A DNA stretch of 64,000 nucleotides from an uncultured Planctomycetales bacterium (GTDB lineage: Bacteria; Omnitrophota; Gorgyraeia; Gygaellales; Profunditerraquicolaceae): contig CAZYCL010000004.1 of NCBI GenBank assembly GCA_964645795.1, positions 88,292 to 152,291 of the forward strand, given 5' to 3'. Position 1 is the stretch's first letter. Each line of letters starts with the position of its first letter. The notes under the pieces are model-generated. The model did not search any database and was not told the origin of the DNA. It saw nothing but the letters and a program-made list of their open reading frames with translations. Positions 1 through 64,000 of the stretch are shown here, in pieces. The position numbers were made by a program, and so were the translations under genes.

Positions 1-339
1 GGCGCCGGTAAGATCATCGGAGTTACGGTCAATTCTTTGGAAGAAGCAAAGAAGGCGGCGCAGGAAGGCGCGGATTATTTGGGAGTGGGCCCGATATTCC
101 AGACCGCTACCAAAAAAGACGCCAAGGCGCCGGTTGGTCCGGTCCTGATACGCAGGATCAAACAAGCGCTGAATCTGCCGGTTGTGGCCATCGGAGGGAT
201 AAACCTCAATAATGCCGCAGGCATCATAAAGGCCGGGGCAGACGGGGTTTGCGCCATTTCGGCGGTCATGGGAAGCCGGGACATAAAGAAAGAGATAGCT
301 TCCTACCAGAAGCTTTTTAAAATACGGAGAGAGCCATGA
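1..339 (+). CDS. thiE: thiamine-phosphate synthase ThiE, 3' fragment (5' end lies outside the window)
   Basis: Frame 1 is open from base 1. The translation [33 protein letters not shown]...[29 protein letters not shown] is a typical ThiE/TMP-TENI C-terminal half (TIM-barrel phosphate-binding glycine stretch). Confidence 0.75.
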
Positions 340-1109
340 AGCTGGATGACATAAAGATATCGCGCGCAATAATCGAAAGCTACAGCAACAAACTGATCAA
401 GGCCCTGGACGTGGAGGTAGCTATTGTCGGGGCCGGCCCTGCAGGCATGAGCTGCGCCTATTACCTGGCCAGGCAGAAGAAAAACGTCGTTATCTTCGAA
501 AGTAAATTATCCGTCGGAGGCGGGATGTGGGGGGGCGGGGTGATGTTTAATGAAATAGTGGTCCAGGATAAGGCCATGCCGATCATGGATGAATTCGGAA
601 TAAGATGCACGACTTATGAAAAAGGCTATTATATCGCCGACTCTATCGAATCGGTGTCTACCATATGTTCTAAGACCGTAAAGGCCGGGGCCAGGATATT
701 CAATTTATTGAGCGCCGAAGACGTGATGATCAGGCGCGGCCGCATCTGTGGCCTGGTGCTCAACTGGACGGCCGTTGATATCGCCAGGCTCCATGTTGAC
801 CCGATCACCATGCGCGCGAAGTTCGTGGTAGACGCTACGGGGCACGCCGCGGAAGTAATCCATATCGCCGAGAGAAAGTCAGGGCTGAGATTAAAGACCA
901 GGACCGGCAAGATCATGGGGGAGCAGTCCATGTGGGCCGAGGCAGGGGAGGAGACGATCGTTAAAAACTCCAGGGAGGTTATGCCCGGTTTATACGCCTG
1001 CGGCATGTGCGCCAATGCCGTCTATGGCGCCCCGCGCATGGGGCCGATATTCGGCGGAATGCTTTTGTCTGGCAGAAAAGTCGCCTGCGAACTGTTAAAG
1101 AGGCTCTAA
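336..1109 (+). CDS. thi4: thiazole biosynthesis enzyme, Thi4/THI1 family (archaeal/anaerobe type)
   Basis: N-terminal FAD/NAD-binding glycine motif [18 protein letters not shown], conserved Thi4-like core and C-terminal PGLYACGM...[11 protein letters not shown]. Start ATGA-overlaps the thiE stop. Confidence 0.8.
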
Positions 1110-1115
1110 ATCCGC

Positions 1116-1793
1116 ATGTACCGTCCGCTTAAGCTAAAAGTCCGCCCTTCTAAGGCCGTAGTTTTCTTCGATTTCGACAGGACCATCGCCAGCATCGATA
1201 CCTTTGACGACCTGATCTTGCGCTACTCCGTTGACAAAAGATGGGTCAAGATCGAAGAGGACTGGAAGGAAGGCTTGATCGGTTCAAGGGTCTGCCTTTC
1301 AGAGCAGCTTAAGGGTGTCAGGATCCGCAAAAAAGAGCTGGATGCCTACCTCAAAAGGATCAAGATCGACCCCGGATTTAAGATGCTGCTGGGGTTCCTA
1401 AAGAAAAAAAAGATAAAGACATTCATCCTGAGCGATAACTTCGACTACATCCTTAAGAGCATACTTAAGAATAACGGGATCGGCCGCTTAAAGGTTTATT
1501 GCAATAAGCTTAAGATCCAGGGAGACAGGCTTGTGCCGTCTTTCCCGATGCAAAACAAAAAATGCCGCAAGTGCGGCCATTGCAAGGAAAAAAACCTCTT
1601 GGCAAATACAGGCGTGGATTCTATAATATATTATATAGGTGATGGACGTTGTGATATCTGCCCGGCTTTACAGGCAGATTTTGTTTTTGCCAAGGACAGC
1701 CTCCTTCAATACTTCAGGGGCGCGGGGCTGGAGTGCAGTCCTTTCGCAAACCTTGGTAGCGTGCACAGAGAATTGAAGAGGAGCATCGCATGA
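1116..1793 (+). CDS. HAD-superfamily (subfamily IB-like) hydrolase with C-terminal Cys cluster
   Basis: HAD motif I VVFFDFDRTI, downstream ILSDNF/GDGRCDICPA motifs, and a CRKCGHC cluster. Confidence 0.55.
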   Translation: MYRPLKLKVRPSKAVVFFDFDRTIASIDTFDDLILRYSVDKRWVKIEEDWKEGLIGSRVCLSEQLKGVRIRKKELDAYLKRIKIDPGFKMLLGFLKKKKIKTFILSDNFDYILKSILKNNGIGRLKVYCNKLKIQGDRLVPSFPMQNKKCRKCGHCKEKNLLANTGVDSIIYYIGDGRCDICPALQADFVFAKDSLLQYFRGAGLECSPFANLGSVHRELKRSIA

Positions 1794-3205
1794 GCCAAAG
1801 ACAGCTTCAGAAAACAGCCAAAAACGGTCAACAGCAAAAAAACAACAACCTGCTCGATATAGAAGCGCGTTACTGCTCCTGGGGAGATACTGTCCATTAC
1901 TCCCCCAATCCCACTATCTTCAAATCTTGCCAGGGAAGTTTTCTTTATGACCGGGAAGGCACGCCGTATCTTGACCTGCAGATGTGGTATTCGGCGGTCA
2001 ACTTCGGCTACCGCAACAAAAGGCTTAATTCAGCGCTTAAGAAACAGATCGATACCCTGCCGCAGCTGGCCTGTCAGTACCTGCATGAAGAAAAGATACG
2101 GCTGGCAACCAAGCTCTGTCAGAAGAACGAGATGGCCTTTGAAGAGAAAGGTAGGGTGCATTTTAACGTCGGCGGTTCCAGCGCCCTGGAAGATTCCCTG
2201 AAGCTGGTCAGGAACTACACCGGCAGAAGCCTGGTGTTTGCCTTTATGGGCGGCTACCACGGCAGGACCCTGGCAGCATCCGCTATCACCTCAAGCTTCC
2301 GCTACCGCGAGCGCTTCGGGCATTTCGGGGAGCGGGCCTTGTTTGTGCCTTATCCCTATTGTTTCCGTTGCCCCTACGATAAGAAGAGGGAGTTCTGTAA
2401 TTTTTACTGCCTTAAGCAGTTCGCCAGGCTTTTTGAGACCGAGTACCACGCGGTGGTCAACAAAAAGAACAACAAATGCGAGTTCGCCGCCTTTTATGTC
2501 GAGCCGGTGCAGGGGACCGGCGGCTATATCGTGCCGCCCCAGGATTATTTTACCGGCCTGAAGGAGATCCTGGATGCCTACAACATTCTGTTGGTAGACG
2601 ACGAGATCCAGATGGGCATATGCAGGACCGGCAAGTTCTGGGCCATCGAGCATTTCGGCGTTACTCCCGATATCATCGTTTTCGGCAAGGCCCTCACCAA
2701 CGGACTTAATCCCTTGTCCGGGGTATGGGCCAAAGATAAGCTTATCTCTCCGCAGGTTTTTCCTCCGGGGTCCACCCACTCTACCTTCTCTTCTAATCCG
2801 CTGGGGACAGCAGTAGCCCTGGAGACCATGAAGCTTATAGAGGAGTCGAACTTTTCGGTATCCATCCCCAAAAAGGGGGAGTATTTTATCGCCCGCCTTA
2901 AGAAGCTTCAGAAAAAATATCCCCAGATAGGGGACGTAGACGGCCTTGGGCTGGCCTTAAGGGTCGAGATCTGCCAGAAAGACGGCTACACTCCCAATAA
3001 GGAGCTGACCGACGCCATCACCGAGATAGGCCTGGGCGGCAGGCTCTCTGCCGGCGGAAAGCGCAAGGGTCTGATACTGGATGTCGGAGGATACTATAAG
3101 AACGTCTTTACCCTGGCCCCCTCTTTCTACATCAGCGAAAAAGAGATCGACCTTGGCGTTGAGCTCTTTGAAGAAGCCTTGATTAAGGCGCTAAAGGGTC
3201 TTTAG
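1790..3205 (+). CDS. class-III (PLP-dependent) aminotransferase
   Basis: 471 aa with an aminotransferase class-III fold signature: [15 protein letters not shown]-lysine region [15 protein letters not shown]...[12 protein letters not shown]-overlaps the upstream stop. Confidence 0.75.
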
Positions 3206-3312
3206 GGTTTGCCTTCTTCGCACTTCATGATAGATTTTCCCGCCAAAAATTTCGCTTCGTACGAATTAAAGGGAGGATTGTTCTGGAAAAGGCCATTCTT
3301 ACCATAGCGGGC

Positions 3313-5517
3313 ATGCATTGCGCTTCCTGCGCCGTTAATATCGAACGGGTGTTAAAAAATACTCCGGGCATTGAAACTGCGGCGGTAAACTTCGCGCTTG
3401 AGAAGGCCTATATCAAGTTTGACCCGCAGGCAATAACGCTCGCGGGCATAAAGAAAAAGATCGAGAATGCCGGGTATCTGGCGGTATTTGCGTATAGGCA
3501 CGATGCCGGCGATCCCCTTGACGCCGAAAGCCTCCTGCAGTCCAGAGAAATATCTTCATTAAAGTCAAAGTTCATCTCCTCGTTTTTGCTTTCCCTGCCC
3601 CTGGCTTTTATGGCTTTATCGGAAAGCTTCAACATCCGCCTTCCCGCCTTCTTTTCTCATAATGCCATACTGGCGCAATTCGCCCTGGCCAGCGCGGTCA
3701 TGCTTTTAGGCCACCAGTTCTTTATCCGCGGACTGGTCTCGGTGTTAAAGACAAGACTGGCGAACATGGATACCCTTATCAGCCTGGGCGTAGGCTCTGC
3801 CTATCTTTACAGCCTTATAGTCTCATTGCTTATCTGGTCCGGCTCAAGAGACAAGGGCCACCTCTATTATGACAGCGCCGCTTTTCTTATCAGTTTTATC
3901 CTCCTGGGCAAGTTTTTAGAGTCGGTGGCCCGCGGTAAAGCATCCGAGGCGATAAAAAAGCTTATTGATCTAAGGCCTAAGACCGCCCTGGTTATACGTC
4001 AGGGCAAGGAGGAAGAGATAGCGGTTAGTGATGTGGTAGCCGGGGATATCATAGTGGTCAAGCCCGGGCAAAGGATACCTGTCGACGGAGTGATCCTTGA
4101 AGGGCATTCCCGGGTGGATGAGTCGATGATCACCGGGGAGAGCATGCCGGTGGAAAAGCTCATCGGTCATGAGGTTATAGGCGCCACTATCAATAAGACC
4201 GGATCTTTTAAATTTAAGGCCGGGAAAGTAGGCAAAGATACGGTGCTTGCCCAGATCATAAAGCTGGTACAGGAGGCGCAGGGGTCAAAGGCGGCGATCC
4301 AGGAGATCGCCGATAAGGTCTCGGCGTATTTCGTGCCTTCGGTGCTGGTAATAGGGATAATTACTTTTTACGTATGGTTTTTGTCCGGCAAGGGCATTGC
4401 CTTTGCCCTGGACAACTTTATTTCGGTTTTGATCATCGCCTGCCCGTGCGCTTTGGGGCTGGCAACCCCCACTGCGGTTATCGTAGGTACGGCAGTTGCC
4501 GCGCGTAACGGCATCCTGATAAAGAATGCGCGCAGCCTGGAGCTGGCCCATAAGATACGTTCGGTGGTATTTGATAAGACCGGGACCCTGACGGAGGGCA
4601 AGCCCGTGGTCACCGACGTCATCGCGCTCCCCGGTCACGACCGCAAGGCGCTCTTGAAGTATGCAGCCATAGCCGAAAAGCGTTCGCAGCACCCTTTGGC
4701 AGAAGCGGTAGTGGCCGCGGCTAAAGAAGAAGGGCTGGATATCGAAGAGCCGGACGCATTTAATTCTCTCACCGCCAAAGGGGTGATCGCCCGTTTCAAA
4801 GGGGACATAATCCTTTTGGGTAACCGCGTGCTTTTCTCGGAAAGAAAAGTCGATATTGCGCCCATCCAGGATGAGCTGAAGAACTTGGAGTTACAGGGAA
4901 AGACTACGGTCGCGGTGTCTTTTAAAAATGAACTGCTGGGGGCGATCGCCTGCAGGGACGTGCTTAAAAAACAGGCTAAGAGGGCGGTAGATGTTCTTAA
5001 GAAATCCGCAAGGCAAGTATCTATGATCACCGGAGATAATTTCTCTACAGCCGCAGTCATAGCCAAAGAGGCCGGGATAACCGAAGTTTATGCCCAGCTT
5101 CTCCCGCAGGACAAGGTTGCCCAGATCAAGAAGCTGCAGGGTATGGGGCTGGAGGTAGCTATGGTAGGGGACGGGATCAATGATGCCCCGGCCCTGGCTG
5201 CCGCGGACATCGGTATTGCCATAGGCGCAGGTACCGATGTGGCGCTGGAGTCCGCAGACATTATCCTGATGAAAGATGACCCCATGGATGTTGCGGTGGC
5301 CCTGGACCTGTCGCGTTACTGCATGAAGAAGATAAAGCAGAATCTTTTTTGGGCCTTTGTCTATAATTTGACCGCTATTCCCCTGGCCGCAGGCTTGCTC
5401 TATCCCTTTACGGGCTTTCTTCTCAACCCCGTTATTGCCGCCGCGGCCATGGCTTTCAGTTCGGTAAGCGTAGTGACCAACTCGCTTTTTATGTATGGGT
5501 ACAGAAAAAATACTTGA
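3313..5517 (+). CDS. copA: copper-translocating P-type ATPase (CopA-like) with N-terminal HMA domain
   Basis: GMHCASC metal-binding motif, CPC transmembrane motif ([13 protein letters not shown]), DKTGTLT phosphorylation site, [10 protein letters not shown] hinge. The HMA domain continues in frame upstream of the first ATG, so a non-ATG start (ATT 3277 or CTG 3283, after SD AAAGGGAGGA) is possible. Confidence 0.85.
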
Positions 5518-5542
5518 CAAGTAGTATATTTTGGTCTATACT
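5514..5542 (+). promoter_or_regulatory. near-consensus sigma70 promoter (TTGACA-17 bp-TATACT) with overlapping imperfect palindrome
   Basis: TTGACA at 5514-5519, a 17-nt spacer and TATACT at 5537-5542, 34 bp upstream of the Rrf2 gene. AGTAGTATA...TATACTCTACT is an imperfect inverted repeat across the spacer and -10 element. Confidence 0.55.
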
Positions 5543-5575
5543 CTACTATGTTGATAGGGATTATAGGAGTTAGCT

Positions 5576-6016
5576 ATGCGCATTACTTACAAAGGCGATT
5601 ACGCCCTGAAGACCTTATTGAACCTGGCCCAGCATTACGGGGAGAGGCCGATAAGCATATCTGATTTGGCGGAGCGCGCGGATATCCCGATAAAGTTCCT
5701 GGAGCAGATATTGCTCGATCTTAAAAGAGGCGGATTTGTGGACAGCAGAAGAGGCAAGGTCGGAGGCTATCTCTTAGCCAGGCATCCGGGGAAGATAAAG
5801 CTGGGAGAGGTCATACGTTTTGTGGACGGGCCGATCGAGCCGGTTGCCTGCGTTAACGCCAAGTACAAAGGCTGCAACGATATCGGCAGGTGCGTGTTCC
5901 GCAGTATATGGAGAAAGATACATGACTCTACTTCACACATTGTCGATCAGATCAGCTTTGAGGAGCTGGTAAAAAGAGCAGGCACCAACAGCGTTAAATA
6001 CGACTACCAGATCTGA
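5576..6016 (+). CDS. Rrf2-family transcriptional regulator (IscR/CymR-like)
   Basis: 146 aa with an N-terminal winged-HTH typical of Rrf2 ([60 protein letters not shown]) and a Cys cluster at [15 protein letters not shown]. Confidence 0.85.
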
Positions 6017-6018
6017 TT

Positions 6019-6939
6019 ATGAAAATAGCCAAAGATATAACCAGGCTTATCGGCTCCACGCCGCTGGTGCGCCTGAACAGGATAACGGGAGGCTGCCTTG
6101 CGCAGGTGGTGGCAAAGCTTGAGTCTTTTAACCCCTGTTCTTCGGTCAAGGACCGGATTGGCTTGGCCATGATCGAGCAGGCAGAGAAGGACGCAAGGTT
6201 GCGCCAGGATTCCGTTATAGTCGAGCCTACCTCGGGCAATACGGGCATTGCACTGGCATTTGTAGCGGCGGTTAAGGGGTATAAATTGATACTGACCATG
6301 CCCGAGACGATGAGCATCGAGCGCCGCAAGCTCCTGTCCGCTTTTGGCGCCGAAATAATCCTGACCCCGGGGCCTGAAGGGATGCTGGGTGCGGTGCGCA
6401 AGGCAGAAGAGATCGCCCGCGGAAATAAGAAATATTTTATGCTTCAACAGTTTGAGAATCCGGCAAATCCAGATATCCACCGCAAGACCACGGCTTTGGA
6501 GATCTGGAAGGATACGCAAGGCAAAGTGGATATAGTAGTGGCGGGAGTGGGAACCGGAGGCACAATTACAGGCATCTCCCAGGTATTAAAAAAGAAAAAG
6601 CCTTCTTTGAAGGTCTTTGCTGTGGAGCCTGCCGATTCTCCTGTTTTATCAGGGGGTAAGGCATCTACGCACAAAATACAGGGTATCGGCGCCGGCTTTA
6701 TCCCCAAAGTGCTCGACCGCAGCGTTATCGATGAAGTTATACAGGTCGGCAATGACGAAGCCATAGATACCAGCCGGCAGCTTGCCAGGCAGGAGGGGAT
6801 ACTTGCCGGTATATCTTCGGGGGCGGCAGCCGCGGCTGCGATAAGGGTCGCTAAAAGAAAAGAATTCAAGGATAGGCTAATAGTGGTAATCTTTCCGGAC
6901 TCCGCAGAAAGGTATTTGAGTACGGAGTTGTTCGTTTAA
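6019..6939 (+). CDS. cysK: cysteine synthase A (O-acetylserine sulfhydrylase)
   Basis: PLP-lysine motif [20 protein letters not shown](ITG) loop, SSGAA. 306 aa. Confidence 0.9.
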
Positions 6940-6953
6940 CAAAGGAGGCGGTT

Positions 6954-7178
6954 ATGTTAAGGGAAAAAATCGAAAAAGCCCTGGACAGGGTCAGGCCGAT
7001 GCTGGCAGCAGACGGCGGCAATGTAGAGTTTGTGGATGTGAGCGAGGCGGGAGTGGTGAAACTGAGGCTTAAAGGCGCCTGCGGAAGTTGCCCGATGAGC
7101 CAGATGACCCTTAAGATGGGCATAGAAAAGGTATTAAAGCAGGAGGTCCCTGAAGTAAAAGAGGTTATCGCGGTTTAG
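6954..7178 (+). CDS. NifU-like (Nfu) Fe-S cluster scaffold/carrier domain protein
   Basis: 74 aa with the CGSCPMS (CxxC) motif in a Nfu/NifU C-terminal domain context (LRLKGACGSCPMSQMTLKMGIE). Confidence 0.8.
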   Translation: MLREKIEKALDRVRPMLAADGGNVEFVDVSEAGVVKLRLKGACGSCPMSQMTLKMGIEKVLKQEVPEVKEVIAV

Positions 7179-7201
7179 CAAACGCTAAAGGAGTAGCGGC
7201 C

Positions 7202-8404
7202 ATGAAGACGATCAAAGAGATAAATGAGAAGATAAAGAAAGGCCAGGCAGTGGTGGTGACTGCCGAAGAGATCATTGAGCTCGTAGAGAAAAAGGGCGCC
7301 AGGAAAGCCGCCCAGGAAGTCGACGTGGTCACTACCGGCACGTTCGGACCGATGTGTTCTTCGGGGGCATACTTCAATATCGGCCACTCCAAGCCCAGGA
7401 TAAAGCTGGGTGGCGGGGTTTGCAAGTTGAACGATGTCCCTGCCTACTGCGGTTTTGCGGCCGCGGACATTTACCTGGGGGCCACAGCCATACCGGATGA
7501 TGACCCGCGCAACAAAGTCTTTCCCGGCGAGTTTAAATACGGCGGCGGCCATGTCATCCAGGAGCTGGTAGAGGGAAAAGAGATCAGGCTTGAGGCCGCA
7601 ACCTATGGGACAGACTGTTACCCGCGTAAAAAGCTGGCTACCTATATAGACCTGAAAGGTTTGAATGAGGCGGTCCTTTTTAATATCCGCAACTGTTATC
7701 AAAACTATAATGTCGCAGTCAACTTATCGGAAAAGATGATCTATACCTATATGGGAGCCCTAAAGCCGAACCTCGGCAATGCCAATTATTGCTCCGCCGG
7801 CCAACTTTCTCCTTTATTGAAGGACCCGTACTATAAGACCATCGGAGTAGGCTCCAGGATATTTCTCGCAGGAGGAGTCGGATATGTTGCCTGGCACGGC
7901 ACACAGCATAATCCTTCGGTTGCCAGAAAGGCAAACGGCGTTCCCCAGGCAGGTGCCGGGACTCTTGCAGTAATCGGCGACCTAAAACAAATGAAACCGG
8001 AGTGGCTTTTAGGCACAAGCATGCTTGGTTATGGCTCCAGCCTTATAGTCGGCATCGGAGTGCCCATACCCGTGCTTGACGAGGAGGTAGCCAGGTTTGC
8101 GGCAGCCAAAGACGAAGAGATCTATGCCCAGGTTATCGACTACAGCAATAATTACCCGAATTGTATCGCCGGTTCCCTGGCCGAGGTAAATTACGCCCAG
8201 CTTCGTTCGGGCAAGATCGTCGTTAACGGCAAGTCCGCGCCCACCGGAACGCTCTCCAGTTACTCCAAGGCACGCCAGATCTGTGAAGAGCTTAAGTCTT
8301 GGATCAAGAGAGGAGAGTTCTTGCTTACCGAACCGGTAGCGCCTCTGCCCGGGGCAGAATCAGGCTATACCTTCAGGATGTTGGATGAAAAACCGTTAAG
8401 TTAA
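7202..8404 (+). CDS. COG1900/DUF39 family protein (sulfide-dependent homocysteine biosynthesis protein)
   Basis: 400 aa. Family assignment is by similarity pattern and by the conserved adjacency to a NIL-domain ferredoxin, as in the MA1821/MA1822 system. Confidence 0.6.
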   Translation: MKTIKEINEKIKKGQAVVVTAEEIIELVEKKGARKAAQEVDVVTTGTFGPMCSSGAYFNIGHSKPRIKLGGGVCKLNDVPAYCGFAAADIYLGATAIPDDDPRNKVFPGEFKYGGGHVIQELVEGKEIRLEAATYGTDCYPRKKLATYIDLKGLNEAVLFNIRNCYQNYNVAVNLSEKMIYTYMGALKPNLGNANYCSAGQLSPLLKDPYYKTIGVGSRIFLAGGVGYVAWHGTQHNPSVARKANGVPQAGAGTLAVIGDLKQMKPEWLLGTSMLGYGSSLIVGIGVPIPVLDEEVARFAAAKDEEIYAQVIDYSNNYPNCIAGSLAEVNYAQLRSGKIVVNGKSAPTGTLSSYSKARQICEELKSWIKRGEFLLTEPVAPLPGAESGYTFRMLDEKPLS

Positions 8405-8419
8405 AGGGGGAGAGCCAAG

Positions 8420-8827
8420 ATGGTTTCCACGAGGATCGTTCTGCATTTTCCTTACCGGCTGGTAGACCAGCCCATAGTTTATAAGCTGGTCAAAGAGTAT
8501 GACCTAAGCTTCAATATCCTGAAGGCCTATGTTACTCCCCAGGAAGAGGGGCTGATGGTTTTGGAGCTTACGGGCGAGAAGGACAACTTTGACAAGGGGA
8601 TAGAGTATCTGCAGAGCTGCGGGGTAAGGATCCAGCCCTTAAGCCAGGATGTCATCCGCAACCAGGCCAAATGTACCGATTGCGGCGTCTGCGTCCCCAT
8701 ATGTCCGGCAGAGGCATTGGTGGTCGATCCCAAATCCAAAAAAGTACTTTTCTACGATAATAAGTGCATCGCTTGCGAGCTCTGTGTCAAGATCTGTCCC
8801 ACCCGGGCCATGGAAGTCAGATTTTAG
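8420..8827 (+). CDS. NIL-domain protein fused to 2x[4Fe-4S] ferredoxin (partner of COG1900)
   Basis: N-terminal NIL-like domain (LSFNILKAYVTPQEEGLMVLELTG) followed by two CxxCxxCxxxCP motifs (CTDCGVCVPICP, CIACELCVKICP). Confidence 0.75.
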   Translation: MVSTRIVLHFPYRLVDQPIVYKLVKEYDLSFNILKAYVTPQEEGLMVLELTGEKDNFDKGIEYLQSCGVRIQPLSQDVIRNQAKCTDCGVCVPICPAEALVVDPKSKKVLFYDNKCIACELCVKICPTRAMEVRF

Positions 8828-8829
8828 TA

Positions 8830-9639
8830 ATGAAGGCCGCCGTCAGAAAACTAGCCAAGCTTGAGCGTATAATCAAGGGGTGCGGTTCCTGCGTGGTCGC
8901 TTATTCCGGAGGCCTGGACAGCAGTTTTCTTCTCCACGTCGCCAGCCGCCTGCTGGCTGCCCGTAGCGTCTTGGCAGTAACAGCCGACTCCGAACTTTAC
9001 CCCTCCAAAGAGCTGGAGTTCGCAAAATCAGTATGCGGCAAGCTCGGCATCAGGCAGAAGGTAATAAGAACAAGGCAGCTGCAAAACAAGGCTTTTATCA
9101 AAAATAGCCCCCAGCGCTGTTATATATGCAAAAAAGGGCTTTTGAAAGAATGCTGGAAGATCGCCAGGGCCAAGCGCCTAAAATACGTCTTTGATGCCGC
9201 CAATATTTCCGATAGGGCCGATTTTCGCCCCGGAGAAAAGGCAAAGAAAGAGCTTAGGGTCCGCTCTCCTCTGGTCGAGGCCCGGATAAATAAAGACGAG
9301 ATACGTTATCTTAGCCGCAGGCTAGGCCTTGCGACCTGGGATAAACCTGCACTGGCCTGCCTTGCCTCCAGGATACCTTATGGCAGACAGATAACTCATG
9401 CGGCGCTGTCACGGATAGGCAAGGCCGAGGATTATTTGCTCCGGCAAGGCTTCAGCCAGGCAAGGGCCAGGGACTATGGAGACATCTGCAGGATCGAAGT
9501 GCCAGTAAATAAATTAAAACAGCTGTTAAGAAAGAAAAACGCGGTGGTAAAGACCCTTAAGAAAGCAGGATATAAATATGTTACGGCGGATCTGGAAGGC
9601 TACCGCCAAGGCAGCCTGAATGAGGCGTTTAAAAAATGA
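8830..9639 (+). CDS. PP-loop ATP pyrophosphatase family protein (LarE-like / TIGR00268-type sulfur-transferase ATPase)
   Basis: SGGLDSS PP-loop motif near the N-terminus. Start reassigned to ATG 8830, which follows the NIL-Fd stop; the six-frame ORF begins at 8764 inside the upstream gene. Confidence 0.7.
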   Translation: MKAAVRKLAKLERIIKGCGSCVVAYSGGLDSSFLLHVASRLLAARSVLAVTADSELYPSKELEFAKSVCGKLGIRQKVIRTRQLQNKAFIKNSPQRCYICKKGLLKECWKIARAKRLKYVFDAANISDRADFRPGEKAKKELRVRSPLVEARINKDEIRYLSRRLGLATWDKPALACLASRIPYGRQITHAALSRIGKAEDYLLRQGFSQARARDYGDICRIEVPVNKLKQLLRKKNAVVKTLKKAGYKYVTADLEGYRQGSLNEAFKK

Positions 9640-10799
9640 AAAAGATATATTTTGATTACGCCGCCACCACCCCAACAGACCCGGAAGTCACAAGGGCCAT
9701 GGAGCCTTACTACTTTGAGAAGTTCGGCAACGCCTCCAGCTTCCACGGGTTCGGGCAAGAGGCAAAAAAAGGCGTGGAAGACGCACGGGAGGCGCTGGCT
9801 TCATTTCTGGGGGCCAGGCCCGAAGAGATAATCTTTACTTGCGGCGGGACAGAATCGAATAATTTCGTAATTCAGGGGGTTAGCGCGGCAATGAAAGAGA
9901 AGGGCAACCATATCATAACCAGCGCTATCGAACACCATTCTGTCGGCGAGCCCTGCCAGCACTTGGAGAAGAAGGGTTTTAAAGTGACTTATGTCGGCGT
10001 GGATAAGTACGGAGTGGTCTCTGCGCAGGAGATAAAACAAGCGATAACCGATAAGACCATACTTATAAGCGTAATGCACGCCAATAATGAGATCGGTTCG
10101 ATACAACCTATTGCCCAGATCGGCCGGATAGCCAGGGAAAAGGGGGTGTATTTCCATACTGATGCGGTGCAGACCGTCGGCCATATCCCTACCGACGTAA
10201 ACGAGCTTAATGTGGATTTTTTGTCGCTTTCAGCGCATAAATTCTACGGCCCCAAGGGCGTCGGCGCCTTATATGTAAGAAAGGGGAGTAAAATCCATCC
10301 GTATTTGCGCGGAGGGGGCCAGGAGAGAGGCAGGCGCGCATCAACGCTTAACAGCCCCGGTATCGTAGGCCTGGGTAAGGCTATCCAGATATGCGCCAAA
10401 GAAATGGAAAAGGAAGCCGGTTTTCAGTCCGGCCTTCGCGACAAGATCATCTTTGAGGTAAAAAAGCGCATCCCCGAGGTGTATCTTAACGGCCATCCGA
10501 CCGAAAGGCTGCCCAATAACGTAAATTTTTCGGTCAAATACATAGAAGGGGAGTCGATGCTTTTACGCCTTGATATGCAGGGTATCGCTGCTTCCAGTGG
10601 TTCGGCCTGCACTTCGGCTACGCTTGAGCCTTCGCACGTGCTCTTGGCAACGGGTCTGGAGCATGATCTGGCCCACGGCTCATTAAGGGTGACTCTGGGC
10701 AGGTGGAGCTGCCGGGAAGAAGTAGATTATTTTCTGGAGTGTTTTCCCGGGATAGTGGACAAGCTGCGCCGGATGTCGCCGCTTTACGAAGAAAAATAA
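9636..10799 (+). CDS. iscS: cysteine desulfurase (NifS/IscS family, class-V aminotransferase)
   Basis: PLP-lysine SLSAHKFYGPKGVGALY, active-site Cys loop SSGSACTS, 387 aa. ATGA-overlaps the upstream stop. Confidence 0.9.
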   Translation: MKKIYFDYAATTPTDPEVTRAMEPYYFEKFGNASSFHGFGQEAKKGVEDAREALASFLGARPEEIIFTCGGTESNNFVIQGVSAAMKEKGNHIITSAIEHHSVGEPCQHLEKKGFKVTYVGVDKYGVVSAQEIKQAITDKTILISVMHANNEIGSIQPIAQIGRIAREKGVYFHTDAVQTVGHIPTDVNELNVDFLSLSAHKFYGPKGVGALYVRKGSKIHPYLRGGGQERGRRASTLNSPGIVGLGKAIQICAKEMEKEAGFQSGLRDKIIFEVKKRIPEVYLNGHPTERLPNNVNFSVKYIEGESMLLRLDMQGIAASSGSACTSATLEPSHVLLATGLEHDLAHGSLRVTLGRWSCREEVDYFLECFPGIVDKLRRMSPLYEEK

Positions 10800-10901
10800 A
10801 CCGCATGCCGTGGCGCTCAAACATCCTCGCCGTGCCGAGATCGCCCCGCCTATGGCGGGGCCTTAGTCTATGTGAAAGGGCACTTTTAAATTTAGACCAA
10901 C

Positions 10902-11864
10902 ATGAACGAGAAGATAATTGAGTTTTTGAAGAAAAAAGAAGGGTATGTATCCGGGGACCAGATCGCCCACAGGCTCGGGATCAGCCGGCAGGCGCTCTGG
11001 AAGCATATTCAGGAGCTCAAAGATTTAGGTTACGATATTGTAGCCGTGCCGCATTTGGGTTACCGCCTGGACGCCGCTCCTGACCGGCTTTTTGATTTTG
11101 AAATAAAGAGCGCTCTCAATACCAGGTTCGTCGGCAGGCAAATACACTATTTTGAGAACGCTGCTTCCACGATGGAGATCGCCACAAGGCTTGCCCTTGG
11201 AGGCTGTCCGGAAGGGACGCTGGTCATAGCCGAAAGCCAGACTAGAGGCAAGGGGAGGATGGGCAGGAGTTGGTTTTCGCCCAGACATAAAGGGATTTAT
11301 GCATCCCTGATATTAAGGCCCAATACGCTGCCATCCCAGGTATCGGTCCTGACCTTATTAGCCGCGGTCAGTATCGTGGAGGCGCTAAACGAATTCTGCG
11401 GCGTCCCTTCAAAGATCAAGTGGCCAAACGATGTGGTCCTGGAGGGCAGGAAATTAGCCGGGATACTTACCGAGCTTAACGCCGAGATGGACAGGGTCAA
11501 CTTCGTGGTCCTTGGGATAGGCATTAATGTAAATAACGATAAAAAATCCCTGATAAGCGGGGCGGCATCCCTCAAGAGTTTCCTTGGCCATAGCCTAAAT
11601 TTGAACAGGGTGGGGCTCCTGCAGGCGATACTGCGCAGGATCGAAGACAATTATTCCTCTTTTCAAAAAGGCCATCTGCAGGGCATCCTGGAAAAATGGA
11701 AGCAGATGTCGGTAACGCTGGGCACAAGGGTCAAGGTCTATTGCCAGAATGAGCAGGTGGAGGGAGAGGCGGTGGATATAGATTCTGACGGGGGGCTCCT
11801 GGTAAGGCGCGACAGCGGGATCACCGAAAAGATAACCGCGGGCGATGTGGTGGCCTGCCGTTAA
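10902..11864 (+). CDS. birA: bifunctional biotin-[acetyl-CoA-carboxylase] ligase / repressor BirA
   Basis: N-terminal HTH (VSGDQIAHRLGISRQALWKHIQELKDLGY), catalytic QTRGKGRMGRSWFSP (GRGRxGR) motif, and a C-terminal SH3-like domain. Confidence 0.9.
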   Translation: MNEKIIEFLKKKEGYVSGDQIAHRLGISRQALWKHIQELKDLGYDIVAVPHLGYRLDAAPDRLFDFEIKSALNTRFVGRQIHYFENAASTMEIATRLALGGCPEGTLVIAESQTRGKGRMGRSWFSPRHKGIYASLILRPNTLPSQVSVLTLLAAVSIVEALNEFCGVPSKIKWPNDVVLEGRKLAGILTELNAEMDRVNFVVLGIGINVNNDKKSLISGAASLKSFLGHSLNLNRVGLLQAILRRIEDNYSSFQKGHLQGILEKWKQMSVTLGTRVKVYCQNEQVEGEAVDIDSDGGLLVRRDSGITEKITAGDVVACR

Positions 11865-11896
11865 CCATAGAATGTAAACTAATAATAATATCCGGG

Positions 11897-11937
11897 TTGA
11901 CATTTATATCGGCGCCTATTATAATAGGCGCCGATAT
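11897..11937 (+). promoter_or_regulatory. perfect consensus sigma70 promoter overlapped by a perfect 32-bp palindrome (operator-like; could also act as the birA terminator hairpin)
   Basis: TTGACA at 11897-11902, a 17-nt spacer and TATAAT at 11920-11925. ATATCGGCGCCTATTATAATAGGCGCCGATAT (11906-11937) is an exact inverted repeat centred on the -10 element, followed by TTTT and then the receptor gene ATG at 11941. Confidence 0.6.
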
Positions 11938-11940
11938 TTT

Positions 11941-13779
11941 ATGCGCTACTTATTTACCATGGGCATCCTGCTGTATTTATCGGTATTTATCCTTGCCTTT
12001 GCGGCTGTGGGCCTGGGGGCAGAAGGCGGCGATCTGGGCAGGATCGTGGTCAGGTCCCGAGCCATTGACGCAGAGGATGCCATTGGTCACTGTGCAATCG
12101 CCAAAGAATCGATAACCGGCCGGCAGCTCGAACAGGCCCATATCGGCTCGCTACAGGAAGCCCTTGATTATGTAAGCGGAGTTGATCTACGCGTGCGCTC
12201 TAGCCGCGGCATACAGGCGGATCTGTCCATGCGCGGCTCTACCTACGAGCAGGTAGCCGTGCTTATAGACGGGGTAAGGGTCGGGGACCCCCAAACCGGC
12301 CATCATAATCTGGACATACCGCTCACCGTAGCCGACATCGAGCGCATAGACGTGATCAAGGAGCCCGCCTCTTCGCTTTATGGACCGGGTGCCTTTGCCG
12401 GGGCCGTCAATATCATAACTAAGAAATCCGGCAAAAGCTCTTTGAGGGCGGAGTCAGTTTTCGGGGAGCATGCCCTCCGAGAGCAGGGCATATATTGCGA
12501 TCTGAACGCCGCCGGCTCTTTCTTTAAAAGCTCGTTTGAAAATAAATCTGCCAAGGCCGCGCGCCCCGATACCGATTTCGATTATCATACCGGGACAGTA
12601 TCGTTTAGCAGGCAGGAAGGCAGTTTTGATATCGATTCCTTCTTTGGCTACCAGGAAAAGGATTTTGGCGCAGGCAGCTTTTACTCCAACCTCTTCCCCG
12701 AAGAAGAGGAGCATACCCGGACCCTCTTTACCCGGACAGCCGTTAACTACGATCTTAAGCCCGGCGTATTCAAAAACAACCTCTATTTCAGGAGGCATTG
12801 GGATAAATTTATCCTGCGCCGCAGCATGCCCACAGGGGCCAATTACCACACCACTTATGTCTACGGCCTGGACTCCCAACTGCGCCTGCCCTTTGATTAT
12901 GGAGAGCTTATCCTGGGGGCAGAAGAGCATGAGGAGCGCATAGTTTCCAATAATCTGGGCAGGCATTCGAGGTTTAACCAGGGATTGGCTATCGGCCTTA
13001 TCCCAGATCTGGGCAAGGATTGGCGGGCGGCCGTTCGTTTCAGGGATGATTATCTGCAGGGTTGGGGCTGGAATGAATCTTTTAACTGCGGCCTGGGTTA
13101 TAGGCTCATCGATGGATTATGGCTGCGGTCTTCTGCCGGGCGCGCCTGGCGTATCCCCAGCTTTACCGAGCTTTATTACAATGATGCCGCCAACAAAGGC
13201 AACCCCAGCCTCGGGGCAGAGACCAGCGACAGCTTCTCGCTGGGGTTGGAGTTTGGGCGCGGGCCCTTCAAAATGTCCCTGGACCGCTACCTTCGACGGG
13301 CAAGGGATCTTATTGACTGGACGCGGGCTGATGCTTCCGGGCCCTGGCAGGCCTCGAATATCGGCAAGGCGGATTTTCAAGGGCTGGAGCTGGGCTTGTC
13401 ATGGACCGGGGCGTTTGAAGCCGGGCTGATCAGAGTAAATAAAATCCAGTTTTTCTACAATAACCTCGATACGCAAAATAAGCAGCAGGGTTTTTCCTCC
13501 AAGTATGCCCTTGATACGCTAAAACACCAGCTGGTCCTTAAAAGCAGCGCCGGCCTTTGCGGTATTGACTTCAACCTCCATCTTTCCTACAATCAGAGGT
13601 GTTTGGGGGAGAGCTACTTTGTGGGCAGCCTTTCCGTCTCGCGCCGCTTCAAATGCAAAGCTGTTCATTTTGAGCCGTTCGTCAAGGCAGACAATTTTAC
13701 CGATACAGAATATTCCGAGATCGGGGGAGTTATCCAGCCAGGCAGATGGCTTAAGTCGGGGGTAAAGTTCGAGTGGTGA
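11941..13779 (+). CDS. TonB-dependent outer-membrane receptor (small, ~610 aa)
   Basis: Signal peptide MRYLFTMGILLYLSVFILAFAA and a plug domain (DAIGHCAIAKESITGRQLEQ...GVDLRVRSSRG, IDGVRVGDPQTGHHNLDIPL, IERIDVIKEPASSLYGPGAFAGAVNIITK). A terminal Phe/Trp beta-barrel closing motif (KFEW) is present. Confidence 0.85.
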   Translation: MRYLFTMGILLYLSVFILAFAAVGLGAEGGDLGRIVVRSRAIDAEDAIGHCAIAKESITGRQLEQAHIGSLQEALDYVSGVDLRVRSSRGIQADLSMRGSTYEQVAVLIDGVRVGDPQTGHHNLDIPLTVADIERIDVIKEPASSLYGPGAFAGAVNIITKKSGKSSLRAESVFGEHALREQGIYCDLNAAGSFFKSSFENKSAKAARPDTDFDYHTGTVSFSRQEGSFDIDSFFGYQEKDFGAGSFYSNLFPEEEEHTRTLFTRTAVNYDLKPGVFKNNLYFRRHWDKFILRRSMPTGANYHTTYVYGLDSQLRLPFDYGELILGAEEHEERIVSNNLGRHSRFNQGLAIGLIPDLGKDWRAAVRFRDDYLQGWGWNESFNCGLGYRLIDGLWLRSSAGRAWRIPSFTELYYNDAANKGNPSLGAETSDSFSLGLEFGRGPFKMSLDRYLRRARDLIDWTRADASGPWQASNIGKADFQGLELGLSWTGAFEAGLIRVNKIQFFYNNLDTQNKQQGFSSKYALDTLKHQLVLKSSAGLCGIDFNLHLSYNQRCLGESYFVGSLSVSRRFKCKAVHFEPFVKADNFTDTEYSEIGGVIQPGRWLKSGVKFEW

Positions 13780-13794
13780 AGTTGAGCGGTAAAT

Positions 13795-15687
13795 ATGGAA
13801 AAATATTTTGAACTTCCCAGGATCAATCCGCAATACGTGCGCTCTAAGGATTACTTTTTTCTTTTTGAGACCTCTCGATGCAGCCGCCAGGATTTCATGA
13901 GCTATATTTTTAGTGATCCCGTAGAGGTCATAGTGGCGAGCGCTCCCCAGGATATAGAAGAGGCATTCGCCCGGCTCCAGAGGCGCTGTGAAAGGTTTTA
14001 TCTCTGCGGCTGGATTGCCTATGAGCTGGGGTATATTTTTGAGCGCGCGTCATTTTCTCATTCAGGCGTCTCTGGAAAACCCCTGGTCTGTTTTTGCGTT
14101 TTTAAAGATGCCCTAAGCTTTGACCATAGGAATGGCGAGGTTTGCGCAAATACCAAAGGCCTGTTTTCGCGCTCGTCCCGGCGCGCCGATTTTAGTGTGC
14201 GCCGGTTAAGGTTTGACATCGGCGAAGAAGATTACCGCAGAAAGGTCTCCAGGATCAAAGATTACATAAGAAAAGGCGATGCTTACCAGGTCAACTTCAC
14301 CAGCCGCTTTAACTTTAGATTTGCCGGCCAGCCTCTGGCTTTATACGAATCCCTAAGGGCCAGCCAAAGCGTTGCCTTCGGGGCTTTTTGTAAACTCAAG
14401 GACAGCTACGTTATATCTTTATCTCCGGAGTTGTTCTTCAGGATCGAAGGCAACCGCATCTATTCCAGGCCGATGAAAGGGACTATCTCGCGCGGCCCTA
14501 GCTGCGAGCTAGACGCTATCCAGGCAAAAAAACTTTTCTCCAGCGCCAAAGACCGCGCGGAAAATCTGATGATCACGGACCTGGTGCGTAACGACCTGGG
14601 CAGGATCTGCCGCACCGGCAGCGTAAAGACGGAGAATCTTTTTGATATCGAAAAGTACAACACGGTTTTTCAAATGACCTCGACCGTCAAAGGCAAGCTC
14701 AAGAGCAGCGTTTCCTATTACGACATATTCAAAAACATCTTTCCCGGCGGTTCGGTGACCGGCGCGCCGAAAATACGCTCGATGCAGATCATCAGGGAGC
14801 TGGAGAGAGGCAGGAGAGGCATTTACTGCGGGGCGCTGGGGATGATCTTTCCCGGCAAGAAGGCGGTGTTCAATCTTCCTATCCGCACGCTGGTATTATC
14901 AAAAGGCAGGGGGCATATGGGGGCAGGAAGCGGTGTGGTCATTGATTCCCGGGCAGAGGATGAGTTTCGCGAGTGCCTGCTTAAAGGCAGGTTCCTTAGC
15001 CACAGGTGCAAGGAGTTCGATCTTATTGAAACCATGCTTTGGGACAGAGAATACCGGCTTCTTGCCCTGCATCTAAGACGGCTTGCTTCTTCCGCGGCCT
15101 ACTTCGGATTTAACTTTGACCGCGGATACATTTTGTCGCGCCTGCGCAATGCCGAAGCAGGATTTAGCCGGGCACGCAAACATAGGGTCAGGCTTATTCT
15201 CGACAGGTCCGGCAGGGTTGAAATCACGGCCTCTGCCATAGGCGTCCAGGATCCTGCGCCGGCAAAGAAGGCAGCCGTATCCAGGCACAGGACAGATCCG
15301 CAGGATCCATTCCTTTACCATAAAACAACCAACCGTTTGTTATACGAACGCGAGCACGCCGTTTATAAGAAGAAAGGATTTTACGACGCGGTATTCCTTA
15401 ATAAAAGAAATGAATTTACAGAAGGCGCCATTTCCAATATAATTGTGGAAATAGGCGGCAATCTTTATACGCCGCCAGTTAGTTGCGGTTGCCTTCCCGG
15501 AGTATTCCGGCAGCATCTGCTGAGCCAGGGAAAACTGAAAGAAAGAATCATTAAACCTCAGGACCTCAATAAGGCAGACAGGGTGTTTTTGGCTAATTCC
15601 GTCAGAGGCCTGGTCGAGGTTAAAATCGATGTTCATCCATACCGTCCTCTTCGAGATAAAACCAAAAGAAGTCGCCGCTTACCGTAA
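13795..15687 (+). CDS. pabBC: fused aminodeoxychorismate synthase component I (PabB) / aminodeoxychorismate lyase (PabC, class-IV aminotransferase)
   Basis: N-terminal chorismate-binding domain (GDAYQVNFTSRF, NLMITDLVRNDLGRIC, GAPKIRSMQIIRELERGRRGIYCGALG). C-terminal class-IV aminotransferase fold (FDLIETMLWD...GFYDAVFLNKRNEFTEGAISNI). Confidence 0.85.
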   Translation: MEKYFELPRINPQYVRSKDYFFLFETSRCSRQDFMSYIFSDPVEVIVASAPQDIEEAFARLQRRCERFYLCGWIAYELGYIFERASFSHSGVSGKPLVCFCVFKDALSFDHRNGEVCANTKGLFSRSSRRADFSVRRLRFDIGEEDYRRKVSRIKDYIRKGDAYQVNFTSRFNFRFAGQPLALYESLRASQSVAFGAFCKLKDSYVISLSPELFFRIEGNRIYSRPMKGTISRGPSCELDAIQAKKLFSSAKDRAENLMITDLVRNDLGRICRTGSVKTENLFDIEKYNTVFQMTSTVKGKLKSSVSYYDIFKNIFPGGSVTGAPKIRSMQIIRELERGRRGIYCGALGMIFPGKKAVFNLPIRTLVLSKGRGHMGAGSGVVIDSRAEDEFRECLLKGRFLSHRCKEFDLIETMLWDREYRLLALHLRRLASSAAYFGFNFDRGYILSRLRNAEAGFSRARKHRVRLILDRSGRVEITASAIGVQDPAPAKKAAVSRHRTDPQDPFLYHKTTNRLLYEREHAVYKKKGFYDAVFLNKRNEFTEGAISNIIVEIGGNLYTPPVSCGCLPGVFRQHLLSQGKLKERIIKPQDLNKADRVFLANSVRGLVEVKIDVHPYRPLRDKTKRSRRLP

Positions 15688-15934
15688 AGACAGCCTGATG
15701 TGGGCGCGCTACGCCAAAAAAGCCAAAGGGTTTGTAGCGTATTTTACCATGAAGCGCTTCGGCCATAAGGGCCAGTATGCCTCAGTCTATGAGTGGCGCT
15801 CCAAGGCCGACCACGACCGCTTCATGAGCAAATTCCACGATTGGCTCGTCGCAAAATCCAGGGCCAAGGTGAAAGTCCTAGGCTACTATAATCTCAAGAA
15901 CATCGACCGCCTGCGCAACGGTTTCATCCAATAA
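15629..15934 (+). CDS. ABM (antibiotic-biosynthesis-monooxygenase / Dabb-like) domain protein
   Basis: 101 aa with a ferredoxin-like ABM pattern (MFIHTVLFEIKPKEV...YASVYEWRSKADHDRFMSK). Overlaps the pabBC 3' end by 59 nt. Confidence 0.5.
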   Translation: MFIHTVLFEIKPKEVAAYRKDSLMWARYAKKAKGFVAYFTMKRFGHKGQYASVYEWRSKADHDRFMSKFHDWLVAKSRAKVKVLGYYNLKNIDRLRNGFIQ

Positions 15935-15943
15935 CGAATAGCA

Positions 15944-16058
15944 GGGACGGTTCCCAAGCCAATTTAGAACTGTCCCCTGAGTTAGGCACCCAAGCCTATC
16001 GGATGGCTTGGTGCCCGCTCGTGCGGGACAGTTTTAGATTGTCCCAAGAACCGTCCCT
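15944..16058. repeat. ~115-nt multi-tier imperfect palindromic element (intergenic structured RNA/DNA element)
   Basis: Outer perfect 11-bp arms AGGGACGGTTC (15944-15954) and GAACCGTCCCT (16048-16058). Middle arms AATTTAGAACTGTCCC and GGGACAGTTTTAGATT pair at 14 of 16. Inner arms GGCACCCAAGCC and GGCTTGGTGCC close an 8-nt loop. Confidence 0.5.
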
Positions 16059-16067
16059 AATTTACAT

Positions 16068-17132
16068 ATGAGAAAACGTGTAGTTGTAGCGATGAGTGGA
16101 GGGGTGGACTCTTCGGTAGCCGCGGCGCTTCTTCAAAAAGAAGGCCATGAAGTCATCGGGATGACCATGTGCTTTGGCGTCGCCTCATCCGATGAAAAAC
16201 CCGGCTGTTGCGGCATGCAGGCAATAGAAGACGCCCGGCGCATCTGTCACAGGCTTGGCATCAGGCATTATGTAGTGGACCTGCAGAAGGTTTTTAAAGA
16301 AAAGGTGATAGGCCAGTTCTTGCAGGAGTATGCCGCCGGACGCACGCCCAACCCTTGCATAAGGTGCAACCAATTCGTCAAGTTCGATGCGCTCATGAAG
16401 AAGGCCCTGGCCCTGGATGCGGATTATCTGGCCACCGGCCATTACGCTCGGATCACAAAGCAGGCCGGTATCTTCCGGCTTAAAAAGGGTGTCGACAAGT
16501 TTAAGGACCAGTCGTATTTTCTTTACCGGTTTACCCAAAAACAACTGCGGCATACGCTTTTTCCGGTAGGCATTTACACCAAGGCTGAAGTCAGGAGCCT
16601 GGCAAGGGAGTTTGAGCTGCCGGTAGCAGATAAAAGGGAGAGCCAGGAGATATGTTTTTTAGGGGATGAGGGTTTAAAAGATTTTTTGCGCCGCCGGTTA
16701 ACGGCCGGGGTTTCGGCCGGTCATATCAAGGATAAATACGGCAGGCATCTGGGCAGGCACCAAGGCATAGCTTTTTATACCGTGGGCCAGCGCGAGGGCC
16801 TGGGCATTGCCGCAGGCTATCCGGTTTATATCAGCTCTATCAATGCCGCATCCAACCTGATAACCATAGGTCCCCGCAAAGACTGCCATGCCAGGGAGTT
16901 TCTGGTGAGGCAAGCCAATTTTATAACGGGCAGGCCAAAAAAGAAGGTTGTCCTCAAAGTCAAGATACGTTATAATCACAAGGAGTCGGCGGCAGAAGTC
17001 TTTGCCGTTGATAGCTGCGTCAAGGTCATATTCGGGAAACCTCAATTCGCCATAACTGCGGGGCAATCCGCGGTATTTTATGACCGGGATACAGTGGTCG
17101 GGGGAGGGATAATTAACAGGGTGATCAAATGA
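16068..17132 (+). CDS. mnmA: tRNA-specific 2-thiouridylase MnmA
   Basis: PP-loop AMSGGVDSSVAA, catalytic Cys region (NPCIRCNQFVKF), 354 aa. Confidence 0.9.
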   Translation: MRKRVVVAMSGGVDSSVAAALLQKEGHEVIGMTMCFGVASSDEKPGCCGMQAIEDARRICHRLGIRHYVVDLQKVFKEKVIGQFLQEYAAGRTPNPCIRCNQFVKFDALMKKALALDADYLATGHYARITKQAGIFRLKKGVDKFKDQSYFLYRFTQKQLRHTLFPVGIYTKAEVRSLAREFELPVADKRESQEICFLGDEGLKDFLRRRLTAGVSAGHIKDKYGRHLGRHQGIAFYTVGQREGLGIAAGYPVYISSINAASNLITIGPRKDCHAREFLVRQANFITGRPKKKVVLKVKIRYNHKESAAEVFAVDSCVKVIFGKPQFAITAGQSAVFYDRDTVVGGGIINRVIK

Positions 17133-18049
17133 CAAAGACCAAAAGCGATGAGCTGGAAAAAAAGATAGCGGAGCTTAAGAAGAAGCGCGACGCGGTTATC
17201 CTGGCGCATAATTACCAGCTGCCAGAAGTCCAGGATATCGCGGATTACCGCGGGGATTCCCTGGAGCTGTCCCGTATCGCCGCCCGAACGGAGGCCAAGG
17301 TCATTGTATTTTGCGGGGTGCACTTCATGGCCGAGACCGCATCCATCCTCTGTCCGGATAAAAAAGTTATTATGCCGGATAAGCTCTCCGGCTGCCCCAT
17401 GGCAAATATGATCACCGCGCTAGATCTGCGCAGGCTCAAAAAAGAACACCCCGAAGCCGTGGCCGTCGGCTACGTAAATACCTCCGCAGAAGTAAAAGCG
17501 GAGCTTGATTACTGCTGCACTTCTACCAACGCAGTAGCAGTGGTCAACGCCCTTAAAGACAAGAAAGAGATAATCTTCGTGCCGGACAAGTACCTGGCGG
17601 ATTTTACGGCTAAAAAGACCGGCCGCAAGCTGATCGTCTGGGACGGATTCTGCCCGACGCACATAAAGATACTTCCCGAAGACATCAAGCATGAGAAAAA
17701 GTTCCATCCTTTCGCCAAAGTAATGGTGCACCCGGAGTGCATCCCCGCGGTGCTCGACTTGGCGGATGCGGTGCTATCCACCAGCCAAATGGCCAAGTTC
17801 ACCAAGGACAGCGACGCGCACGAGTTTATCGTAGGGACCGAAGTGGGGATTATCTATCGCCTGAAACAGGACAATCCCAGGAAAGAGTTTTATCCGGCCT
17901 CCGAAAGGGCGGTCTGCCCCAATATGAAGCGAACCACGCAGGAGAAGGTGCTCTGGGCACTTGAGGAGCTCAAAGACGAAGTAAGGGTCTCTGATGATAT
18001 ACGCCAGCGTGCCCGCAAGGCCATTGACCGGATGATGGAGATCGTCTAA
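17129..18049 (+). CDS. nadA: quinolinate synthase NadA
   Basis: 306 aa with ILAHNYQ, VFCGVHFMAETA and PECIPAV motifs typical of NadA. ATGA overlap with mnmA. Confidence 0.9.
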   Translation: MTKTKSDELEKKIAELKKKRDAVILAHNYQLPEVQDIADYRGDSLELSRIAARTEAKVIVFCGVHFMAETASILCPDKKVIMPDKLSGCPMANMITALDLRRLKKEHPEAVAVGYVNTSAEVKAELDYCCTSTNAVAVVNALKDKKEIIFVPDKYLADFTAKKTGRKLIVWDGFCPTHIKILPEDIKHEKKFHPFAKVMVHPECIPAVLDLADAVLSTSQMAKFTKDSDAHEFIVGTEVGIIYRLKQDNPRKEFYPASERAVCPNMKRTTQEKVLWALEELKDEVRVSDDIRQRARKAIDRMMEIV

Positions 18050-18051
18050 GG

Positions 18052-18684
18052 GTGAACATCCCGATTGTCTTTGAAGATGATTGGATCATGGTCCTGGATA
18101 AACCCGCCGGGCTGCTGGTCATACCCACCCCACGCAAAGAAGCCCGCACCCTTACCAGCATATTAAACGATCATGCCGCATCACAAAATAAGAGCTACCG
18201 TCTTCATCCCTGCCATCGCCTTGACCGCGAGACTTCCGGTTTGATCATCTATGCCAAGGGCAAGGGGGCGCAGCAGAAAGTAATGGAGGAGTTCAAAAAC
18301 AGGCGCGTGGAAAAAAAATATATTGCCCTGGTGCAGGGGAGGCTTTCTCCAAGACAGGGGCAGATAAGCTCGCCTATCGAAGGAAAGAACGCCCTGACCG
18401 CCTACTCAACCGTTAAGGAGAAGGAGAAGTTGAGCGTAGTGGAGTTGTATGCCGTTACAGGCCGCACCAACCAGCTGCGCATACACCTGCAGAGGGCCGG
18501 CCATCCACTCGTCGGCGAGGCCAAGTTTGCCCGCCGCAGAGAATCTTCCGTGAAAGCAAAAAGGGCCTGCTTGCACGCAAAGTCCCTGTCGTTAGTCCAC
18601 CCTTTTACCGGCAAGAAGATCTTTCTTGATAGCGAGCTGCCCGCAGACATGAAGGCGCTATTGGGCGAGGAGGGCATAAGATGA
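18052..18684 (+). CDS. RluA-family pseudouridine synthase
   Basis: Catalytic HRLDRETSGLIIYAK motif, 210 aa, GTG start. Confidence 0.85.
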   Translation: MNIPIVFEDDWIMVLDKPAGLLVIPTPRKEARTLTSILNDHAASQNKSYRLHPCHRLDRETSGLIIYAKGKGAQQKVMEEFKNRRVEKKYIALVQGRLSPRQGQISSPIEGKNALTAYSTVKEKEKLSVVELYAVTGRTNQLRIHLQRAGHPLVGEAKFARRRESSVKAKRACLHAKSLSLVHPFTGKKIFLDSELPADMKALLGEEGIR

Positions 18685-20507
18685 GGCCAACTCCCAGGCA
18701 ATGGCTCGTGTCTGTGCTGCTTGCCTTTTCCGCGGCCCTGCTCTGGCTTAAGCTTGAATACCCGGCTTACATATTCATGGATTTTTCCGTTGGCAGGGAA
18801 AAGGCATTAGCGCTTTCCCGGGATTATCTAAGGTCTTTGGGGGTCAAAGACCGGGATTACTCCAGCGCCGTTGTCTTCGGCGCGGATGACTGGGCAGACA
18901 GGTATCTGCAAAGGTCGGTCGGCCTTGATGCGCAGGAAAAGTTTTTGCGCAGCCACGGCTTTGAAATATTCTACTGGCAGGTCAGGTTCTTCCGGCCGCA
19001 GGAAAAAGAGGAGTATCAGCTTTACATAAGCCCCGCTACAGGCAAGGTCAACAGGTTCAGGCATTTTATCGAAGATACCGAGCGCCGAGTGGATTTAAAA
19101 AAAGACCAGGCGCGGGCCCTGGCCTGGGATTTCCTTCGCCGCAGCTTCGGGTTAGACCCCGGGGATTACGATTTCCATCAGGAGAATGTCCAGCGCCACG
19201 ACAACAGGACCGACTACAGGTTTTCATGGGAGAAAAAAGGCGTCTACGTGCCTTGGGGCAAAGACAAAGGGGGAGCCAAGCTCTTGGCAGAGGCCACCGT
19301 CTCGGGCAGGGAGATCCGGGAGTTTCGCAAGGGCAGCCTCGAGATCCCCGAGAAGTTCCACCGCTACATCAACGACCAGTTGATGCTGGGGGAAGTCCTT
19401 TACGGGCTGGGGTTCGTGGTGATAGTAGCGATGCTGGGCTGGGCCGTGCTTATTTTGGTTGGCCGCAAGGACGAGCTGGCCATACGCTCAAGCTCTAGAT
19501 GCTATTACCTGTTTGGGGCGGCTTTTGTCATCATTTATCTGGCTGCGCAGGCAAATAACTTCCAGTCCGCGGTCATGTTCTACCCCACAAGCGTAAAACC
19601 CTCCTCTTACCTGGCTTACTATTTACTCAATGTATTTATGAACGCCGCTTTCATGGCCGCTTCCTTTATAATATTTGCCGGGGTAGGAGAGTTTATTCTT
19701 AGTCTCAGGCCTTCGGCAGACCGTTACGCGAGCATGCTCCATTTTATAAGGTCCAGCTTCCTAAACCGCAGCCTCGCTAATTCCATAATGCTGGGTTACC
19801 TCTTTTTCATCATGATAGCCGGGATACAGGCAGCGGTTTACTGGGCGGGACAGGAGTTCTGCGGGGTCTGGAAGGAATGGGAACGCTTAAGCGAATTTTC
19901 CAGCGCCTACATCCCGTTTTTAAGCGTTTTTGCCCTGGGTTTTACTGCCGCGACCAGCGAAGAGCTTAGTTACCGGCTTTTCGGCATAAACTTCGCCACA
20001 AGATACCTGCGTAAACGCTGGCTGGCGGTGATATTGGTCTCGGTGATCTGGGGGCTGGAGCATTCAAATTATCCGGTTTTCCCGGTGTGGTTCAGGATAA
20101 TCGAGATATCGCTGGTCGGGATATTCCTGGGCCTGGTGTATCTGAGGTTCGGCCTGATCGCCGTTTTGGCAGCGCACTACCTTTTTGACGTGTTCCTGTC
20201 TACCGCCGCGCATCTGTTCGGGCGCAGCCACCCCTATCTTTTTATAAGCGCCCTGGCCGCCCTGCTTATCCCGCTTGTTTTGGCCGCCGCCGCTTTTATG
20301 CTCAACAGGACGGAAAAAGAAAGAGAGTGCGGCCAGATGTTAAGCCCGGCCCAGAAGTACAATCTCCGGATACTCGAGGTCTTTATCGCCGACAGGAAGG
20401 GCCGCGGCTCGGATGCAGGGCAGCTGCGCAAGGAGCTCTTAAGCAATAATTGGGATCCCCTGCTCGTAGATTTTGCCCTCAAGAAGGATGCGGAGGCCGG
20501 ACAATGA
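18681..20507 (+). CDS. CPBP-family (CAAX-protease-like) intramembrane metalloprotease with large N-terminal extracytoplasmic domain
   Basis: TM-rich C-terminal half carries the EELSYRLFG (EExxxR) and WGLEHS (FxxxH) CPBP motifs. The N-terminal ~250 aa is a soluble domain that follows a signal-anchor. Confidence 0.7.
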   Translation: MRPTPRQWLVSVLLAFSAALLWLKLEYPAYIFMDFSVGREKALALSRDYLRSLGVKDRDYSSAVVFGADDWADRYLQRSVGLDAQEKFLRSHGFEIFYWQVRFFRPQEKEEYQLYISPATGKVNRFRHFIEDTERRVDLKKDQARALAWDFLRRSFGLDPGDYDFHQENVQRHDNRTDYRFSWEKKGVYVPWGKDKGGAKLLAEATVSGREIREFRKGSLEIPEKFHRYINDQLMLGEVLYGLGFVVIVAMLGWAVLILVGRKDELAIRSSSRCYYLFGAAFVIIYLAAQANNFQSAVMFYPTSVKPSSYLAYYLLNVFMNAAFMAASFIIFAGVGEFILSLRPSADRYASMLHFIRSSFLNRSLANSIMLGYLFFIMIAGIQAAVYWAGQEFCGVWKEWERLSEFSSAYIPFLSVFALGFTAATSEELSYRLFGINFATRYLRKRWLAVILVSVIWGLEHSNYPVFPVWFRIIEISLVGIFLGLVYLRFGLIAVLAAHYLFDVFLSTAAHLFGRSHPYLFISALAALLIPLVLAAAAFMLNRTEKERECGQMLSPAQKYNLRILEVFIADRKGRGSDAGQLRKELLSNNWDPLLVDFALKKDAEAGQ

Positions 20508-21247
20508 TCAAATACGCATTATTGGGAGTAGCTCAGGGGCTTACGGAGTTCTTGCCGGTGAGCAGCTCCGGGCACCTGGTTGTCATGCAGCAGCTTCTGG
20601 GTATGCGCGGGGAGGAGGTCGCCGTCTCCCTTATCCTGCATTTGGGCACGATACTTTCCTTGCTGGTTTTTTTCTTTAAGGATATCCTTGCGGCGCTGCG
20701 CCAGCGCAGGACGCTGCTTCTTATCCTTCTGGTGACGCTGGTTACCGGTGCGGTAGGGTTAGCGGGTAAAGATTTTTTCGAAAGCCTGTTCTCTTCGGCC
20801 CGTTATGTGGCGGCGGCGTGGCTGGTGACGGGGGCGGTGATGATTTTGACCAGGCGGGCAATGGAGGGCAAAAGAACTGTGCTGACAGCCAAAGATGCCC
20901 TGGTGCTGGGCTTAAGCCAGGCAGCGGCGATAATCCCGAGCCTGTCGCGCTCAGGACTGACCATCGCCTCGCTGTTATTTAGAAAGATCGATAAGGAAGC
21001 CGCCTTTAAGTTTTCCTTCCTTGCCGGCATGCCGGCGATAATGGGCGCGGCAATACTTGAGGCTAAAGAGATCGACCTGGCCCTGCGGTTGAACCCCCTG
21101 AATCTTGCCGCGGGGTTTATTTTTAGCTTTTTAAGCGGCCTGCTTGCCCTATGCCTGTTGCGCCAGGCGATAAATAAAGCACGGTTGCATTATTTCGGAT
21201 ATTATTGTATAGTAGTTGCGATAGCAGCTTTTCTCTTCGTAAGATAA
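20504..21247 (+). CDS. uppP: undecaprenyl-diphosphatase UppP (BacA)
   Basis: GLTEFLPVSSSGHL and SRSGLTI motifs. Start set at ATG 20504 (ATGA overlap with the upstream stop) rather than the six-frame ORF start at 20450. Confidence 0.85.
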   Translation: MIKYALLGVAQGLTEFLPVSSSGHLVVMQQLLGMRGEEVAVSLILHLGTILSLLVFFFKDILAALRQRRTLLLILLVTLVTGAVGLAGKDFFESLFSSARYVAAAWLVTGAVMILTRRAMEGKRTVLTAKDALVLGLSQAAAIIPSLSRSGLTIASLLFRKIDKEAAFKFSFLAGMPAIMGAAILEAKEIDLALRLNPLNLAAGFIFSFLSGLLALCLLRQAINKARLHYFGYYCIVVAIAAFLFVR

Positions 21248-21248
21248 T

Positions 21249-22151
21249 ATGAGCATAATCGTTTTAGGCACAGTAGCGCTGGATACGGTAAAGACCGCCT
21301 TTGGCATGCGCCGCCAGATGCTCGGCGGCTCGGCGGTGCATTTTTCCATGTCCTGTCGGCTTTTTACCAAAGTGCACCTGGTGGCGATTGTCGGAAAAGA
21401 TTTTCCCCAGAGGCATATAAGGTTTTTGGAGCAAAAAAGCCTGGACCTGACCAGCCTGATCCGCACCGAAGGAAAGACCTTTCAGTGGTCGGGCGAATAC
21501 CGGCCGCACGATTTAAACAGCGCCCTTACTTTAAGCACCGAGCTGGGGGTGTTGACCGGTTTCCGTCCCGCGGTCTGCGCCAGCCAGAAGTGCATACCGA
21601 ATATTTTTCTGGCCAATATCGACCCCGAACTTCAAGATTGTCTATTGAGCGGCATGTGCAAGAGGCGCCTGGTGGCCATGGATAGCATGAACTATTGGAT
21701 ACACAACAAGCGTAAGCCCCTTTTGAGGCTCTTAAAAAAGGTGGATATATATGTGGCCAACGATCAGGAGGCCAGGGACCTTTCGGGAGAATGCAATCTT
21801 ATTATGGCGGGGAAAAAACTGAAATCCCTCGGCCCGAAGATGGTGCTGATAAAAAAGGGCGAACACGGCGTCTTGTTCTGCGGGGCGGATTTTATTTTCT
21901 CGCTTCCCGCTTATCCGGTGGACAGGGTAGTCGATCCCACCGGCGCCGGAGACACCTTTGCCGGAGCCTTTATGGGTTACCTTTGCGCAGCCCCCAGGAT
22001 ATCAGCCGAAAGGATAAAGAAGGCCCTGGCCTACGGGACAGTGGCCGCATCTTTTAACATCGAAGGATTTGGCGTGGATAAGACATCCAGGCTGACCCGC
22101 AGCCACCTCGATAAGAGATTGGCGTGCTTTAAGAGGTGTTTTGATTTTTAA
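21249..22151 (+). CDS. PfkB-family carbohydrate/nucleoside kinase
   Basis: PfkB C-terminal signature DPTGAGDTFAGAF, 300 aa. Confidence 0.8.
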   Translation: MSIIVLGTVALDTVKTAFGMRRQMLGGSAVHFSMSCRLFTKVHLVAIVGKDFPQRHIRFLEQKSLDLTSLIRTEGKTFQWSGEYRPHDLNSALTLSTELGVLTGFRPAVCASQKCIPNIFLANIDPELQDCLLSGMCKRRLVAMDSMNYWIHNKRKPLLRLLKKVDIYVANDQEARDLSGECNLIMAGKKLKSLGPKMVLIKKGEHGVLFCGADFIFSLPAYPVDRVVDPTGAGDTFAGAFMGYLCAAPRISAERIKKALAYGTVAASFNIEGFGVDKTSRLTRSHLDKRLACFKRCFDF

Positions 22152-22167
22152 CCCGCAAGAGGTAAAG

Positions 22168-22626
22168 ATGTCTTTTGAAGAAAAGCTGCTCAACGATTAT
22201 AAAGAAGCGATGAAGGCCAGGGACAGCCTTAAGTCCGGGGTGTTGAATTTCCTGCGCGCGGAGATGATCAACGTCGCCCTCGCCAAAAAGAAGGGCAAGC
22301 TCGATGACAGCGAGGCCCTGACAGTGGTCAGAAAGCAGATCAAGTCGCGCCAGGATTCCATCGAGCAGTTTACCAAAGGCGGCCGTCTGGATTTGGCGGA
22401 AAAGGAGAAAAAAGAGGCCGAGATCCTGAAGGCTTATCTGCCCCGGCAGCTGGATATCGAACAGCTCAATAAGATCATAGATGAAGCCGCGGCCGAAACA
22501 GGCGCCTGCGAGTTAAAAGACATGGGGAGGTTAATGAAGGAAGTAAATACCAGGGTAGCCGGACAGGCCGACGGAAAGCTGATAAGCGACCTGGTCCGCA
22601 AGAAACTCTCTAAGGTAGCTGGATAA
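22168..22626 (+). CDS. GatB/YqeY domain protein
   Basis: Pattern MSFEEKLLNDYKEAMKARDSLKSGVLNFLRAEM...KQIKSRQDSIEQF...AEILKAYLP is typical of YqeY. Start moved to the ATG with SD AGAGGT. Confidence 0.8.
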   Translation: MSFEEKLLNDYKEAMKARDSLKSGVLNFLRAEMINVALAKKKGKLDDSEALTVVRKQIKSRQDSIEQFTKGGRLDLAEKEKKEAEILKAYLPRQLDIEQLNKIIDEAAAETGACELKDMGRLMKEVNTRVAGQADGKLISDLVRKKLSKVAG

Positions 22627-22656
22627 CCCTTAAGTTTTTATTTGGGATTCATAGCG

Positions 22657-22686
22657 AGCCGCCTGATGGTCAAGGCGGCTTTTTTG
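22657..22686 (+). terminator. Rho-independent terminator
   Basis: AGCCGCCT-gatggtca-AGGCGGCT hairpin followed by TTTTTTGTT, immediately after the yqeY stop. Confidence 0.7.
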
Positions 22687-22709
22687 TTGGCCGGTGCAAG
22701 GAGCAAGTA

Positions 22710-25034
22710 ATGAAGATCTATGCCAAGTCTGTGACGCTGCTTGTCCTTTTTGCCGTTTTTTTGACCACAGGCATCTTTTTGGATTTAAAAGCCGCAGGCC
22801 AGCCCGCAGGCAATAGCCGCTGTCTTGTGCATGCGGTATTTTACGGTCTTAGCTTAGCGGTATTTACGGCATTTGTCCTGGGCGTGGCGCGCAAGCTAAG
22901 GTTGGTTGCGGCCGGGTTAAAATCCCAAGATGCGCCCCTCTTTGCCAGGATGCGGGAAGGCAAAGACGAGTTCGCGGATATCGCCGGAACACTTACCCTG
23001 TATTTCTGGCAGAAGGAAGAGTTGGCCAGGCGGACCCAGGAGCGCATGACCACCGAGGAGGCCCTGCGTGATTCCGAGGTAAAGTACTCGGTGCTGGTGG
23101 AGTATGCCAAGGACGGGGTGGTCATAGTCCAGGACGGGCTGCTTAAGTTCACCAACCGCGCTATTGAAAACATACTCGGATATAATAATCAGGAGCTGGT
23201 AGACATGCCTCTGGAGGCGGTGCTGGCTCCGGAGTACCGGCAGATGACCATACGCATGTATATGCTGCGCATGGCCGGCGATAACGTGCCGAACTTTTAC
23301 GAGGCCAGGATGCTCTGTAAGGACGGCACGGTCAAAGACATCGAGATATCGGCCTCTATTATCCGTTATCAGGGAAAGAACGCGAGCATGGCGATATTAA
23401 GGGACGTCACGGAACGGAAAAAAATGGAGAACGAATTGCGGCAGGCAAAGGAGCAGGCGGAGTTTGCCAGCCGCGCCAAGAGCCAGTTCCTGGCGAACAT
23501 GTCGCATGAGATACGCACTCCCATGAACGCCATCGTGGGCTTCGCGGACCTCCTGCGTTACTCCAGCCTTGACCGGACCCAGAAATCATATCTGGATACG
23601 ATCTGCGCCAGCGGCGAAGCTTTGCTTACCGTCATAGACGATATACTGGATATCTCCAAGATCGAAGCCGGCAAGATACAGCTCGATAACATAGATTTTA
23701 ACCTTGAATATCTGGTCGAAAGCGTGATCAAAATAGTCAGCCACAGGCTTAAAAGCGGGCAGGTCGAGCTGTTCTATGAGTTCGCAGAAGATACGCCGCG
23801 GGATTACAAGGGGGATCCGGCCCGCGTACGTCAGATACTGCTTAACATCCTAAGCAATGCGGTCAAGTTCACGGAGAAGGGGGTGATCTCGGTCAGGGTC
23901 AGCCTCGAAGAGCCGATACCCGCGCCTCAAGAAGGCCCCTGCAGGCTACGCGTCTGCATCAAGGATACGGGCATAGGGATCGCCCGCGACAAGCAGGCCA
24001 AAATATTCCAGGCCTTCAGCCAGGCAGACGCTTCTACCGCCAAAGAATACGGAGGCACGGGGCTGGGGCTCTATATTTGCAAGACATTGGTTGAGCTGAT
24101 GAGCGGCAGGATCTGGCTGGAATCGCAGGAGGGCTCGGGCAGCGAGTTCATATTCACCGTCATGCTCACTAAGGCGCTGCCTGTAGTTGATAAAGACATC
24201 GCGCCGGTAAAGCCGCAGCTTTTAAAGGACAAAAAGGTAGCGATCATTGAGGCCAACCGGACGCTGCAGGGGCTGCTGGAGGACCACTGCCGCAATGCCC
24301 AGATGCGGGTATGCTTTAAATCCTCGAACATCAAAGACGCCCTGGAGTGGCTTTGCGCCCAGGCAGAGCTGCCCGATATCATGCTCTGCGACGTGCGGCT
24401 GGACAGCAGCGAAGGATACGCCCTGGCCAGGGTCCTAAAGCGGGAGGTAAAGTATAAGGACATAAAACTGGTCGCCATAACGACAGAAGCCAAGACCGGA
24501 GCCGCGCGCAGCCTTCAGGAAGCGGGCTTTGACGCGTATCTGCCCAAGCCCGTGATAAAGAACGACCTGATGAGCGTTATCCAGATCGTGCTGGGAGACA
24601 AGCGCGCTGAAAAGCAGATCATCACCCGGCACATGGCCCAGGAGCTGCTGTTAAAGGGCATAAGGGTGCTGGTAGTCGAAGACAACGAAGTGAATTCAAG
24701 GCTTATCAATATCATGCTGGCCAATCTCGGATGCATCGTTGAGACGGCGGTAAACGGCAGGGAGGCGATAGAAAAGATCAAGGCGGCTAACTTCGACATC
24801 ATACTAATGGATATCCAGATGCCGGAGCTTGACGGCATAGAAACTACCAAGTTTATCCGCAACCAGCTTAAAAGCAAGATCCCGGTAGTGGCATTTACTG
24901 CCGCGGTGATGAAGGACGACGAGCAGAAGGCGCTATCTGCCGGCATGGACGGGTTCCTCAGCAAACCCATCACCGTGGAAAAGCTTAAGAACATGTTCAT
25001 CCAGCAGCAGATCATCCTGCGCTCGCAAGAATGA
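22710..25034 (+). CDS. hybrid sensor histidine kinase (TM sensor, PAS, HisKA, HATPase, receiver-like and receiver domains)
   Basis: H-box LANMSHEIRTPMNAI, N/G boxes (ILSNAVKFT, DTGIGI, YGGTGLGLYIC) and a C-terminal receiver (VLVVEDNEVN...ILMDIQMPELDG...KP). Paralog of the gene at 37874-40177. Confidence 0.9.
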   Translation: MKIYAKSVTLLVLFAVFLTTGIFLDLKAAGQPAGNSRCLVHAVFYGLSLAVFTAFVLGVARKLRLVAAGLKSQDAPLFARMREGKDEFADIAGTLTLYFWQKEELARRTQERMTTEEALRDSEVKYSVLVEYAKDGVVIVQDGLLKFTNRAIENILGYNNQELVDMPLEAVLAPEYRQMTIRMYMLRMAGDNVPNFYEARMLCKDGTVKDIEISASIIRYQGKNASMAILRDVTERKKMENELRQAKEQAEFASRAKSQFLANMSHEIRTPMNAIVGFADLLRYSSLDRTQKSYLDTICASGEALLTVIDDILDISKIEAGKIQLDNIDFNLEYLVESVIKIVSHRLKSGQVELFYEFAEDTPRDYKGDPARVRQILLNILSNAVKFTEKGVISVRVSLEEPIPAPQEGPCRLRVCIKDTGIGIARDKQAKIFQAFSQADASTAKEYGGTGLGLYICKTLVELMSGRIWLESQEGSGSEFIFTVMLTKALPVVDKDIAPVKPQLLKDKKVAIIEANRTLQGLLEDHCRNAQMRVCFKSSNIKDALEWLCAQAELPDIMLCDVRLDSSEGYALARVLKREVKYKDIKLVAITTEAKTGAARSLQEAGFDAYLPKPVIKNDLMSVIQIVLGDKRAEKQIITRHMAQELLLKGIRVLVVEDNEVNSRLINIMLANLGCIVETAVNGREAIEKIKAANFDIILMDIQMPELDGIETTKFIRNQLKSKIPVVAFTAAVMKDDEQKALSAGMDGFLSKPITVEKLKNMFIQQQIILRSQE

Positions 25035-25047
25035 TGTTATAACCCCA

Positions 25048-25076
25048 TTGACTTTGCCCTCTGGCTGGAGTAGAAT
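25048..25076 (+). promoter_or_regulatory. candidate sigma70 promoter (TTGACT-17 bp-TAGAAT)
   Basis: TTGACT at 25048-25053, a 17-nt spacer and TAGAAT at 25071-25076, upstream of the second TonB-dependent receptor. Confidence 0.4.
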
Positions 25077-25111
25077 TCCTATTATTGTCGCAGCAGCCGG
25101 CCGGGGAGGAT

Positions 25112-26953
25112 ATGAGGCTTAGAGTATATTTATCACTGGCGTTGTTTCTATTATTGATTACCAGCCAGGTTTTCGCCCTTGAGCCGGAGGTGGAGCTGGA
25201 AAAGATACTGGTTACTAATCGCCGGGCGGACAGCTTTTTATCGCAAGCCACTGAGAATATTGAAGTTTTAAACGCGGGTAAGATCGAGAAGATACCCGCG
25301 CAAAACCTTTCCGAGGTCTTAAAGAGGATCGGCGCAGTGGACATCCAGCCGCGCCAGGGCTTTGGCCGGGCGACATCGATCAGTATCCAAGGCTGTGAAA
25401 GCCGGCAGGTCAAGATGCTCATTGACGGCATCCCCCTGAATACTCAATCCTCAGGCCAGGTCAACCCCGCTGAATTCCCCGTTGAATACATAAAGCGCAT
25501 CGAGGTCATTAAGGGCGCTGCTTCCAGCCTTTGGGGTTCGGGGCTGGGAGGGGTGATCAATATCGTCACCAAAGACACGGGTAAAGAGCTTGTTCCTACG
25601 GGAAGCATTACTTCGTCTTTTGCCGAGCATCGCAGCCGCAGGCAGGCCCTGGACCTGGCAGGCGCAGCCGGGGGCCTCGGTTATTATCTTTTTTCCAGCC
25701 TGACGGAATCGGGCGGCCGCGGCCGGCACGATGACGTTTTGGAGAAAAAGGCCTTTGGCAAAATATCCTACGACCTGAAAGAAGCGGGAAAACTCCTCTG
25801 TTCTTTCGGTTTCAGCCAGGCCGATGTCAACAGCGGCATATACCCTGACGGAAGCTGGGATTCCCAGCCTTACCGCGACCGTTACGGTAAAATAAGCTGG
25901 GAGAATAATATCGGAGCGGCTGACCTGAAGATAGAGGCAAAGCATTTCCGCAAGGATATCGTCACCAAATACTTCGCCACCGCCGAAGACAACGATGCGT
26001 ATATGCTGTTGCGTTTCAAAGACGTGTTGTATCAGTTGAGCGTCAGTTCGAGTTGGAAGCCCAGGGACAAAGACCTCCTGGTAATAGGCGCGGATTTCGA
26101 TTGCGATAATGTCAAAAGCGACGCTTATCTGGATAAGGCTAAAACAGTGCGCACGCAGGCGCCTTATCTTAACTATACCCTTGAATTAGGCCCATGGAGC
26201 CTTAACGCCGGGGCGCGTTACGATAATAACAGCGAATTCGGCGAAGCGCTCAGCCCTTCTCTGGGAGCGGTCTACCGTATTCAGGGTTTACCGGCTACCC
26301 TTATCCGCGCAAGCGTATCGCGCGCCTTTACTGCTCCGCCCCTGCTCTGGAAGCACAACCAGAATCCCAATCTATGGACCCTTCCCGCAACAGGCCTTAA
26401 GCCGGAAAGGGCCTGGGTATACGAACTGGGAGGGGAGAGTGAGCTTCAGCCCTGGCTGTGGGTCAAGCTCGGCCTTTACCGCGCCGACATTAAGGACGCC
26501 ATAGACGATGATTATACCGAGACCGGCGAGCGCTATAAAAGAAATTACTATAAATTCTTAAGGCAGGGCGCAGAGCTGCAGCTGCGCTGGAAGCTTAGCG
26601 AAGAATTCAGCTTCATGGGAGGGGCAGCCTTTAACGATATCAAGGACAAGACCACTAAACAAACCCTGCGCGGCGCAGGCAGGCCCAGGCAGAGCTTTGA
26701 CGCCGGGTTCGAGTATCAAAATAAATGGGGGCTGTCTATCGGGATATTCGGCAGCTATGACCGTTTCGGCGAGCCGCCGGCCTTTGAGCCCAATGACCGC
26801 AAGATGCTCTGGGATATGAAGATATCCTGGGAGAACAAGCACATCAAACCGTTCCTTAATATTTATAACCTTGGAAACAGCTCTTATTGGGATGATTACT
26901 GGTTCCCCGTTCCGGAAAGATACTTCGAAGGCGGGATCACCATTAAGTGGTAA
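25112..26953 (+). CDS. TonB-dependent outer-membrane receptor (paralog of 11941-13779)
   Basis: Signal peptide MRLRVYLSLALFLLLITSQVFA and plug motifs (IDGIPLN, IKRIEVIKGAASSLWGSGLGGVINIVTK). C-terminal barrel ends in W. ATG 25112 with SD GGGGAGGA is preferred over the TTG at 25085. Confidence 0.8.
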   Translation: MRLRVYLSLALFLLLITSQVFALEPEVELEKILVTNRRADSFLSQATENIEVLNAGKIEKIPAQNLSEVLKRIGAVDIQPRQGFGRATSISIQGCESRQVKMLIDGIPLNTQSSGQVNPAEFPVEYIKRIEVIKGAASSLWGSGLGGVINIVTKDTGKELVPTGSITSSFAEHRSRRQALDLAGAAGGLGYYLFSSLTESGGRGRHDDVLEKKAFGKISYDLKEAGKLLCSFGFSQADVNSGIYPDGSWDSQPYRDRYGKISWENNIGAADLKIEAKHFRKDIVTKYFATAEDNDAYMLLRFKDVLYQLSVSSSWKPRDKDLLVIGADFDCDNVKSDAYLDKAKTVRTQAPYLNYTLELGPWSLNAGARYDNNSEFGEALSPSLGAVYRIQGLPATLIRASVSRAFTAPPLLWKHNQNPNLWTLPATGLKPERAWVYELGGESELQPWLWVKLGLYRADIKDAIDDDYTETGERYKRNYYKFLRQGAELQLRWKLSEEFSFMGGAAFNDIKDKTTKQTLRGAGRPRQSFDAGFEYQNKWGLSIGIFGSYDRFGEPPAFEPNDRKMLWDMKISWENKHIKPFLNIYNLGNSSYWDDYWFPVPERYFEGGITIKW

Positions 26954-26980
26954 GGCTTAGCGTTTAATTACAGGAGCCGC

Positions 26981-28600
26981 ATGTTAAGAGCAATCCCCTG
27001 TCTTTTCCTGATCCTGGTCCTTCCTTTTAATATCAGCGCCAAAGATATCAATACGCAGTCCGGTCCTTACGGCGGCACCCTTGTCTGGGGCAGCTGTTAT
27101 CCTCCGACGATAATCAACCCTATCCTTACGACCCACAGTATTTCGATGACCCTGCAGGACCTTATTTTTAATAAGCTGATCCGCCTGAATTCTAAAGGAG
27201 AGCTGGAAGGCGACCTGGCTGAAAAGTGGGAAGTATCCGAAGACGGGCTGACCTACACTTTTTATCTGCGCCGGGGAGTGCGTTTTCATGACGGGGCAGA
27301 GCTGAGCTCCCAAGATGTGAAGTTTACCTTCGATAAGATCACTGATCCCCAAACCAGCTCGCCTTTTCGTTCGCTTTTTGACCTGGTCAAGGAGTTTAGA
27401 GCCAAAGATAAATACGTCTTCCAGGTCGAGCTGACCAAGGCCAGCCCTTCATTCATTTACCGGCTGATAAAGGAGATCGCGCCCAGGCATCTTCTGGAGA
27501 ATAAAGATTTGAATAAAGCCGCCTTTAATCGCTCACCCGTAGGCACCGGGCCGTTTAGATTCAGAGAGTGGAGCAAGGACGGAGAGATCATCCTTGAGTA
27601 CAACCCGGATTATTATGAGGGCAGGCCGTATTTAGACAGGATAATCGTAAAGACCTATCCTGATTCGCACAAGCTCTGCGCGGCAATGATGCGCCAGGAG
27701 GCAGACCTGGCTTTTTACATCGATAAAGATGATTATGAGATGATAAAGAAAGATCCTTCGTTTCACGCTTATGCCCTTGCGGTGGATACGTATTACGCCA
27801 TGGTCTATAATCTTGAGGATCCTATCCTGTCTGATATAAGGGTAAGGCAGGCAATCGTCCATGCTGTTAACCGTAAAGCCCTGATCGAAGAGGTAGCTTC
27901 CGGTTACGGTGAAGAGAGTATTGGGCCGTTTTCTTTCGCCTCCCCGGCTTTTAACCGCGGGATAAAACCTTTTGAGTTTGATCCGCAAAAGGCAAAGGCG
28001 CTCTTGGATACTGCGGGATGGAGGCATAGGGATGGAGACGGCATACGCGAAAAAAAAGGCATAAAGTTAGAATTACGGGTTTTAGTTGATTCCCGTCAGC
28101 CAGTGCTTAAACGTATTGCAATGGTCTTAAGGCAACAGCTACAGTCCGTGGGGCTGAAGCTTACCGTTCATTTGTACAATGATGATACTGAACTGACAGA
28201 GGATCGTTTGCAGAATAATGCGCAAGCTCAAATAATAACATTGATTTCAACAAGAGAAGACCCCGGGCAATTATTAGATTGGTCTCCAGAGGAGTACTCC
28301 GAGACTTATTGTCTGTGGATGTATAAAAACCCAGAAATAGCGAGATATTTTAGTTTAGGCAGGATTTGTAAAAGCGCAGAGAAAAGAAAACGGATTTATC
28401 AAAAAATCCACAACATCATTTATGCAGATCAGCCCGCCTGCTTTCTTTATTTCCCATCCTCTTTCTTTGCTTCTTCATCAAGAATCCAAAATATTGATGA
28501 GCTTTTTACGCATACCGTGCCGGTTTACACAATTAAAAACTGCACAATTAAAGAAGGTAGTTTGTCTCAAGACAGAAGGGAGGTGAGAAAATGGAGGTAA
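26981..28600 (+). CDS. ABC-transporter substrate-binding protein, family 5 (peptide/nickel/opine-type SBP)
   Basis: Signal peptide and an SBP_bac_5-like core (GPFRFREWSKDGEIILEYNPDYYEGRPYLDRI, AMVYNLEDP), 539 aa. No cognate permease or ATPase genes are adjacent. Confidence 0.75.
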   Translation: MLRAIPCLFLILVLPFNISAKDINTQSGPYGGTLVWGSCYPPTIINPILTTHSISMTLQDLIFNKLIRLNSKGELEGDLAEKWEVSEDGLTYTFYLRRGVRFHDGAELSSQDVKFTFDKITDPQTSSPFRSLFDLVKEFRAKDKYVFQVELTKASPSFIYRLIKEIAPRHLLENKDLNKAAFNRSPVGTGPFRFREWSKDGEIILEYNPDYYEGRPYLDRIIVKTYPDSHKLCAAMMRQEADLAFYIDKDDYEMIKKDPSFHAYALAVDTYYAMVYNLEDPILSDIRVRQAIVHAVNRKALIEEVASGYGEESIGPFSFASPAFNRGIKPFEFDPQKAKALLDTAGWRHRDGDGIREKKGIKLELRVLVDSRQPVLKRIAMVLRQQLQSVGLKLTVHLYNDDTELTEDRLQNNAQAQIITLISTREDPGQLLDWSPEEYSETYCLWMYKNPEIARYFSLGRICKSAEKRKRIYQKIHNIIYADQPACFLYFPSSFFASSSRIQNIDELFTHTVPVYTIKNCTIKEGSLSQDRREVRKWR

Positions 28601-28686
28601 TCAGGTTTGGGTCAGATGTAGTTTCGCAGATGACTCCAAGAGGTTGTTGTTACCCCGTAGGTTCAATGTCAGTTCGCGTAAGGTAA
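28591..28686 (+). CDS. small Cys-containing peptide ORF (31 aa: MEVIRFGSDVVSQMTPRGCCYPVGSMSVRVR), candidate RiPP precursor
   Basis: ATG 28591 is preceded by a strong SD GGGAGGTGA at 7-nt spacing. It lies 20 nt upstream of a radical-SAM/SPASM gene and was not in the six-frame track, which shows nothing shorter than 60 aa. It overlaps the last 10 nt of the SBP gene in another frame. Confidence 0.4.
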   Translation: MEVIRFGSDVVSQMTPRGCCYPVGSMSVRVR

Positions 28687-28706
28687 GAAAAGCATCCAAG
28701 TAGCGG

Positions 28707-30119
28707 ATGGATAAGGCTCTCGAAAGAGAGGCTTACCATCCTAAAAAATCAATTATGGAGCTTTCAAGGTTTAATTGCTGGGTCAAGGATCATCCGGGTA
28801 AGGGAGATTACCTGCTTTTTAACTGCCGCACGCAGGGCCTGATCAGGGTTAATCCGGAGTTTAAAGCCGCGTTAGAGTCGTTAGGGGCGGGCATTGTCCC
28901 GGAGCTATTAACCCCACATATTTTAGCGCTCAAGCAGAACGGGATGATCGTGGAGGACAGGGCTGAGGACGAGTCGAAGCTACGTGATTTTTTCCGGCAG
29001 CTAAAGGCCGGCCCCTGCGGCCTGAGCTTCGAGGTAAACATCCTTACCACTTATAACTGCAACTTCCGCTGCGTTTACTGCTTCGAAGAAGGCGCAAGGA
29101 GCAGGGCCAGGCTTAATAAAAAAACCAGCGAGCTTGTCGTCAGATGGCTTAAGGATTATATCCTTGCCAGGGGCCTGACAAAGCTTTACGTCGTCTATTA
29201 CGGAGGCGAGCCGCTCTTAAATACGTTCCCGATTTACGGGATCTCCGGAGAATTAAAAGAGTGGGCCGGCGTCAATAAAATAGATTTTGCTTTCGGCATC
29301 ATCACTAACGGCAGCCTGATCACCCCTAAGCTTGTCGAAGAGCTGCTGCCTTTGGGCTTACGCGACATCCGCGTAACCCTCGACGGCCCTGCCGAGGTGC
29401 ACGACCGCATGCGGCCGTTCTGCGACGGCTCGGCTACTTTTAACCGGATAATCGAGAATATCAAGAGCGTCATCGGCAAGGTGAACGTCGGCATTGCGGG
29501 AAACTTTGACCGCCGGAGCTTTCCGGCTATTCCCAGGCTTCTTGATTATTTAAAAGAAGAAGGATTATTCGAGCGCCTGGGTGAGCTCAACTTCGCCCCC
29601 ATTACTCCCAGGCTCGGCCCGAAAGGCAGTCCCGCATCCATAGAGCTGTCCGAGTGCATGAGCTTTATCGATGATAAAGACGGGCTGTTCGAAGAGACGG
29701 TCCTTATGAAAAGAGAGCTGGCCAGAAGAGGGAAGACGCCTGCCAGCGGGCTGAATATCAATGCCTGCCCTTTGTTCATGCAGGACATCGGTCTGACCAT
29801 CGACCCCAAGGGCGATATCTATAAATGCAACTCCCTGCTTGGGCACCAAGAGTTCAGCGTCGGTAACGTCCGCCAAAAAGGCTTTAACGGCAAGTTTGAA
29901 ATGTTTCGCAATATCGATGCCTGGGAGAAGTGCAGCGATGACTGCCCTTATGTGCCGATGTGCCAGGGCGGCTGCCGCTTCTTTTCCTATATCGAGAACA
30001 AAAACTTCACCGACCTTTTCTGCCGCAGGGAGTACTTTGACAGGATCATACCCGAGCTCATTAAATTAGAGTATAATAACCTGGCGCAGGCAAGGCAGGC
30101 GGCCGCAGGCAAACAATGA
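28707..30119 (+). CDS. radical SAM / SPASM-domain peptide-modifying enzyme
   Basis: CxxxCxxC (YNCNFRCVYCFEEG) radical-SAM cluster motif and a C-terminal Cys-rich SPASM region (CPLFMQD...CNSLLG...CSDDCPYVPMCQGGCRFF). The ~100-aa N-terminal extension is consistent with a peptide-recognition (RRE-like) domain. Confidence 0.8.
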   Translation: MDKALEREAYHPKKSIMELSRFNCWVKDHPGKGDYLLFNCRTQGLIRVNPEFKAALESLGAGIVPELLTPHILALKQNGMIVEDRAEDESKLRDFFRQLKAGPCGLSFEVNILTTYNCNFRCVYCFEEGARSRARLNKKTSELVVRWLKDYILARGLTKLYVVYYGGEPLLNTFPIYGISGELKEWAGVNKIDFAFGIITNGSLITPKLVEELLPLGLRDIRVTLDGPAEVHDRMRPFCDGSATFNRIIENIKSVIGKVNVGIAGNFDRRSFPAIPRLLDYLKEEGLFERLGELNFAPITPRLGPKGSPASIELSECMSFIDDKDGLFEETVLMKRELARRGKTPASGLNINACPLFMQDIGLTIDPKGDIYKCNSLLGHQEFSVGNVRQKGFNGKFEMFRNIDAWEKCSDDCPYVPMCQGGCRFFSYIENKNFTDLFCRREYFDRIIPELIKLEYNNLAQARQAAAGKQ

Positions 30120-31849
30120 AAAACTCCAAGACTCTCCTTAAACTGCTCTCCCCGTATAAAAAACACCTATTTCTGATCCTGCTTTCCGTGATCATCGCCA
30201 ATGCCGCCGGCCTGTTTTTGCCCTGGGCGCTAAAGCTCATTGTCGATGAGGTGGTAATAAAGAAGGAATTCGCGGCGCTGAACATGATCTGCCTGGCGCT
30301 TATCCTGGCATTTTTGGCCAGGTTCTGCTTCGGCTACCTTAGGGAGTACCTGTCTTCTTTTGTGGGGGAGAAGGTCGTCTGCGACCTGCGCGAAAAGATA
30401 TACTGGCAGCTGCAGCGGCTCTCGGTGCATTACGTTGACAGCACCCCGAAGGGCAGGATCATCTCGGGTATCACTTCGGATGTAGAGGATATCCGCGATT
30501 TTTTGTTCGGCGGGGCAATGGATTTCATATATGGGATTTTTAACATTGTTTTTGTCTTTACGGTCCTGGCAGCGCTTGACCGCGAACTGGCCCTGATCTC
30601 TTTCCTATATCTGCCTGTTTTTATCCTGGTTTTTCATCACGTCGCCCCGCAGCTCAAAGAAAGACACGGCCGGATCAGGGAGCATTTTAGCGCGCTGACT
30701 TCTACCGTTAACGAGTTCCTGCAGGGCATACGCGTAGTCGCCGGGTTCTCATCCCATGAAGCCGAAGCCAAAAAGTTTTGCAGCCGGCAAAGGGAGTTGT
30801 TCGGCGCCAGCATCGAGAGCCACAGGATGAGCATCCTTCTATGGGTCGGCGCCGAGTTCCTTAGCTCTCTGGCCCTGGCAACCGTAGTATGGTTCGGGGC
30901 CAGGCGCGTGATGAGCGGCTCGATCACCGTAGGAACGCTCATAGCGTTTTATTCGTACCTGGCGATGTTATTCTATCCCGTTGTCAGGATGGCGATCATC
31001 AACGATTATTACCAGCAGGCAAGCGCGGGGATCGAGCGGGTCCGCCAGATCCTGGAAGCCCGGCCCCGGGTAGTTGAGCCAAAAAACCCCGTCCGCCTGT
31101 CCGCGATAGACAAGGGCATAGTATTCTCGGGGGTAAGCTTTGGCTACAATGAGGCTAAAGAGGCGCTCTCGGATATAAACCTTAAGATAGATAAATCGCA
31201 GGTTGTGGCAATAGTCGGAAAGAGCGGCGCCGGAAAGACCACGCTTATCAACCTCCTCCTGAGATTCTACGATCCGCAAAAAGGGGAGATCCTCATCGAC
31301 GGGCATGACCTGAAGCACCTGGACCTGGGTTGTTACCGCCGCCGCATCGCCATGGTCATCCAGGACGATTATCTTTTTGCGGCGACCGTCAGGGAGAACA
31401 TCTCCTACGGCCGCCCCGACGCCACGCAAGAACAGGTCGTCGAGGCAGCCAGGAAGGCCAATGCCCATGATTTTATCATGCAGCTGGAATCGGGTTACTC
31501 TACCGGCATCGGCGAGCGCGGGGTCAGGCTTTCTTACGGGCAGAGGCAGCGCATCTCCATCGCCCGGGCAATACTCAGGGACCCGGAGATACTTATCCTC
31601 GATGAAGCCACCTCCAACGTAGATACCGAAACCGAAAAGGCGATCATCGAGCAGGCCTTCCGCAATCTGATTAAAGACAGGACTACGCTGATAGTCGCTC
31701 ACCGGATGTCCGCGATCAGCTATGCAAACAGAGTTGTATTTTTGGACGGCGGCAGGATAACCGAAGCAGGCTCGCCTTCCGAGCTGATCAGCAAGAAGGG
31801 TGATTATTGGAGGATGCTTTCCGGCCAGCAGGAGGCCGCAGCCATTTAA
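30116..31849 (+). CDS. ABC exporter, fused permease-ATPase (type I exporter)
   Basis: Six-TM N-terminal half, Walker A GKSGAGKTT, signature LSYGQRQR, Walker B ILILDEATS. ATGA overlap with the rSAM gene. Confidence 0.9.
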   Translation: MKNSKTLLKLLSPYKKHLFLILLSVIIANAAGLFLPWALKLIVDEVVIKKEFAALNMICLALILAFLARFCFGYLREYLSSFVGEKVVCDLREKIYWQLQRLSVHYVDSTPKGRIISGITSDVEDIRDFLFGGAMDFIYGIFNIVFVFTVLAALDRELALISFLYLPVFILVFHHVAPQLKERHGRIREHFSALTSTVNEFLQGIRVVAGFSSHEAEAKKFCSRQRELFGASIESHRMSILLWVGAEFLSSLALATVVWFGARRVMSGSITVGTLIAFYSYLAMLFYPVVRMAIINDYYQQASAGIERVRQILEARPRVVEPKNPVRLSAIDKGIVFSGVSFGYNEAKEALSDINLKIDKSQVVAIVGKSGAGKTTLINLLLRFYDPQKGEILIDGHDLKHLDLGCYRRRIAMVIQDDYLFAATVRENISYGRPDATQEQVVEAARKANAHDFIMQLESGYSTGIGERGVRLSYGQRQRISIARAILRDPEILILDEATSNVDTETEKAIIEQAFRNLIKDRTTLIVAHRMSAISYANRVVFLDGGRITEAGSPSELISKKGDYWRMLSGQQEAAAI

Positions 31850-31855
31850 ACCAGG

Positions 31856-33670
31856 ATGAAAATACCGAATCTCCAAAAGGCCTTCCTAAAGTTAGTAGTA
31901 AAGGTTTTTTACCGGCAAAGGCAGCTTAAGGCAGCGGCCCTGATATTTATCGTCATCGGCTCGGCGATCGTTTTCGGCGGTCTTATCTTTATGGGCGCTT
32001 TTTACTCCGCCGGCAAAAAAGCGATAATGGATAAACACGAGGCTATCGCCTCCAGCGCATCAGAAGAGATAAGGCATATACTAAGGCGGCACGAGGATTT
32101 ACTCGGTTCGGCCGCCTCGATCATCGGCAGCCTTGATAACGATCCCTGGCAACAGGAGACGATCTTGGTGGAGCTGGTGCTTAGAAATCCGGCGTTCCTG
32201 CGCGTCTCTTCATTTGACCTTAAATGCCGCCTCACCGCTACCTCCGATCTGGGCGAGGCGCCGCGATGCCCTGACGAAGACAAGGTGCTCGGCGGCATCA
32301 CCGCGGGCAACAGCTATGTCTCTGAGGCGCGGTTTTACAACAACGGCATCCCTTATGTCTCGATGGCCCTGCCCATAAAGAGGTCGGGAGAGGTCCGCGC
32401 CTTTTTATTGGCGGACATCGACATAAAGGAGGTCTGGAGCGCGATGGATAACGTGCATGTGGGCAGGAGTGGCTATATCGCGGTCGTTTCAAAAGACGGC
32501 TCCCTGATAACGCATAAGGATAAGAAGCTGGTGTTCAAGAAGGCCAATATCATCACAGATAAGGACGCTTCCTCGGTCCTGCAGGGCGAAGCCGCAAGCA
32601 AGGAGTGGTTTGACGATAAGGCTAAGACGCGCTGGCTAAGCAGTTACGTGCCGATAGGCAGCACCCCCTGGGGGCTTATGCTGCGCCAGGCCAGCGATGA
32701 GGCGTTCTTTTCTTTGAGGTTGCTGAGGATCCAGATGAGCGTGATCATTATTCTCGGCCTCATCATTGCGGCGGGGCTGTCTTTTTATTTAGGCAACCTC
32801 TTTGTTAAGCCGCTTCAGCTTTTGATCCTTCAGGCGCGCGGCATGGGCCTGGCCCCCCGGCCGGAAAAGGGTAATAGCGAAGACGAGCTAAGACAGCTGA
32901 CCAGCATATTCGACCGCCTCTCCTCAAGGCTAAAGGAGGCCGAAGCCACCCAGAGGTTTTCCGGGATCGGAGAGGCCACTGCCTGGGTGGCGCATGAGCT
33001 GAAGAACTCTCTTTTCTCCATAAAATCGTTTGTCCGTCTTTTTCCGCAGCGCCAGAATGACGAGCAGTTCGTCAGGAAGTTCAACACCCTTGTCCCCGAA
33101 GAGATCGAAAGGCTGGAGCGCATTTTAAGGGACCTGACATACTTCTCTGCGTCCGGGGAGATCGTCCGGGTGCCGGTGGATATCAGGGAGGTGATAACGC
33201 AGGTCGTGGGCCTTACCGAGGAGACGCTCAGGCAAAGGCATGTCTGCCTGCAGTGCAAGTTGCAATCCGCAGAGCTCATACTTGAGGCAGACGCGGAATT
33301 ATTGAAGCAGGTATTCCTCAACCTTATCATCAATGCCGTCCATGCCATGCCCCAGGGCGGCGAGATTACCATATCCGCCGAGCCGATAAATGCCGCCTAT
33401 CTGCAGTTAAGGGTCAGCGATACGGGCTGCGGTATCCCGCAAGAGCGCCTGAAAGATATCTTTGAGCCTTTTCGCTCCACCAAAAAAGACGGCTTCGGCT
33501 TGGGGCTCTTGATATGCCGCAAGATCATCCAGCAGCACGGCGGCTCGGTAGAGGTGGCAAGCCGCCCCAACCAGGGAACGACGTTTACGATAACCCTGCC
33601 CGTTAAGAACGTCCCGGAGTTCAATAAGCGCTTCGATCCGGTAACCGATAAAGACAGCGTCCATGGTTAA
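31856..33670 (+). CDS. sensor histidine kinase with periplasmic Cache-like sensor domain
   Basis: Two TM segments flank a ~250-aa extracytoplasmic domain. H-box VAHELKNSL, N-box LINAVHAM, G-boxes DTGCGI and GFGLGL. Confidence 0.85.
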   Translation: MKIPNLQKAFLKLVVKVFYRQRQLKAAALIFIVIGSAIVFGGLIFMGAFYSAGKKAIMDKHEAIASSASEEIRHILRRHEDLLGSAASIIGSLDNDPWQQETILVELVLRNPAFLRVSSFDLKCRLTATSDLGEAPRCPDEDKVLGGITAGNSYVSEARFYNNGIPYVSMALPIKRSGEVRAFLLADIDIKEVWSAMDNVHVGRSGYIAVVSKDGSLITHKDKKLVFKKANIITDKDASSVLQGEAASKEWFDDKAKTRWLSSYVPIGSTPWGLMLRQASDEAFFSLRLLRIQMSVIIILGLIIAAGLSFYLGNLFVKPLQLLILQARGMGLAPRPEKGNSEDELRQLTSIFDRLSSRLKEAEATQRFSGIGEATAWVAHELKNSLFSIKSFVRLFPQRQNDEQFVRKFNTLVPEEIERLERILRDLTYFSASGEIVRVPVDIREVITQVVGLTEETLRQRHVCLQCKLQSAELILEADAELLKQVFLNLIINAVHAMPQGGEITISAEPINAAYLQLRVSDTGCGIPQERLKDIFEPFRSTKKDGFGLGLLICRKIIQQHGGSVEVASRPNQGTTFTITLPVKNVPEFNKRFDPVTDKDSVHG

Positions 33671-34349
33671 GAACCCGCGGCAAGATACGGCAACAAAGAT
33701 AACCGTACTGCTGATAGATGACCACAAGATGATCAGGGAAGGCCTGCGTTTACTGCTGGAGGGGTCTTCGCATTTTGAGATCATCGCAGAGGCCGATAAC
33801 GGCCGGGACGGGGTTGAGGCCGCTTGCAGGCTTCTGCCCGAAGCGGTAGTGATGGATGTGTCTATGCCCGACCTTAACGGCATGGAAGCCTGCCGTAAAA
33901 TATCAGAGAGGGTCCCCAAGACCAAAATAATCGCCCTTTCCATGCACGCCGAGCGCCGGTTCGTCGAAGAGATGCTCAAGGCCGGCGCCAGCGCCTACGT
34001 GCTTAAGGATAACGCCTTCGATGAGCTGCTTCTGGCGATACGGGCTTCCCTTAACGGAGACTCCTACCTTTCTCCGGAGATCACCAGGTTAATGGTTTCC
34101 GAGTTCATCAGCCCCCGGGATAACGCCGGCCGCAAAAGCCCCGGGGCGCACGAGGCCCTGACTGCGCGGGAGAGGGAAGTGCTGCAGCTTGTTGCCGAAG
34201 GCGTCTCCACCAAGCTTATAGCCCGCAAGCTAAAAGTAAGCGTCAAGACCGTTGAAAGCCACCGTCAGCAGATCATGCACAAGCTCAAGCTCTACAGCGT
34301 CGCCGAGCTTACCAAATACGCCATCCGCGAAGGCATTACCTCCGTCTAA
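33663..34349 (+). CDS. NarL/FixJ-family response regulator (receiver + LuxR-type HTH)
   Basis: Receiver (VLLIDDH...VVMDVSMPDLNG...SMH) and a C-terminal LuxR HTH (LTAREREVLQLVAEGVSTKLIARKLKVSVKTVESHR). Confidence 0.9.
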   Translation: MVKNPRQDTATKITVLLIDDHKMIREGLRLLLEGSSHFEIIAEADNGRDGVEAACRLLPEAVVMDVSMPDLNGMEACRKISERVPKTKIIALSMHAERRFVEEMLKAGASAYVLKDNAFDELLLAIRASLNGDSYLSPEITRLMVSEFISPRDNAGRKSPGAHEALTAREREVLQLVAEGVSTKLIARKLKVSVKTVESHRQQIMHKLKLYSVAELTKYAIREGITSV

Positions 34350-34444
34350 CTTGCCCTAAGGTTTTTCGAACCCCCAAACAGGGAATACCCCGATTGCCTG
34401 CCCGTCAAAGTTAAAGTAAATTATGATCAGAGGATAGTCTATAT

Positions 34445-36562
34445 ATGCCAAAGAAACGCGTGTCTGTCTTCCACGGGATGCTTTTCTCTTATCTGCTTGT
34501 AGGCCTGGTAGCTGGCCTGGCCATCGGGCTGTGGCAGGGCCACCGCGTAGTTTCGATAACCGCTATCCTGATTTTTGCATATTTCCTGGCCATATTTGTT
34601 TCCCGCAAACTTTTACTGCCCCTTAACAAGATCTCCGATTATCTGGGGGAAGTGGCCGAAGGCAATTTCCTTAACCGGATCAATTTCAGGAGCTGGAAGG
34701 AGATAGAGGCGCTGACTTGCGGATTCAACAGGATGGCGGAGAAGCTCAACAGGCGCTTTATCCTGCGCGAAGAGCTGGCTAAAGAGGCCGAAGAGCGCAA
34801 GCGGCTGGAATCGGCGTTCCTTGAAAATGAGGCGCTAAACCGCGCGCTCTTCGAATATTCCGGGGACGGCATACTGCTGATCTATAAGGATATGATCGTC
34901 GACTGCAACGGCCGGAGCCTGGAGATGCTCGGCTGCCGGCGTCAGGATCTGATCGCCAGGCCCCTCTATTCATTTTCCCCGTTAATACAGCCGGACGGCT
35001 GTTCTTCCGAAGGCAAGGCCAGGAGGATGCTGGAAGAGGCGTTTTTAGGCAGGCGGCAGTCTTTTGAATGGGTCTACGACAGGCCTGACGGCCAGACGCT
35101 CTACGTAGAGCTGGCTTTAAACAGGGTTGAGGCAGGCAACAAAGCGATGGTCCAGGTAATACTGCGCGATATAACAAGGCGTAAGCTCTGCGAAGAGAAG
35201 ATGCGCAAAATCAGCCTTCTGCAGGCAGAGATGCTTAAGCCCGGTTCGATAAAGGAAAAGACCGCGGTCGTAGCACAGGAAGTGTCCAAGATGTTTAAGG
35301 CGCAGCTATGCTGCATCTGGATAGCGGGGCCGGCGGATATATGCGAGCGCGGCTGCGCGTACGCATCAGCAAAAGAAGGCTGCCCCTGCAGTAGCCGCCG
35401 GCAGTGCCTTCATCTGGCCGCCAGCGCCGGTGATCATGAGGATGCCGTGCAGGAGTGGGCCCGGCGGCTGCCCCTGGAGTCATCCAGGATTGGCGCCGTC
35501 GCCACCGGTCATCAGCGCGGTTTCTTTAGCAATGATCCTGCCGGATGGCCCCTGCCCGGCGCAGTTGAATGGGCAAGCGGGCTGGGCATCGAGTCTTGCG
35601 CCGCCTGCCAGCTTTGTCCTTGCGAGGATAATCTGGCCGGGGCGCTGGCCATATTTTGCCGCAGCGAAATATCAGCCGAAGATTACCGGCTTATCGAGGG
35701 GCTGAGCAATACCGTCGCCCTTATGGTGCAGTCAGCGCGAGCGCAGGAATCCGTCATTAATTACGCCTGCCGGATCCAGGCGGTTAACCGGGAGCTGGAT
35801 GATTTTACCTACATCGTCAGCCACGACCTGAAAGAGCCGCTTAGGAGTATCAACGCCTTCTCCAAATTCCTGGAGGATGATTACGGCCCCGCGTTCGACG
35901 AGAACGCCAGGCGATACATCCAGCGCATCAAGGCCAATACCGATCATATGCACGCGCTGATCGAGGACCTGCTTGAGATATCGCGCATCGAAAGGAAGTT
36001 AAATCCGATGGAGGAGGCCGACATCGGCGCCATCATCGATGAGGCAAGGCGCCGTCTTGAGTATTCGATCCAGGAAAAAAATGTCGTCGTCGACATCAAA
36101 GGCGATCTGCCCAGGATTTACTGCGACAGGACAAGGATCACCGAGGTCTTCGCCAACCTTTTTTCCAACGCCATCAAGTTTAACGACAAGCCCGAGCCGC
36201 GCATAGAAGTAGGCTATTCGCTGGAGGGCGCATACCACCAGTTTTACGTCAGGGACAACGGCCCGGGCATCGAGGAGCAGTATTTTGAGAAGATATTCTC
36301 CATTTTTCAGAGGCTGGTCAAGAAGGAGGATTACGAGGGCACCGGGGCCGGGCTTACGATAGTCAAAAAGATCATAGGTATGCACCGGGGCAGGGTTTGG
36401 GTAGAATCAAGACCCGGAGAGTTCAGCGCGTTTTATTTTACTATACCGGCGGCAAAAGAAGCGATATACGCCAGGAAAAAGCTGGGAGAGATACTGCTGG
36501 ACAAAAAGATGGTCACCGAAACACAGCTTAACCTGGCGCTGGAGGAACAGGCCGGTTTATAG
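34445..36562 (+). CDS. sensor histidine kinase (TM-HAMP, PAS, GAF-like, HisKA, HATPase)
   Basis: HAMP-like linker, H-box VSHDLKEPLRSI (phytochrome-type HisKA), N-box LFSNAIKFN, G-boxes DNGPGI and GTGAGL. Confidence 0.85.
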   Translation: MPKKRVSVFHGMLFSYLLVGLVAGLAIGLWQGHRVVSITAILIFAYFLAIFVSRKLLLPLNKISDYLGEVAEGNFLNRINFRSWKEIEALTCGFNRMAEKLNRRFILREELAKEAEERKRLESAFLENEALNRALFEYSGDGILLIYKDMIVDCNGRSLEMLGCRRQDLIARPLYSFSPLIQPDGCSSEGKARRMLEEAFLGRRQSFEWVYDRPDGQTLYVELALNRVEAGNKAMVQVILRDITRRKLCEEKMRKISLLQAEMLKPGSIKEKTAVVAQEVSKMFKAQLCCIWIAGPADICERGCAYASAKEGCPCSSRRQCLHLAASAGDHEDAVQEWARRLPLESSRIGAVATGHQRGFFSNDPAGWPLPGAVEWASGLGIESCAACQLCPCEDNLAGALAIFCRSEISAEDYRLIEGLSNTVALMVQSARAQESVINYACRIQAVNRELDDFTYIVSHDLKEPLRSINAFSKFLEDDYGPAFDENARRYIQRIKANTDHMHALIEDLLEISRIERKLNPMEEADIGAIIDEARRRLEYSIQEKNVVVDIKGDLPRIYCDRTRITEVFANLFSNAIKFNDKPEPRIEVGYSLEGAYHQFYVRDNGPGIEEQYFEKIFSIFQRLVKKEDYEGTGAGLTIVKKIIGMHRGRVWVESRPGEFSAFYFTIPAAKEAIYARKKLGEILLDKKMVTETQLNLALEEQAGL

Positions 36563-36581
36563 CCTGAAGGAGGAGAATCCC

Positions 36582-37058
36582 ATGGCGCAAAAGATCAGGG
36601 GCGCGGTGAAGATCCTGCTGGTAGAGGATACGCCCGATGATGTCATGATCACGCAGAGGGCGCTCAAAGAGGCTAAGCTCCTCAACAGGCTGCACGTTGC
36701 CAGGGACGGGCAGGAGGCCCTGGATTACCTCTGGCATTGCGAGGCAGCGGATAAGGACGCCGGCCCCCTTCCCGGATTGATACTTTTGGATATCAATATG
36801 CCCAAGATGAGCGGATTGGATGTCCTCAGGCGCATAAAAAGCGACAATAATCTGAAGAAGATACCGACGGTGATCCTCACCGTCTCCCAGAAAGAGGAGG
36901 ACATCGAAAAGGGTTACTACTACGGCTGCAACAGCTTTATCCAGAAACCTGTGGAGTTTGAGAAGTTCGTGGAGGTAGTCAAGCAAATCGGTCTCTATTG
37001 GGGTTTTATAAACGTGAATATACCGGAAGGCCTGGAAAGGGGGGCGCCCAAGTCATGA
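36582..37058 (+). CDS. single-domain response regulator (CheY-like)
   Basis: KILLVEDTPDD...LILLDINMPKMSG...TVS...K receiver motifs, 158 aa. Confidence 0.85.
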   Translation: MAQKIRGAVKILLVEDTPDDVMITQRALKEAKLLNRLHVARDGQEALDYLWHCEAADKDAGPLPGLILLDINMPKMSGLDVLRRIKSDNNLKKIPTVILTVSQKEEDIEKGYYYGCNSFIQKPVEFEKFVEVVKQIGLYWGFINVNIPEGLERGAPKS

Positions 37059-37756
37059 TCGTTTCTGCTCATCAACCGCAGTATTTGCCGTGGTCAGGCT
37101 ACTTCGATAAGATAGCCAAAAGCGACTGCTTTGTTTTCCTGGATCAGGTGCAGTACAAACAACGCGAATTTCAGAATCGTAATAAGATAAAGGTCAAAGA
37201 CGGATGGGCGTGGCTGACCGTGCCGGTAAAGACCAAGTACAGGTACAAGCAGCCGATCCGGGATGCCCTTGTTGATAATGGGCTAAGCTGGGGCAGGGAG
37301 CATTTGCATCTGATCAAGGCCTGGTACGCCGATGCGCCGTATTTTGGCCGCTACAAGGCTTTTCTCGAAGATGTGTATTGGCGTTCGTGGGAGAAGCTCA
37401 GAGATTTGAATGCATTCCTGATCAAATACGTGATGAAGGAGCTTGATATAGACAGGCCAGTATACTTTGAATCTGAGCTGAGCATATCCAGCGACAGGAC
37501 GGATAGGATCATCGATATCTGCAGGCGCCTCGGGGCCAACACGTATCTGGCGGGCGTCGGTTGCAGGGCCTACCTTCAGGAGGATAAGTTCATCTCTGCC
37601 GGCATAAAGCTGGTATACCACGAGTTTAAGCATCCGGAATATAAACAGCTGCACGGCGCAAGGTTTATCCCGTGCCTGTCGGTCTTCGACCTGCTTTTGA
37701 ACGAAGGCGATAACGCAAAAAGCATACTCGGCTTAAAACAGGCCACTGCGGTCTAA
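37055..37756 (+). CDS. WbqC-like family protein
   Basis: MIVSAHQPQYLPWSGYFDKIAKSDCFVFLDQVQY N-terminus is typical of WbqC-like proteins. ATGA overlap with the upstream receiver gene. Confidence 0.65.
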   Translation: MIVSAHQPQYLPWSGYFDKIAKSDCFVFLDQVQYKQREFQNRNKIKVKDGWAWLTVPVKTKYRYKQPIRDALVDNGLSWGREHLHLIKAWYADAPYFGRYKAFLEDVYWRSWEKLRDLNAFLIKYVMKELDIDRPVYFESELSISSDRTDRIIDICRRLGANTYLAGVGCRAYLQEDKFISAGIKLVYHEFKHPEYKQLHGARFIPCLSVFDLLLNEGDNAKSILGLKQATAV

Positions 37757-37873
37757 GGCATAAAATTCCCGGCCGGCTTCAGGCGAAGCCGCATTTCTTG
37801 TTTGAAGTATCCGATCTTTATGTTAAAATGAAAGCGTCCTTTCCCCGATCAAGAACCTACATACCTTATAGAG

Positions 37874-40177
37874 ATGCGGAAAAACCCGAAGACCCTTTCT
37901 TTGATAATCGCAGTCTTTCTCTATTTTACCCTGGCCGCAGTTCTTGCGATCGCCTTTCTCTACTTGCGGAATGTTCTATCCGGATTCATCCGCGAAAACC
38001 CTGATATAAACTGGTCTTCTTTTTCGGCAAGCCTCCAGCAGTTACAGCTCATAGGCGCGGTTTTGCTGGCATCGGCGGCGTTGCTGGTCTTTTTCCGTTT
38101 TCGGGCAGCCGCTAAGGCCGTTAGCAATAGGCAGGTGCCGGCAGAGGATCGCGCCGGCATACAACAGCCTTTGGTCAAGCAGGCGGTCAAGGGTGAGGCA
38201 GTTGACCAGGGGCGGGAAGACAGCTTTGACTTGTACGCCAGCCTCATTGAGCATTCGCCGGTCAGCATGCTGGTCGTGCAGGGCGGTGCGCTGCAATTTT
38301 CCAACAAAGCCCTTTCCCAAATGCTGGGTTACTCTGGCAGCGAACTTTCGAGCATGCCCTTAGAGAACATTTTCGTTGACTCCGACCGAAAAGTCGTCAT
38401 CGGCATGTATACGCTGCGCATGGCCGGCAGGAACCCCCCCTACTCTTATGAAGCAAGGATCCAGTGTAAAGACGGCTCATCCCGGGTAGTCGAAGTGCTG
38501 GCCTCTTTGATCGAGTATAAAGGCAAGCCTGCGGACCTGGTGATGCTGCGCGATATTACAGAGAAGAAAAAACTTGAGGACGAGCTTAAGCGCGCCAGGG
38601 ATCATGCGGAGCTAAGCAACCGGCAGAAGAGCAGGTTCTTTGCCAGCATCTCCCATGAGATCCGCAACCCCATGAACGCCATAATCGGTTTTACCGACCT
38701 CTTGAAGGGGTCGGAGCTCAACAACCTGCAAAAAAGATACCTCGATATCATTTCGGAGAGCGGCCAGATGATCATCGCCGTCATCAACGATATCCTGGAT
38801 ATCTCCAAGATCGAGGCAGGAAAGATCCAGCTTGAAACGATAGATTTTAACCTGGAGTACCTTATCGATAGTGCGATCAAGATCGTCAGCCCGCGCCTGA
38901 ACAGGGAGATGGTGGAGTTGGTCTATGATTATCCTCAGAGCCTGCCGCGCAACTTCCGCGGGGATCCGGGGAGGCTGCGCCAAATACTGGTCAACCTCCT
39001 GGGCAATGCCGCTAAATTCACCGAAAAGGGGGGGATTTTCATCAGCGTCTCATCACCCGAACCGCAGGAGCTGCTTTCTCAGGATGGAACGCACTTCATG
39101 CGCATATCGGTAAGGGATACCGGAATAGGCATCCCTAAAGACAAACTCACAGACATCTTCGATGCCTTCAGCCAGAAAGAGGCATCTGTCGCCAGGGAGT
39201 ACGGAGGTACGGGCCTGGGGCTTTATATCTGCAGGAATATGGTCGAGCTTATGGGCGGGGAGATCTCCGTCTCTTCCGAAGAAGGAAAGGGCAGCGAGTT
39301 TGTTTTTAGCGTGAAGCTTTTTAAGATCGATCCCGCCATAGACAGGGAGGCTTCATCGGCAGCCACCGACCTGCTTAAGGATAAAAAGGTCCTTATTATC
39401 GAAGAGGGCAGGGATGTCTTGAATTTGCTTGAGCAGTACTGTCAGAATGCGGGTATGCAGGTCTGCTCCAAGGCCCCGAGCATAAAAGACGGGCTGGAGT
39501 GGCTGTGTTTTCAGTCGGAGCTGCCGGATGCGGTCATCTGCGCTCTCAAATCCCGCAATCCCGAAGGTTACGCCTTTGCCAAGGTTTTAAAGCGCGAATC
39601 CAGGTATAAAAAGATAAAGCTGGTGGCGCTGGTGATGGACGCAGACGCGGGGACCGCCAGGCTCCTGCAGGATGCCGGCTTCGACGGGTATCTGCCCAAG
39701 CCCGTAACCCGGACCGACCTTATCCAGGTTATGCATCTGCTATTCGGAGAGAAGAGAAGGAGCATCGAGATCATCACCCGGCACATGGCCCAGGAAGCCA
39801 TCCTTAAAGGGCTACGGGCCCTGATCGTCGATGACAACTCCATTAATGTAAAGCTTTTACAGAACGTCCTGCACAGCTTCGGCTGTCAGACCGAATCGGC
39901 CTCCAACGGAAAGGAAGCGATAAGTTTGCTTGGCAGCCGCAGCTTTGACGTCATATTCATGGATGTGAATATGCCGGTGATGGACGGGGTAGAGGCCACC
40001 CGCTTCATCCGTTCGCGCATGGACCGCGATATACCGATAATTGCGCTTAGCGGTTCGGCCACAGAGCCTGCCAGGGAAAGGGTCATAGACGCCGGCATGA
40101 CCGATCTCCTGGCCAAGCCTATAACGCTGGCGCAGCTAAAAGAGATGTTCGTCAAGATCAAGTTGATAAGGAGCTAG
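37874..40177 (+). CDS. hybrid sensor histidine kinase (paralog of 22710-25034)
   Basis: Same architecture and long identical stretches (DILDISKIEAGKIQL, YGGTGLGLYIC, IITRHMAQE). H-box ASISHEIRNPMNAI. C-terminal receiver ALIVDDNSINV...IFMDVNMPVMDG. Confidence 0.9.
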   Translation: MRKNPKTLSLIIAVFLYFTLAAVLAIAFLYLRNVLSGFIRENPDINWSSFSASLQQLQLIGAVLLASAALLVFFRFRAAAKAVSNRQVPAEDRAGIQQPLVKQAVKGEAVDQGREDSFDLYASLIEHSPVSMLVVQGGALQFSNKALSQMLGYSGSELSSMPLENIFVDSDRKVVIGMYTLRMAGRNPPYSYEARIQCKDGSSRVVEVLASLIEYKGKPADLVMLRDITEKKKLEDELKRARDHAELSNRQKSRFFASISHEIRNPMNAIIGFTDLLKGSELNNLQKRYLDIISESGQMIIAVINDILDISKIEAGKIQLETIDFNLEYLIDSAIKIVSPRLNREMVELVYDYPQSLPRNFRGDPGRLRQILVNLLGNAAKFTEKGGIFISVSSPEPQELLSQDGTHFMRISVRDTGIGIPKDKLTDIFDAFSQKEASVAREYGGTGLGLYICRNMVELMGGEISVSSEEGKGSEFVFSVKLFKIDPAIDREASSAATDLLKDKKVLIIEEGRDVLNLLEQYCQNAGMQVCSKAPSIKDGLEWLCFQSELPDAVICALKSRNPEGYAFAKVLKRESRYKKIKLVALVMDADAGTARLLQDAGFDGYLPKPVTRTDLIQVMHLLFGEKRRSIEIITRHMAQEAILKGLRALIVDDNSINVKLLQNVLHSFGCQTESASNGKEAISLLGSRSFDVIFMDVNMPVMDGVEATRFIRSRMDRDIPIIALSGSATEPARERVIDAGMTDLLAKPITLAQLKEMFVKIKLIRS

Positions 40178-40180
40178 GGT

Positions 40181-40519
40181 ATGGACGCGCGGGAGAAAGA
40201 GAAGATTCTGAAAGAGCTGGGGGATATTCCGCAGGAGACTTACGATGAGCTGGTGCGTTTTTTCATAGGGCAGCTTGCCCAGGCCATCCCGCAGTTAAAG
40301 GGCCTGGTTGCTTGCGGTGACTGGCAGTCTTTGGCAAAGGCCGCCCACTCCCTCAAGGGCTCCTCCGGCAATCTGCGTCTTTCCAGGGTCTACGAGGCTG
40401 CCATCCGTATCAATGACCTGGCAAAACAGTGCAGGGGCAAAGACGATATCATCAAGGATATTGCACTCCTGGAAGAGTCCATCCCGCAGCTTAAGAATGA
40501 GTTCGGGGTCGGTCAATAA
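40181..40519 (+). CDS. Hpt (histidine phosphotransfer) domain protein
   Basis: 112 aa with the HSLKGSSGNL phospho-histidine motif. Confidence 0.8.
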   Translation: MDAREKEKILKELGDIPQETYDELVRFFIGQLAQAIPQLKGLVACGDWQSLAKAAHSLKGSSGNLRLSRVYEAAIRINDLAKQCRGKDDIIKDIALLEESIPQLKNEFGVGQ

Positions 40520-40535
40520 AATAAAAGGGGGGTTT

Positions 40536-40928
40536 ATGTGGAAGATACTGGTAGTCGATGATAACTTCGTGGACAGAAAACTGATCGTTGAGATCCTTAA
40601 AAACAGGGCTGATTGCGATATTGCCGCCAGCGCCCGCGAGGCGGTGGAGGCCTGCAATCTTGCTATCAATGAAAAGAAGCCCTACGATTGCATCCTTCTT
40701 GATATAGAGATGCCCGAGGTCAACGGCATAGAGTTCCTGGAGAGCGTGCGGGATATCGAGGAGGATGCCGGCATCCCTTTGGGTAAGGGCATACCTATCG
40801 TTATGGTCACCGCCCACAAAAAAGAGTTCATGAAGGCGTTCAGGGAAGGCTGCGACGATTATATCCTCAAGCCCATCAGCGCCGATACGCTGATCGCCAA
40901 GTTGGAAAACGTCATTAAAAAGAAATAG
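40536..40928 (+). CDS. single-domain response regulator (CheY-like)
   Basis: KILVVDDNFVDRK...ILLDIEMPEVNG...VTAH...K. Start set at the ATG after SD AAAAGGGGGG; the six-frame ORF at 40308 extends through the Hpt gene in another frame. Confidence 0.8.
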   Translation: MWKILVVDDNFVDRKLIVEILKNRADCDIAASAREAVEACNLAINEKKPYDCILLDIEMPEVNGIEFLESVRDIEEDAGIPLGKGIPIVMVTAHKKEFMKAFREGCDDYILKPISADTLIAKLENVIKKK

Positions 40929-40935
40929 GGATATT

Positions 40936-42132
40936 ATGCCCGAACCGGCAACGATAATGGTCGTCGATGACGATGAGATTTCACTGAGGCTCATCGCCTC
41001 CAGCCTCCAGAACGCAGGTTACCGCTTGCGCCCCATAAAAGACAGCCGCCAGGTGCCGGCCGCCCTTAAAGACGGGCTGCCGGATCTCTTCCTGTTGGAT
41101 GTGTTGATGCCGGAGCTCGACGGCATACAGCTTTGCAAGCTCCTTAAGGATAGAAGCGATACCCGGGATATACCCGTGATCTTCCTTACCGCCGCCGAAG
41201 AGACCGATCAGAAGATCGACGCTTTTAAAGCGGGCGCCGAGGATTATATAACCAAACCCGTCAACGCCGTTGAGTTGAATTTACGCATCAAGACGCACCT
41301 GGAGTTATTCTTTGCCCGCCGCAAGCTTCAGGATTACGCCAGCGATATGGAGAATCTCGCCCGGCAACGCGCAGACCAGCTGATACACGCTGACCGCCTG
41401 GCGCTTTTGGGGGCGTTATCGGCGGGGGTTGCCCACGAGATCAACAATCCTACGACCTTCATCAGCGGCAACGTCCAGACCCTTGAGCGTTTCTGGGAGA
41501 TCTTGGGCAGGGAAGTTTCCGGCCTGAAACAGCCATCCTCTGCGACTAAGGATCAGCTGGATTTTATCGCGCTCGAGATGCCCGAGCTTTTAAAAGGCAT
41601 AAAAGACGGGGTCATCAGGATAAAGCAGATAGTGCAGAGTTTGACGTTCTTCGCGCGTAAAGAAGAAGGGAAAAGGGAGGTTTTTTATTTCAAGGACAGC
41701 CTTAACAAGGCCCTTGAGCTTTGCAATAAAATACTCAAAGACAATGTGAGGCTGGATTTGGATATCGATGAGGGTATCAGACTGCTGGGAGATAACCAGC
41801 AGATCGAGCAAGTGCTGGTTAACCTCATCGTCAATGCGGTGGACGCGATGGAGAAAACCGCAAACCCCTTTATCGCCATCAAGGCCAAGGCCGGATCAGG
41901 CAAGGTAATGGTTTCTTTGGCTGATAACGGCCCAGGCATAGACCAGGCGCTTGCCGATAGGATCTGGGAGCCGTTCTTTACCACAAAGGATTCGGGTAAG
42001 GGGACGGGCCTGGGTTTGTCGATCGTGCGCTCGATCATCGAAGCTCACGGAGGCCGGGTCTGCGCTTTCAATGTTGGAGAAGGCGGTTTCCGGGTAGAGA
42101 TTTCTCTACCCGCACCAACCGGCCAGAGTTGA
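40936..42132 (+). CDS. response-regulator-receiver / histidine kinase fusion protein
   Basis: N-terminal receiver (IMVVDDDEISL...FLLDVLMPELDG). H-box AHEINNPTTFI, N-box LIVNAVDAM, G-boxes DNGPGI and GTGLGL. Confidence 0.85.
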   Translation: MPEPATIMVVDDDEISLRLIASSLQNAGYRLRPIKDSRQVPAALKDGLPDLFLLDVLMPELDGIQLCKLLKDRSDTRDIPVIFLTAAEETDQKIDAFKAGAEDYITKPVNAVELNLRIKTHLELFFARRKLQDYASDMENLARQRADQLIHADRLALLGALSAGVAHEINNPTTFISGNVQTLERFWEILGREVSGLKQPSSATKDQLDFIALEMPELLKGIKDGVIRIKQIVQSLTFFARKEEGKREVFYFKDSLNKALELCNKILKDNVRLDLDIDEGIRLLGDNQQIEQVLVNLIVNAVDAMEKTANPFIAIKAKAGSGKVMVSLADNGPGIDQALADRIWEPFFTTKDSGKGTGLGLSIVRSIIEAHGGRVCAFNVGEGGFRVEISLPAPTGQS

Positions 42133-42145
42133 GAAAAAAGGAGGT

Positions 42146-42580
42146 ATGATATTGTTACCGGGAGAAGATAAATTCCGAATTCTCGTCGTGGATGATGAAA
42201 AGAACATCCAGGAGATGCTCAGCCGGCATTTCCGCTTTTTAGGCTATGATGTGCTCACCGCATCCAACGGCAGGGAAGCGCTGGAGTTGATGGATAAGAA
42301 AAGATGCGACGTGGTGATCACCGATATCAAGATGCCGGTCATGGACGGCGTGGAGCTCATAAGGCAGGTGCACAAGCAGTATCCCATGACGCACGTGATC
42401 GTGATCACCGGCTATGTCACCATGGAGAATGTCTTGGCCTGCATGCGCCATGGCGCGGACACCTGCGTGTATAAGCCCCTGGAAGACCTGAAAGAGCTCG
42501 AAGGCGCGGTCGGCCAGGCAGTAGAGCACCTTAAACACTGGCAGGAGAAGCTCAAGAGCCTTCTTAAGCTGAAGGATTGA
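42146..42580 (+). CDS. single-domain response regulator (CheY-like)
   Basis: ILVVDDEKNIQEM...VITDIKMPVMDG...ITG...KP motifs. Confidence 0.85.
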   Translation: MILLPGEDKFRILVVDDEKNIQEMLSRHFRFLGYDVLTASNGREALELMDKKRCDVVITDIKMPVMDGVELIRQVHKQYPMTHVIVITGYVTMENVLACMRHGADTCVYKPLEDLKELEGAVGQAVEHLKHWQEKLKSLLKLKD

Positions 42581-42585
42581 CGCTT

Positions 42586-44229
42586 ATGCCCGAGAACAAG
42601 TATAACCTGGATCCGGAGCTGACGCGGGAGTTCATCGATGAGTCCCTGGAGTTATTGGACAAGTCCGCCGGCCTGCTTTTGGCCGCTGGCGTGCCCGGAC
42701 ACGAGGATATCCACGCGATCTTCAGGACGGTCCATAGCATAAAGGGCAATGCCGCTTTCTTTAATCTGCTTAAAGTTAAGTCGCTGGCCCACGCCATCGA
42801 AGATATTTTCAATCTATTGCGGGAGGACAAAGCGTGTTTTTCCGCCCAGATCGCAGAACTTGCGCTTTCCGGGATAAACGAATTGAAACTGATCCTCTCG
42901 GGGGTAAAATCCGGAAAGCCGGAAGTGCAGGATGAGGCCCGTTATGCCGCGACAATCGAGAAGATAAAGTCCGAACTGGACCGGCAGGCTACGGCCAGGT
43001 CAGCGCCGGCCCAGGCGGCCGTAAGCTTGCAGGAGCAAAAACCCCAGCCGTCTAAAGATGCGTCTAAGACCATGCGCATATCGGAGGAGACCATCGACAG
43101 GTTCCTGGACCATGTGGGAGAGCTGGTGATCGTCGGAGAGATGTACGACCATATCCACAAGCGCCTCATGCAGGAGCTCGGCGTAAGCCGTGCGGCCATC
43201 GATTTCAAGAAGAACAACGACGCGTTCAATCTTCTTTCGCTTAACCTTCAGAAGAGCATCCTTGATATCCGCAAGGTCCCCATAGGCAACCTGCTGGCAA
43301 GGGCCCCCCTGATCGTCCATGAAGTATCCTCTGGCAGGGGCAAGCGCGTGCGCGTGCTTACGCAGGGCTCCGAGGTATTGATCGATAAAAGCCTCATCGA
43401 AAACCTGGAAGCCCCTTTCATGCATATACTCAGGAATTGCGTCGACCACGGCATTGAGGCCCCGGAAAAAAGGGCCAGCCTCGGCAAGCCACCCGAGGGC
43501 AGCATCAGGCTGGCGGTCAGCGAAGAGGAGGAAAAGGTACAGCTTGTGATCGAGGATGACGGGGCGGGGCTGGATAAGGAGGCCATACTCAAAAAGGCCG
43601 CGAACCAGGGGTTGTTGGGCGTAGAAGATCCGGCGAAGCTATCGGAAGAAGAGATCTACCAGTTTATCTTTCTGCCCGGGTTCTCCACCGCCAGCCAGGT
43701 CACCGATATCTCCGGAAGAGGCGTGGGCATGGATGTGGTCAAGAAGAACGTGGAGGGCTGCGGCGGCAAGATCATCATCAACAGTAACAGCGGCAAAGGG
43801 ACGAAGTTCACCATCATCCTGCCTAAGAGCATAACCGTCAAGATAATGGAGGGGGTGCTGGTATCCTCGAGCCAGCAGCGATTTGTGCTGCCGATGGTAG
43901 CGGTGGGAGAGTCTTTTGAGATCGATGTTGGCTCCATCTCCCGGCTGCCCGATGGCAGCGAATGCATCATGCTCCACGATAAAGTCATGCCTCTGGTCAG
44001 GCTGGCCGGCATTTTAGGCCTGCCGGCGCAGGCCGGCGCTTCAGGCATAGGCATGGTGATCCTTAACGCAAAAAAGCCCCTGGTATTGGCGGTAGATGAG
44101 ATTTTAGGCCTGCAGCAGGTAGTGGTTAAAAAGATCGAAGGCATAGGCAATTTCGCAGGCTTTATCGCGGGCGGGGCGATCCTGGGTGATGAGGCGGTGG
44201 CAATCGTACTGGATACCGAAAAGCTCTAA
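42586..44229 (+). CDS. CheA-like histidine kinase (Hpt/P1, dimerisation, HATPase, C-terminal CheW-like domain)
   Basis: P1 phosphorylation motif HSIKGNAAFF, HATPase N/G boxes (HILRNCVDHGIE, DDGAGL, GRGVGMDVV) and a C-terminal CheW-like domain. The start could instead be the TTG at 42577. Confidence 0.8.
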   Translation: MPENKYNLDPELTREFIDESLELLDKSAGLLLAAGVPGHEDIHAIFRTVHSIKGNAAFFNLLKVKSLAHAIEDIFNLLREDKACFSAQIAELALSGINELKLILSGVKSGKPEVQDEARYAATIEKIKSELDRQATARSAPAQAAVSLQEQKPQPSKDASKTMRISEETIDRFLDHVGELVIVGEMYDHIHKRLMQELGVSRAAIDFKKNNDAFNLLSLNLQKSILDIRKVPIGNLLARAPLIVHEVSSGRGKRVRVLTQGSEVLIDKSLIENLEAPFMHILRNCVDHGIEAPEKRASLGKPPEGSIRLAVSEEEEKVQLVIEDDGAGLDKEAILKKAANQGLLGVEDPAKLSEEEIYQFIFLPGFSTASQVTDISGRGVGMDVVKKNVEGCGGKIIINSNSGKGTKFTIILPKSITVKIMEGVLVSSSQQRFVLPMVAVGESFEIDVGSISRLPDGSECIMLHDKVMPLVRLAGILGLPAQAGASGIGMVILNAKKPLVLAVDEILGLQQVVVKKIEGIGNFAGFIAGGAILGDEAVAIVLDTEKL

Positions 44230-44326
44230 CCCCCCCTCTTTTTTATAGACAACCCACGCTTAATATGTTATTTTAAATACTTAATTATTCCCTGCTGGAA
44301 AAAGCCCGAAAACTTTCGAAATCCGA

Positions 44327-45421
44327 ATGAAGACCTATTTCCTTAAAGCAGAAGACCTGATAAAATTCTATGATCGCATAGCCGAAGAGTTTGACCTGTT
44401 CGTCCCAACGCTGGTCAAGACCCCTTTTCGCATAAAATGCGACTCCGCCCCTAACCTGCCGCAAGACGATTATCAGCTGAAACGTTACACCGAAACCGCA
44501 AAGGCCGAGGTCGTCTTCAACGATTACCGCGCCATTGAGCCGATAAGGGCATACCTGGTTTATTACAAGGAGCTGGCCTGCGGCTATTTTGAAACCGAGG
44601 CGCCTGAGGCGCGCCAAAAACCTCGCGCCTTAATGGGGGTGAAGAACTGTGATCTTTTCGCGCTTAAGGTGCTTGATTACGTGTTCCTGGGAGGAGATGA
44701 GCCCGACCCGCTTTATAAACAGAGAAGGGAGAGCACATTTATTATCACGGGTGACTGTCCGGCTTTTAAAGAGACCTGTTTCTGCCGGGCCTTCGATATA
44801 AACCCCTTTGCCGTCGAAGGCTTCGATATGAATCTGTCCCCGCTTACCAGCGGCTATGTTGTGGATGTTGCGGGAGACAGGGCCGAGAGGCTGGCCGCAG
44901 GTTTCAGGGAGATCTTAAGCCCTGCTAGCGCCGCGCAGTTATCGGGGAGGGCGGCAAAGAGGGATGCGCTCGTACGCAGGCTCGAGGAGCACCTTTGTAG
45001 CCACAAGATCCCCAAAAAAGAAACCCTCAAAGATATCGTTACCTACGGTTATAACTCTCCCGTATGGCAGGAACAGATGCGCACATGCGTGGAGTGCGGA
45101 GGCTGCGTCTTCGCCTGCGATACCTGCCACTGTTTTCTGCTGGCCGATGAGCCGGCAGGGGAAAAGGCGCGCAGGATACGGCTATGGGACGGCTGTCTTT
45201 ATAAGAACTTCACTACCGTGGCCGGCGGGGCCAATCCCCTGAAGCTACGCTACATGAGGCTGCGTAACCGTTACCTTAAAAAATTCGATTTTTTCATCGA
45301 TAATCTGGGATTTCAGGCCTGCTGCGGTTGCGGCAGATGCATCGATGTCTGTCCCGGCAAGATCGACATTCGTTATATATTGAGAAAGCTTTATGAAGAG
45401 AAATATCTACCAGCCCGTTAA
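44327..45421 (+). CDS. AsrA / sulfhydrogenase-beta (HydB)-like iron-sulfur protein
   Basis: 364 aa with Cys clusters CPAFKETCFCRAF, CVECGGCVFACDTCHC and CCGCGRCIDVCP. Always paired with the following AsrB/HydG-like flavoprotein. Confidence 0.65.
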   Translation: MKTYFLKAEDLIKFYDRIAEEFDLFVPTLVKTPFRIKCDSAPNLPQDDYQLKRYTETAKAEVVFNDYRAIEPIRAYLVYYKELACGYFETEAPEARQKPRALMGVKNCDLFALKVLDYVFLGGDEPDPLYKQRRESTFIITGDCPAFKETCFCRAFDINPFAVEGFDMNLSPLTSGYVVDVAGDRAERLAAGFREILSPASAAQLSGRAAKRDALVRRLEEHLCSHKIPKKETLKDIVTYGYNSPVWQEQMRTCVECGGCVFACDTCHCFLLADEPAGEKARRIRLWDGCLYKNFTTVAGGANPLKLRYMRLRNRYLKKFDFFIDNLGFQACCGCGRCIDVCPGKIDIRYILRKLYEEKYLPAR

Positions 45422-46211
45422 GGCGACTATCGAAGGCATAAAGCAGGAGACCTCCAACATCAAGACCTTCAGCTTAAGCCTGGATGAGCAGTTTTCGTTT
45501 CGTACCGGACAGTTCGTGGAGATGACCGTCCCGGGCTTCGGTGAGGCGCCGTTTACCCCTTCCTCTGACCCGGGCGAGCATGGCAGGTTTGAGCTGACGG
45601 TAATGAAAGCGGGCAGGGTCACTGACAGGCTCCACAGGATGAATCCGGGCGATACCCTCGGTATCCGCGGCCCTTATGGCAAAGGCTATCCCCTGGATTA
45701 TTTCAAGGGCAAGGACATCCTGGTCGTCGGCGGAGGCGTGGGTCTGGCGCCGTTGCGCTCGCTTTTGTTGAGCCTTTTTTCGAATATCGACGCTTACCGC
45801 AGCGTGCTGCTCAGATACGGGGCGCGTACCTCCTCCGATATAGTATATAAAGATTTGATTCCCACATGGCAGAAGCCCGGAAAGACCGATATCGTTACTA
45901 CCGTAGATATCGGGGACCCTTCCTGGGCAGGCAGGGTGGGGCTGGTCACGACGGTATTGAACGACCTGCCGGTTGATATCACAAAAGCTGTATCAGTGGT
46001 CTGCGGGCCGCCGATCATGATGAAGTTCGTGACCCTGAAGCTTCTGGATCTGGGGTTCAGGCCTGCGGATATATTCCTGTCCATGGAGAAGAACATGTCC
46101 TGCGGCCTGGGTAAATGCGGACACTGCCGCGTAGGCAGGTACTACGCCTGCAAAGACGGCCCGGTGTTCACCTACGAAGAATTAAAGGATATACACGACA
46201 TCTGGGACTGA
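45393..46211 (+). CDS. AsrB / sulfhydrogenase-gamma (HydG)-like FAD/NAD(P)-binding oxidoreductase with C-terminal 2Fe-2S
   Basis: FAD-binding RFELTVMKAGRVTDRL, NAD-binding VVGGGVGLAPL and C-terminal CGLGKCGHCRVG...C 2Fe-2S motifs, as in PyrK/HydG/AsrB. Confidence 0.7.
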   Translation: MKRNIYQPVKATIEGIKQETSNIKTFSLSLDEQFSFRTGQFVEMTVPGFGEAPFTPSSDPGEHGRFELTVMKAGRVTDRLHRMNPGDTLGIRGPYGKGYPLDYFKGKDILVVGGGVGLAPLRSLLLSLFSNIDAYRSVLLRYGARTSSDIVYKDLIPTWQKPGKTDIVTTVDIGDPSWAGRVGLVTTVLNDLPVDITKAVSVVCGPPIMMKFVTLKLLDLGFRPADIFLSMEKNMSCGLGKCGHCRVGRYYACKDGPVFTYEELKDIHDIWD

Positions 46212-46297
46212 TCGTTAACCGTTGATCGGTTGCGTAGCTGGAAACCTCATGCGTAAAGATTTGAGCTACGAAACCCAAATGCGCAACACGGCTAAAC

Positions 46298-46792
46298 ATG
46301 AAACGACTCTTTATCGACCTGGAAGTTTGCGCGAAATGCCGGGAATGCAGGGTAGCCTGCGATTATTTCTGGCATGCGCAGAATAACGGCATCACTTCGT
46401 TAAGGGAGTATGCCATATTCGCCCTCCTTTGCCGCCATTGCGAAGAGGCGCCCTGTGTCAACGCCTGTTATCATAATGCGCTGGAGAGGACCGAAGACGG
46501 GCATCTGCGCAGGTACCGCATGCGCTGCACCAGCTGCCGGTCCTGCACCGTTGCCTGTCCGTTTGGGGTGATCTTCGAGGATTTTATTCCTTATCTTGAT
46601 TCCAGCTGCGATTATTGTCTGACTAAGGGCAGCCAGATCCCCCTTTGCGCAAAAACCTGCCCGGAGCATGCCATAGAGTTTAAAGAGGTCGGGGAGGATT
46701 TGGAAAAAGATATTTATCTGGTCGGCGAACACCTGGCCGTGCATACAAAGAGGTGGTCGCGCGAAGACGCACAGCCGCCCAAGAGAAAATAG
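46298..46792 (+). CDS. 4Fe-4S poly-ferredoxin (HycB/MbhN-like electron-transfer subunit)
   Basis: Multiple CxxCxxCxxxC clusters (CAKCRECRVAC, CRHCEEAPCVNAC, CTSCRSCTVACP, CDYCL...CAKTCP). Confidence 0.8.
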   Translation: MKRLFIDLEVCAKCRECRVACDYFWHAQNNGITSLREYAIFALLCRHCEEAPCVNACYHNALERTEDGHLRRYRMRCTSCRSCTVACPFGVIFEDFIPYLDSSCDYCLTKGSQIPLCAKTCPEHAIEFKEVGEDLEKDIYLVGEHLAVHTKRWSREDAQPPKRK

Positions 46793-46793
46793 G

Positions 46794-47708
46794 ATGGCAA
46801 AGTACATTTTTCAATACTTGGTTTTCCCCGGATTTCTGTTTGCGGCCTGTATGGGGCTTTTTGCCGGATGGTTTGACCGCAAGCTCTCCGCCCGCCTGCA
46901 ATGGAGGCTAGGTCCGCCCTGGTATCAGAATTTCATCGATATTATCAAGCTTCTGGGAAAGGAGACCATTATTCCCGAAGGGGCAGGGCTGACTTTTCTT
47001 CTCTCTCCTGCCCTGGCGCTGTTGAGCACTACCCTCGTGGCTACGCTGCTGGGCAGGGCCATTGCCATGCCTTTAGAGAGCGTTGTGGGAGACTTGATCG
47101 TCGCCTTGTATCTTTTGACCGTACCGGCGATAGCCCTGATTTGCGGCGCCAGCGCATCCCGTAATCCCCTGGCTTCAGTGGGTGCCTCCAGAGAGATGAA
47201 GATGGTCCTGGGATATGAGCTGCCGTTTCTTTTGTCGGTAGTCACCGTCATCATTAAAAGCAAAGGCTCTATACAATTAGGCCAGATCATCAATAACCAG
47301 ATAAACTTCGGCTCTACCATTTTCTCGTTATCCGGTATGCTGGCCTTTGTGGTGGCCGTATTCTGCGTGCAGGCAAAGCTCGGCTTTGTGCCCTTCGACG
47401 CCTCCGAAGCGGATCAGGAGATAATGGGCGGCACTTTGATCGAATACTCCGGAGCGGCGCTGGCGCTTTTTAAGCTGACAAGGGCAGTAGCGCTTTATAC
47501 GCTTGTGCTTTTTCTTATCGTATTATTCATGGGCCGGGATACAAGGGCGGCGTTCGTATTCATAAAGTTTGTCGGGATACTTACGGTATTTATACTTATT
47601 AAGAACACCAATCCGCGCCTGCGCATAGAGCAGGCGTTGAGGTTCTTCTGGGGGCCGATGACTGTGCTGGGGATAATTTCCGTGGTCCTGGCGGTTTTCG
47701 GAAGGTAG
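46794..47708 (+). CDS. group-4 hydrogenase membrane subunit (NuoH/HycD/MbhM-like)
   Basis: 304-aa polytopic protein with a NuoH-family pattern (RKLSARLQWRLGP...YLLTVP...GFVPFDASEADQEIMGG). Confidence 0.8.
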   Translation: MAKYIFQYLVFPGFLFAACMGLFAGWFDRKLSARLQWRLGPPWYQNFIDIIKLLGKETIIPEGAGLTFLLSPALALLSTTLVATLLGRAIAMPLESVVGDLIVALYLLTVPAIALICGASASRNPLASVGASREMKMVLGYELPFLLSVVTVIIKSKGSIQLGQIINNQINFGSTIFSLSGMLAFVVAVFCVQAKLGFVPFDASEADQEIMGGTLIEYSGAALALFKLTRAVALYTLVLFLIVLFMGRDTRAAFVFIKFVGILTVFILIKNTNPRLRIEQALRFFWGPMTVLGIISVVLAVFGR

Positions 47709-47711
47709 AAA

Positions 47712-48140
47712 ATGGACCTAAGGACAAAAGCGCTGCTTAATTCGATCTGGGTCTTTCACATAAGCGCCGGTTCCTGCAATAACTGCGATATCGAGATACT
47801 TGATTGCCTGACACCCAGGCACGATGTCGAGAGGTTCGGCATCCAGCTTGTCGGCAGCGTCCGCCATGCGGACGCTTTGCTTATTACCGGGGCGATGAAC
47901 AAAAAAGCCGTGCCGCGCATGAAAAAGCTCTATGAGCAGGCCCCCAAGCCCTGCGTCGTGATAGCTGTCGGCCAGTGCGCCCTTTCACAGCATATGTTCA
48001 AGGATAGTTACAACATGGTTGGGCCCCTGGATACGATACTGCCGGTGGATCTTTATATTCCGGGCTGCCCTCCGAAGCCGGAGGCGATAATCTCGGGAAT
48101 AGTCAAGCTTGTAAACAAAATAAAAGGCAGCAAGGTCTAA
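47712..48140 (+). CDS. [NiFe] hydrogenase small subunit (NuoB/HycG/MbhJ-like)
   Basis: Proximal-cluster Cys: GSCNNCDIE...AVGQCA...PGCPP. 142 aa. Confidence 0.85.
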   Translation: MDLRTKALLNSIWVFHISAGSCNNCDIEILDCLTPRHDVERFGIQLVGSVRHADALLITGAMNKKAVPRMKKLYEQAPKPCVVIAVGQCALSQHMFKDSYNMVGPLDTILPVDLYIPGCPPKPEAIISGIVKLVNKIKGSKV

Positions 48141-48141
48141 A

Positions 48142-48573
48142 ATGGATATGAGGGAGAAGGTAAAAGAGGAGCTGGGTTCTAAGATCAGGCAGTGGCAGGA
48201 ACGTTCCAGCAGGCGCATCTATATCAGTATCGATCAAGACCAGATAGTGCCTGCTGTAGATTTGTTCTTTAAGAAGCTGGAACTGAGGTTTTGCACGGCC
48301 AGCGCCTGCCAGAACCCCGAAGGCTTTGAAATGCTGTATTTCTTCAGCCACGATAAGGCGGGAGAGGTGTATGTCTTGCGCACTTTTCTTAACGACAAGG
48401 ACAAGCCGCAAATAAACTCCATTACCCCGCTTTTTGCGGGCGCCGAGTGGATAGAGCGCGAGATCTGGGAGTTGATGGGGATAGATTTTGCCGGTCACCC
48501 CAACCTTAAAAGGCTGCTTTTGGCGGATGAGTGGCCGCAGGGCGAGTACCCGCTAAGGAAAGAGAAGCATTAA
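48142..48573 (+). CDS. NuoC/HycE-N-terminal (30-kDa) like subunit of group-4 hydrogenase
   Basis: 143-aa NuoC-family fold pattern (TPLFAGAEWIEREIWELMGIDFAGHP). Confidence 0.75.
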   Translation: MDMREKVKEELGSKIRQWQERSSRRIYISIDQDQIVPAVDLFFKKLELRFCTASACQNPEGFEMLYFFSHDKAGEVYVLRTFLNDKDKPQINSITPLFAGAEWIEREIWELMGIDFAGHPNLKRLLLADEWPQGEYPLRKEKH

Positions 48574-48574
48574 T

Positions 48575-49765
48575 ATGTCGCATAAAGTCATAGTCCCGAT
48601 AGGGCCGTATCACCCTCTGCAGGAAGAGCCGGAGTTCTTCCGTCTTTATGTCGAGGGAGAGAAGGTCGTAGATATCGATATTATCATCGGTTACAATCAT
48701 CGCGGCATAGAAAAGCTTTCCGAATCCAAGCATTATGACCAGGTCGCCTATCTTGTAGAGAGGATCTGCGGGATATGCTCTTCCAGCCACCCTTACGCAT
48801 ACGTGTTGGCAGTGGAAGACATCCTGGGCGGTGAGCATAATATAGTTCCCGAGAGGGCCCTGTATATCCGCACGATAGTGGATGAGCTTCAGAGGATCCA
48901 CAGCCATCTTCTCTGGCTGGGGCTGGCCGGCCACTTCATCGGATACAATACGGTCTGGATGTGGGCCTGGAAGCACCGCGAGCCGGTATTGGATATGTTC
49001 GAGGCCATCACCGGCAACCGCAACAATTACGCGATGTTCAAGGTAGGCGGGGTGCGCCGCGACATAGAGGAAAACGATATCCCGATGCTTAAAAAAATGC
49101 TGGATGAGCTTGTGCCGGGGCTGGAGCTGTTCCGGGGGGCGGTCATGGATGACCCGGTAATACAGGCAAGGCTTAAAGGCGTGGGCATCCTTACCAAACA
49201 ACAGGCCATAGACTGGTGCGTGGTGGGCCCGACCGCAAGGGCCTCCGGGGTCAATATCGACGTGCGCCGCGATGAGCCTTACGGGGCTTACGAGAAAGTC
49301 AATTGGACCGTATTTTTGGAGAAAGACGGGGATGTTTTTGCCAAGACCATTATAAGGATCCTGGAGATGCTTGACAGCGTGCATATTATCCGCCAGTGCC
49401 TGGATAAGATGCCCAGGGGCCCGATAGACGCGGATGTAAAGGAGGTCCCTGTCGGAGAGGGTGTAGGCCGGGTCGAAGCGCCCCGGGGAGAATGTTTTCA
49501 TTATGTTGTAAGCGACGGCACAAACCGGCCGGTAAGGCACAAGATCAGGGCCCCAAGTTTTATGAACGTCGCCTCCGATAAGGTATCCGCTGTAGGCGGC
49601 ACGATATCCGATGCCGCCATAACCCTGGCGGCAGTAGACCCCTGTTACTGCTGCACGGAACGGGTGGCGGTCCTGAAAAAGAGCGATAGCAGCCGGATAT
49701 TGAACGGCTGGGATCTGATACGGCTTTCCCGGGAGAAGACCGATAGCCTGAAAAGAGGGGTATAA
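48575..49765 (+). CDS. group-4 [NiFe] hydrogenase large (catalytic) subunit
   Basis: N-terminal Ni-binding motif RICGICSSSH and C-terminal DPCYCCTER (DPCxxC) motif. NuoD/HycE/MbhL-like, 396 aa. Confidence 0.9.
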   Translation: MSHKVIVPIGPYHPLQEEPEFFRLYVEGEKVVDIDIIIGYNHRGIEKLSESKHYDQVAYLVERICGICSSSHPYAYVLAVEDILGGEHNIVPERALYIRTIVDELQRIHSHLLWLGLAGHFIGYNTVWMWAWKHREPVLDMFEAITGNRNNYAMFKVGGVRRDIEENDIPMLKKMLDELVPGLELFRGAVMDDPVIQARLKGVGILTKQQAIDWCVVGPTARASGVNIDVRRDEPYGAYEKVNWTVFLEKDGDVFAKTIIRILEMLDSVHIIRQCLDKMPRGPIDADVKEVPVGEGVGRVEAPRGECFHYVVSDGTNRPVRHKIRAPSFMNVASDKVSAVGGTISDAAITLAAVDPCYCCTERVAVLKKSDSSRILNGWDLIRLSREKTDSLKRGV

Positions 49766-49768
49766 AAA

Positions 49769-50389
49769 ATGCAGGAGCCGGAGAACGTCAAGGCAAAGAT
49801 TTCCGAGATGTCCGAGCTTGCACTGGCCATGTGGCAGCTGACGCACCGCGCGTTTATGGAGCACAACCTGGAGTTGTTTCCCTGGATATTGGATAAAGAG
49901 AACAGGCTTAACAATCTTGAGAAAGAGGTGAGCTCCGGACTTGTGGAATTCGGAAAAATGACCCACTCCGAAGAAGAAAAATCCAGGGCCATGCTTTACT
50001 CCGGGATAGCCGGAGATTTTGAGCTTATCGGTGATTACTGTAAGGATATGCTGGAGCGCGTCCAGATCAAGATAGAGGAGAAGCTGCTTTTCGCGCAAGA
50101 GTCGGTAGACGAGTATCAGGTGCTCTACAAGAGGACGGAGGACGCCCTTGCCGAGGTGGACTTCGCCTTAAAGCGCAGCAATCCTTCGCTGGTAAAAGAG
50201 GTGGCCCGCAAGGACGAGCATATCGATGCCCTGGTGGACGAGTACAGGAATAAGCACAATCAGCGCCTTATCGAAGGCAAATGCAGCCCTTTTGCCTGCA
50301 ATATGTTCCTTAATATGCTCGACTTTACCGCCGCCGTTTATTACCACACCAAGAAAATAGCCAGGAGCATGCTTAAGCTAAAAGAATGA
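49769..50389 (+). CDS. PhoU-like (DUF47 / Na-Pi-cotransporter-associated-type) helical protein
   Basis: 206-aa all-helical protein with paired PhoU-like repeats (…HRAFMEHNLELFPWILDKENRLNNLEKEV…, …ARKDEHIDALVDEYRNKHNQRL…). Confidence 0.45.
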   Translation: MQEPENVKAKISEMSELALAMWQLTHRAFMEHNLELFPWILDKENRLNNLEKEVSSGLVEFGKMTHSEEEKSRAMLYSGIAGDFELIGDYCKDMLERVQIKIEEKLLFAQESVDEYQVLYKRTEDALAEVDFALKRSNPSLVKEVARKDEHIDALVDEYRNKHNQRLIEGKCSPFACNMFLNMLDFTAAVYYHTKKIARSMLKLKE

Positions 50390-52062
50390 ACGGTATTTTT
50401 GTCCAGCCACTCTTCAAGTTTGATTATCTCAGCGCCCCGATAGCCGTGGCGATAGGGGTATTCTTTATTTTCACGCTTATCTACTCCCTGGCTTATATGC
50501 GCCAGAAGAAGGCAGGGCCCCTTTATTACCTTTACATTATTCTTACGGCAGCGGTATCCGTGGCGGCGGTTGCATCCAATAACCTTATCATGTTATTGGT
50601 ATTTTGGGGTTTCCTTGGGTTGCTTTTGTATCTTTTGATCAACTTCGGGGACGAAGAGGCGCCGAAAGCGGCAAAAAAAGCGATGGTGATAGTGGGCGGC
50701 ACCGATGCGATGATGGTCCTGGGGGTAGCGCTTATCTATTATCTGGGTTCAAGTTTTCAGTTTGATTCCGCGAGGCTGGCGATGGACAACGGCCTGGCGG
50801 CGCTGGCATATGTTTGTATCGCCATAGGTTGTTTTGCCAAGGCCGGCGCTATGCCTTTTCATTCCTGGATACCGGATTGCGCCCAGAGCGCGCCTATTCC
50901 GGTCACCGCATATCTGCCGGCTTCCCTTGATAAACTTCTGGGGATATACCTGTTGATACGCTGTATCGGGATATTCGAGATGAACACCGCCGCCAACGTA
51001 TTCCTGGTGATAGTCGGGATGGTGACGATCGTGGCGGCGGTGATGATGGCGCTGGTGCAGCATAACCTAAAGAGGCTTCTTGGGTATCACGCCGTCTCTC
51101 AGGTCGGCTATATGGTACTGGGTATAGGGACAGGCAACCCCATCGGCATTGCCGGCGGGCTGTTCCATATGCTCAACCACGCGCTCTATAAATCCTGCCT
51201 TTTCTTTACCGCCGGAAACGTAGAGCAGCGTACCAGGAGCCTGGAGCTGGATAAGCTCGGCGGCCTGGCCAAACGCATGCCCCTGACCTATGCGAGCGCG
51301 GTCATCTCCAGCTTCTCAATATCCGGGATACCGCCGCTCAACGGATTCTTTTCAAAATGGATGATCTATCAGGGGATAATCTACTGTTTGATAAAAAACT
51401 CCGGTAAACCGCTCAACTTTGTTTATATCTTTGCGATACTGGCAGCGATGTTCGGCAGCGTCCTGACCCTGGCCAGTTTTATGAAGATGCTGCACGCCGT
51501 CTTCCTGGGCCAGAGGCTTGATTCCGGGTGCGAGAATATAAAAGAGGTCTCCTGGCTGATGTGGCTGCCGTGCGTATTCTTTTCGCTGACCTGCGTGTTA
51601 TTCGGGGTATTCGCCTTCTCCTTGCCGCTAAAACATTTTATCTTTCCCGCCGTATCCCTCTATCAGCCGGTTAGCGAGCAGGGGTTGTTCGGCAGATGGT
51701 CTCCGGTGCTGGCGACCTGCCTCATGCTGGCGGGATTGGTGTTGGGGATGCTGTTTTTTTATTTAGGCAATCTCAAAAAGCTTCTTCGTCGGGATTCAAG
51801 CTTTACCGGAGGCGAATGGGAGCAGTTAGAGGGGTCCGATATAGTCAGCGGGACGGAGTTTTACAACTCCATAAAGGAGTACGGCGCGCTTTCAACGGTT
51901 TATAAGCTGGCCCAGAAAGGGACGTTCGATATCTACGCCCAGGCAAAGAAGATCTTCATATTTTCAAAAGGCCTTATTTTCCTGCATAACGGTATATTGC
52001 CTACGTATCTGGTGTGGATGCTTCTGGGTATGATCGGGCTTTTTGCTTTTCTGACGCTCTAA
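50386..52062 (+). CDS. Mrp/NuoL-like antiporter-type membrane subunit (MnhA/MbhH-like)
   Basis: 558-aa polytopic protein with NuoL/MnhA family motifs (FHSWIPDCAQSAPIPVTAYL, FHMLNHALYKSCLFFTAGNV). Confidence 0.85.
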   Translation: MNGIFVQPLFKFDYLSAPIAVAIGVFFIFTLIYSLAYMRQKKAGPLYYLYIILTAAVSVAAVASNNLIMLLVFWGFLGLLLYLLINFGDEEAPKAAKKAMVIVGGTDAMMVLGVALIYYLGSSFQFDSARLAMDNGLAALAYVCIAIGCFAKAGAMPFHSWIPDCAQSAPIPVTAYLPASLDKLLGIYLLIRCIGIFEMNTAANVFLVIVGMVTIVAAVMMALVQHNLKRLLGYHAVSQVGYMVLGIGTGNPIGIAGGLFHMLNHALYKSCLFFTAGNVEQRTRSLELDKLGGLAKRMPLTYASAVISSFSISGIPPLNGFFSKWMIYQGIIYCLIKNSGKPLNFVYIFAILAAMFGSVLTLASFMKMLHAVFLGQRLDSGCENIKEVSWLMWLPCVFFSLTCVLFGVFAFSLPLKHFIFPAVSLYQPVSEQGLFGRWSPVLATCLMLAGLVLGMLFFYLGNLKKLLRRDSSFTGGEWEQLEGSDIVSGTEFYNSIKEYGALSTVYKLAQKGTFDIYAQAKKIFIFSKGLIFLHNGILPTYLVWMLLGMIGLFAFLTL

Positions 52063-52066
52063 GGCT

Positions 52067-52588
52067 ATGGAAATACATCTAATCCTGATATTCATGATCT
52101 GTTCGAGCATCGTGGCCGTAAGGACCAGGGATCTTATCTCAAGCGTTATCGCCCTGAGCGCAACCGGCCTGGGCCTGTGCCTGGCGTTCCTTGTGCTTAA
52201 GGCGCCCAACCTGGCCATAACCAGGCTGGTCATCGAGATACTTTGCGTGATCATCCTTATCAGGGCCACGATCAATAAAGACCTGCCTCTGGTAAAGGAC
52301 GGCCGCTGGATGTTCAACACCGTATCGACCCTGGTGTTTATCGCCGTTTTCCTGGCTTTTGCCTACATTGCGCTAAAGCACTTGCCTGAATTCGGCTCGC
52401 CCCTTATGCTCGTCTCCCGGGATTATCTGGCTATGGGCGTTGAAAAAACCGGCTCCGCCAATATCGTTACCGCCATAAGCTTTGATTTTCGCGGGCTCGA
52501 CGCCCTGGGCGAGGCAGCCATATTGTTTGCAGCAATACTTGGTGTCCTGGCCATAACTAGAAGGACGGGCAAGACCGATGAAAAATAA
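52067..52588 (+). CDS. Mrp antiporter subunit B-like membrane protein (MnhB/MbhD-like)
   Basis: Small polytopic protein in the position and shape of MnhB-domain subunits. Confidence 0.6.
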   Translation: MEIHLILIFMICSSIVAVRTRDLISSVIALSATGLGLCLAFLVLKAPNLAITRLVIEILCVIILIRATINKDLPLVKDGRWMFNTVSTLVFIAVFLAFAYIALKHLPEFGSPLMLVSRDYLAMGVEKTGSANIVTAISFDFRGLDALGEAAILFAAILGVLAITRRTGKTDEK

Positions 52589-53012
52589 AGAACCCGGAAT
52601 GACCCTGATAGTCAAGACCATAACGCGCCTGACCGTAGGCCTCATCTTGATCTACGCCATCTACATAGTCCTGCAGGGGCATATGAGCCCGGGCGGCGGT
52701 TTTGACGGCGGGGTGATCATCGCGCTCTCTTTTATCCATTTGATGCTGGCTTTCGGCAAAGATAAGGTCGTGGCTACCATAAGCGAGAAAAGAGGCCTGT
52801 TGCTCTCAAGCGTCGGCCTGACCTTGTTCTTATTCCTGGCGCGCCTGGGTTTTGTCAGGGAGGGCATCATACATAGCGAGTCGGGGCACTTCAAGCTATT
52901 CGGCGGCGGGCTCATTCCGTTATACGAAGTGTTTATCGCCCTTATGGTGGGGGCGGGGCTTTTTACCATATTCCTGGCACTGGCTTTGTTTACCGGAGAG
53001 AAGAAGCAATGA
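52578..53012 (+). CDS. Mrp antiporter subunit B-like membrane protein (MnhB/MbhE-like)
   Basis: 144 aa, 4 TM, the second MnhB-domain paralog as in Mbh operons. Confidence 0.6.
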   Translation: MKNKEPGMTLIVKTITRLTVGLILIYAIYIVLQGHMSPGGGFDGGVIIALSFIHLMLAFGKDKVVATISEKRGLLLSSVGLTLFLFLARLGFVREGIIHSESGHFKLFGGGLIPLYEVFIALMVGAGLFTIFLALALFTGEKKQ

Positions 53013-53347
53013 GCGCGTATTTTCTGTGTCTGGTGATGTTTGGCATCGGGCTTTACTGCATTTTGAGGAAAAGGAACATTATCAAGATGATCATTGGGCT
53101 TGGGATAATCGATTATTCGGTCAACCTGTTTTTTGTCCTGATCGGCTACCGCTCTAACGGCCGTTCCCCGATATTGGCGCCTGACCAGGACATCCTTAAT
53201 ATGGTCGATCCCCTGCCGCAAGCGGTGGTTCTGACCACCATAGTCATAGGATTGGCGGTAACGATGGTGGTAGTGGCGATAGCGGTAAGGATCTATGAGA
53301 AGTACGGCACATTCGATATCACCAAAATAAAGAGGCTGAAAGGTTGA
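53009..53347 (+). CDS. Mrp antiporter subunit C (MnhC/NuoK-like)
   Basis: 112 aa, 3 TM, NuoK/MnhC-like (MIIGLGIIDYSVNLFFVLIGY). Confidence 0.7.
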   Translation: MSAYFLCLVMFGIGLYCILRKRNIIKMIIGLGIIDYSVNLFFVLIGYRSNGRSPILAPDQDILNMVDPLPQAVVLTTIVIGLAVTMVVVAIAVRIYEKYGTFDITKIKRLKG

Positions 53348-54834
53348 AGACGCTCATATTCTTTATATTCATACCGCTGGGTTTTGCCTGCGCGATAGCC
53401 CTGGCAGGCCCCCGGTCCCGGCGCTTTGCCGAGGCCGCCGCAAACCTCGCCGGCCTGGTAATGGCGTCCTTTTCGCTCTACCTGGTGCAGATAGTCGCCG
53501 CGCATAAAAGCGTTGTCTACAAGATCGGCGGATGGTCATCGAGCCTGGGGATATGCCTGGTCGCCGACGGGCTGTCGGCCCTGATGCTGTTGCTGATCAA
53601 CTGCGTGTCAATGCTTGTGATGGTCTACTCCGTAACTTACATGAACGGGTACAGCGACCGGTGGAAGTTCTACGCGCTTTTCATGCTTTTATTGGCCGGG
53701 CTTAACGGCTTGGCTTTAAGCGGCGACATGTTCAACCTCTACGTATTCCTGGAGCTTACCTCCATTACCGCTTATATATTGGTGGCCTTCGGCATCTCCC
53801 CCGAGAGCCTGGAGGCATCCTTTAAATATGCGATCATGGGGACGCTAGCTTCTCTTTTTATCCTGCTGGGCATCGCTTTCGTGTACGCCCACGCCTCGAC
53901 CCTTAACATGGCCGGCATTGCCGCAGCGTTAACAGAGAGGCCCAACCCTGTCCTTACGGGCTTCGTATCGGTTTTGTTCCTGGCCGGCTTCGGGTTGAAG
54001 GCCGCGCTCGTGCCGTTCCACGCCTGGCTTGCCGACGCCCACTCGTCGGCGCCCTCTCCGGTCTCGGCACTGCTTTCGGGAGTGGTGATCAAGACCCTCG
54101 GCGTCTATGCAATAATGCGCGTTTTCTTCAATGTGCTTGGGGTTTCTGATAAGCTTGGCCTGGCATTGATGGTCCTGGGTTCGCTATCGATGATATTGGG
54201 GGCGCTTATGGCCATAGCCCAGAACGACATAAAAAGGATGTTTGCTTATTCAAGCGTTAGTCAGGTCGGCTACATAATCTTTGCCCTTGGCATAAACACG
54301 CCCCTGGCGATATTGGGCGCGGTATTCCATATGCTTAACCACGCCATCTTCAAGCCGCTGCTGTTTTTAAATGCCGGCTCCATCGAACGCGCCACCGGCA
54401 CGCGCGAGTTAAGCAGGATGGGAGGATTGAATAAAGATCTCCACTTTAGCGGATTTGCCGGCCTGATAGGCGCGATGAGTATTTCCGGAGTGCCTCCTTT
54501 TGGAGGATTCTGGAGCAAATTGATCATAATTATCGCTGCCCTGCAATCAGGGCACCTGGCATTCGCCATTATAGCGGTACTGGTAAGCATCGTGACCCTT
54601 GCTTATTACCTGAAATTCCAGACTTTTGCTTTCTTCGGTTCTCCCCGCCAGAAGCACGCGCAGTTAAAGGAAGCCTCTTGGTTCATGAAGCTGGCGATGT
54701 TTATTTTGGTGCTGGGCTGCGTCTTTTCGGCGCTGCTGGTCATACCGGGATTCGGACAGCTTATTGACTCGGCGGCGCAGGCGCTGCTATCGGGTGCCTA
54801 TTATAAAGAAACGGTTTTGGGGTTGTCGGGATGA
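53344..54834 (+). CDS. Mrp antiporter subunit D (MnhD/NuoM/N-like)
   Basis: 496 aa with FHAWLADAHSSAPSPVSALLSGV and FHMLNHAIFKPLLFLNAG motifs. TTG start overlapping the upstream stop. Confidence 0.85.
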   Translation: MKTLIFFIFIPLGFACAIALAGPRSRRFAEAAANLAGLVMASFSLYLVQIVAAHKSVVYKIGGWSSSLGICLVADGLSALMLLLINCVSMLVMVYSVTYMNGYSDRWKFYALFMLLLAGLNGLALSGDMFNLYVFLELTSITAYILVAFGISPESLEASFKYAIMGTLASLFILLGIAFVYAHASTLNMAGIAAALTERPNPVLTGFVSVLFLAGFGLKAALVPFHAWLADAHSSAPSPVSALLSGVVIKTLGVYAIMRVFFNVLGVSDKLGLALMVLGSLSMILGALMAIAQNDIKRMFAYSSVSQVGYIIFALGINTPLAILGAVFHMLNHAIFKPLLFLNAGSIERATGTRELSRMGGLNKDLHFSGFAGLIGAMSISGVPPFGGFWSKLIIIIAALQSGHLAFAIIAVLVSIVTLAYYLKFQTFAFFGSPRQKHAQLKEASWFMKLAMFILVLGCVFSALLVIPGFGQLIDSAAQALLSGAYYKETVLGLSG

Positions 54835-55328
54835 ACAAGATAAGGATAATACTGTTTTTAGAAACTTTCGCGCTCTGGCTGTTATTGAGCGGCTCCATAG
54901 ACCTTGAGCATGTAGCGGTAGCGGTTGCCTTGGGCGTGCTGGTCTCATATCTGACGGCTGACCTGTTTTCGCCGAAGCTTAAGGTATTCAGGGAGCCGAA
55001 GCGTTATTGCTGGCTCGTTTATTATATAGGCCTGTTCATCTGGGAGTGTATAAAGGCAAACATCGACGGCGCCTATCGCGTGATACATCCGCAGCTCCCC
55101 ATAAACCCCGGGATAGTCAAGGTCAAAACTACGCTTCAGTCCAATCTGGGGCTTACTTTCCTGGCTAACTCCCTTACCCTTAAACCGGGCACCATGACGG
55201 TGGACGTGGATAAGGAGGGCGGGTTTTTGTATATACACTGGGCCAATGTCGAGGCGACAGACGTGGATAAGGCCACTGAGCTTATCGTCAGGAAATTCGA
55301 GACGGTGCTTAAGAGGGTGTTCGAATGA
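54831..55328 (+). CDS. Mrp antiporter subunit E (MnhE-like)
   Basis: 165 aa with an N-terminal 2-TM region plus a soluble domain, MnhE-like. Position in the Mrp module supports the call. Confidence 0.6.
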   Translation: MNKIRIILFLETFALWLLLSGSIDLEHVAVAVALGVLVSYLTADLFSPKLKVFREPKRYCWLVYYIGLFIWECIKANIDGAYRVIHPQLPINPGIVKVKTTLQSNLGLTFLANSLTLKPGTMTVDVDKEGGFLYIHWANVEATDVDKATELIVRKFETVLKRVFE

Positions 55329-55684
55329 GAAGGGCGCGCTGGTTTTTCGGTTTGCTGGGTATAGCGGGAGTTTTCGCGGGGATCGTTATCCTGCCTTTGC
55401 CGTCTCTTTTGGAATGGCAATCGCCGCTTTCAAGAGTGATGTTCTTTTTCCTGGTTTTTTGCGGGACGTTCTGCCTGTGGCGCATACTAAAAGGCCCGAC
55501 CGCCGCGGACAGGGCGGTGGCGCTGGACATACTGGGGATACTCATCGTCGGTTTCTGCGCGATACTGGGGATAAATACCGGCAGGGACTGGTATATCGAT
55601 ATCGGCATCGCCTGGGTGCTCCAGAGCTTTATTTCGATACTGGCCCTGAGCAAATATTTGGAAGGCAAGGGATTCGATGAATGA
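55325..55684 (+). CDS. Mrp antiporter subunit F (MnhF-like)
   Basis: 119 aa, 3 TM, in the MnhF position. Confidence 0.6.
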   Translation: MRRARWFFGLLGIAGVFAGIVILPLPSLLEWQSPLSRVMFFFLVFCGTFCLWRILKGPTAADRAVALDILGILIVGFCAILGINTGRDWYIDIGIAWVLQSFISILALSKYLEGKGFDE

Positions 55685-56012
55685 AACGATAGGGTTCATT
55701 TTCATAATTATCGGGATAACCTTCGATTTCTTCGGTTGTTTGGGGCTCGTAAGGTTTCCCGATGTGTATAACCGGCTGCACTCTTCGATAAAATGCGTGA
55801 CCCTTGGGACCTGCAGCATCCTCTTCGGGCTGTTTTTATACAAAGGTTTTTCGCCTTGCGGCATCAAGGCGCTGCTTTGTATCGTGTTTTTGGTTTTGAC
55901 CGCTCCGGTTTCGGCGCACGCGCTGGCGCGTTCCGCGCATCGGTCCGGGGCCAAGCTCTGGGAAAAATCGGTTTGCGATAAGTATGCAGAGGACAAAGAT
56001 GCGCTATCCTAA
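55677..56012 (+). CDS. Mrp antiporter subunit G (MnhG-like)
   Basis: 111 aa, 3 TM, MnhG-like (MNETIGFIFIIIGITFDFFGCLGLVRFPDVYNRLH). Confidence 0.7.
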   Translation: MNETIGFIFIIIGITFDFFGCLGLVRFPDVYNRLHSSIKCVTLGTCSILFGLFLYKGFSPCGIKALLCIVFLVLTAPVSAHALARSAHRSGAKLWEKSVCDKYAEDKDALS

Positions 56013-56610
56013 GCTAAGAGAGTTAAAAGAAGCGATAAAGGCGCTTATCAGGGGGCCGTATACCAGCCGCTTCCCGCGCCAGCCGCACCGGCCTTATGAG
56101 AAGTTCAGGGGAAGGCCGTACTTCTATGAAGAAGAATGTACGGGTTGCGGCGCCTGCGCGCAGGTCTGTCCTACGGGGGCCATAAGCCTTGAGGATATAG
56201 TGGATGAGAAAGGGGCAAGGCGCGTCTTGACCATACGCTGGGATATCTGTATTTTTTGCGGTAACTGTCAGGCAAACTGCCTTACCGCAAAAGGGATAGT
56301 GCTTTCCCGGGAGTTTGATTTCTCGACCGTCGGCAAGAGAGAGGATCTGAGGCAGAAGATCGAAAAGAGGTTTGTTCTATGCGAATGCTGCGGGGCCCCC
56401 ATCGTGCCGGCCGATCAGTATAAATGGGTAAGCTTGCGGCTTGGGCCGCTATGTTTTGCCAATGCCTCGCTCTTGCTTTCTTATTTACGGCTCCAGGGGC
56501 TGGCCGAACCGGATACGGGCGAGCGCCCCAAGGAAGCCGGATTACTTCGTTCTGACCGCATAAGGCTTTTGTGCCCTGCCTGCCGCCGCCAGGCGGTAAT
56601 CACTTCATAG
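55984..56610 (+). CDS. NuoI/MbhN-like 2x[4Fe-4S] ferredoxin subunit
   Basis: CTGCGACAQVCP and CIFCGNCQANC motifs. An alternative ATG start lies at 55999. Confidence 0.8.
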   Translation: MQRTKMRYPKLRELKEAIKALIRGPYTSRFPRQPHRPYEKFRGRPYFYEEECTGCGACAQVCPTGAISLEDIVDEKGARRVLTIRWDICIFCGNCQANCLTAKGIVLSREFDFSTVGKREDLRQKIEKRFVLCECCGAPIVPADQYKWVSLRLGPLCFANASLLLSYLRLQGLAEPDTGERPKEAGLLRSDRIRLLCPACRRQAVITS

Positions 56611-56618
56611 AACTGCGC

Positions 56619-57803
56619 ATGTTCTCATCGCTAAGGGTAAAGAATTACAGGATCTATTGGATAGGGATGTTTGTTTCGCTTATCGGCACCTGGATCCAGC
56701 AGATCGCCCAAAGCTGGCTGGTATTCGAGCTTACCGGCTCATCATTGCTTTTGGGCCTTAACGGCTTCCTTAGCACTATACCGATATTCATGCTGTCTTT
56801 AGCCGGAGGGGTATTGGCTGACCGGCTGCCCAAGAGGAAGATACTTCTTTATACCCAGACCGCGTTCATGCTCCTGGCGTTCATTCTGGCGGCCCTGACA
56901 TTTATGAAACTAATAAGGCCGGTCCATATAATGATCATCTCTTTTTTAAATGGGATAGTCATGGCTTTTGACGCGCCATCGCGGCAGGCGATGGTAGTGG
57001 AGCTGGCGGGAAGGGAGAACCTGCCTAACGCCATCGCCCTTAACTCCGTCGCATTTAACTCTTCCAGGATCATCGGCCCGGCCGTGGCGGGCGTGCTTAT
57101 AGCCCTGGTCGGCATGGCCGGCTGTTTTCTGATAAACGGCATAAGCTTTTTGGCGGTGATAACGGCGCTCGCCTTTATCCGCATAAGCTATCGCCCCGGA
57201 AAAAGAAGCAAAAATCCTTTAGAGGATTTGAAGGAAGGGTTGCTTTTTGTAAAAAGCCACCGCAGCATATGTTCGTTGATAATAATGGTCGGCCTGATAA
57301 GCCTTTTCGGCACCTCCTACGTCATTTTGATGCCGGTATTCGCGGATAACGTGCTCAAGACCGATATCGGCGGCATGGGAGGGCTAATGTCGGCGGCGGG
57401 GTTCGGCGCGCTGTGCGGGGCGCTCCTGTTGGCGCGGCTCGGGGATTTTGCGGGCAAGGGAAAGTTTTTATACTTCTCATGCGTAATATTCTCGGCGGCC
57501 CTGACCGTTTTAGCGCTTGCCAGGGTCTATTGGGCCTCGATGGCGGTCCTGGCGCTGATAGGCGCCAGTGCCGTGACAGCCGTTTCTTTGATCAACACGC
57601 TCCTGCAGACCACCGTAGCCGATAATTTCCGGGGCAGGGTGATGGGCGTATTCATGATCACCTTCGCCGGGCTTACCCCTTTCGGCAACCTCATCTCCGG
57701 CGCGCTGGCCCAGAGAGTAGGGGTGGCCGCGGCCCTCATGATTAGCGGCTCAGCGTGCCTGGTGTTTTTTATTTTTCTGGTCCGGGCGCCCAGGGACCTT
57801 TAG
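56619..57803 (+). CDS. MFS transporter
   Basis: 12-TM pattern with the MFS signature loop GGVLADRLPKRK. Start set at ATG 56619. Confidence 0.8.
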   Translation: MFSSLRVKNYRIYWIGMFVSLIGTWIQQIAQSWLVFELTGSSLLLGLNGFLSTIPIFMLSLAGGVLADRLPKRKILLYTQTAFMLLAFILAALTFMKLIRPVHIMIISFLNGIVMAFDAPSRQAMVVELAGRENLPNAIALNSVAFNSSRIIGPAVAGVLIALVGMAGCFLINGISFLAVITALAFIRISYRPGKRSKNPLEDLKEGLLFVKSHRSICSLIIMVGLISLFGTSYVILMPVFADNVLKTDIGGMGGLMSAAGFGALCGALLLARLGDFAGKGKFLYFSCVIFSAALTVLALARVYWASMAVLALIGASAVTAVSLINTLLQTTVADNFRGRVMGVFMITFAGLTPFGNLISGALAQRVGVAAALMISGSACLVFFIFLVRAPRDL

Positions 57804-57940
57804 ATTATTTTTATTTGAATTGTCTGCGGCATTTTGCTAAAATTAATCGACAGGAGGTGAAGGGGCAGGAACAGGTTTTTCTAGCGGGTTTAACGCGGGT
57901 GATATTGACACCGTCATCATAACGATAAAAGGAGAACAGG

Positions 57941-58402
57941 ATGAAAAAATGTGCGGTAGTGTTGGGCGTGCTGGTTTTGGCCATTGCGGTTACGGGTTGC
58001 TCTAAGAATGACGATATGATGGGGGAACCGCCTGAGAATATGACCATGGATGAGTTGGGGGTTATCGGCAGCGATCAGAAGGCCCCCGGAGCACAGGCTG
58101 CGGCTTCAGCGCAAGGGGATCCGGCATCCGCACAGGAGATGCCCGCGGTCGCCCAGCCCGTGATTCCTGATCCGCAAGCAATGCCGATATCAGCCGGCGT
58201 GGGTTCGCCGCAAGAGATACAGGCAGCGCTAAAGAACGCCGGTTTTTACAGCGGCAAGATTGACGGTAAGATCGGGCCGATGACGAAGCAGGCGATTATC
58301 GAGTTCCAGAAAGCCAATAAGCTGAAAGCCGACGGAAAAGTGGGGCCCAGGACCTGGGAAGTTTTAAGCAGGCATCTGGGCGAGTCCGCTTCTTCGCGAT
58401 AG
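57941..58402 (+). CDS. lipoprotein with C-terminal peptidoglycan-binding (PG_binding_1) domain
   Basis: Lipobox LAIAVTGC and a C-terminal AALKNAGFYSGKIDGKIGPMTKQAIIEFQKANKLKADGKVGPRTWEVL repeat typical of PG-binding domain 1. Confidence 0.8.
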   Translation: MKKCAVVLGVLVLAIAVTGCSKNDDMMGEPPENMTMDELGVIGSDQKAPGAQAAASAQGDPASAQEMPAVAQPVIPDPQAMPISAGVGSPQEIQAALKNAGFYSGKIDGKIGPMTKQAIIEFQKANKLKADGKVGPRTWEVLSRHLGESASSR

Positions 58403-58448
58403 CGGCTTTACTTGAAAATATATAAATAATATAGTATAATTGTCTTAG

Positions 58449-58632
58449 CCGATAAAGGTAAACCTCTGCTTTAACAAGCAGACACGCCGCAAGCCCTGCG
58501 GCGCGCATTGAAAAATGGGGGCACAAAGCTACAGACCTAAGCCCGCCAGCTCCAGGGCGGGTATGGTGGCTGGGTTGCCGAGATAAAAGGAAGGGCAGAA
58601 GCTTATTCTGCTTGCCTTTATCGGCTTTTTAT
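58449..58632 (+). ncRNA. candidate ~185-nt structured small RNA (6S-RNA-like closed architecture; identity unconfirmed)
   Basis: ORF-free 360-bp gap. A 5' AGCCGATAAAGG pairs perfectly with a 3' CCTTTATCGGCT that is followed by TTTTT. Internal hairpins TCTGCTT-taac-AAGCAGA, CCCGCC-agctccag-GGCGGG and GCAGAA-gctta-TTCTGC. Confidence 0.35.
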
Positions 58633-58762
58633 CATATCCCAACAGACCCGGGTTGCCGGGATTGCCGCCAGAAATCCGGCGCCAATATTTTGTTGGGATT
58701 TTTTATTTTTCCTCCCACAAATTGTCTGTTCATTTAATTTCCTAAATGTTATAATAACGGTA

Positions 58763-59983
58763 ATGACAAGATTCCCGAACGGTTTTCTATGGGGGGCGGC
58801 GACAAGCGCCCATCAGGTCGAAGGCAATAATACCAATAGTGACTGGTGGGAATGGGAGCAGCGCGGGCTCCTGAAATATCCTTCCGGAGTATCCTGCCGC
58901 CAATATGAATTGTTCCGCCAGGATTTTGATTTGGCCGGCTCTCTTGGCCACAACGCTCACCGTTTTTCCGTGGAGTGGGCCCGCATCGAGCCCGCCGAAG
59001 GCCGTTACTCGGATATAGAGATCGATCATTACCGGCAGGTTGTTTCGGCATTAAGAGAGCGTGATTTAGAGCCGATCGTGACCCTGCATCATTTTACCAA
59101 TCCTGCATGGTTTCTTAAAAAAGGCGGCTGGGCTAACGCAGCCAGCGCAGACATCTTTCTGGGCTATGCCCGCAGGGTGATCGAGGCCCTGGCAGGGCAG
59201 GTTCGTTTCTGGGTTACCATAAACGAGCCGACGATTTATACATATTTTTCCTACCTGGAAGGAACCTGGCCTCCTCAGGTAAGATCCGTTTATAAGGCCT
59301 GGAAGGTCATGCGCAACATGCGGCGTGCCCATATCAAGGTTTACCGGTTCCTGCACAGCTATTATAAGGATAAAGGACTGGCGCCTCCCCTTGCAGGCGC
59401 GGCCAATAATATGCAGTTTTACCAGCCGTCACCCGATACGGCCCGGAACAGGTTCTGCGCTTATTTAAGGGACCGCCTGTTCAATCTCGGATTCACGAAA
59501 AAGCTCTTCAGGGCAGGCGCCCTTGACTATATCGGCCTTAATTACTACAGCAGGTGCCTGGTTGACGCAAGACGCTGGTCTTTAAAAAGCATGCTTACGG
59601 ATAACGGTTTTGACGGATCGGGCACCGTGAAAAAGAACTCTCTGGGTTGGGACATCTATCCGCAAGGCCTATACCGGGTGCTCATGGGGCTCAAACGCTT
59701 CGCAGTCCCGGTGCTGATACTTGAAAACGGCATCTGTACTCACGACGACGAGTTGCGCTGGGAGTTTATCCGGGAGCATCTGCAGCAGGCAGCCAGGGCC
59801 ATGCAGGAGGGAGTAAGGCTATTGGGTTATATTTACTGGTCATTGACGGACAACTTCGAATGGGACAAAGGCTTTGAGCCGCGTTTCGGGCTTATTGAGG
59901 TTGATTACGATACTTCAAAACGCACCGTCCGCGCCAGCTCCCGGAGTTTTTGCCGGGTCTGCCGGACTAATGAGCTGATATGA
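58763..59983 (+). CDS. glycoside hydrolase family 1 beta-glucosidase
   Basis: N-terminal FLWGAATSAHQVEGN, acid/base NEP (VTINEP) and nucleophile ENG (LILENGI) motifs. Confidence 0.9.
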   Translation: MTRFPNGFLWGAATSAHQVEGNNTNSDWWEWEQRGLLKYPSGVSCRQYELFRQDFDLAGSLGHNAHRFSVEWARIEPAEGRYSDIEIDHYRQVVSALRERDLEPIVTLHHFTNPAWFLKKGGWANAASADIFLGYARRVIEALAGQVRFWVTINEPTIYTYFSYLEGTWPPQVRSVYKAWKVMRNMRRAHIKVYRFLHSYYKDKGLAPPLAGAANNMQFYQPSPDTARNRFCAYLRDRLFNLGFTKKLFRAGALDYIGLNYYSRCLVDARRWSLKSMLTDNGFDGSGTVKKNSLGWDIYPQGLYRVLMGLKRFAVPVLILENGICTHDDELRWEFIREHLQQAARAMQEGVRLLGYIYWSLTDNFEWDKGFEPRFGLIEVDYDTSKRTVRASSRSFCRVCRTNELI

Positions 59984-61977
59984 TACCGCTGGATAAAGAC
60001 GCCATCCTCCAGGAAATACCCCTCTTTTCATCGCTTGCCGAATCCGAACGCGAGCTGGTCAAGGAGAGGATGCGGTTCGTCGAACATAAAAAAGGGGAGA
60101 TGGTCTATCGCGAGAACGACCCTCCTGATGCTTTTTATTGCCTGGTGCAGGGAAGGGTCGAGATCTACACTCAGGACGAAAACGGCAACAAGACTGTCCT
60201 CGAATACCTGCATCACGGCAAGTACTTCGGGATCATATCGCTGTTGACCAATGAACCCCACTCCGTCTCCGCGCAGGCGTTGAACGACTGCCTTACCCTT
60301 CTGATAAAGAAAGACGATTTTAACGTTCTGCTTAAAAGCATCCCGTCTCTTTCCATAGACCTCAGCCGCACTCTCTCCCGCCGCCTGAAAAGAAAAGACG
60401 TGCATCAGAAGAGGGTATTCGAGAGCACCATAATCTCCGTATTCAGCTCGTACTCTCAGGCCGGAAAGACCGTTTATGCGCTGAACCTCGCCATAAGCCT
60501 GAGCAATGAGACCCGTAAATCGGTGGTCATTCTTGATGTCGCTCCCCGCGACAAGGTCCATAGCCTGCCCCGCAGGCTCAAGGTCGAAGAGTACAGGGTG
60601 ATGGATCTTTCGGACAATGCCGCGGACAACGCCGCCGTGGTCAGGGATTACATCTGCCGCGACCGGTTCGGCATAGATATGGCTTGTTTTTCTTACGAAC
60701 CTCAGGATGACTCCTGCGTAAGCAGGCTGGTCGCTATCTTAAGCCTTCTGGTCAATGACTACCATTACCTTATCCTTGACCTGCCGTCGCTTTTGGACCG
60801 TCCGGTATACAGCATGCTCAACCAATCCGACCTCATCCATACCCTTACCAGCCCGGAACCGGTAGATTTAAGCCGCACCCATCAGCTGATCGAAAGGCTG
60901 AAAACCGAGTTCGGGTTCCATGAAGACAAGATAAAGATCATCATCAACGAGTATAAGTATTCCAAGCTTTCGCATGAAGAGCAGATGGAGCTTCTGGATT
61001 GCCAGGTATTCGCCACCCTTCCCAAGATCGACTTCGAAGCCCCGGATATCCTTATACTTGACGATCCGGCTTGCGAATACTCCAAGGTCATCAAGCGCAT
61101 AGCGCGCAGGATAGGGGATTGTCTTGTGGGGCTGGTGCTGGGAGTGGGGCTGGGTTACGGTTTCTGCCATATCGGGGTGCTCAAGGTCATAGAGGAGGAA
61201 AAGATCCCCATAGATGTCATCGCCGGCTCCAGCATCGGAGCGCTTATCGCCAGCCTCTGGGTCATCGGCAAGTCCAGCTCCGAGATACTCGAGATTACCA
61301 GCGAATTCAAAGAGCCCAAGCATATCTGGAATCTCATTGACCTTACTTTCCCGCGCCTTGGTTTTATCAAGGGCAACAAGCTTCACAGGTTCCTTAAGAA
61401 GCACCTGGGCAATAAGAGTTTTCATGACATAAAGCTGCCGCTTAAGATCATCGCCAGCGACTTAAAGAGGAAGGAGCCGAGGATCCTGGACAAGGGGTCG
61501 TTGGTCGATGCGATAATGGCCAGCTGCGCCATGCCGGGAGTATTTATGCCGATGAGGCAAAAAGAGGAGTTTCTCTTCGACGGAGGAGTGATCAATCCGT
61601 TGCCTACCGAGCCGTTATTCAGGATGGGCGTAAAAAAGATCATTGCCGTCAATGTCACCCCTTCACGCGAGGACATAATGCGTCAATATGAAAGGCTCAG
61701 GCAGCAGATGGGGGTAACCGAGAACGAGCGTCCGGGATGGAAGCAGCGCATAAAAAATATTTTCAAAAATAATATTGTGGATATAATATTCAGCAGCTTC
61801 GAGGTCCTTCAGTCCGAGGTGGCCGAAAAGGAGGGGCTGCTGGCCGATGTTGTGCTGCATCCGGATACCCACGGGCTTTATTGGCTGGAGCTGCATAAGG
61901 CAGCGGAGTTCTCCAGAAGGGGGGAAGACGAGGCGCGCAGGCAGATCGATAAGATAAAGCAGTTGGTAGAAGAGTGA
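59980..61977 (+). CDS. cyclic-nucleotide-binding domain / P-loop (MinD/CpaE-like) domain / patatin-like phospholipase fusion protein
   Basis: N-terminal cNMP-binding fold (FYCLVQGRVEIY...GKYFGIISLLTNEPHSVSAQAL). Central deviant P-loop (SSYSQAGKTVYALNLAISL). C-terminal patatin with oxyanion hole GVGLGYGF, GxSxG nucleophile AGSSIGA and catalytic DGG (FDGGVINPLP). Confidence 0.75.
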   Translation: MIPLDKDAILQEIPLFSSLAESERELVKERMRFVEHKKGEMVYRENDPPDAFYCLVQGRVEIYTQDENGNKTVLEYLHHGKYFGIISLLTNEPHSVSAQALNDCLTLLIKKDDFNVLLKSIPSLSIDLSRTLSRRLKRKDVHQKRVFESTIISVFSSYSQAGKTVYALNLAISLSNETRKSVVILDVAPRDKVHSLPRRLKVEEYRVMDLSDNAADNAAVVRDYICRDRFGIDMACFSYEPQDDSCVSRLVAILSLLVNDYHYLILDLPSLLDRPVYSMLNQSDLIHTLTSPEPVDLSRTHQLIERLKTEFGFHEDKIKIIINEYKYSKLSHEEQMELLDCQVFATLPKIDFEAPDILILDDPACEYSKVIKRIARRIGDCLVGLVLGVGLGYGFCHIGVLKVIEEEKIPIDVIAGSSIGALIASLWVIGKSSSEILEITSEFKEPKHIWNLIDLTFPRLGFIKGNKLHRFLKKHLGNKSFHDIKLPLKIIASDLKRKEPRILDKGSLVDAIMASCAMPGVFMPMRQKEEFLFDGGVINPLPTEPLFRMGVKKIIAVNVTPSREDIMRQYERLRQQMGVTENERPGWKQRIKNIFKNNIVDIIFSSFEVLQSEVAEKEGLLADVVLHPDTHGLYWLELHKAAEFSRRGEDEARRQIDKIKQLVEE

Positions 61978-61995
61978 TCCATAAGGAGGAATAAG

Positions 61996-62484
61996 ATGGG
62001 GGCGTGCGGAAAAAGGGGATCGGTTGGCATGTGGCTTCGGCCCGTTGCTCTATTGTTTGCATTCATGATGGGCTTGACAGGTTGCGCTTCAGTCTGCGAG
62101 GTGGGCCGCGGCATTGCCGGTACTTCCACCAAGATACTGGAGGAGGGCAGGGCAAATGCCTTAAAACAGGATTTCAATTGCCAATACCCTATTTGTTACG
62201 ACCTGGTAAAGGGCTGCCTGAAGAAGGCCGGCGCTTATATCTATCGCGAAGACAGGGCCGCAGGCATGATAGCGTTTTATGTCTCTGAAACGGATACTAC
62301 GCCGGTAGGCATTTTCTTCCGGGACGGATCGGGCGTTACGTCCGTGGAGGTATCCAGCCCCAGTACTTTCGCCAAAGAGATGATCATGGAAAAGATAAGC
62401 GCGGACCTCAAGGACATGGCGGTCAAGAATGAAAAAATGGCTCCGGCGCAGGAAAGCGAGGCAATGGCCGATGAAACAAAATAA
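61996..62484 (+). CDS. lipoprotein, function unknown
   Basis: Signal peptide with lipobox LTGCASV, 162 aa. Confidence 0.55.
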   Translation: MGACGKRGSVGMWLRPVALLFAFMMGLTGCASVCEVGRGIAGTSTKILEEGRANALKQDFNCQYPICYDLVKGCLKKAGAYIYREDRAAGMIAFYVSETDTTPVGIFFRDGSGVTSVEVSSPSTFAKEMIMEKISADLKDMAVKNEKMAPAQESEAMADETK

Positions 62485-62779
62485 AAAAGATATCAAGTCG
62501 CTTATCGCGGACTGTCATGCGATAGCCAGGGATAAAGGGTGGTGGGAGGCGGATCGTAACGACGGAGAGCTCATCGCCCTTATGCACTCCGAGCTTTCCG
62601 AGGCCCTCGAGGCGATGCGCAATCACGCAAACCTTGAGCTTATAGCCGAAGAGCTGGCCGATTGCTGCATACGTATCTTCGATTACTGCGGGGCGCGCGG
62701 CATCGATCTTGAAGCGGCGCTGGCCAAGAAGATAGAGTACAACAAGGGCCGTCCCTACAGGCATGGCAAGAAATTTTAA
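62471..62779 (+). CDS. MazG-like nucleotide pyrophosphohydrolase domain protein
   Basis: LIALMHSELSEALEA...EELADCCIRIFD EExx(E/D) metal-binding helix pair. ~100 aa. ATG 62471 overlaps the upstream gene end. Confidence 0.65.
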   Translation: MKQNKKDIKSLIADCHAIARDKGWWEADRNDGELIALMHSELSEALEAMRNHANLELIAEELADCCIRIFDYCGARGIDLEAALAKKIEYNKGRPYRHGKKF

Positions 62780-62789
62780 GGTTTTTTGC

Positions 62790-62969
62790 CAAACGTTTGA
62801 CAAAAAGCAAATAAATTGATTATCCGGTTTAATAAATATGGTTACAGCGATTTCAAAACTGATTACGGTGATTAAAACAAATTGCGCAAGTTCAAAAGTA
62901 CTGATATTTAATCACTGAAATCATTCTTTAAATGACTGTAATCAAAACTTTCCCTGTGGATTTATCCTG
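62790..62969. promoter_or_regulatory. AT-rich intergenic regulatory island with repeated TGATTA/TAATCA motifs and a 9-bp inverted repeat
   Basis: ~30% GC against a ~55% GC background. TTGACA at 62797. GTGATTAAA...(30 nt)...TTTAATCAC is a perfect inverted repeat. At least five GATTA/TAATC hexamers. Confidence 0.4.
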
Positions 62970-63656
62970 ATGCGTAAAATAAAACCCATTGTAGGCCCGG
63001 GCAAGCCTCATTTTAGAACTTTAACCGCCGCTCAGGCCAGGTCGATCGACCTCCTGGCCCGGGATAAGTTGAAGATGCCGGTGGTCGCGCTTATGGAGAA
63101 CGCCGGAAGAGGGGTCTGCGAAGAGGCGCTGGGCATGCTGGGGGGTGAAAAAAGCGTTGCCGTATTCTGCGGCCGGGGCAATAACGGAGGAGACGGATTT
63201 GTCGCCGCCCGGCACTTGCTGGCTGCAGGGGTAAAGCCCCGGGTCTTTTTCTGCGGACCGCTGGCAGGCCTGAGCCCTGAAGCCGGCATCAACCTGGTGA
63301 TACTGCTTAAGCTTAAACAGAAGATCATCCGCATCAGGGCCGCAAACACTTCTTCGATCAGGAGCAAGATAGCAGGTTGCGCTCTGGTGATCGATGCGCT
63401 TTTGGGGGTAGGCCTTAACAAGGAAGTTGCGGGGGTTTACCGGCAGGCGATAGAACTGATAAACCGTTCCTGCAGGCCGGTCTTGTCGGTGGACCTGCCT
63501 TCGGGCTTGGATGCGACAACAGGATGCGTACTCGGGGCGGCGGTAAAGGCTGAGAGGACCGTCACCTTTGTGGCCCCTAAGCGCGGGATGTTTTTAAGAG
63601 ACGGATTGAAAATTTGTGGTAAAATAGTAGTCAAAGGCCTGGGGTTGCCTTTATAG
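62970..63656 (+). CDS. nnr: NAD(P)H-hydrate epimerase (YjeF N-terminal domain, Nnr)
   Basis: FCGRGNNGGDGFVAARHL motif typical of YjeF-N, 228 aa. Confidence 0.85.
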   Translation: MRKIKPIVGPGKPHFRTLTAAQARSIDLLARDKLKMPVVALMENAGRGVCEEALGMLGGEKSVAVFCGRGNNGGDGFVAARHLLAAGVKPRVFFCGPLAGLSPEAGINLVILLKLKQKIIRIRAANTSSIRSKIAGCALVIDALLGVGLNKEVAGVYRQAIELINRSCRPVLSVDLPSGLDATTGCVLGAAVKAERTVTFVAPKRGMFLRDGLKICGKIVVKGLGLPL

Positions 63657-63691
63657 TATATTTTCGAGGACAAATCAAATAAGGAGGGGTT

Positions 63692-63925
63692 ATGCCGTAT
63701 GACAGCAGCCTGGACACGCAGATTTTTGCCAAGACCTATGATTATGACGCGGGCAAGATTATAGTCTCTGTTTATTCCTACAATAACGGCCCCAAAAAAC
63801 TGCAGATCACCCGCGAAGTCAAGGACAGAGAGGGCAAGTTCACCTTTACCAAGCTGGGAAGGCTGGCCAAGGATGAGATCGAGAACATCCTGCCTTTGAT
63901 AAAAGAAGCGATGCAGGCAATGTAG
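63692..63925 (+). CDS. hypothetical small protein (77 aa)
   Basis: ORF with SD AAGGAGGGG 5 nt upstream of the ATG. No recognisable motif. Confidence 0.4.
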   Translation: MPYDSSLDTQIFAKTYDYDAGKIIVSVYSYNNGPKKLQITREVKDREGKFTFTKLGRLAKDEIENILPLIKEAMQAM

Positions 63926-63928
63926 TAA

Positions 63929-64000
63929 ATGCTTGAGCATCTCCGGGCGCACCTGACCGGGAAAGTCGTCATCTTGGGCATTGGCAATACCTTGCGCGGC
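63929..64000 (+). CDS. 5' start of a CDS, possibly a hydrogenase maturation protease (HycI/HyaD-like); 3' end lies outside the window
   Basis: MLEHLRAHLTGKVVILGIGNTLRG resembles the (V/I)LG(I/V)GN N-terminus of hydrogenase maturation endopeptidases. Only 24 codons are visible. Confidence 0.3.
   Translation, partial: MLEHLRAHLTGKVVILGIGNTLRG

Follow-up and report, generated by a model that had tools for sequence, protein, structure and literature searches.

A conserved gene array for a modified peptide, a TonB-dependent receptor, an orphan binding protein and a Cache-domain kinase in an uncultured Omnitrophota bacterium

In methanobactin operons, genes for a precursor, modifying enzymes and an exporter are joined by one for a TonB-dependent importer, to which regulation is coupled (PMC3621798). 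These operons also contain MbnE, a binding protein of the family-5 type that has no permease of its own. Family-5 substrate-binding proteins (SBP_bac_5) are the main peptide-binding SBP family, accepting di- to nonapeptides, and stimulation of sensor kinases by SBPs is an established mechanism (PMC10443332). Import of foreign molecules across the outer membrane followed by periplasmic sensing is known from SusC with hybrid two-component systems in Bacteroides and from PfeA/PfeS. No report on the system described here was found in the literature searched, and the circuit is conserved yet uncharacterised.

Gene order and transcription signals

The window analysed (64 kb of DNA from an uncultured Omnitrophota bacterium) contains a tightly packed array of seven genes, all on the + strand (25112–34349), identified from ORF positions and from Pfam and NCBIfam matches. 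In order, these encode a TonB-dependent receptor (25112–26953), an orphan SBP_bac_5 protein (26981–28600), a 31-aa precursor peptide (28591–28686), a radical SAM/SPASM maturase (28755–30119), an ABC half-transporter (30116–31849), a dCache_1 histidine kinase (31856–33670) and a NarL/LuxR-type regulator with REC and GerE domains (33663–34349). The junctions measure +27, −10, +20 (or +68), −4, +6 and −8 nt. The genes, positions, strand and domains given in an earlier, sequence-only reading were all confirmed, as were its short or overlapping junctions; of the two ATGA overlaps that it proposed, the one at 30116 (maturase/exporter) held, whereas that at 33663 (kinase/regulator) is instead the 8-nt ATGGTTAA. 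No ABC importer permease or ATPase gene and no TonB/ExbBD gene was found anywhere in the 64-kb window, and the claim that the SBP lacks permease and ATPase partners therefore held across it. Kinases and regulators crowd the window (22710–25034, 34445–36562, 36582–37058, 37874–40177 and 40308–42132), which also contains a NiFe-hydrogenase/Mrp-type cluster (44327–55328).

Two readings of the array have to be weighed throughout. In the one put forward here, to which we assign a probability of roughly 0.45, the peptide would be exported and then taken back up through the receptor, after which the SBP would bind it and the kinase would sense it, so closing an autoinduction loop; binding and transport are inferred and nothing experimental supports them. 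The other, which remains possible, is a methanobactin-like metallophore: a maturase-modified Cys-Cys peptide would be secreted into sulfidic, anoxic water, where it would pick up a thiophilic metal in short supply (Ni, Co, Cu or Zn) or another nutrient, the receptor would re-import the loaded peptide, a NikA-like SBP would bind it, and the kinase would sense the loaded form and tune production, as PfeS/PfeR do for enterobactin. In favour of the metallophore, the gene logic matches the methanobactin operon (PMC3621798), and the hosts are without exception anaerobes that have metal-rich enzymes, the hydrogenase cluster of the window included.

A single sigma-70-type promoter-like site (TTGACT-17-TAGAAT, 10/12 matches; 25048–25076, + strand) lies in front of the array, ~35 nt 5' of the receptor start; it is a consensus match only, and its activity has not been shown. 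An imperfect palindrome, AATGATGTTATAACCCCATT (25030–25049), adjoins its −35 hexamer. Compared by eye, the palindrome did not match the Fur-box consensus, and no regulator-binding site was identified; the cluster showed no regulator of the Fur, NikR or Zur type and no recognisable box, which counts against the metallophore. No intrinsic terminator was found in any junction of 25112–34349, the sole structured element among the junctions being a hairpin 3' of the precursor gene. Independent promoters and terminators between the genes, which the sequence-only reading had named as grounds for rejecting the module, were thus not encountered. Judged from the junctions, the lone promoter-like site and synteny, and with no experimental evidence, the seven genes are likely to form one operon.

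Precursor peptide and maturase

The 31-aa ORF (MEVIRFGSDVVSQMTPRGCCYPVGSMSVRVR, with GGGAGGTG ahead of its start) shares its first 10 nt with the end of the SBP gene and consists of a leader (MEVIRFGSD...) and a core (...PRGCCYPVGSMSVRVR). Homologous ORFs were found at the equivalent position in at least 22 loci. In their alignment C19, C20, P22 and G24 were invariant, position 21 was aromatic, position 25 S/T and position 29 R, and the motif C-C-[FYW]-P-x-G was invariant across loci. A consensus ribosome-binding site, AAGGAGGTGA, was present 6–9 nt 5' of the start in all 22 loci (22/22); because of this, and because every synonymous codon is in use for the invariant residues, the precursor is read as a true gene, and a highly translated one. 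The precursor was missed by gene callers in this genome and called in three others (L168, L169 and L170).

Directly 3' of the precursor stop is an RNA hairpin (28705–28741, + strand) without a U-tract, with a folding energy of −24.3 kcal/mol (z = −4.8; equally stable shuffles, 0/200); a strong hairpin occupied the equivalent place in 14/14 loci folded. Operons for modified peptides commonly have such a hairpin behind the precursor. The function of the present one is inferred: it is likely to stabilise or attenuate the transcript and so set the ratio of precursor to enzyme. The maturase frame is open from 28707, but the true start is likely to be ATG 28755 (M17), since all homologues begin there, residues 1–13 of the model have pLDDT <50 and the stable hairpin occupies 28705–28741.

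The maturase matched PF04055 (60.1 bits) and the SPASM family TIGR04085 (49.3 bits, cut-off 27), and carries CX3CX2C at C118/C122/C125 together with seven C-terminal cysteines. Its match to the geopeptide family TIGR04280 (302.5 bits) was under the cut-off of 400, and its clade is sister to that uncharacterised, computationally defined family. In the AlphaFold model (pLDDT 86.5) a β3-α3 module at residues 23–101 is predicted to be an N-terminal peptide-recognition (RRE-like) domain, and the three-part architecture of peptide maturases is present. The best fold match was the thioether-forming CteB (5why/5wgg; full length, E 3.5e-21, TM 0.63–0.70), which was also matched by sequence. The enzyme of the closest solved structure (CteB) and the closest named families (CefB, TIGR04463, PapB and SCIFF) all act on Cys-rich peptides. 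The gene for the 31-aa precursor, with its conserved leader and invariant Cys-Cys core, adjoins that for a CteB-like maturase with a leader-recognition domain. By homology, this enzyme would cross-link the core, most likely through thioether bonds from the two cysteines.

For the metallophore, the invariant vicinal Cys pair and the conservation of the core across phyla suggest a chemical constraint. Against it, the nearest enzymes (the CteB, PapB, CefB and SCIFF maturases) use up Cys thiols for thioethers, and thioethers are poor metal ligands.

Receptor, binding protein, exporter and kinase

The receptor is BtuB-sized (613 aa; Pfam Plug 77.5 bits, barrel 107.1 bits). Its ATG at 25112, where the signal peptide begins, is preceded by GGGGAGGA, and the protein carries a TonB-box-like EKILVTN and lacks an N-terminal signalling extension. 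The top NCBIfam match, TonB-B12 (156 bits), was far under its cut-off of 599.7; in sequence comparisons with the PDB, the colicin I receptor 2hdf (74.5 bits) was matched in the plug region only and BtuB 3rgn (73.8 bits) over its full length. Orthologues with 45–58 % identity were present in 15/15 close loci. Receptors adjoining geopeptide maturases matched at 190–250 bits over the full length, compared with 81 bits, in the plug only, for the second receptor of the window. In one locus a thiol-redoxin gene (L050), and in another single locus a Metal_resist gene, adjoins the receptor, a point for the metallophore.

The SBP (539 aa, with a signal peptide; PF00496, 292.6 bits) was found in 19/19 close loci. 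Its top NCBIfam match was nickel_nikA (214 bits, under the cut-off of 393), and its solved relatives include NikZ (180 bits), NikA (131–133 bits) and CntA-type proteins, as the metallophore reading would have it; against that reading, the closest solved relative is Bacillus subtilis AppA (1xoc, 216 bits, full length). AppA binds a nonapeptide. SBPs with ≥42 % identity occurred only inside such clusters, and those with ≤36 % identity sit apart from clusters, several with an ABC ATPase-like gene 4–5 kb downstream. Outside the clusters, an orthologue was met only in L166, paired with the kinase alone. As the receiver-only locus L166 keeps just an SBP, a kinase (39 % identity over its full length) and a REC protein, the partner of the SBP is taken to be the kinase and not a transporter, and we propose the SBP as a co-receptor of the kinase, an inference without binding data. 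Two further points oppose the metallophore: no inner-membrane importer was found in any of >40 loci examined, nor in the window, a result that also favours the autoinduction loop, and L166 retains SBP and kinase rather than receptor and SBP, the reverse of the pattern expected from siderophore piracy. The lack of a receptor in L166 also means that the receptor may be dispensable for sensing.

The exporter has six TM segments and an NBD (ABC_membrane 164 bits, ABC_tran 121 bits) and no C39 peptidase domain, its matches to peptidase-containing bacteriocin exporters beginning at about model position 137–147. It is present here, as the sequence-only reading held, and in 25/26 close loci, but is absent from L169, L027, L028, L030 and most geopeptide loci.

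The kinase comprises TM1 (22–52), a periplasmic dCache_1 domain (~53–282), TM2 (283–318), a DHp domain (AHELKNS) and HATPase_c, its core being most like AtoS/ZraS (NCBIfam). Orthologues were found in 23/24 close loci, and the periplasmic domain (28–50 % identity) is conserved about as well as the cytoplasmic part.

An unlikely third explanation is that receptor, SBP and kinase detect a foreign cue unrelated to the peptide, such as an oligopeptide or metal chelate from prey, host or competitor, and that the regulator switches on production of a peptide with an antimicrobial or other role. In its favour are the ability of the SBP-kinase-REC unit to stand alone as a self-sufficient sensor, the optional exporter, the precedents for outer-membrane import followed by periplasmic sensing, and the supposed host dependence of Omnitrophota (bioRxiv 10.64898/2026.06.07.730766). 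It leaves unexplained why peptide and maturase lie between SBP and kinase (or receptor and SBP) in nearly all loci. SBP orthologues are almost confined to peptide clusters, and the immunity gene that a bacteriocin locus needs is absent.

Conservation of the cluster and proposed sensing circuit

The cluster was compared with 27 related loci from Omnitrophota, Planctomycetia and Deltaproteobacteria MAGs. Where the flanks reached far enough, the order receptor-SBP-peptide-maturase-(exporter)-kinase was kept by nearly all related loci, under several phylum-level labels, and also beyond these loci in intermediate and distant clades; synteny breaks in close relatives, which were to have refuted the module, did not appear. 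Receptor, SBP, peptide, maturase and kinase have been inherited together and have diverged about as far as housekeeping MnmA (50–60 % against 60–64 %). These data effectively refute the view, now all but excluded, that an ordinary peptide-maturase-exporter cluster sits by chance among this genome's numerous genes for transport and two-component systems. The crowding of the window and the poor conservation of the NarL regulator speak for chance, and in a window so rich in two-component genes adjacency alone proves little; the order kept in 27 loci does count, as do junctions that overlap or nearly abut and a locus (L078) in which the same gene set is bounded by housekeeping genes.

True TIGR04280 geopeptide loci follow the same logic, but the SBP family and the Cache kinase have been exchanged together: SBP_bac_5 and dCache_1 here, PF04392 and sCache_4 there. 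Across this split peptide, maturase and receptor remain orthologous, and the order receptor-peptide-maturase-SBP-kinase-regulator was kept in at least 12 loci. The peptide is the constant element across the swap and is therefore the likeliest ligand. Persistence of the receptor link through the exchange is not accounted for by a foreign cue, and the use of PF04392, whose solved members bind aromatic amino acids, counts against a metallophore. Comparative evidence thus supports the proposal that the modified peptide is re-imported or sensed by way of SBP and receptor, since close SBPs are cluster-confined, the unrelated orphan SBP of the geopeptide clade adjoins its own kinase and an SBP-kinase-REC locus exists; the proposal remains inferred, without binding data.

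Under the autoinduction reading, the ABC half-transporter would carry the product over the inner membrane, the outer-membrane route and leader removal being undetermined. The dedicated receptor, by inference from its conserved linkage, would pump the product back into the periplasm at low external concentration. There the orphan SBP would bind it and then dock on, or pass the peptide to, the dCache domain, much as LuxP acts for LuxQ, and the kinase would phosphorylate the NarL-type regulator, adjusting transcription, probably of its own operon. The peptide would act mainly as a signal (autoinducer) and might, like nisin, have another activity besides. The proposed likeness to Gram-positive quorum-sensing and bacteriocin loci held in part: the logic is shared, but the system is not homologous to those of Gram-positive quorum sensing. 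The circuit looks like peptide signalling (or metal scavenging) in a form suited to double-membrane bacteria.

Several observations speak against the loop. The exporter is not universal, and no gene for an outer-membrane export component or for a leader protease is present. Conservation of the core under different phylum-level labels disfavours a private signal, because private quorum-sensing signals usually diversify; a function constrained by chemistry, for instance the binding of metal, fits it better. To our knowledge, TonB-dependent uptake of a signalling peptide has no precedent, and none was found in the literature searched; the known cases of a secreted molecule with its own receptor are metallophores. 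Signalling and metal scavenging could not be resolved.

The regulator proposed as part of the module is present here, but orthologues (47–54 % identity) lie 3' of the kinase in only 6/24 close loci, so that it is not a conserved member of the cluster. Elsewhere it is replaced by a REC-AraC protein, an NtrC-type protein upstream of the receptor, or an HTH_17-REC protein; in the geopeptide clade a NarL-type regulator is regular, with 50–53 % identity to the window protein.

Organization of the operon and its precursor gene

The genes of the operon lay on the + strand in a compact string (25048–34349 including the upstream signal) with overlapping or short junctions. A promoter-like site, TTGACT-17-TAGAAT (25048–25076, +; 10 of 12 consensus matches), was situated directly 3′ of the stop codon of an upstream hybrid kinase gene and approximately 35 nt 5′ of the ATG at 25112. 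This ATG, which has the ribosome-binding site GGGGAGGA and at which the signal peptide begins, starts the gene for a TonB-dependent receptor (25112–26953; Pfam Plug and barrel). It was followed by genes for a family 5 solute-binding protein (SBP) with a signal peptide (26981–28600; PF00496, 292.6 bits), a 31-codon precursor (28591–28686) whose start overlaps the SBP stop, a radical SAM/SPASM maturase (ORF open from 28707, probable start 28755, end 30119), an ABC exporter half-transporter (30116–31849), a kinase with two transmembrane (TM) segments and a periplasmic dCache_1 domain (31856–33670) and a REC+GerE regulator (33663–34349). An earlier reading of the stretch (the sequence-only reading) had claimed ATGA overlaps at two of these junctions; that at 30116 held and that at 33663 did not, the overlap there being 8 nt (ATGGTTAA). 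The same reading had held that independent promoters and terminators between each gene would refute its interpretation; no terminator-like site was found within any junction of the operon.

Rfam searches detected no known RNA or riboswitch in the cluster. Since many relatives carry an NtrC-type regulator gene upstream, sigma-54 promoters were also sought; there was no match in 25000–34400, and matches across the window were fewer than expected by chance. Regulator-binding repeats were looked for 5′ of the receptor gene, near the peptide gene and 3′ of the regulator gene; only one imperfect palindrome (25030–25049) emerged, and by eye it bore no likeness to a Fur box.

Membership of the operon was also considered for the hybrid kinases on either side and for the PAS kinase and REC protein downstream, and rejected, as these were not conserved beside the cluster elsewhere. 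The two hybrid PAS-HisKA-HATPase-REC-REC kinases that bracket the cluster (22710–25034 and 37874–40177, +) were 51 % identical over 669 aa; also bracketing it were the PAS kinase (34445–36562), the REC protein (36582–37058) and a WbqC-like gene (36998–37756). In three related loci (L002, L007 and L022), C-terminal halves 57 % identical to the 34445–36562 product were encoded within a few kb 3′ of the cluster.

The 31-codon ORF is a genuine precursor gene. More than 22 related loci had an ORF of 27–39 codons at the equivalent position, and alignment of the peptides revealed invariant C19, C20, P22 and G24, with F, Y or W at position 21, S or T at 25 and R at 29, preceded by the N-terminal consensus M-E-[IV]-I-[KR]-x-G-S-D. 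Every synonymous codon was used at the invariant residues (four for Pro, four for Gly and two for Cys), and a near-perfect AAGGAGGTGA lay 6–9 nt 5′ of the precursor ATG in 22 of 22 loci, indicating selection on the translated peptide. A new motif for such precursors, CC[FYW]PxG[S/T], is thereby defined.

Directly 3′ of the precursor stop codon was a hairpin (28705–28741; −24.3 kcal/mol, z −4.8), and an equally strong one occurred at the same place in all 14 related loci folded. As the window hairpin has no U-tract, we infer that it may act as a stabilizer or attenuator raising the ratio of precursor to enzyme. The translation start of the maturase is likely to be at 28755, since homologues begin there, residues 1–13 of the structural model are disordered and the hairpin occupies 28705–28741. 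The hairpins of six related loci (L003, L005, L006, L007, L013 and L033) had differing stems and a near-identical apex, CUGGGCGGCCGACCAG, as in L006:9948–9984, with variants of the apex in L018, L019 and L002; the apex of the window hairpin differs from this sequence, which is common to several Omnitrophota loci. The shared apex could be a recognition site for a protein or an RNase.

Domains and predicted functions of the encoded proteins

The maturase met the criteria for a RiPP radical SAM/SPASM enzyme, namely a radical SAM motif (CX3CX2C at C118/C122/C125; PF04055, 60.1 bits, cut-off 29.5), SPASM cysteines (TIGR04085, 49.3 bits, cut-off 27), an N-terminal domain resembling a leader-recognition element (RRE) and an adjacent precursor, encoded 20–68 nt upstream of the maturase gene. 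The C-terminal Cys residues 354, 374, 409, 413, 419, 423 and 439 were invariant in 25 homologues. In the AlphaFold model (pLDDT 86.5 overall, >88 over residues 21–100), residues 23–101 formed a β3-α3 module (strands 23–27, 35–39 and 45–48; helices 50–57, 66–77 and 85–101) similar to the winged-helix RRE domain. The best solved match, both by sequence and by fold (full-length in the latter case), was the thioether-forming CteB, and the named families that followed the geopeptide model TIGR04280 were CefB, TIGR04463, PapB and SCIFF, all maturases of Cys-rich peptides. Thioether cross-linking is therefore the likeliest chemistry and a peptide with its two Cys cross-linked as thioethers the likeliest product, although this is inferred by homology only and the cross-link chemistry has not been demonstrated. 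The CteB/SCIFF and ranthipeptide (PapB) maturases likewise combine an RRE, a radical SAM barrel and a SPASM domain with auxiliary clusters and act on Cys-rich substrates, but they are only ~20 % identical to the window enzyme, whose substrate has just two Cys, adjacent to each other, and their systems, unlike the window operon, lack a receptor, SBP or kinase.

Among distant relatives of the maturase (P0395, P0413, P0507 and P0488; 30–34 % identity), fusions to an N-terminal GT2 glycosyltransferase, a C-terminal class-I methyltransferase and an N-terminal TIR domain were seen, which give no information on uptake or sensing.

The receptor satisfied the criteria for a TonB-dependent transporter, with a signal peptide, a TonB-box-like EKILVTN, a plug (residues 54–157, numbered from the ORF start at 25085) and a barrel domain (269–596; 22 strands in the criterion), and it aligned with BtuB over its full length. 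It had no N-terminal signalling extension. Genes for TonB and ExbBD, for which linkage to the receptor is not required, were absent from the window.

The closest solved relative of the SBP was AppA (1xoc), ahead of the nickel binders, whilst its top NCBIfam match was NikA. AppA binds a nonapeptide. Among SBP families, family 5 is the principal one for peptide binding, and stimulation of sensor kinases by SBPs is an established mechanism (PMC10443332). Residues 401–440, the region aligned with DppA Asp408, the residue taken to tell peptide from nickel binding, were the least conserved stretch of the protein. A Pfam scan of nearly every large + strand ORF of the window (36582–37058 was included and 57941–58402 left out) found no ABC importer permease or ATPase among the ORFs scanned in the 64 kb; the SBP is therefore an orphan, as had been claimed in the sequence-only reading. 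A cognate ABC importer was also absent from the related loci examined.

The exporter begins at its ABC_membrane domain (residues 18–289), and its alignments to peptidase-containing exporters start at model positions 137–147, so that a C39 peptidase domain is absent. The kinase, with two TM segments and a periplasmic dCache_1 domain, is not a polytopic HPK10 protein, and the regulator is of the NarL/GerE type, not LytTR or OmpR. Neither a leader protease nor an outer-membrane exporter is encoded in the operon.

The earlier comparison of this arrangement with Gram-positive peptide quorum-sensing and bacteriocin loci consequently holds in part, for the logic only, as the operon lacks the C39 exporter, HPK10 kinase and LytTR regulator that define such loci. 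Like nisABTCIP-RK (nisin), agrBDCA and comCDE, the operon unites precursor, processing enzyme, exporter, kinase and regulator in a single locus, has a hairpin after the precursor gene and would be expected to show positive feedback. The sensing parts, however, are non-homologous (HPK10 with LytTR/OmpR in those circuits, dCache with NarL-, AraC- or NtrC-type regulators here), and the C39 peptidase acting on a double-glycine leader, or the AgrB-type processor, has no counterpart. The outer-membrane importer and the SBP are additions in the window system, because its sensor sits behind an outer membrane.

Conservation of the neighbourhood and relation to the geopeptide family

A scan of a genome collection with a maturase profile yielded 77 loci, onto which the window proteins were mapped by tblastn. 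Presence was counted in the 27 loci, from Omnitrophota, Planctomycetia and Deltaproteobacteria metagenome-assembled genomes (MAGs), whose maturase was at least 49 % identical to that of the window, each count being limited to loci with enough flank. The SBP was present in 19/19 of these close loci, an upstream receptor in 15/15 (three further loci have it after the kinase), the exporter in 25/26 and the dCache kinase in 23/24. The NarL-type regulator, which had been proposed as a member, was found in the window but in only 6/24 close loci, so that this claim held in part; context tables and Pfam showed it replaced by a REC-AraC protein after the kinase, by an NtrC-type sigma-54 activator immediately 5′ of the receptor or by HTH_17(-REC) 5′ of the receptor. 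The upstream genes, like the regulators, differed among relatives, and in one related locus (L078) the same gene set had housekeeping genes on either side. The operon genes were also found in independent assemblies.

The sequence-only reading had suggested comparing synteny in relatives, and the gene order was kept. Chance adjacency, according to which these genes merely happen to be neighbours, is thereby all but excluded; the genes are co-inherited. Identities of the components (45–60 %) were in line with the divergence of MnmA (60–64 %), so that the cluster appears to have been vertically inherited in Omnitrophota; the named top matches of the source genome's MnmA were all Candidatus Omnitrophota (58–63 % identity), in keeping with a source organism that is an uncultured member of this phylum.

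One related locus with a full cluster (L168) contained another radical SAM/SPASM gene, unrelated to the first (24 % identity) and itself preceded by a 32-codon ORF (L168:4133–5757); FeoAB genes lay just 5′ of the receptor, and an OEP (TolC-like) gene came after the regulators.

The SBP and kinase also occurred without the rest of the cluster. On a 506-kb contig of a PVC-group bacterium (L166), positions 9001–12976 encoded an SBP 50 % identical to that of the window, a dCache kinase with 39 % full-length identity, equal to that of kinases in full clusters, and a REC protein; receptor, peptide, maturase and exporter were all absent from the contig, and this is a receiver-only locus. A metagenome scan with an SBP profile was filled mostly by generic family 5 SBPs and returned at least four orthologues. 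For SBPs of ≥42 % identity the receptor invariably lay upstream and, where the contig allowed, the maturase, exporter and kinase downstream, whilst those with ≤36 % identity had no receptor, maturase, exporter or kinase, several having an ABC ATPase-like gene 4–5 kb downstream.

The geopeptide family is defined computationally in NCBIfam/TIGRFAMs by TIGR04229 (peptide) and TIGR04280 (‘geopeptide radical SAM maturase’, hypoth_equivalog). Nothing, experimental work included, was found in the literature searched on this family or on a system of the window type. TIGR04280 was the best NCBIfam model for the window maturase, at 302.5 bits (cut-off 400); a close orthologue (L001) scored 318.7 bits and the true members L051, L043 and L053 scored 627.4, 665.1 and 516.8 bits. 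Overall, maturases of the Geobacteraceae and Nitrospirota loci scored 517–665 bits and were ~30 % identical to the window enzyme. The window precursor did not match TIGR04229 (cut-off 30 bits) even at E ≤ 10; the Geobacter peptide of L051, at 19.6 bits, was also under the cut-off. By a criterion of our own, which is not curated, the window does have a short Cys-Cys peptide encoded directly 5′ of a maturase and beside a TonB-dependent receptor. The low TIGR04280 score, the lack of a TIGR04229 match and the ~30 % identity, together with a common leader type and Cys-Cys pair, place the window maturase, which fails both curated thresholds, in a sister clade of the geopeptide family.

The two clades share a precursor leader of the (I/V)(I/V)x(K/R)xG type (also given as IVxLxxG), an invariant Cys-Cys ~10 residues from the C-terminus, a homologous RRE-rSAM-SPASM maturase, an orthologous TonB-dependent receptor immediately upstream, and an orphan binding protein, Cache kinase and NarL-type regulator downstream, this regulator being 50–53 % identical to that of the window. 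Receptors linked to the cluster constitute a family of their own, in which even the ones next to geopeptide maturases aligned full-length at 190–250 bits. The geopeptide order receptor–peptide–maturase–binding protein–kinase–NarL regulator was kept in at least 12 loci. The clades differ in the core motif (CC[FYW]PxG[ST]xxxR in the window clade, CC-x-G-small/hydrophobic in geopeptides), in the binding protein (family 5 and upstream of the peptide versus PF04392, likewise without a transporter, and downstream) and in the kinase (dCache_1/HisKA versus sCache_4/HAMP/PAS/HisKA_3), and the B-type ABC exporter is extra in the window system.

Peptide, maturase and receptor were thus constant and orthologous across the clades, whilst SBP and kinase sensor domain changed families jointly. 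The joint exchange suggests that SBP and sensor work as a pair, and the constancy of peptide, maturase and receptor through it that their ligand is tied to the peptide. This comparison carries most weight in the present analysis; the receiver-only locus and the metagenome SBPs agree with it. A different explanation is that receptor, SBP and kinase sense a foreign cue and control peptide production. This would fit the stand-alone SBP–kinase unit and the optional nature of the exporter, which was missing in one close locus (L169), in the intermediate loci L027, L028 and L030 and in most geopeptide loci, but it leaves unexplained why peptide and maturase genes are interleaved with the sensing genes and why the link persists through exchange of the SBP and sensor families, and it is considered unlikely.

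The geopeptide superfamily comprised 748 clusters at 50 % identity (E ≤ 1e-30), with hosts in Omnitrophota, Planctomycetota, Nitrospirota, Nitrospinota and Geobacter. Single Nitrospirota MAGs had two geopeptide loci (L046/L058, L048/L064 and L059/L062) with two precursor types, one short (e.g. MEKRIVILKKGMEKKELLQGFCCAGAFIPLMI) and the other with a long Lys/Ala-rich N-terminal extension (e.g. MRRMAKRIAVKKKAMKKKATKKKAAKKK...TTCCAGALIRI). A Nitrospirae geopeptide locus (L050:2385–7701; also L049) had genes for a MacB-type permease, an ABC ATPase and an AhpC/TSA-type thiol redoxin 5′ of the receptor, possibly an alternative export route and a hint of a redox-active Cys pair; the arrangement was not conserved in other geopeptide loci.

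A putative autoinduction loop and the metallophore alternative

The reading preferred here is an autoinduction loop suited to a cell with two membranes. The maturase would convert the precursor to a cross-linked peptide, which the ABC exporter would move to the periplasm and, by an unidentified outer-membrane route, beyond; the peptide would actively re-enter through its dedicated TonB-dependent receptor and be captured by the SBP, which would signal through the dCache kinase and regulator to transcription. The proposal of the sequence-only reading that SBP and receptor serve re-import or sensing of the modified peptide is hence adopted as an inference, supported by gene linkage, the clade comparison and the receiver-only locus. 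Every transport, binding and regulatory step of the chain is inferred, and its probability is put at roughly 0.45. Against the loop stand the absence of the exporter in some relatives, the lack of an encoded leader protease or outer-membrane exporter and a peptide core that is conserved rather than diversified; TonB-dependent uptake of a signal peptide is, to our knowledge, without precedent.

Separate parts of the loop have known counterparts. As in LuxP–LuxQ, TorT–TorS and ChvE–VirA, an orphan binding protein is encoded beside a kinase without transporter genes, and the periplasmic kinase domain is a tandem-PAS/Cache-like module; the window SBP differs in belonging to family 5 (peptide/nickel), in its presumed self-made peptide ligand and in the inclusion of an outer-membrane receptor, and its contact with the kinase is presumed. 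In PfeA–PfeS/PfeR (enterobactin) and in Bacteroides SusC-type transporters with hybrid two-component systems, TonB-dependent import delivers a ligand to a periplasmic kinase sensor, as proposed here, but there the ligand is a siderophore or glycan rather than a peptide made by the cell itself, and no SBP mediates. By analogy, the system would work like a Gram-positive autoinducing locus, methanobactin-type export and re-import and a LuxP/LuxQ-type sensor at once.

A methanobactin-like metallophore remains possible, metal binding being inferred. Methanobactin operons encode the precursor MbnA, MbnB/C, the MATE exporter MbnM, the TonB-dependent importer MbnT and the regulators MbnI/R (PMC3621798). 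The binding protein of these operons is MbnE. In both layouts a ribosomal Cys-containing peptide and its modifying enzyme are joined by an inner-membrane exporter for which no outer-membrane partner is encoded, by a TonB-dependent receptor dedicated to re-import and by a periplasmic binding protein that lacks a permease, and regulation is linked to re-uptake; the importer, binding protein and exporter are analogous to MbnT, MbnE and MbnM, orthology not having been shown. The NikA match of the SBP, the vicinal Cys and conserved core, which fit metal chemistry, and the hosts, which are anaerobes with Ni enzymes, also favour a metallophore. On the other hand, neither MbnB (DUF692) nor MbnC is encoded in the operon, where the radical SAM/SPASM protein is the sole modifying enzyme and an ABC exporter stands in place of MATE, and the ECF sigma/anti-sigma pair of methanobactin operons contrasts with a two-component system and a receptor without a signalling extension. 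Moreover, thioether formation would remove the thiols, neither a metal regulator nor an inner-membrane importer is present, no metal ligands are known for the PF04392 replacement SBP, and of kinase and receptor the receiver-only locus retains only the kinase. Should the peptide prove to be a metallophore, it would represent a chemically new type (thiol/thioether) of metal scavenger for sulfidic anoxic habitats, a radical-SAM counterpart of methanobactin.

An extended form of the autoinduction reading would make the operon the founding member of a quorum-sensing-like (peptide autoinduction) architecture that belongs to bacteria with two membranes. In it, a Cys-Cys peptide cross-linked by the radical SAM enzyme would be actively returned across the outer membrane through a TonB-dependent receptor of its own, and a binding protein without a permease, coupled to a Cache kinase, would detect it. 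We lean slightly against this extension; were it true, the geopeptide superfamily would consist of versions of a single signalling system, on which receiver-only genomes eavesdrop. Signalling between cells by peptides is generally seen as a Gram-positive trait, partly because peptides above ~600 Da cannot pass porins to reach the inner-membrane sensor of a double-membraned cell. The dedicated TonB-dependent gate and binding-protein co-receptor of this operon family would be a concrete, testable solution to that limit, in phyla (Omnitrophota and others) about whose communication or metal acquisition almost nothing is known. New biology is not proven; the system is widespread, unstudied and suggestive in mechanism. 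What is new is the precursor motif and the conserved, previously undescribed coupling of a radical-SAM peptide cluster to a receptor, orphan SBP and Cache kinase, which gives the uncharacterized ‘geopeptide’ radical SAM family a biological context. Four recombinant proteins (peptide, maturase, SBP and Cache domain) would allow testing without culturing the organism.

Elsewhere in the window, a second TonB-dependent receptor (11941–13779, +; 612 aa), encoded between a BirA-like gene (10902–11864) and a PabB/aminotransferase-IV fusion (13795–15687), scored 81 bits against the cluster receptor, over the plug region alone. A P-type heavy-metal ATPase was encoded at 3313–5517. Genes of a membrane-bound group-4-like NiFe hydrogenase/Mrp-type complex occupied 44327–55328 (+), including a 49-kDa/NiFeSe large-subunit-like protein, NADHdh, two Proton_antipo_M proteins, MbhD/E, MNHE and ferredoxins, with a PhoU-domain gene mid-cluster. 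The sole Rfam match was a c-di-GMP-I riboswitch far downstream of the peptide cluster (58447–58582, +; RF01051, 48.9 bits, gathering score 35), ~180 nt 5′ of a glycosyl hydrolase family 1 gene (58763–59983) that is followed by a gene for a cNMP-binding/ParA-like/patatin protein (59980–61977).

Follow-up and report, generated by a model that had tools for sequence, protein, structure and literature searches.

A conserved 31-residue cysteine peptide and its adjoining radical-SAM/SPASM enzyme point to a probable secreted RiPP system related to the geopeptide family

Positions 25085-34349 of the window (the whole stretch of 64,000 nucleotides of DNA that was analysed) hold a co-directional seven-gene operon on the plus strand encoding, in this order, a TonB-dependent receptor, a family-5 binding protein, a short peptide, a hairpin, a radical-SAM (rSAM) enzyme, an ABC exporter, a dCache kinase and a LuxR-type regulator, with intergenic gaps or overlaps of -10 to +68 nt. 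The preliminary description had delimited a cluster at 28591-31849; its peptide, rSAM and exporter genes stand, but the unit runs from 25085 to 34349. A sigma-70-like promoter site, TTGACT-17-TAGAAT, lies at 25048-25076 as a consensus match only. The first gene of the operon (25085-26953; PF07715, PF00593) encodes the outer-membrane receptor, with a signal peptide, a plug and a 22-strand barrel of BtuB size; its nearest solved relatives are BtuB and Cir, and its best NCBIfam match, TonB-B12, stays under the cut-off at 156 bits. The second gene (26981-28600), missing from the preliminary description, encodes an orphan periplasmic solute-binding protein of the peptide/nickel type (PF00496, E=6e-87; signal peptide), and no cognate permease or ATPase genes were found in the window operon. 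The closest structure of this protein is the oligopeptide binder AppA (1XOC, a nonapeptide binder), with 8EFZ and NikZ (4OET) also among the nearest, and it scores below the cut-off of every NCBIfam equivalog, the best being NikA (214 bits versus 393). In the distal part of the operon, the fused TMD-NBD exporter of MsbA/HlyB type (30116-31849, 577 aa; PF00664 and PF00005) is translationally coupled to the rSAM gene through an ATGA overlap at 30116-30119, as described before; it consists of ABC_membrane and ABC_tran only, and no C39 peptidase domain was found on it. It is followed by a membrane-bound histidine kinase whose periplasmic sensor is a dCache_1 domain (31856-33670; PF02743, PF00512, PF02518) and by a NarL/LuxR-type response regulator (33663-34349; PF00072 and PF00196), whose gene overlaps that of the kinase by 8 nt.

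The peptide gene (28591-28686, plus strand) has the coordinates and translation reported earlier, MEVIRFGSDVVSQMTPRGCCYPVGSMSVRVR, and its 31 residues divide into a leader, MEVIRFGSD, a variable linker and the core P-R-G-C-C-Y-P-V-G-S-M-S-V-R. Its start overlaps the 3' end of the binding-protein gene by 10 nt, and its Shine-Dalgarno site, GGGAGGTGA (28578-28586), lies within the last codons of that gene with the GGAGG core 7 nt ahead of the ATG, just as the strong site and spacing had been described; in nearly all related loci the peptide gene likewise has a AAAGGAGGTGA-type site ahead of it. A profile built from 20 orthologous peptides, all of other genomes and with the window left out, was searched against 868 small ORFs of the window and matched this peptide (60.7 bits, E=3.7e-18) and no second one, and a profile from distant clades alone matched it with E=5e-9. 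Among the orthologous genes, pairwise identity at codon positions 1, 2 and 3 is 0.64, 0.66 and 0.38, and the invariant residues G, C, C, P, G and R are each encoded by two to five synonymous codons. The ORF is a real gene under purifying selection. Five short ORFs with CC and any SD-like site occur in the whole window, only one of which adjoins the rSAM gene, and the peptide-rSAM adjacency signal is far beyond chance. The exact peptide sequence was not found in a collection of 15 billion proteins, and on identical public contigs the genes called are those of the binding protein, rSAM enzyme, exporter, kinase and regulator, with the peptide gene missing; it is indeed unannotated, a 31-residue gene that escapes gene callers.

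Across the orthologues the leader consensus is MEIIRKGSD and the core consensus C-C-[FWY]-P-x-G-[ST]-x-x-x-R. A leader/core layout is assigned because indels are confined to the stretch that separates the conserved N-terminal block from the CC block. Conservation of the core from species to species is strong, and no conserved GG motif precedes it in the alignment. In the clade of the window a Thr or Ser stands 5 residues past the second Cys; not every clade has the CC pair, peptides of a Nitrospinota-type clade carrying a single Cys, and all that stays constant throughout the superfamily is one or two Cys with aromatic neighbours. The gene is thus short, maturase-adjoining, co-conserved and laid out as leader and core, as RiPP precursors are, and its conservation argues that the product is the substrate peptide of the adjoining rSAM enzyme.

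Between the peptide and enzyme genes, a stable RNA hairpin with a GAAA loop and without a U-tract was identified at 28705-28741 on the plus strand (-24.3 kcal/mol, z=-4.5, with 0 of 200 shuffles equally stable). A hairpin at the equivalent position is a family trait, with z<-2 in 46 out of 59 loci and a median z of -3.2; it usually has no U-tract, and an alternative anti-terminator structure is not evident across the loci. It is likely an attenuator or a transcript-stabilising element, setting a high peptide-to-enzyme ratio. The longest rSAM ORF starts at 28707 (470 aa), and the 20-nt gap reported between peptide and enzyme applies to this ORF alone. Since the homologues, 440-460 aa long and covering 94-96% of the 470-aa ORF, begin at the equivalent of M17 (MELSRFN; consensus MKLSRFN), 28755 is the most likely true start, and the spacer after the peptide gene, which holds the hairpin, is then 68 nt long.

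The enzyme encoded at 28755-30119 (plus strand; TIGR04280, TIGR04085, PF04055) carries both signatures that had been noticed. Its CxxxCxxC motif reads CNFRCVYC (PF04055, 60.1 bits versus a cut-off of 29.5), and C102, C106 and C109 are invariant in 26 homologues. The SPASM domain, defined by a score of at least 27 and a seven-cysteine region (CX9-15GX4C, gap, CX2-3CX5CX3C, gap, C), scores 49.3 bits with TIGR04085 and has the layout CX14GX4C ... CX3CX5CX3C ... C, with C338, C358, C393, C397, C403, C407 and C423 invariant. In an AF2 model (pLDDT 89.7), residues 7-85 form three strands followed by three helices (beta3-alpha3, pLDDT ~95), and the top Foldseek matches, CteB and TigE, extend over the full length; the CteB alignment (E~1e-21, TM 0.65-0.70) takes in the CteB RRE, and the fold matches also include SuiB and ChlB. 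The model portrays a putative peptide-recognition domain that resembles the RRE (PqqD-like winged-helix) type, an rSAM core and a SPASM domain. By sequence (E=2.4e-23) as by fold, the nearest solved structure is CteB, and peptide maturases come first in the profile ranking (TIGR04280, CefB, TIGR04463, FlmE/OhkG, Clo7bot, PapB). An anaerobic sulfatase-maturating enzyme (TIGR03942) was rejected at 73.7 bits versus a cut-off of 349, the enzyme having an extra N-terminal domain, and no sulfatase was found among the conserved neighbours of related loci; by these comparisons the enzyme groups with peptide maturases, as had been expected, and not with sulfatase maturases.

In about 59 of the 69 loci with 200 nt or more of sequence ahead of the rSAM gene, a comparable ORF (~30 aa) adjoins that gene on the upstream side (60 automatic picks, that in locus L062 being spurious); in 8 further loci it is directly downstream. 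The peptide gene is always accompanied by an enzyme of this maturase type. The co-occurrence of a small ORF with orthologous rSAM genes, proposed earlier as a check, extends across several phyla and comes with a coding signature. The two outcomes named beforehand as speaking against a RiPP-type locus, lack of small-ORF conservation and a grouping with sulfatase maturases, were both decided in its favour. All relatives come from uncultured organisms, and the clade of the window's enzyme is mainly Omnitrophota. Among 30 complete loci, the peptide is present in 28 (and displaced in one more), the family-5 binding protein in 29, the histidine kinase in 29 (in each following the rSAM or exporter gene directly), a response regulator of LuxR or sigma-54 NtrC type in 23, a same-strand TonB-dependent receptor in 21 and the exporter in 18, including all loci of the window's own clade. 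Kinase and binding protein are hence the most constant partners of the pair, ahead of the receptor, and the exporter is the least conserved component. No other genes are conserved in these loci, among them neither an importer permease or ATPase or other inner-membrane importer nor a leader protease, and the receptor was not found in spirochaete-type loci.

The closest named family is the geopeptide system (peptide TIGR04229, maturase TIGR04280; NCBIfam/TIGRFAMs) of Geobacter and Nitrospirota, defined by comparative genomics only and with no mention found in the literature searched. TIGR04280 gives the best score with the window maturase, 302.5 bits, under the cut-off of 400 (the control loci L077 and L079 score 665 and 583 bits), and the window peptide does not match TIGR04229 even at E<=10 (cut-off 30 bits; a Nitrospirota peptide reaches 15.5 bits). 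With the maturase under its cut-off and the peptide without a match, the window system is best placed as a divergent sister clade of the geopeptide family, mainly in Omnitrophota. The precursor had been taken for a class without a name; it does fall below both thresholds of the geopeptide family, but it has a named sister. In NCBI the window-type enzymes bear no more specific name than "SPASM domain-containing protein" or "radical SAM protein". In both systems a hydrophobic beta-strand leader ending in G is followed by a linker, often with P, by CC and by 8-11 residues with aromatics and a basic C-terminal end; a strong SD, a post-gene hairpin and a neighbourhood of TonB-dependent receptor, orphan binding protein and histidine kinase are likewise shared. 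They differ in the core motif (CC[FWY]PxG[ST]xxxR in the window family, CCxxx[FY]xF[RK] in geopeptides), the binding protein (family 5, PF00496, versus PF04392), the kinase sensor (dCache versus HAMP-only), the host phylum (Omnitrophota and relatives versus Geobacter and Nitrospirota) and the coupled ABC exporter, which the window system adds. The peptide directly upstream of the maturase with an adjoining receptor is seen in the window and in all five bona fide geopeptide loci, in which receptor, peptide and rSAM genes adjoin a PF04392 binding protein and a kinase, and neither an importer nor an exporter was found; L079 and L080 likewise combine receptor and peptide/rSAM genes with a non-homologous binding protein and a kinase. 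This arrangement implies that the pairing of peptide and rSAM genes with receptor, orphan binding protein and kinase outlived the replacement of the binding-protein family.

Among characterised enzymes, the CteB/SCIFF (thermocellin), PapB/freyrasin and QhpD maturases share with the window maturase the architecture of RRE (predicted in the window enzyme), rSAM and SPASM domains with two auxiliary-cluster Cys sets and a short Cys-containing peptide as (here putative) substrate, but identity to this group is 18-20%, and the scores stay far below the cut-offs of the SCIFF maturase (86.2 versus 425 bits), PapB (101 versus 340) and QhpD (63 versus 453). A SCIFF/ranthipeptide assignment (TIGR03973 peptide, TIGR03974 maturase) was rejected at that score, the window peptide having two Cys and neither six within about 45 residues nor repeats of CxxxD, and the receptor, binding-protein and kinase context is unlike that of SCIFF loci. 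As the nearest characterised relatives, CteB, PapB and QhpD, form such links, the likeliest reaction would be the formation of one or two intramolecular thioethers, each joining a Cys sulfur to a carbon in a residue that follows 1-5 positions later, and the Cys-to-Thr/Ser spacing of 5 in the window's clade resembles the Cys-Thr link of thermocellin. A sactipeptide/ranthipeptide-type modification, in which each link from S to an alpha, beta or gamma carbon lowers the mass by 2 Da, is a reasonable guess, extrapolated from relatives of 16-20% identity; other bonds, C-C and C-O among them, are made by SPASM enzymes as well.

In our best reading, the product would be a secreted Cys-crosslinked RiPP. 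In order of falling certainty, the RRE domain would bind the leader as a beta-strand for the rSAM/SPASM core to modify the Cys-containing core; the very strong SD and the hairpin would yield far more peptide than enzyme; the coupled exporter would carry the product out of the cytoplasm; and the product, too large for porins, may re-enter through the dedicated receptor, binding in the periplasm to the orphan binding protein, and this protein, alone or together with the dCache domain, would report to the kinase and regulator. Jointly, the conserved peptide and operon as observed, RRE-rSAM modification, peptide excess and ABC export form a reading that we hold to be probable; that re-capture serves sensing rather than nutrient uptake is a tentative proposal, a little short of an even chance. 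Against this reading stand TigE, SuiB and ChlB, enzymes with other link types among the fold matches, the single Cys of the Nitrospinota-type clade, an exporter limited to 18 of 30 complete loci and to none of the true geopeptide loci, the lack of a conserved leader protease and of a peptidase domain on the exporter, and spirochaete-type loci without the receptor; moreover, the receptor, binding protein and kinase might respond to another signal and serve only to regulate how much peptide is made. As in the ComC/ComAB/ComDE and agr pheromone circuits, precursor, ABC exporter, membrane histidine kinase and response regulator lie in one locus, and as in LuxP-LuxQ and TorT-TorS, binding-protein-dependent kinases, an orphan periplasmic binding protein is encoded beside the kinase. 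Unlike the pheromone circuits, the window peptide is predicted to be rSAM-modified and the module of this two-membrane host includes a TonB-dependent receptor, a feature that no described peptide quorum-sensing system known to us shows. Double-glycine bacteriocin or pheromone export was rejected, with neither a C39 domain on the exporter nor a conserved GG ahead of the core.

The main rival is a metallophore, in which the secreted modified Cys peptide would bind a metal that is scarce in sulfidic, anoxic habitats (Ni, Co, Cu or Zn), the loaded peptide would return via the receptor and a NikA/MbnE-like binding protein, and the two-component system would induce the operon upon loaded complex in the periplasm, as PfeS/PfeR does with ferric enterobactin. 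In methanobactin operons, MbnA is encoded alongside a TonB-dependent transporter (MbnT) and a binding protein of family 5 (MbnE), likewise without a linked inner-membrane importer, and the Cys residues of the core are essential. The window operon resembles them in a ribosomal peptide gene beside a dedicated receptor, an OppA/NikA-type binding protein without linked permease and Cys in the core; the flanking of the peptide by receptor and binding protein, NikA as best NCBIfam match, NikZ among the nearest structures and a vicinal Cys pair able to serve as a soft-metal ligand all favour this explanation. However, maturation differs (rSAM/SPASM versus MbnB/MbnC), as do regulation (two-component system versus sigma/anti-sigma pair) and exporter (ABC versus MATE), and a methanobactin-type chalkophore operon was rejected, neither MbnB (DUF692) nor MbnC having been found among operon proteins or conserved neighbours. 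The thiols would be consumed by a thioether-forming enzyme, one clade has a single Cys, the binding protein lies under the NikA cut-off and closest to AppA, no inner-membrane importer is conserved in the 30 complete or the five geopeptide loci, and kinase and binding protein, not the receptor (missing from spirochaete loci), are the most constant partners. Altogether a metallophore appears unlikely.

An antimicrobial, bacteriocin-like RiPP, with ABC export or immunity under two-component control and receptor and binding protein as unrelated neighbours, is more doubtful still: many rSAM-modified Cys peptides (sactipeptides) are antibiotics encoded beside ABC exporters and two-component systems, and the exporter is coupled to the maturase here, but it is the least conserved component, immunity-type genes and proteases were not found among conserved neighbours, the core is conserved to a degree unusual for arms-race bacteriocins, and the cross-phylum linkage of receptor and orphan binding protein, despite the family swap, stays unaccounted for. 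The peptide might also be processed, in the style of PQQ or mycofactocin, to a small Cys-derived cofactor or regulator for intracellular use, with the receptor scavenging it as PqqU does PQQ; many loci without exporter and superfamily-wide constants of one or two Cys and aromatics would fit, but protease, oxidase and other tailoring genes, one or another of which all peptide-derived cofactor pathways known to us need, are not conserved, nor is a client enzyme, and in the window's clade the exporter is translationally coupled to the maturase; this reading is very improbable. That the ORF is no substrate and only a translation-coupled attenuator sensing Cys-tRNA charging, as its tandem Cys codons and the hairpin 19 nt later recall trp- or his-type leaders, is hardly credible, given that attenuator leaders conserve only regulatory codons whereas residues beyond CC (G7, P, G and R invariant) are kept here with synonymous variation, that the hairpin usually lacks a U-tract and an evident anti-terminator alternative, that in one clade the enzyme gene comes before that of the peptide, making its attenuation impossible, and that the enzyme carries a predicted peptide-recognition domain.

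The make-up of the operon suggests that members of the candidate phylum Omnitrophota produce and release a modified peptide, which they later re-capture or sense. If true, the operon would represent a peptide circuit of the autoinducer kind, fitted to a cell with two membranes.

The ORF at positions 28591-28686 (+) of the window encodes a putative precursor peptide of 31 residues, MEVIRFGSDVVSQMTPRGCCYPVGSMSVRVR, and is preceded by a Shine-Dalgarno (SD) site, GGGAGGTGA (28578-28586, +), with its GGAGG core 7 nt from the ATG. We compared it with 80 loci of species-representative genomes, each encoding a relative of the window's radical-SAM (rSAM) enzyme. Among the 69 loci whose upstream sequence extends to 200 nt or more, automatic picking found an ORF of about 30 codons 50-290 nt 5' of the enzyme gene in 60, almost all of these ORFs standing directly behind AAAGGAGGTGA. 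One of the 60 picks, that of locus L062 (MTALALS...KCCH...), was spurious and was replaced by a downstream peptide, L062 being one of eight further loci of the Nitrospinota/Nitrospirota type in which an equivalent gene with the same SD follows immediately 3' of the enzyme gene. Contig ends truncate most of the remaining loci, leaving L066 as the one true exception. Peptides from the window's own clade, in which enzyme identity is 50-61%, have the common pattern MEIIRKGSD, a variable linker and P[RL]GCC[FWY]PxG[TS]xGxR. Pairwise identity at codon positions 1, 2 and 3 of the peptide genes was 0.64, 0.66 and 0.38, respectively, and each of the invariant residues (G, C, C, P, G, R) is specified by 2-5 different codons. 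When the 868 small ORFs of the window were searched with a profile of 20 orthologous peptides that excluded the window, the ORF scored 60.7 bits (E=3.7e-18) and the runner-up 8 bits; a profile of distant-clade peptides only still matched it (E=5e-9). The ORF is missing from the gene calls of identical public contigs, and the exact sequences of the window peptide and four close relatives were not found in a collection of 15 billion proteins. Given its position, alignment, codon signature, profile score and absence from gene calls, the small ORF is real, conserved and unannotated, and the preliminary description, which had proposed it as a RiPP precursor missed by annotation, is borne out in its recurrence beside orthologous rSAM genes. 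A scan of the window for a second CC peptide with an SD gave no credible candidate.

Invariance of the vicinal cysteines across the superfamily was considered and rejected, since the Nitrospinota/Nitrospirota-type precursors (loci L051, L058, L062, L064, L067, L069, L072 and L075), whose genes lie 3' of the maturase gene and before that of a family-5 solute-binding protein (SBP5), hold a single Cys flanked by aromatic residues, e.g. MKLQIVKKGDKSKQGKTLYCVWLV and MKLKVVKKGSRGDKKILWCWWWVAW. A lone Cys thus suffices for enzymes of this superfamily.

In the 68-nt spacer between the peptide and enzyme genes, a hairpin with a GAAA loop was predicted at 28705-28741 (-24.3 kcal/mol, z=-4.5), and 46 of 59 loci have a hairpin with z<-2 at the post-peptide position, a layout common among RiPP precursor genes. 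Around the peptide gene, in the window and in the related locus L005, no Rfam family reached threshold, the only match below it being SAR11_0636 sRNA (22.4 bits vs 67). At least 14 loci of the window's clade (L003-L025, L065) carry a hairpin with the loop region GGCGGCCGAC, identical in all of them and placed 21-60 nt past the peptide stop codon (e.g. L005:7906-7960, L003:7919-7973). Conservation of this loop region exceeds that of the genes on either side, compensatory changes are seen in five of the six stem pairs, and the motif, which matches no Rfam family, occurs once per locus and only at the post-peptide position; it may be a protein-binding or RNA-processing signal. It is absent from the window, where the different, GAAA-loop hairpin occupies the same place. 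The sole Rfam match in the window was a c-di-GMP-I riboswitch aptamer (RF01051) at 58447-58582 (+), which scored 48.9 bits (gathering score 35; E=1.6e-6); tRNA genes were not found in the window.

The enzyme gene encodes the motif CNFRCVYC and matches PF04055 and the SPASM model TIGR04085 (49.3 bits, cut-off 27). Its longest-ORF start at 28707 was rejected in favour of 28755, which is probably the true start because more than 100 homologues are 440-460 residues long and their alignments begin at the counterpart of Met17 (MELSRFN; consensus MKLSRFN). Of the locus as first described, the ORF, its SD at 7 nt, the rSAM/SPASM gene and the ATGA-coupled ABC exporter thus stand, and the enzyme start is corrected. 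The best NCBIfam match was the geopeptide maturase model TIGR04280 (302.5 bits, cut-off 400), followed by CefB, TIGR04463, FlmE/OhkG, Clo7bot, PapB, DynA, the Nif11-type maturase and the SCIFF maturase. With peptide maturases ranking first and the anaerobic sulfatase maturase model reaching just 73.7 bits vs 349, the enzyme belongs, as had been supposed, to the peptide-maturase type. The closest solved structure by sequence is CteB (E=2.4e-23). An AlphaFold2 model (pLDDT 89.7) comprises an N-terminal domain of three strands and three helices, a partial TIM barrel and a C-terminal SPASM region, and Foldseek placed CteB first over the full length (TM 0.65-0.70), then TigE, ChlB, anSME and SuiB. 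Three rSAM and seven SPASM cysteines are invariant among 26 homologues. From sequence and model the enzyme is thus predicted to be a peptide maturase with a peptide-recognition (RRE) domain, an rSAM domain and a SPASM region. The chemistry is not readable from sequence; our best guess by analogy is thioether formation, because CteB, PapB and QhpD, the nearest characterised relatives, all form bonds between a Cys sulfur and carbon, and because nothing but Cys is constant in the substrate.

The preliminary description could assign the precursor to no named class, and indeed the peptide matches nothing in Pfam or NCBIfam even at E<=10, including the geopeptide model TIGR04229. A family can nevertheless be placed beside it. 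Control enzymes of Geobacteraceae and Nitrospirota score 665 and 583 bits with TIGR04280, compared with 302 for the window's clade and 322 for a Spirochaete clade, and the NCBI name "geopeptide radical SAM maturase" is given to Geobacteraceae/Nitrospirota-type enzymes only. Yet true geopeptides, e.g. EIIEILDAGNEGPVISPESLFCCGLSFNFFRG, share the plan of the window peptide: a hydrophobic leader strand with a final G, a P-containing linker, CC, a short aromatic tail and a basic end. The low TIGR04280 score and the missing TIGR04229 match, together with this common plan, indicate that the window system is a divergent sister clade of the geopeptide family, itself known only from database models. Literature searches found no paper on geopeptide or TIGR04280, and nothing describing this system among work on radical SAM enzymes or RiPPs with such partners or hosts.

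The unit of peptide, maturase and exporter that had been proposed is present in full within a larger, co-directional operon of seven genes, spaced by -10 (overlapping) to +68 nt. A TonB-dependent receptor (25085-26953) comes first, followed by a family-5 binding protein (26981-28600), the peptide, the hairpin and the maturase, whose TGA is overlapped by the ATG of a 577-residue ABC exporter (ABC_membrane and ABC_tran; ATGA at 30116-30119), and then by a dCache histidine kinase (31856-33670) and a LuxR-type regulator (33663-34349). The start of the peptide ORF overlaps the stop of the 539-residue SBP_bac_5 gene by 10 nt, so that the last codons of that gene encode the peptide SD and the SD and start region supply the protein's C-terminal residues (…DRREVRKWR); related loci, too, have a binding protein with a K/R-G-G-E/R terminus, for which AAAGGAGGTGA codes. 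The arrangement implies that binding protein and peptide are tightly linked in translation. Beside the operon, two-component genes are unusually dense: two PAS hybrid histidine kinases that are paralogues (51% identical over 669 residues) at 22710-25034 (+) and 37874-40177 (+) bracket it, with a PAS/HAMP kinase at 34445-36562 and a stand-alone receiver at 36582-37058. A WbqC-like protein (PF08889, E=1.7e-73; 36998-37756, +) directly past them is not conserved with the operon.

Clustering of all ORFs of the 80 loci showed that the recurrent neighbours are the operon families and a sigma-54 response regulator only, with no conserved protease, importer permease or ATPase, TonB/ExbBD or additional tailoring enzyme. 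Among the 30 loci whose flanks are complete, we found the peptide in 28 (displaced in one more), the binding protein and the kinase in 29 each, the regulator in 23, the receptor in 21 and the exporter in 18. All five bona fide geopeptide loci examined have receptor, peptide and maturase beside a PF04392 binding protein, transcribed divergently, and a HAMP kinase, and L079 and L080 are arranged similarly. The partners are the same and the binding-protein family is another, so the link of peptide and maturase to a receptor, an orphan binding protein and a kinase outlasted the family exchange; its persistence across these gene neighbourhoods is the strongest clue to function. L066 (6692-9341) is the only complete locus in which the maturase gene comes straight after aroA, with exporter, kinase and regulator downstream and neither a peptide nor a binding-protein gene upstream; the precursor may be encoded elsewhere in the genome or lost. 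In the Poribacteria locus L061 (9340-11250), one protein joins an N-terminal HTH_11 domain to the family-5 binding domain, which makes it an SgrR-like, presumably cytoplasmic regulator, and a longer CC peptide (…TLSACCATSYTNYGG) follows at about 11363-11527; in L061 the same system may sense in the cytoplasm.

While gene content, order, coupling and conservation of the operon are observed directly, its mode of action can be proposed as follows. The RRE domain would capture the leader and the Cys core would be modified, the near-consensus SD and the post-gene hairpin keeping the peptide in excess over the enzyme. The coupled ABC transporter would export the product, which would return through the TonB-dependent receptor, be captured by the permease-less binding protein and signal through the dCache kinase to the regulator. 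We prefer sensing over nutrient uptake on the basis of gene content, because the 30 complete loci share no conserved inner-membrane importer and none is found in the five geopeptide loci, and because the constant partners are the kinase and the binding protein, not the receptor. Against the mechanism, many loci lack the exporter, Spirochaete loci lack the receptor and no leader protease is known for the system; the sensor set might also answer another cue and merely control peptide production. The most far-reaching reading, at somewhat less than even odds, is a circuit suited to an envelope of two membranes, in which cells signal to one another, or sense themselves, by a peptide: an rSAM-crosslinked RiPP is exported, re-admitted by its own receptor and captured by an orphan binding protein, activating kinase and regulator. 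Hundreds of uncultured lineages of Omnitrophota, Planctomycetota, Spirochaetota, Nitrospinota, Nitrospirota and Geobacter would then have this design in common, with interchangeable binding-protein families. The main alternative, a metallophore analogous to methanobactin with MbnT/MbnE, seems to us rather doubtful. That the product is an antimicrobial RiPP is unlikely, as this would leave the linkage to receptor and binding protein unexplained, and a cofactor precursor is more improbable still, since the extra enzymes it requires are lacking. A Cys-sensing attenuator leader is scarcely credible, being contradicted by the amino-acid-level conservation of the peptide and by the loci with the peptide gene 3' of the enzyme gene.

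RiPPs of the rSAM/SPASM kind are well known, and database models exist for a related family; new are the clade and its core motif, the absence from annotation, and the context of receptor, binding protein and kinase kept across the superfamily. A missed gene thereby gains function-level annotation, and the combination of a strong SD, a leader hhhhxKG, a Cys or Cys-Cys core and a hairpin provides a recipe for hundreds of equally missed precursors in candidate phyla without cultured members. With its vicinal Cys ahead of an aromatic residue and Pro, the core is a candidate new substrate type for rSAM/SPASM chemistry. The never-characterised geopeptide family is widened to a superfamily of several clades whose constant partners are not biosynthetic genes, they are an outer-membrane receptor, an orphan binding protein and a histidine kinase, which suggests that the peptides may serve as ligands that are released and then re-captured or sensed. 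If confirmed, this would be a new architecture for peptide signalling, or for metallophore sensing, in diderm bacteria, and if the signalling reading is true, a class of peptide signalling in Gram-negative bacteria that is widespread yet has so far not been described.

Follow-up and report, generated by a model that had tools for sequence, protein, structure and literature searches.

An uncultured Omnitrophota bacterium appears, from the genes in a window of 64,000 nucleotides (the whole stretch of DNA that was analysed), to make an ion-pumping membrane [NiFe] hydrogenase whose genes are accompanied by homologues of the beta and gamma subunits of soluble sulfhydrogenase, also AsrA/AsrB-like. 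These beta/gamma genes are strictly linked to this type of hydrogenase across relatives, a linkage that is already partly known from print. On balance, we favour a reading in which the whole block is transcribed as one operon and its products assemble into one membrane complex, built as a formate-hydrogenlyase-like electron wire with an NAD(P)H diaphorase in place of formate dehydrogenase. Ferredoxin, the partner assumed in published metabolic models, may therefore be the wrong one.

Gene content of the block

A Pfam search of the window's translations places 19 densely packed genes on the plus strand at 44327-56610. The features to which we refer below are as follows, with supporting matches in brackets.

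44246-44274, plus: candidate operon promoter, sigma-70-like, TAGACA-17-TATTTT, TG-extended (consensus match)
44327-45421, plus: sulfhydrogenase beta-like / AsrA-like Fe-S protein, 364 aa (Pfam Fer4_22, 1.5e-26; PDB 9nez_B, 6e-34)
45393-46211, plus: sulfhydrogenase gamma-like / AsrB-like flavoprotein, 272 aa (Pfam FAD_binding_6, NAD_binding_1, DHODB_Fe-S_bind; PDB 9nez_C, 2.3e-59)
46212-46297, plus: 86-bp spacer with palindromes between the gamma-like and HycB/CooF-like genes (sequence scan)
46298-46792, plus: HycB/CooF-like ferredoxin, 164 aa, four Cys motifs (Pfam Fer4_11)
46794-47708, plus: NuoH / MbhM / HycD-like membrane subunit, 304 aa (Pfam NADHdh, 7.6e-59)
47712-48140, plus: NuoB-like hydrogenase small subunit, 142 aa, one [4Fe-4S] (Pfam Oxidored_q6, 1.5e-29)
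48142-48573, plus: NuoC / MbhK-like subunit, 143 aa (Pfam Complex1_30kDa, 1.1e-25)
48575-49765, plus: [NiFe] hydrogenase large subunit, 396 aa (Pfam Complex1_49kDa, 2.9e-73, and NiFeSe_Hases)
49769-50389, plus: PhoU-domain protein, 206 aa (Pfam PhoU, 8.2e-17)
50386-52062, plus: antiporter-like subunit 1, NuoL / MrpA-N / HycC / MbsH' type, 558 aa (Pfam Proton_antipo_M, 3.7e-57)
52067-52588, plus: MbhD + MbhE fusion, 173 aa (Pfam MbhD, 3.7e-14; MbhE, 9e-8)
52578-53012, plus: MnhB / MbhF-like subunit, 144 aa (Pfam MnhB, 7.3e-21)
53009-53347, plus: MnhC / MbhG / NuoK-like subunit, 112 aa (Pfam Oxidored_q2, 1.2e-28)
53344-54834, plus: antiporter-like subunit 2, MrpD / MbhH type, 496 aa (Pfam Proton_antipo_M)
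54831-55328, plus: MnhE / MbhA-like subunit, 165 aa (Pfam MNHE, 1.7e-41)
55325-55684, plus: MnhF / MbhB-like subunit, 119 aa (Pfam MrpF_PhaF, 1.4e-15)
55677-56012, plus: MnhG / MbhC-like subunit, 111 aa (Pfam PhaG_MnhG_YufB, 1.9e-25)
55984-56610, plus: HycF / NuoI-like 2x[4Fe-4S] subunit, 208 aa, or 203 aa if the start is 55999, as in the gene call on an identical contig (Pfam Fer4)

An earlier sequence-only reading had seen here an Mrp-linked group-4 [NiFe] hydrogenase operon, and domain content bears this out: each gene it listed lies on the plus strand where it was placed, with strong Pfam support, and the large-subunit translation contains both motifs it named, L1 RICGICSSSH and L2 DPCYCCTER, the latter followed by a 33-aa C-terminal tail. 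All four Ni-Fe cysteines (C65, C68, C357, C360) are invariant in 80 orthologues, as are C22, C25, C89 and C119 of the NuoB-like subunit in 77. Some details change. One of two supposed MnhB-like subunits stands, the other being the MbhD/MbhE fusion; the "polyferredoxin" is indeed a ferredoxin, but of HycB/CooF type with four Cys motifs (16 Cys, conservation 80-100% in orthologues); and the PhoU-domain gene between the large subunit and the Mrp module had been missed. Nor is the gene order simply the reverse of P. furiosus mbhA-N: the hydrogenase module comes first, followed by the PhoU-domain gene, the Mrp module in canonical mrpA-to-G order and, last, the NuoI-like gene. The Mrp-type module is complete, with two antiporter-like subunits, the first of which is about 70 N-terminal residues short of references (PDB matches start near reference residue 76-88). 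As for the group 4d/4e label, the HydDB calls in print for relatives are group 4g, these being termed "group 4g Mbh-Mrp" with ferredoxin assumed as donor (PMC8542988, PMC9324843, PMC11257099).

The closest solved relative of the large subunit is MbhL of P. furiosus Mbh (PDB 6CFW, 6cfw_L, 2.8e-87; HydDB group 4d). Common to both systems are the NuoB/C/D/H/I-like core, an MbhH/MrpD-like antiporter subunit (subunit 2 matches MbhH 6cfw_H at 1.9e-80 and MrpD 7qru_D at 6.4e-75) and the full Mrp-type small set, with MnhE, F, G, MbhD/E, MnhB and MnhC as equivalents of MbhA-G. The window operon, however, has two antiporter-like subunits rather than one, a HycF-like NuoI subunit, a different gene order and an inserted PhoU-domain gene, and it adds the HycB-like ferredoxin and the beta/gamma flavo-Fe-S subunits; whereas Mbh takes electrons straight from ferredoxin, the window complex would take them from beta/gamma. 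Respiratory complex I (NuoA-N) shares the NuoB/C/D/H/I core along with NuoK-like and NuoL/M/N-like subunits, and the likeness would extend to a peripheral module that oxidises pyridine nucleotide. Unlike complex I, the window enzyme keeps a Ni-Fe site where complex I has its quinone site, and its nucleotide module is FNR/PyrK-type beta/gamma, not NuoE/F/G.

A candidate electron path from NAD(P)H

The beta-like protein has a 4-Cys site at its N-terminus, two ferredoxin-type motifs and extra Cys, with 15 Cys invariant in 63 orthologues. The gamma-like protein, whose gene overlaps the beta-like gene by 29 nt, has predicted FAD, NAD(P)-binding and [2Fe-2S] sites, and 67 orthologues retain the corresponding motifs (GGGVGlAPLRsL for NAD(P), APFTPSS, CGPP and the four [2Fe-2S] Cys); taking both proteins together (63-67 orthologues), the Fe-S Cys vary little or not at all, and the same holds for the FAD and NAD(P) motifs. 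Among solved structures, the two proteins come closest to the beta (6e-34) and gamma (2.3e-59) subunits of P. furiosus soluble sulfhydrogenase I (PDB 9NEZ; group 3b), with which they align nearly full length and share these motifs. The partners differ, with a large subunit of group 4 and a small subunit of NuoB-like type in place of group-3 alpha/delta, and the window complex is predicted to be membrane-bound. Note that both proteins score far under the NCBIfam equivalog cutoffs for HydB/HydG, ShyB/ShyC and AsrA/AsrB (beta-like bits: ShyB 160, HydB 139, AsrA 117), so that NAD(P)H use is read from the motifs, which do not decide between NADH and NADPH.

Downstream of this module, the predicted path has the peripheral-arm logic of E. 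coli FHL-1 (PDB 7Z0S; group 4a), that is, input enzyme to HycB to HycF to small to large subunit. HycE matches the window large subunit (7z0s_E, 2.1e-75), and both have a C-terminal tail after L2. In support of the wire, the HycB-like and NuoI-like subunits are closer to HycB and HycF than to Mbh parts: the former best matches HycB4 (7qv7_B, 4.3e-12) and HycB (7z0s_B, 5.6e-12), and the latter, the terminal NuoI-like ferredoxin of the earlier reading, is nearer HycF (7z0s_F, 2.5e-17) than MbhN (6cfw_N, 7.5e-9), hits the NCBIfam formate hydrogenlyase Fe-S subunit (2.8e-26) and has the C-terminal CxxC...CxxC pairs common to HycF. The layout is nevertheless neither that of an ordinary formate hydrogenlyase nor Ech-type, the two possibilities that had been raised against the assignment: the 64-kb window contains no formate dehydrogenase or any molybdopterin protein, leaving the beta/gamma diaphorase as the predicted input, and the membrane arm follows the Mrp type, small subunits included, where FHL-1 has HycC/HycD only.

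On the favoured reading, the complex would follow the formate hydrogenlyase pattern with an input of the group 3b diaphorase type. Electrons would enter from NAD(P)H at the gamma-like subunit, pass through its FAD and [2Fe-2S], and cross the beta-like subunit by way of its Fe-S clusters. The HycB/CooF-like protein, with four clusters, would connect the beta/gamma module to the NuoI-like subunit, whose two clusters would pass the electrons on, through the single cluster of the NuoB-like subunit, to the Ni-Fe site. The membrane arm (NuoH-like, two antiporter-like subunits, MbhD/E, MnhB, C, E, F, G) would tie the redox chemistry to the movement of H+/Na+, and the complex would join the NAD(P)H/NAD(P)+ and H+/H2 couples to an ion gradient. 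Under standard conditions the potential of NAD(P)H lies about 94 mV above that of H+/H2, and the complex should therefore work reversibly: H2 would be made from NAD(P)H at very low H2 or with the aid of the ion gradient, and in the reverse direction H2 would be oxidised to NAD(P)H while ions are pumped. Against the wire, H2 formation from NAD(P)H requires energy under standard conditions, and the HycB-like or NuoI-like subunits could dock ferredoxin. NAD(P)H instead of ferredoxin as partner, as the earlier reading proposed, is suggested by homology and motifs; similarly, we infer physical assembly, NAD(P)H as substrate, reaction direction and the ion pumped.

What if, instead, the enzyme is a ferredoxin-dependent, H2-evolving Mbh-Mrp as published, with beta/gamma as an additional way in or out for electrons on the side? 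A single hydrogenase would then bring together ferredoxin and NAD(P)H (confurcation/bifurcation-like), or keep their two pools in balance. We regard this as unlikely but as deserving serious consideration: to our knowledge, all characterised Mrp-linked Mbh enzymes, such as P. furiosus Mbh, use ferredoxin, and the 4-cluster HycB-like protein offers branch points. Relatives with a third redox subunit point the same way. In "Mbh-Mrp-oxidoreductase type" clusters of Saganbacteria and Elusimicrobia, asrA/asrB/cooF-like genes adjoin an Mrp-linked group-4 hydrogenase (PMC6349859; 10.1101/765248); this "oxidoreductase module" was noted in 2019 by authors who stated that the closest hydrogenase sequences come from Zixibacteria and Omnitrophica. 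SHI-beta/gamma homologues were noted in group 4b clusters in 2026, and AlphaFold3 models put them in the electron network of those related complexes, as the wire would predict, with a three-branch bifurcating network proposed (PMC13582414). Both cluster types add a molybdopterin oxidoreductase or Fdh-like subunit that is absent in the window, and their authors either assigned no function or proposed three-way bifurcation (PMC6349859; 10.1101/765248; PMC13582414). Sister variants, both among the loci analysed here and in PMC6349859, add a molybdopterin-oxidoreductase-like subunit, a hint that electrons may also enter or leave elsewhere and that beta/gamma may form only one arm of a bifurcating-type system with three branches. 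However, a third redox enzyme is missing from the window operon, the gamma-like subunit is a simple FNR/PyrK-type flavoprotein with no recognised bifurcating flavin site, and the NuoI-like subunit is more like HycF, the subunit to which HycB binds in formate hydrogenlyase, than like the ferredoxin-docking MbhN.

Linkage of the beta/gamma genes to the hydrogenase

Among related genome loci with at least 4.3 kb of upstream DNA, the order asrA-asrB-hycB-nuoH...nuoD is kept in 62 out of 62, with beta/gamma directly upstream (related loci are labelled Omnitrophota, Elusimicrobiota/Endomicrobia, Clostridia, Nitrospirota and Auribacterota). Together with the sulfhydrogenase I homology, this synteny upholds the earlier assignment of the AsrA/AsrB-like genes to the hydrogenase operon. 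Their linkage, then thought unusual, is the normal arrangement in this enzyme family, and comparable cases are already in print (PMC6349859, 10.1101/765248, PMC13582414). Distant beta homologues from other phyla adjoin the same NuoB/C/D hydrogenase genes in seven cases out of seven; two of these belong to a variant without membrane genes, implying that beta/gamma travel with the catalytic module itself. Keeping in mind that shared species history confounds such correlations, pairwise divergence of beta and gamma tracks that of the large subunit (rho 0.71 and 0.62; 0/500 permutations as high), values similar to those for NuoB (0.54) and NuoI (0.86).

Conserved synteny could be explained by co-expression alone. 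Imagine that the beta-like, gamma-like and HycB-like proteins formed a separate soluble NAD(P)H:ferredoxin-type oxidoreductase that feeds or drains the ferredoxin pool of an ordinary ferredoxin-dependent Mbh. The 86-bp spacer between asrB and hycB would suit this scenario, and the sequence-only reading had suspected a promoter there. Yet no promoter-like or terminator-like site is present in the spacer (fold z-score -0.82), the gap is 20 nt or less in 46 of 68 related loci, and the longer spacers among relatives are unrelated, hairpin-forming repeats. The sigma-70-like consensus match instead precedes the first, beta-like gene, within a 97-bp spacer, which is consistent with the favoured wire. 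Moreover, the spacer leaves the HycB-like gene with the hydrogenase genes, HycB-type proteins form an integral part of formate hydrogenlyase (7z0s), and beta/gamma remain attached to NuoB/C/D/I where the membrane arm is absent, all of which makes a separate enzyme improbable. Least credible is a role for the module in reducing a sulfur compound, either sulfur/polysulfide in the manner of sulfhydrogenase or sulfite in the manner of AsrABC, with H2 or the membrane complex supplying the electrons. In its favour are the homology to sulfhydrogenase beta/gamma and AsrA/AsrB and the name "sulfhydrogenase subunit beta (sulfur reductase)" that some sources give to orthologues, but the 64-kb window has no AsrC/siroheme gene, the AsrA/AsrB cutoffs are not reached, and sulfur reduction by P. 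furiosus sulfhydrogenase is itself generally held not to be physiological.

The PhoU-domain gene, which overlaps the gene for antiporter-like subunit 1 by 4 nt, occurs in 25 of 72 related loci, at another position within the operon in locus L074.

Gene content of the hydrogenase operon

The plus strand carries all the credible genes in the 64-kb window, and cumulative GC skew climbs throughout. Nineteen of them are packed into 44327-56610, where neighbours overlap or sit a few bases apart, the sole exception being an 86-bp spacer (46212-46297).

Features of the hydrogenase operon in their order, with Pfam assignments
44327-45421, +, Fer4_22 Fe-S protein (beta-like or AsrA-like)
45393-46211, +, FAD/NAD-binding [2Fe-2S] flavoprotein (gamma-like or AsrB-like)
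46298-46792, +, Fer4_11 ferredoxin (HycB/CooF-like)
following, +, NuoH-, NuoB- and NuoC-like proteins
48575-49765, +, NuoD-like [NiFe] large subunit
49769-50389, +, PhoU-domain protein, between nuoD and the first antiporter gene
following, +, Proton_antipo_M, MbhD/MbhE fusion, MnhB, MnhC, second Proton_antipo_M
following, +, MnhE, MnhF, MnhG
55984-56610, +, NuoI-like protein with 2x[4Fe-4S], at the 3' end

The sequence-only reading had described an Mbh/Mrp hydrogenase operon with an AsrA/AsrB-like module. Its gene list and Ni-site motifs are borne out by Pfam and translation, although it overlooked the PhoU-domain gene and mislabelled a few subunits. The large subunit carries the motifs RICGICSSSH (L1) and DPCYCCTER (L2), matches Pfam Complex1_49kDa and NiFeSe_Hases, and has Ni-Fe Cys (C65, C68, C357, C360) that are invariant in 80 orthologues. 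The attributes of group 4 are present: Ni-Fe-ligating L1 CxxC...H and L2 DPCxxC motifs in a NuoD-like fold, and a NuoB-like small subunit with a single [4Fe-4S] cluster, accompanied by NuoC-, NuoH- and NuoI-like partners. The nearest solved relative of the large subunit is MbhL (2.8e-87), then HycE (2.1e-75), and a 33-aa tail follows the L2 motif. Within this motif (49637-49663, residues 355-363) the last ligand Cys is immediately preceded by an additional Cys, C359, which 99% of 80 orthologues share, as do the distant loci L084-L086 and L088, whereas MbhL and HycE have Ser at this position.

For the 164-aa ferredoxin, which has four Cys motifs, HycB-type proteins are the best match. The terminal ferredoxin scores better against HycF of formate hydrogenlyase (2.5e-17) than against MbhN (7.5e-9) and has C-terminal CxxC pairs in common with HycF. 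One antiporter-like subunit (496 aa) is MbhH/MrpD-like (1.9e-80); the other (558 aa) is missing roughly 70 residues at its N terminus and stands at about the same distance from MbhH, NuoL, MrpA, HycC and MbsH'.

Upstream of the operon lie genes for histidine kinases, response regulators and a CheA-like kinase, including a dense signalling block (31856-44229: Cache kinase, LuxR-type regulator, HAMP/PAS kinase, Hpt, several receivers, CheA/CheW-like kinase) that stops 97 bp 5' of the operon. Two PAS hybrid histidine kinases (22710-25034 and 37874-40177), the second of which falls within this block, are paralogous, with 51% identity over 669 aa. Downstream follow genes for an MFS transporter, a peptidoglycan-binding protein and a GH1 glycosidase. 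The MFS_3 transporter directly 3' of the operon is found at 57-64% identity in many Omnitrophota loci, L022 also keeps the peptidoglycan-binding and GH1 genes after it, and the last gene of this block in the window encodes cNMP-binding, ParA-like and patatin domains; together these observations point to 56571-61977 being a syntenic block within the lineage. No hyp, AsrC, molybdopterin or CODH genes were found among the scanned credible genes of the window. The hyp maturation genes, sought there and not found, must lie elsewhere. Long ORFs on the antisense strand, at 48506-50098 (530 aa), 52661-53221 and 55487-55996, match no Pfam family and were treated as spurious.

Do the beta-like and gamma-like genes belong to the operon?

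The best solved relatives of the beta-like and gamma-like proteins are the beta and gamma subunits of P. furiosus sulfhydrogenase I (9nez_B, 6e-34, and 9nez_C, 2.3e-59, respectively). Scores for the corresponding NCBIfam families nevertheless stay below the group 3b cutoffs, both for the beta-like protein (HydB 139 bits vs 750, ShyB 160 vs 690) and for the gamma-like protein (HydG 197 vs 650, ShyC 192 vs 600), and the same is true of AsrA (117 vs 323) and AsrB (228 vs 289). To judge by these scores, the two proteins are homologues that form a separate subfamily. When 63-67 beta/gamma orthologues are compared, the beta-like protein has 15 invariant Cys. In the gamma-like protein the [2Fe-2S] Cys (C237, C242, C245, C253) are invariant in 67 orthologues, and its motifs APFTPSS, GGGVGlAPLRsL and CGPP reach 90% conservation or more apart from two positions. 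On the basis of its motifs, the gamma-like protein has an intact FAD site, the NAD(P)-binding GxGxxP motif and the [2Fe-2S] Cys of the FNR/PyrK superfamily.

We compared every window protein with all loci by tblastn. A scan of species-representative genomes returned a relative of the large subunit in at least 591 stretches, the best 80 of which make up the related loci L004-L083. In all 62 of these best 80 whose sequence extends 4.3 kb or more upstream of the large subunit, the asrA-like, asrB-like, ferredoxin and nuoH ... nuoD genes occur in this order on one strand. The linkage for which the sequence-only reading advised a search does recur in other genomes. In 18 loci one or both of the asrA-like and asrB-like genes are missing because contig ends cut the loci short, and an NAD(P)H-type module is attached in all 69 loci with a readable neighbourhood.

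That the pair is transcribed separately, from a promoter in the 86-bp gap, which the sequence-only reading had named as a possibility, can be rejected: neither a sigma-70-like promoter nor an intrinsic terminator is matched in 46212-46297, the fold of the spacer is not exceptional (z -0.82), and the distance from asrB to the ferredoxin gene does not exceed 20 nt in 46 of 68 loci. A promoter-like site is found upstream of asrA (44246-44274). We also reject a conserved regulatory element between asrB and hycB, given that the longer spacers, the window's included, are hairpin-forming repeats unrelated in sequence. These long spacers (the window; L015, L021, L032, L051, L061, L068) contain short tandem or inverted repeats that differ from genome to genome and may be lineage-specific intergenic repeat elements.

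Looking further afield, we looked up seven distant beta-like homologues, each 37-44% identical to an Endomicrobia copy, on their contigs. All seven adjoin genes of the window's hydrogenase type: five are in the same Mrp-linked operon (Ca. Mcinerneyibacterium, one Elusimicrobia-labelled contig and three metagenome contigs), two (L085 and L088) in a variant without any membrane genes. Because distant homologues adjoin the hydrogenase even in the latter, the beta-like and gamma-like genes travel with the catalytic module. Pairwise divergence of the beta-like and gamma-like proteins also correlates with that of the large subunit (rho 0.71 and 0.62; 0 of 500 permutations as high), compared to 0.54 for NuoB and 0.86 for NuoI, both accepted subunits, keeping in mind that such correlations partly reflect shared species history. 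Operon membership of the pair is strongly supported.

Distribution and relation to known systems

More than 100 proteins are 80-85% identical to the large subunit, those with names coming mostly from Candidatus Omnitrophota MAGs, and a 52-kb metagenome contig, in which the genes are ordered alike, carries an identical copy. According to the labels on deposited MAG records, L004-L083 are mostly Omnitrophota, the remaining labels being Elusimicrobiota/Endomicrobia, Clostridia, Nitrospirota, Margulisiibacteriota and Ca. Tritonobacter (Auribacterota). A search for a cultured carrier found none, and the named matches to the Endomicrobia beta-like query are all MAG-derived.

The operon varies across these loci. 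An Omnitrophota sub-lineage (L015, L016, L017, L022, also L012) is without MbhD/E and MnhB, C, E, F and G; it keeps the beta/gamma, hydrogenase, PhoU and antiporter-like genes, with the NuoI-like gene following directly. A third antiporter-like subunit of about 463-467 aa (L008, L009, L019, L027, L046, L072, L077) is encoded between the large subunit and the MrpA-like gene, sometimes in place of PhoU. Small soluble regulator-type genes are embedded in several operons (window 49769-50389, L074 8401-9018, L072 6621-6995, L077 7505-7885, L084 9422-9874). The PhoU-domain gene is present in 25 of 72 related loci; in one Nitrospirota locus, unlike in the window, it sits between nuoH and nuoB. Endomicrobia loci instead have a gene for a CBS-pair protein between the ferredoxin and nuoH, and in Ca. 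Mcinerneyibacterium a CBS gene lies just upstream. These embedded PhoU/CBS-type proteins may be regulatory or assembly subunits.

How does the window's operon compare to characterized enzymes? An ordinary formate hydrogenlyase or Ech, which the sequence-only reading had named as alternatives, and likewise a CO-hydrogenase can be dismissed, as the window has a full Mrp module and no molybdopterin or CODH gene was found in it. It does share the HycB-type and HycF-type Fe-S connectors of formate hydrogenlyase (4a/4b), but no molybdopterin formate dehydrogenase domain occurs in the window genes scanned. Group 3b sulfhydrogenases (HydABDG/ShyABCD) pair their beta and gamma subunits with a group-3 large and a delta small subunit, whereas the adjacent large subunit here is NuoD-like, with a ShyA match of just 1.6e-11 that is confined to the N-terminal motif region. 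Unlike AsrABC, the window is without an AsrC siroheme-type gene, and its AsrA and AsrB scores lie under the cutoffs. With the P. furiosus-type Mrp-Mbh (group 4d) it has the complete Mrp small-subunit set in common (MnhB, C, E, F, G, MbhD/E). However, group 4d has one antiporter-like subunit where the window has two Proton_antipo_M proteins, and there ferredoxin docks on MbhN without extra redox subunits, whereas the window adds HycB-like, beta-like and gamma-like genes and has a NuoI-like protein nearer HycF.

A published precedent places asrA-, asrB- and cooF-like genes, along with an unclassifiable molybdopterin oxidoreductase, beside the Mrp-Mbh of Saganbacteria RX5A, whose nearest hydrogenases are those of Zixibacteria and Omnitrophica; this "oxidoreductase module" was suggested to stand in for NuoE/F (Matheus Carnevali et al. 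2019, PMC6349859). The arrangement was later named "Mbh-Mrp-oxidoreductase type", function unknown (Meheust et al. 2020, 10.1101/765248). The window shares these three genes beside an Mrp-linked hydrogenase but not the molybdopterin oxidoreductase, which is also missing from all those L004-L083 loci, a subset, whose unassigned ORFs were inspected. Larger gaps do not conceal one either: the 3.8-kb insert of L074 holds pilin-like and unassigned ORFs and no Mo enzyme. The window's operon is a simpler form, without the molybdopterin subunit. SHI-beta/gamma homologues were also described in 2026 in group 4b clusters, together with an Fdh-like subunit that lacks the catalytic residue, and a three-way bifurcating network was proposed for them (PMC13582414). 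The gene linkage is in part already known, and the system is a variant of Mbh, formate hydrogenlyase and sulfhydrogenase. In the literature, as far as our incomplete coverage extends, we found neither a description of the Mo-free form with its beta/gamma genes nor a proposal of NAD(P)H as sole partner.

Electron partner of the complex

The peripheral arm would follow the logic of formate hydrogenlyase, with electrons passing from an input enzyme via HycB and HycF to the small and then the large subunit; the input enzyme would be a sulfhydrogenase-type diaphorase, and the membrane arm would be Mrp-type, as in Mbh. Such a combination makes it plausible, as far as gene content can tell, that the complex is an NAD(P)H-linked, ion-translocating [NiFe] hydrogenase. 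The midpoint potentials are -414 mV for H+/H2 and -320 mV for NAD(P)+/NAD(P)H. To evolve H2 from NAD(P)H, the complex would need H2 to be very low or the ion gradient to contribute; oxidizing H2 to form NAD(P)H would free enough energy for moving roughly one ion. Reaction direction, the ion and the nucleotide preference are all things we infer.

The main rival is that ferredoxin stays a substrate and that the beta-like and gamma-like proteins provide a second branch. Published accounts treat enzymes of Omnitrophota, Ca. Tritonobacter and Endomicrobium as HydDB 4g Mrp-linked Mbh presumed to depend on ferredoxin, and the beta/gamma genes find no mention in the accessible parts of these accounts (PMC8542988, PMC9324843, PMC11257099). 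One locus, L054 (Ca. Tritonobacter lacicola; large subunit 68% identical to the window's), comes from a MAG whose Mrp-linked Mbh is published as group 4g (PMC9324843).

With NAD(P)H as the partner, a wider proposal can be made, which we offer tentatively and hold to be possible rather than probable: the complex would be an ion-translocating NAD(P)H:H+ oxidoreductase (a hydrogenase-type complex I), the main hydrogenase of Omnitrophota, present also in genomes that bear the labels Endomicrobia/Elusimicrobiota, Clostridia, Nitrospirota, Auribacterota and Mcinerneyibacterium; published metabolic reconstructions would have erred in naming ferredoxin as its partner; and it would be a living case of a membrane hydrogenase independently recruiting a pyridine-nucleotide module. 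Such recruitment is a step postulated in the origin of complex I, to which the system would offer a testable, independent parallel. Should NAD(P)H be the true partner, models of energy metabolism for Omnitrophota, Endomicrobia and other uncultured anaerobes, which currently send ferredoxin electrons to H2 via this enzyme, need revision. One reversible machine would couple the NAD(P)H pool with H2 partial pressure and the ion gradient, with a bearing on syntrophy and acetogen-like H2 uptake. Our claim is modest because the gene linkage has already been seen in sister clusters and the functional reading is drawn from sequence.

Some of the distant loci have company of a different kind. The membrane-less sister variant (L085 10001-16543, L088 9001-15604) encodes beta-like, gamma-like, NuoB, NuoC, NuoD and NuoI-like proteins and a 538-548-aa molybdopterin-oxidoreductase-like protein, with a HycB-like gene in L085 only and no NuoH or antiporter genes near either cluster. 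Its large subunits share 61-63% identity with the window's and retain DPCYCCTER; this variant would be a soluble 'group 4' hydrogenase. In three loci (L086 4434-7681, L087 6678-9887 and JGI contig 3300075153; one Elusimicrobia-labelled, two metagenome contigs), genes for an acyl-CoA dehydrogenase, EtfB and an EtfA-ferredoxin fusion immediately precede the beta-like gene and share its strand, a set that resembles the NADH-using Bcd/Etf type. Within the window, a HcyBio homocysteine-biosynthesis gene is followed by a gene for a NIL-domain ferredoxin with 2x[4Fe-4S] (7202-8827), a pair that we take to resemble the sulfide-dependent homocysteine pathway of methanogens.
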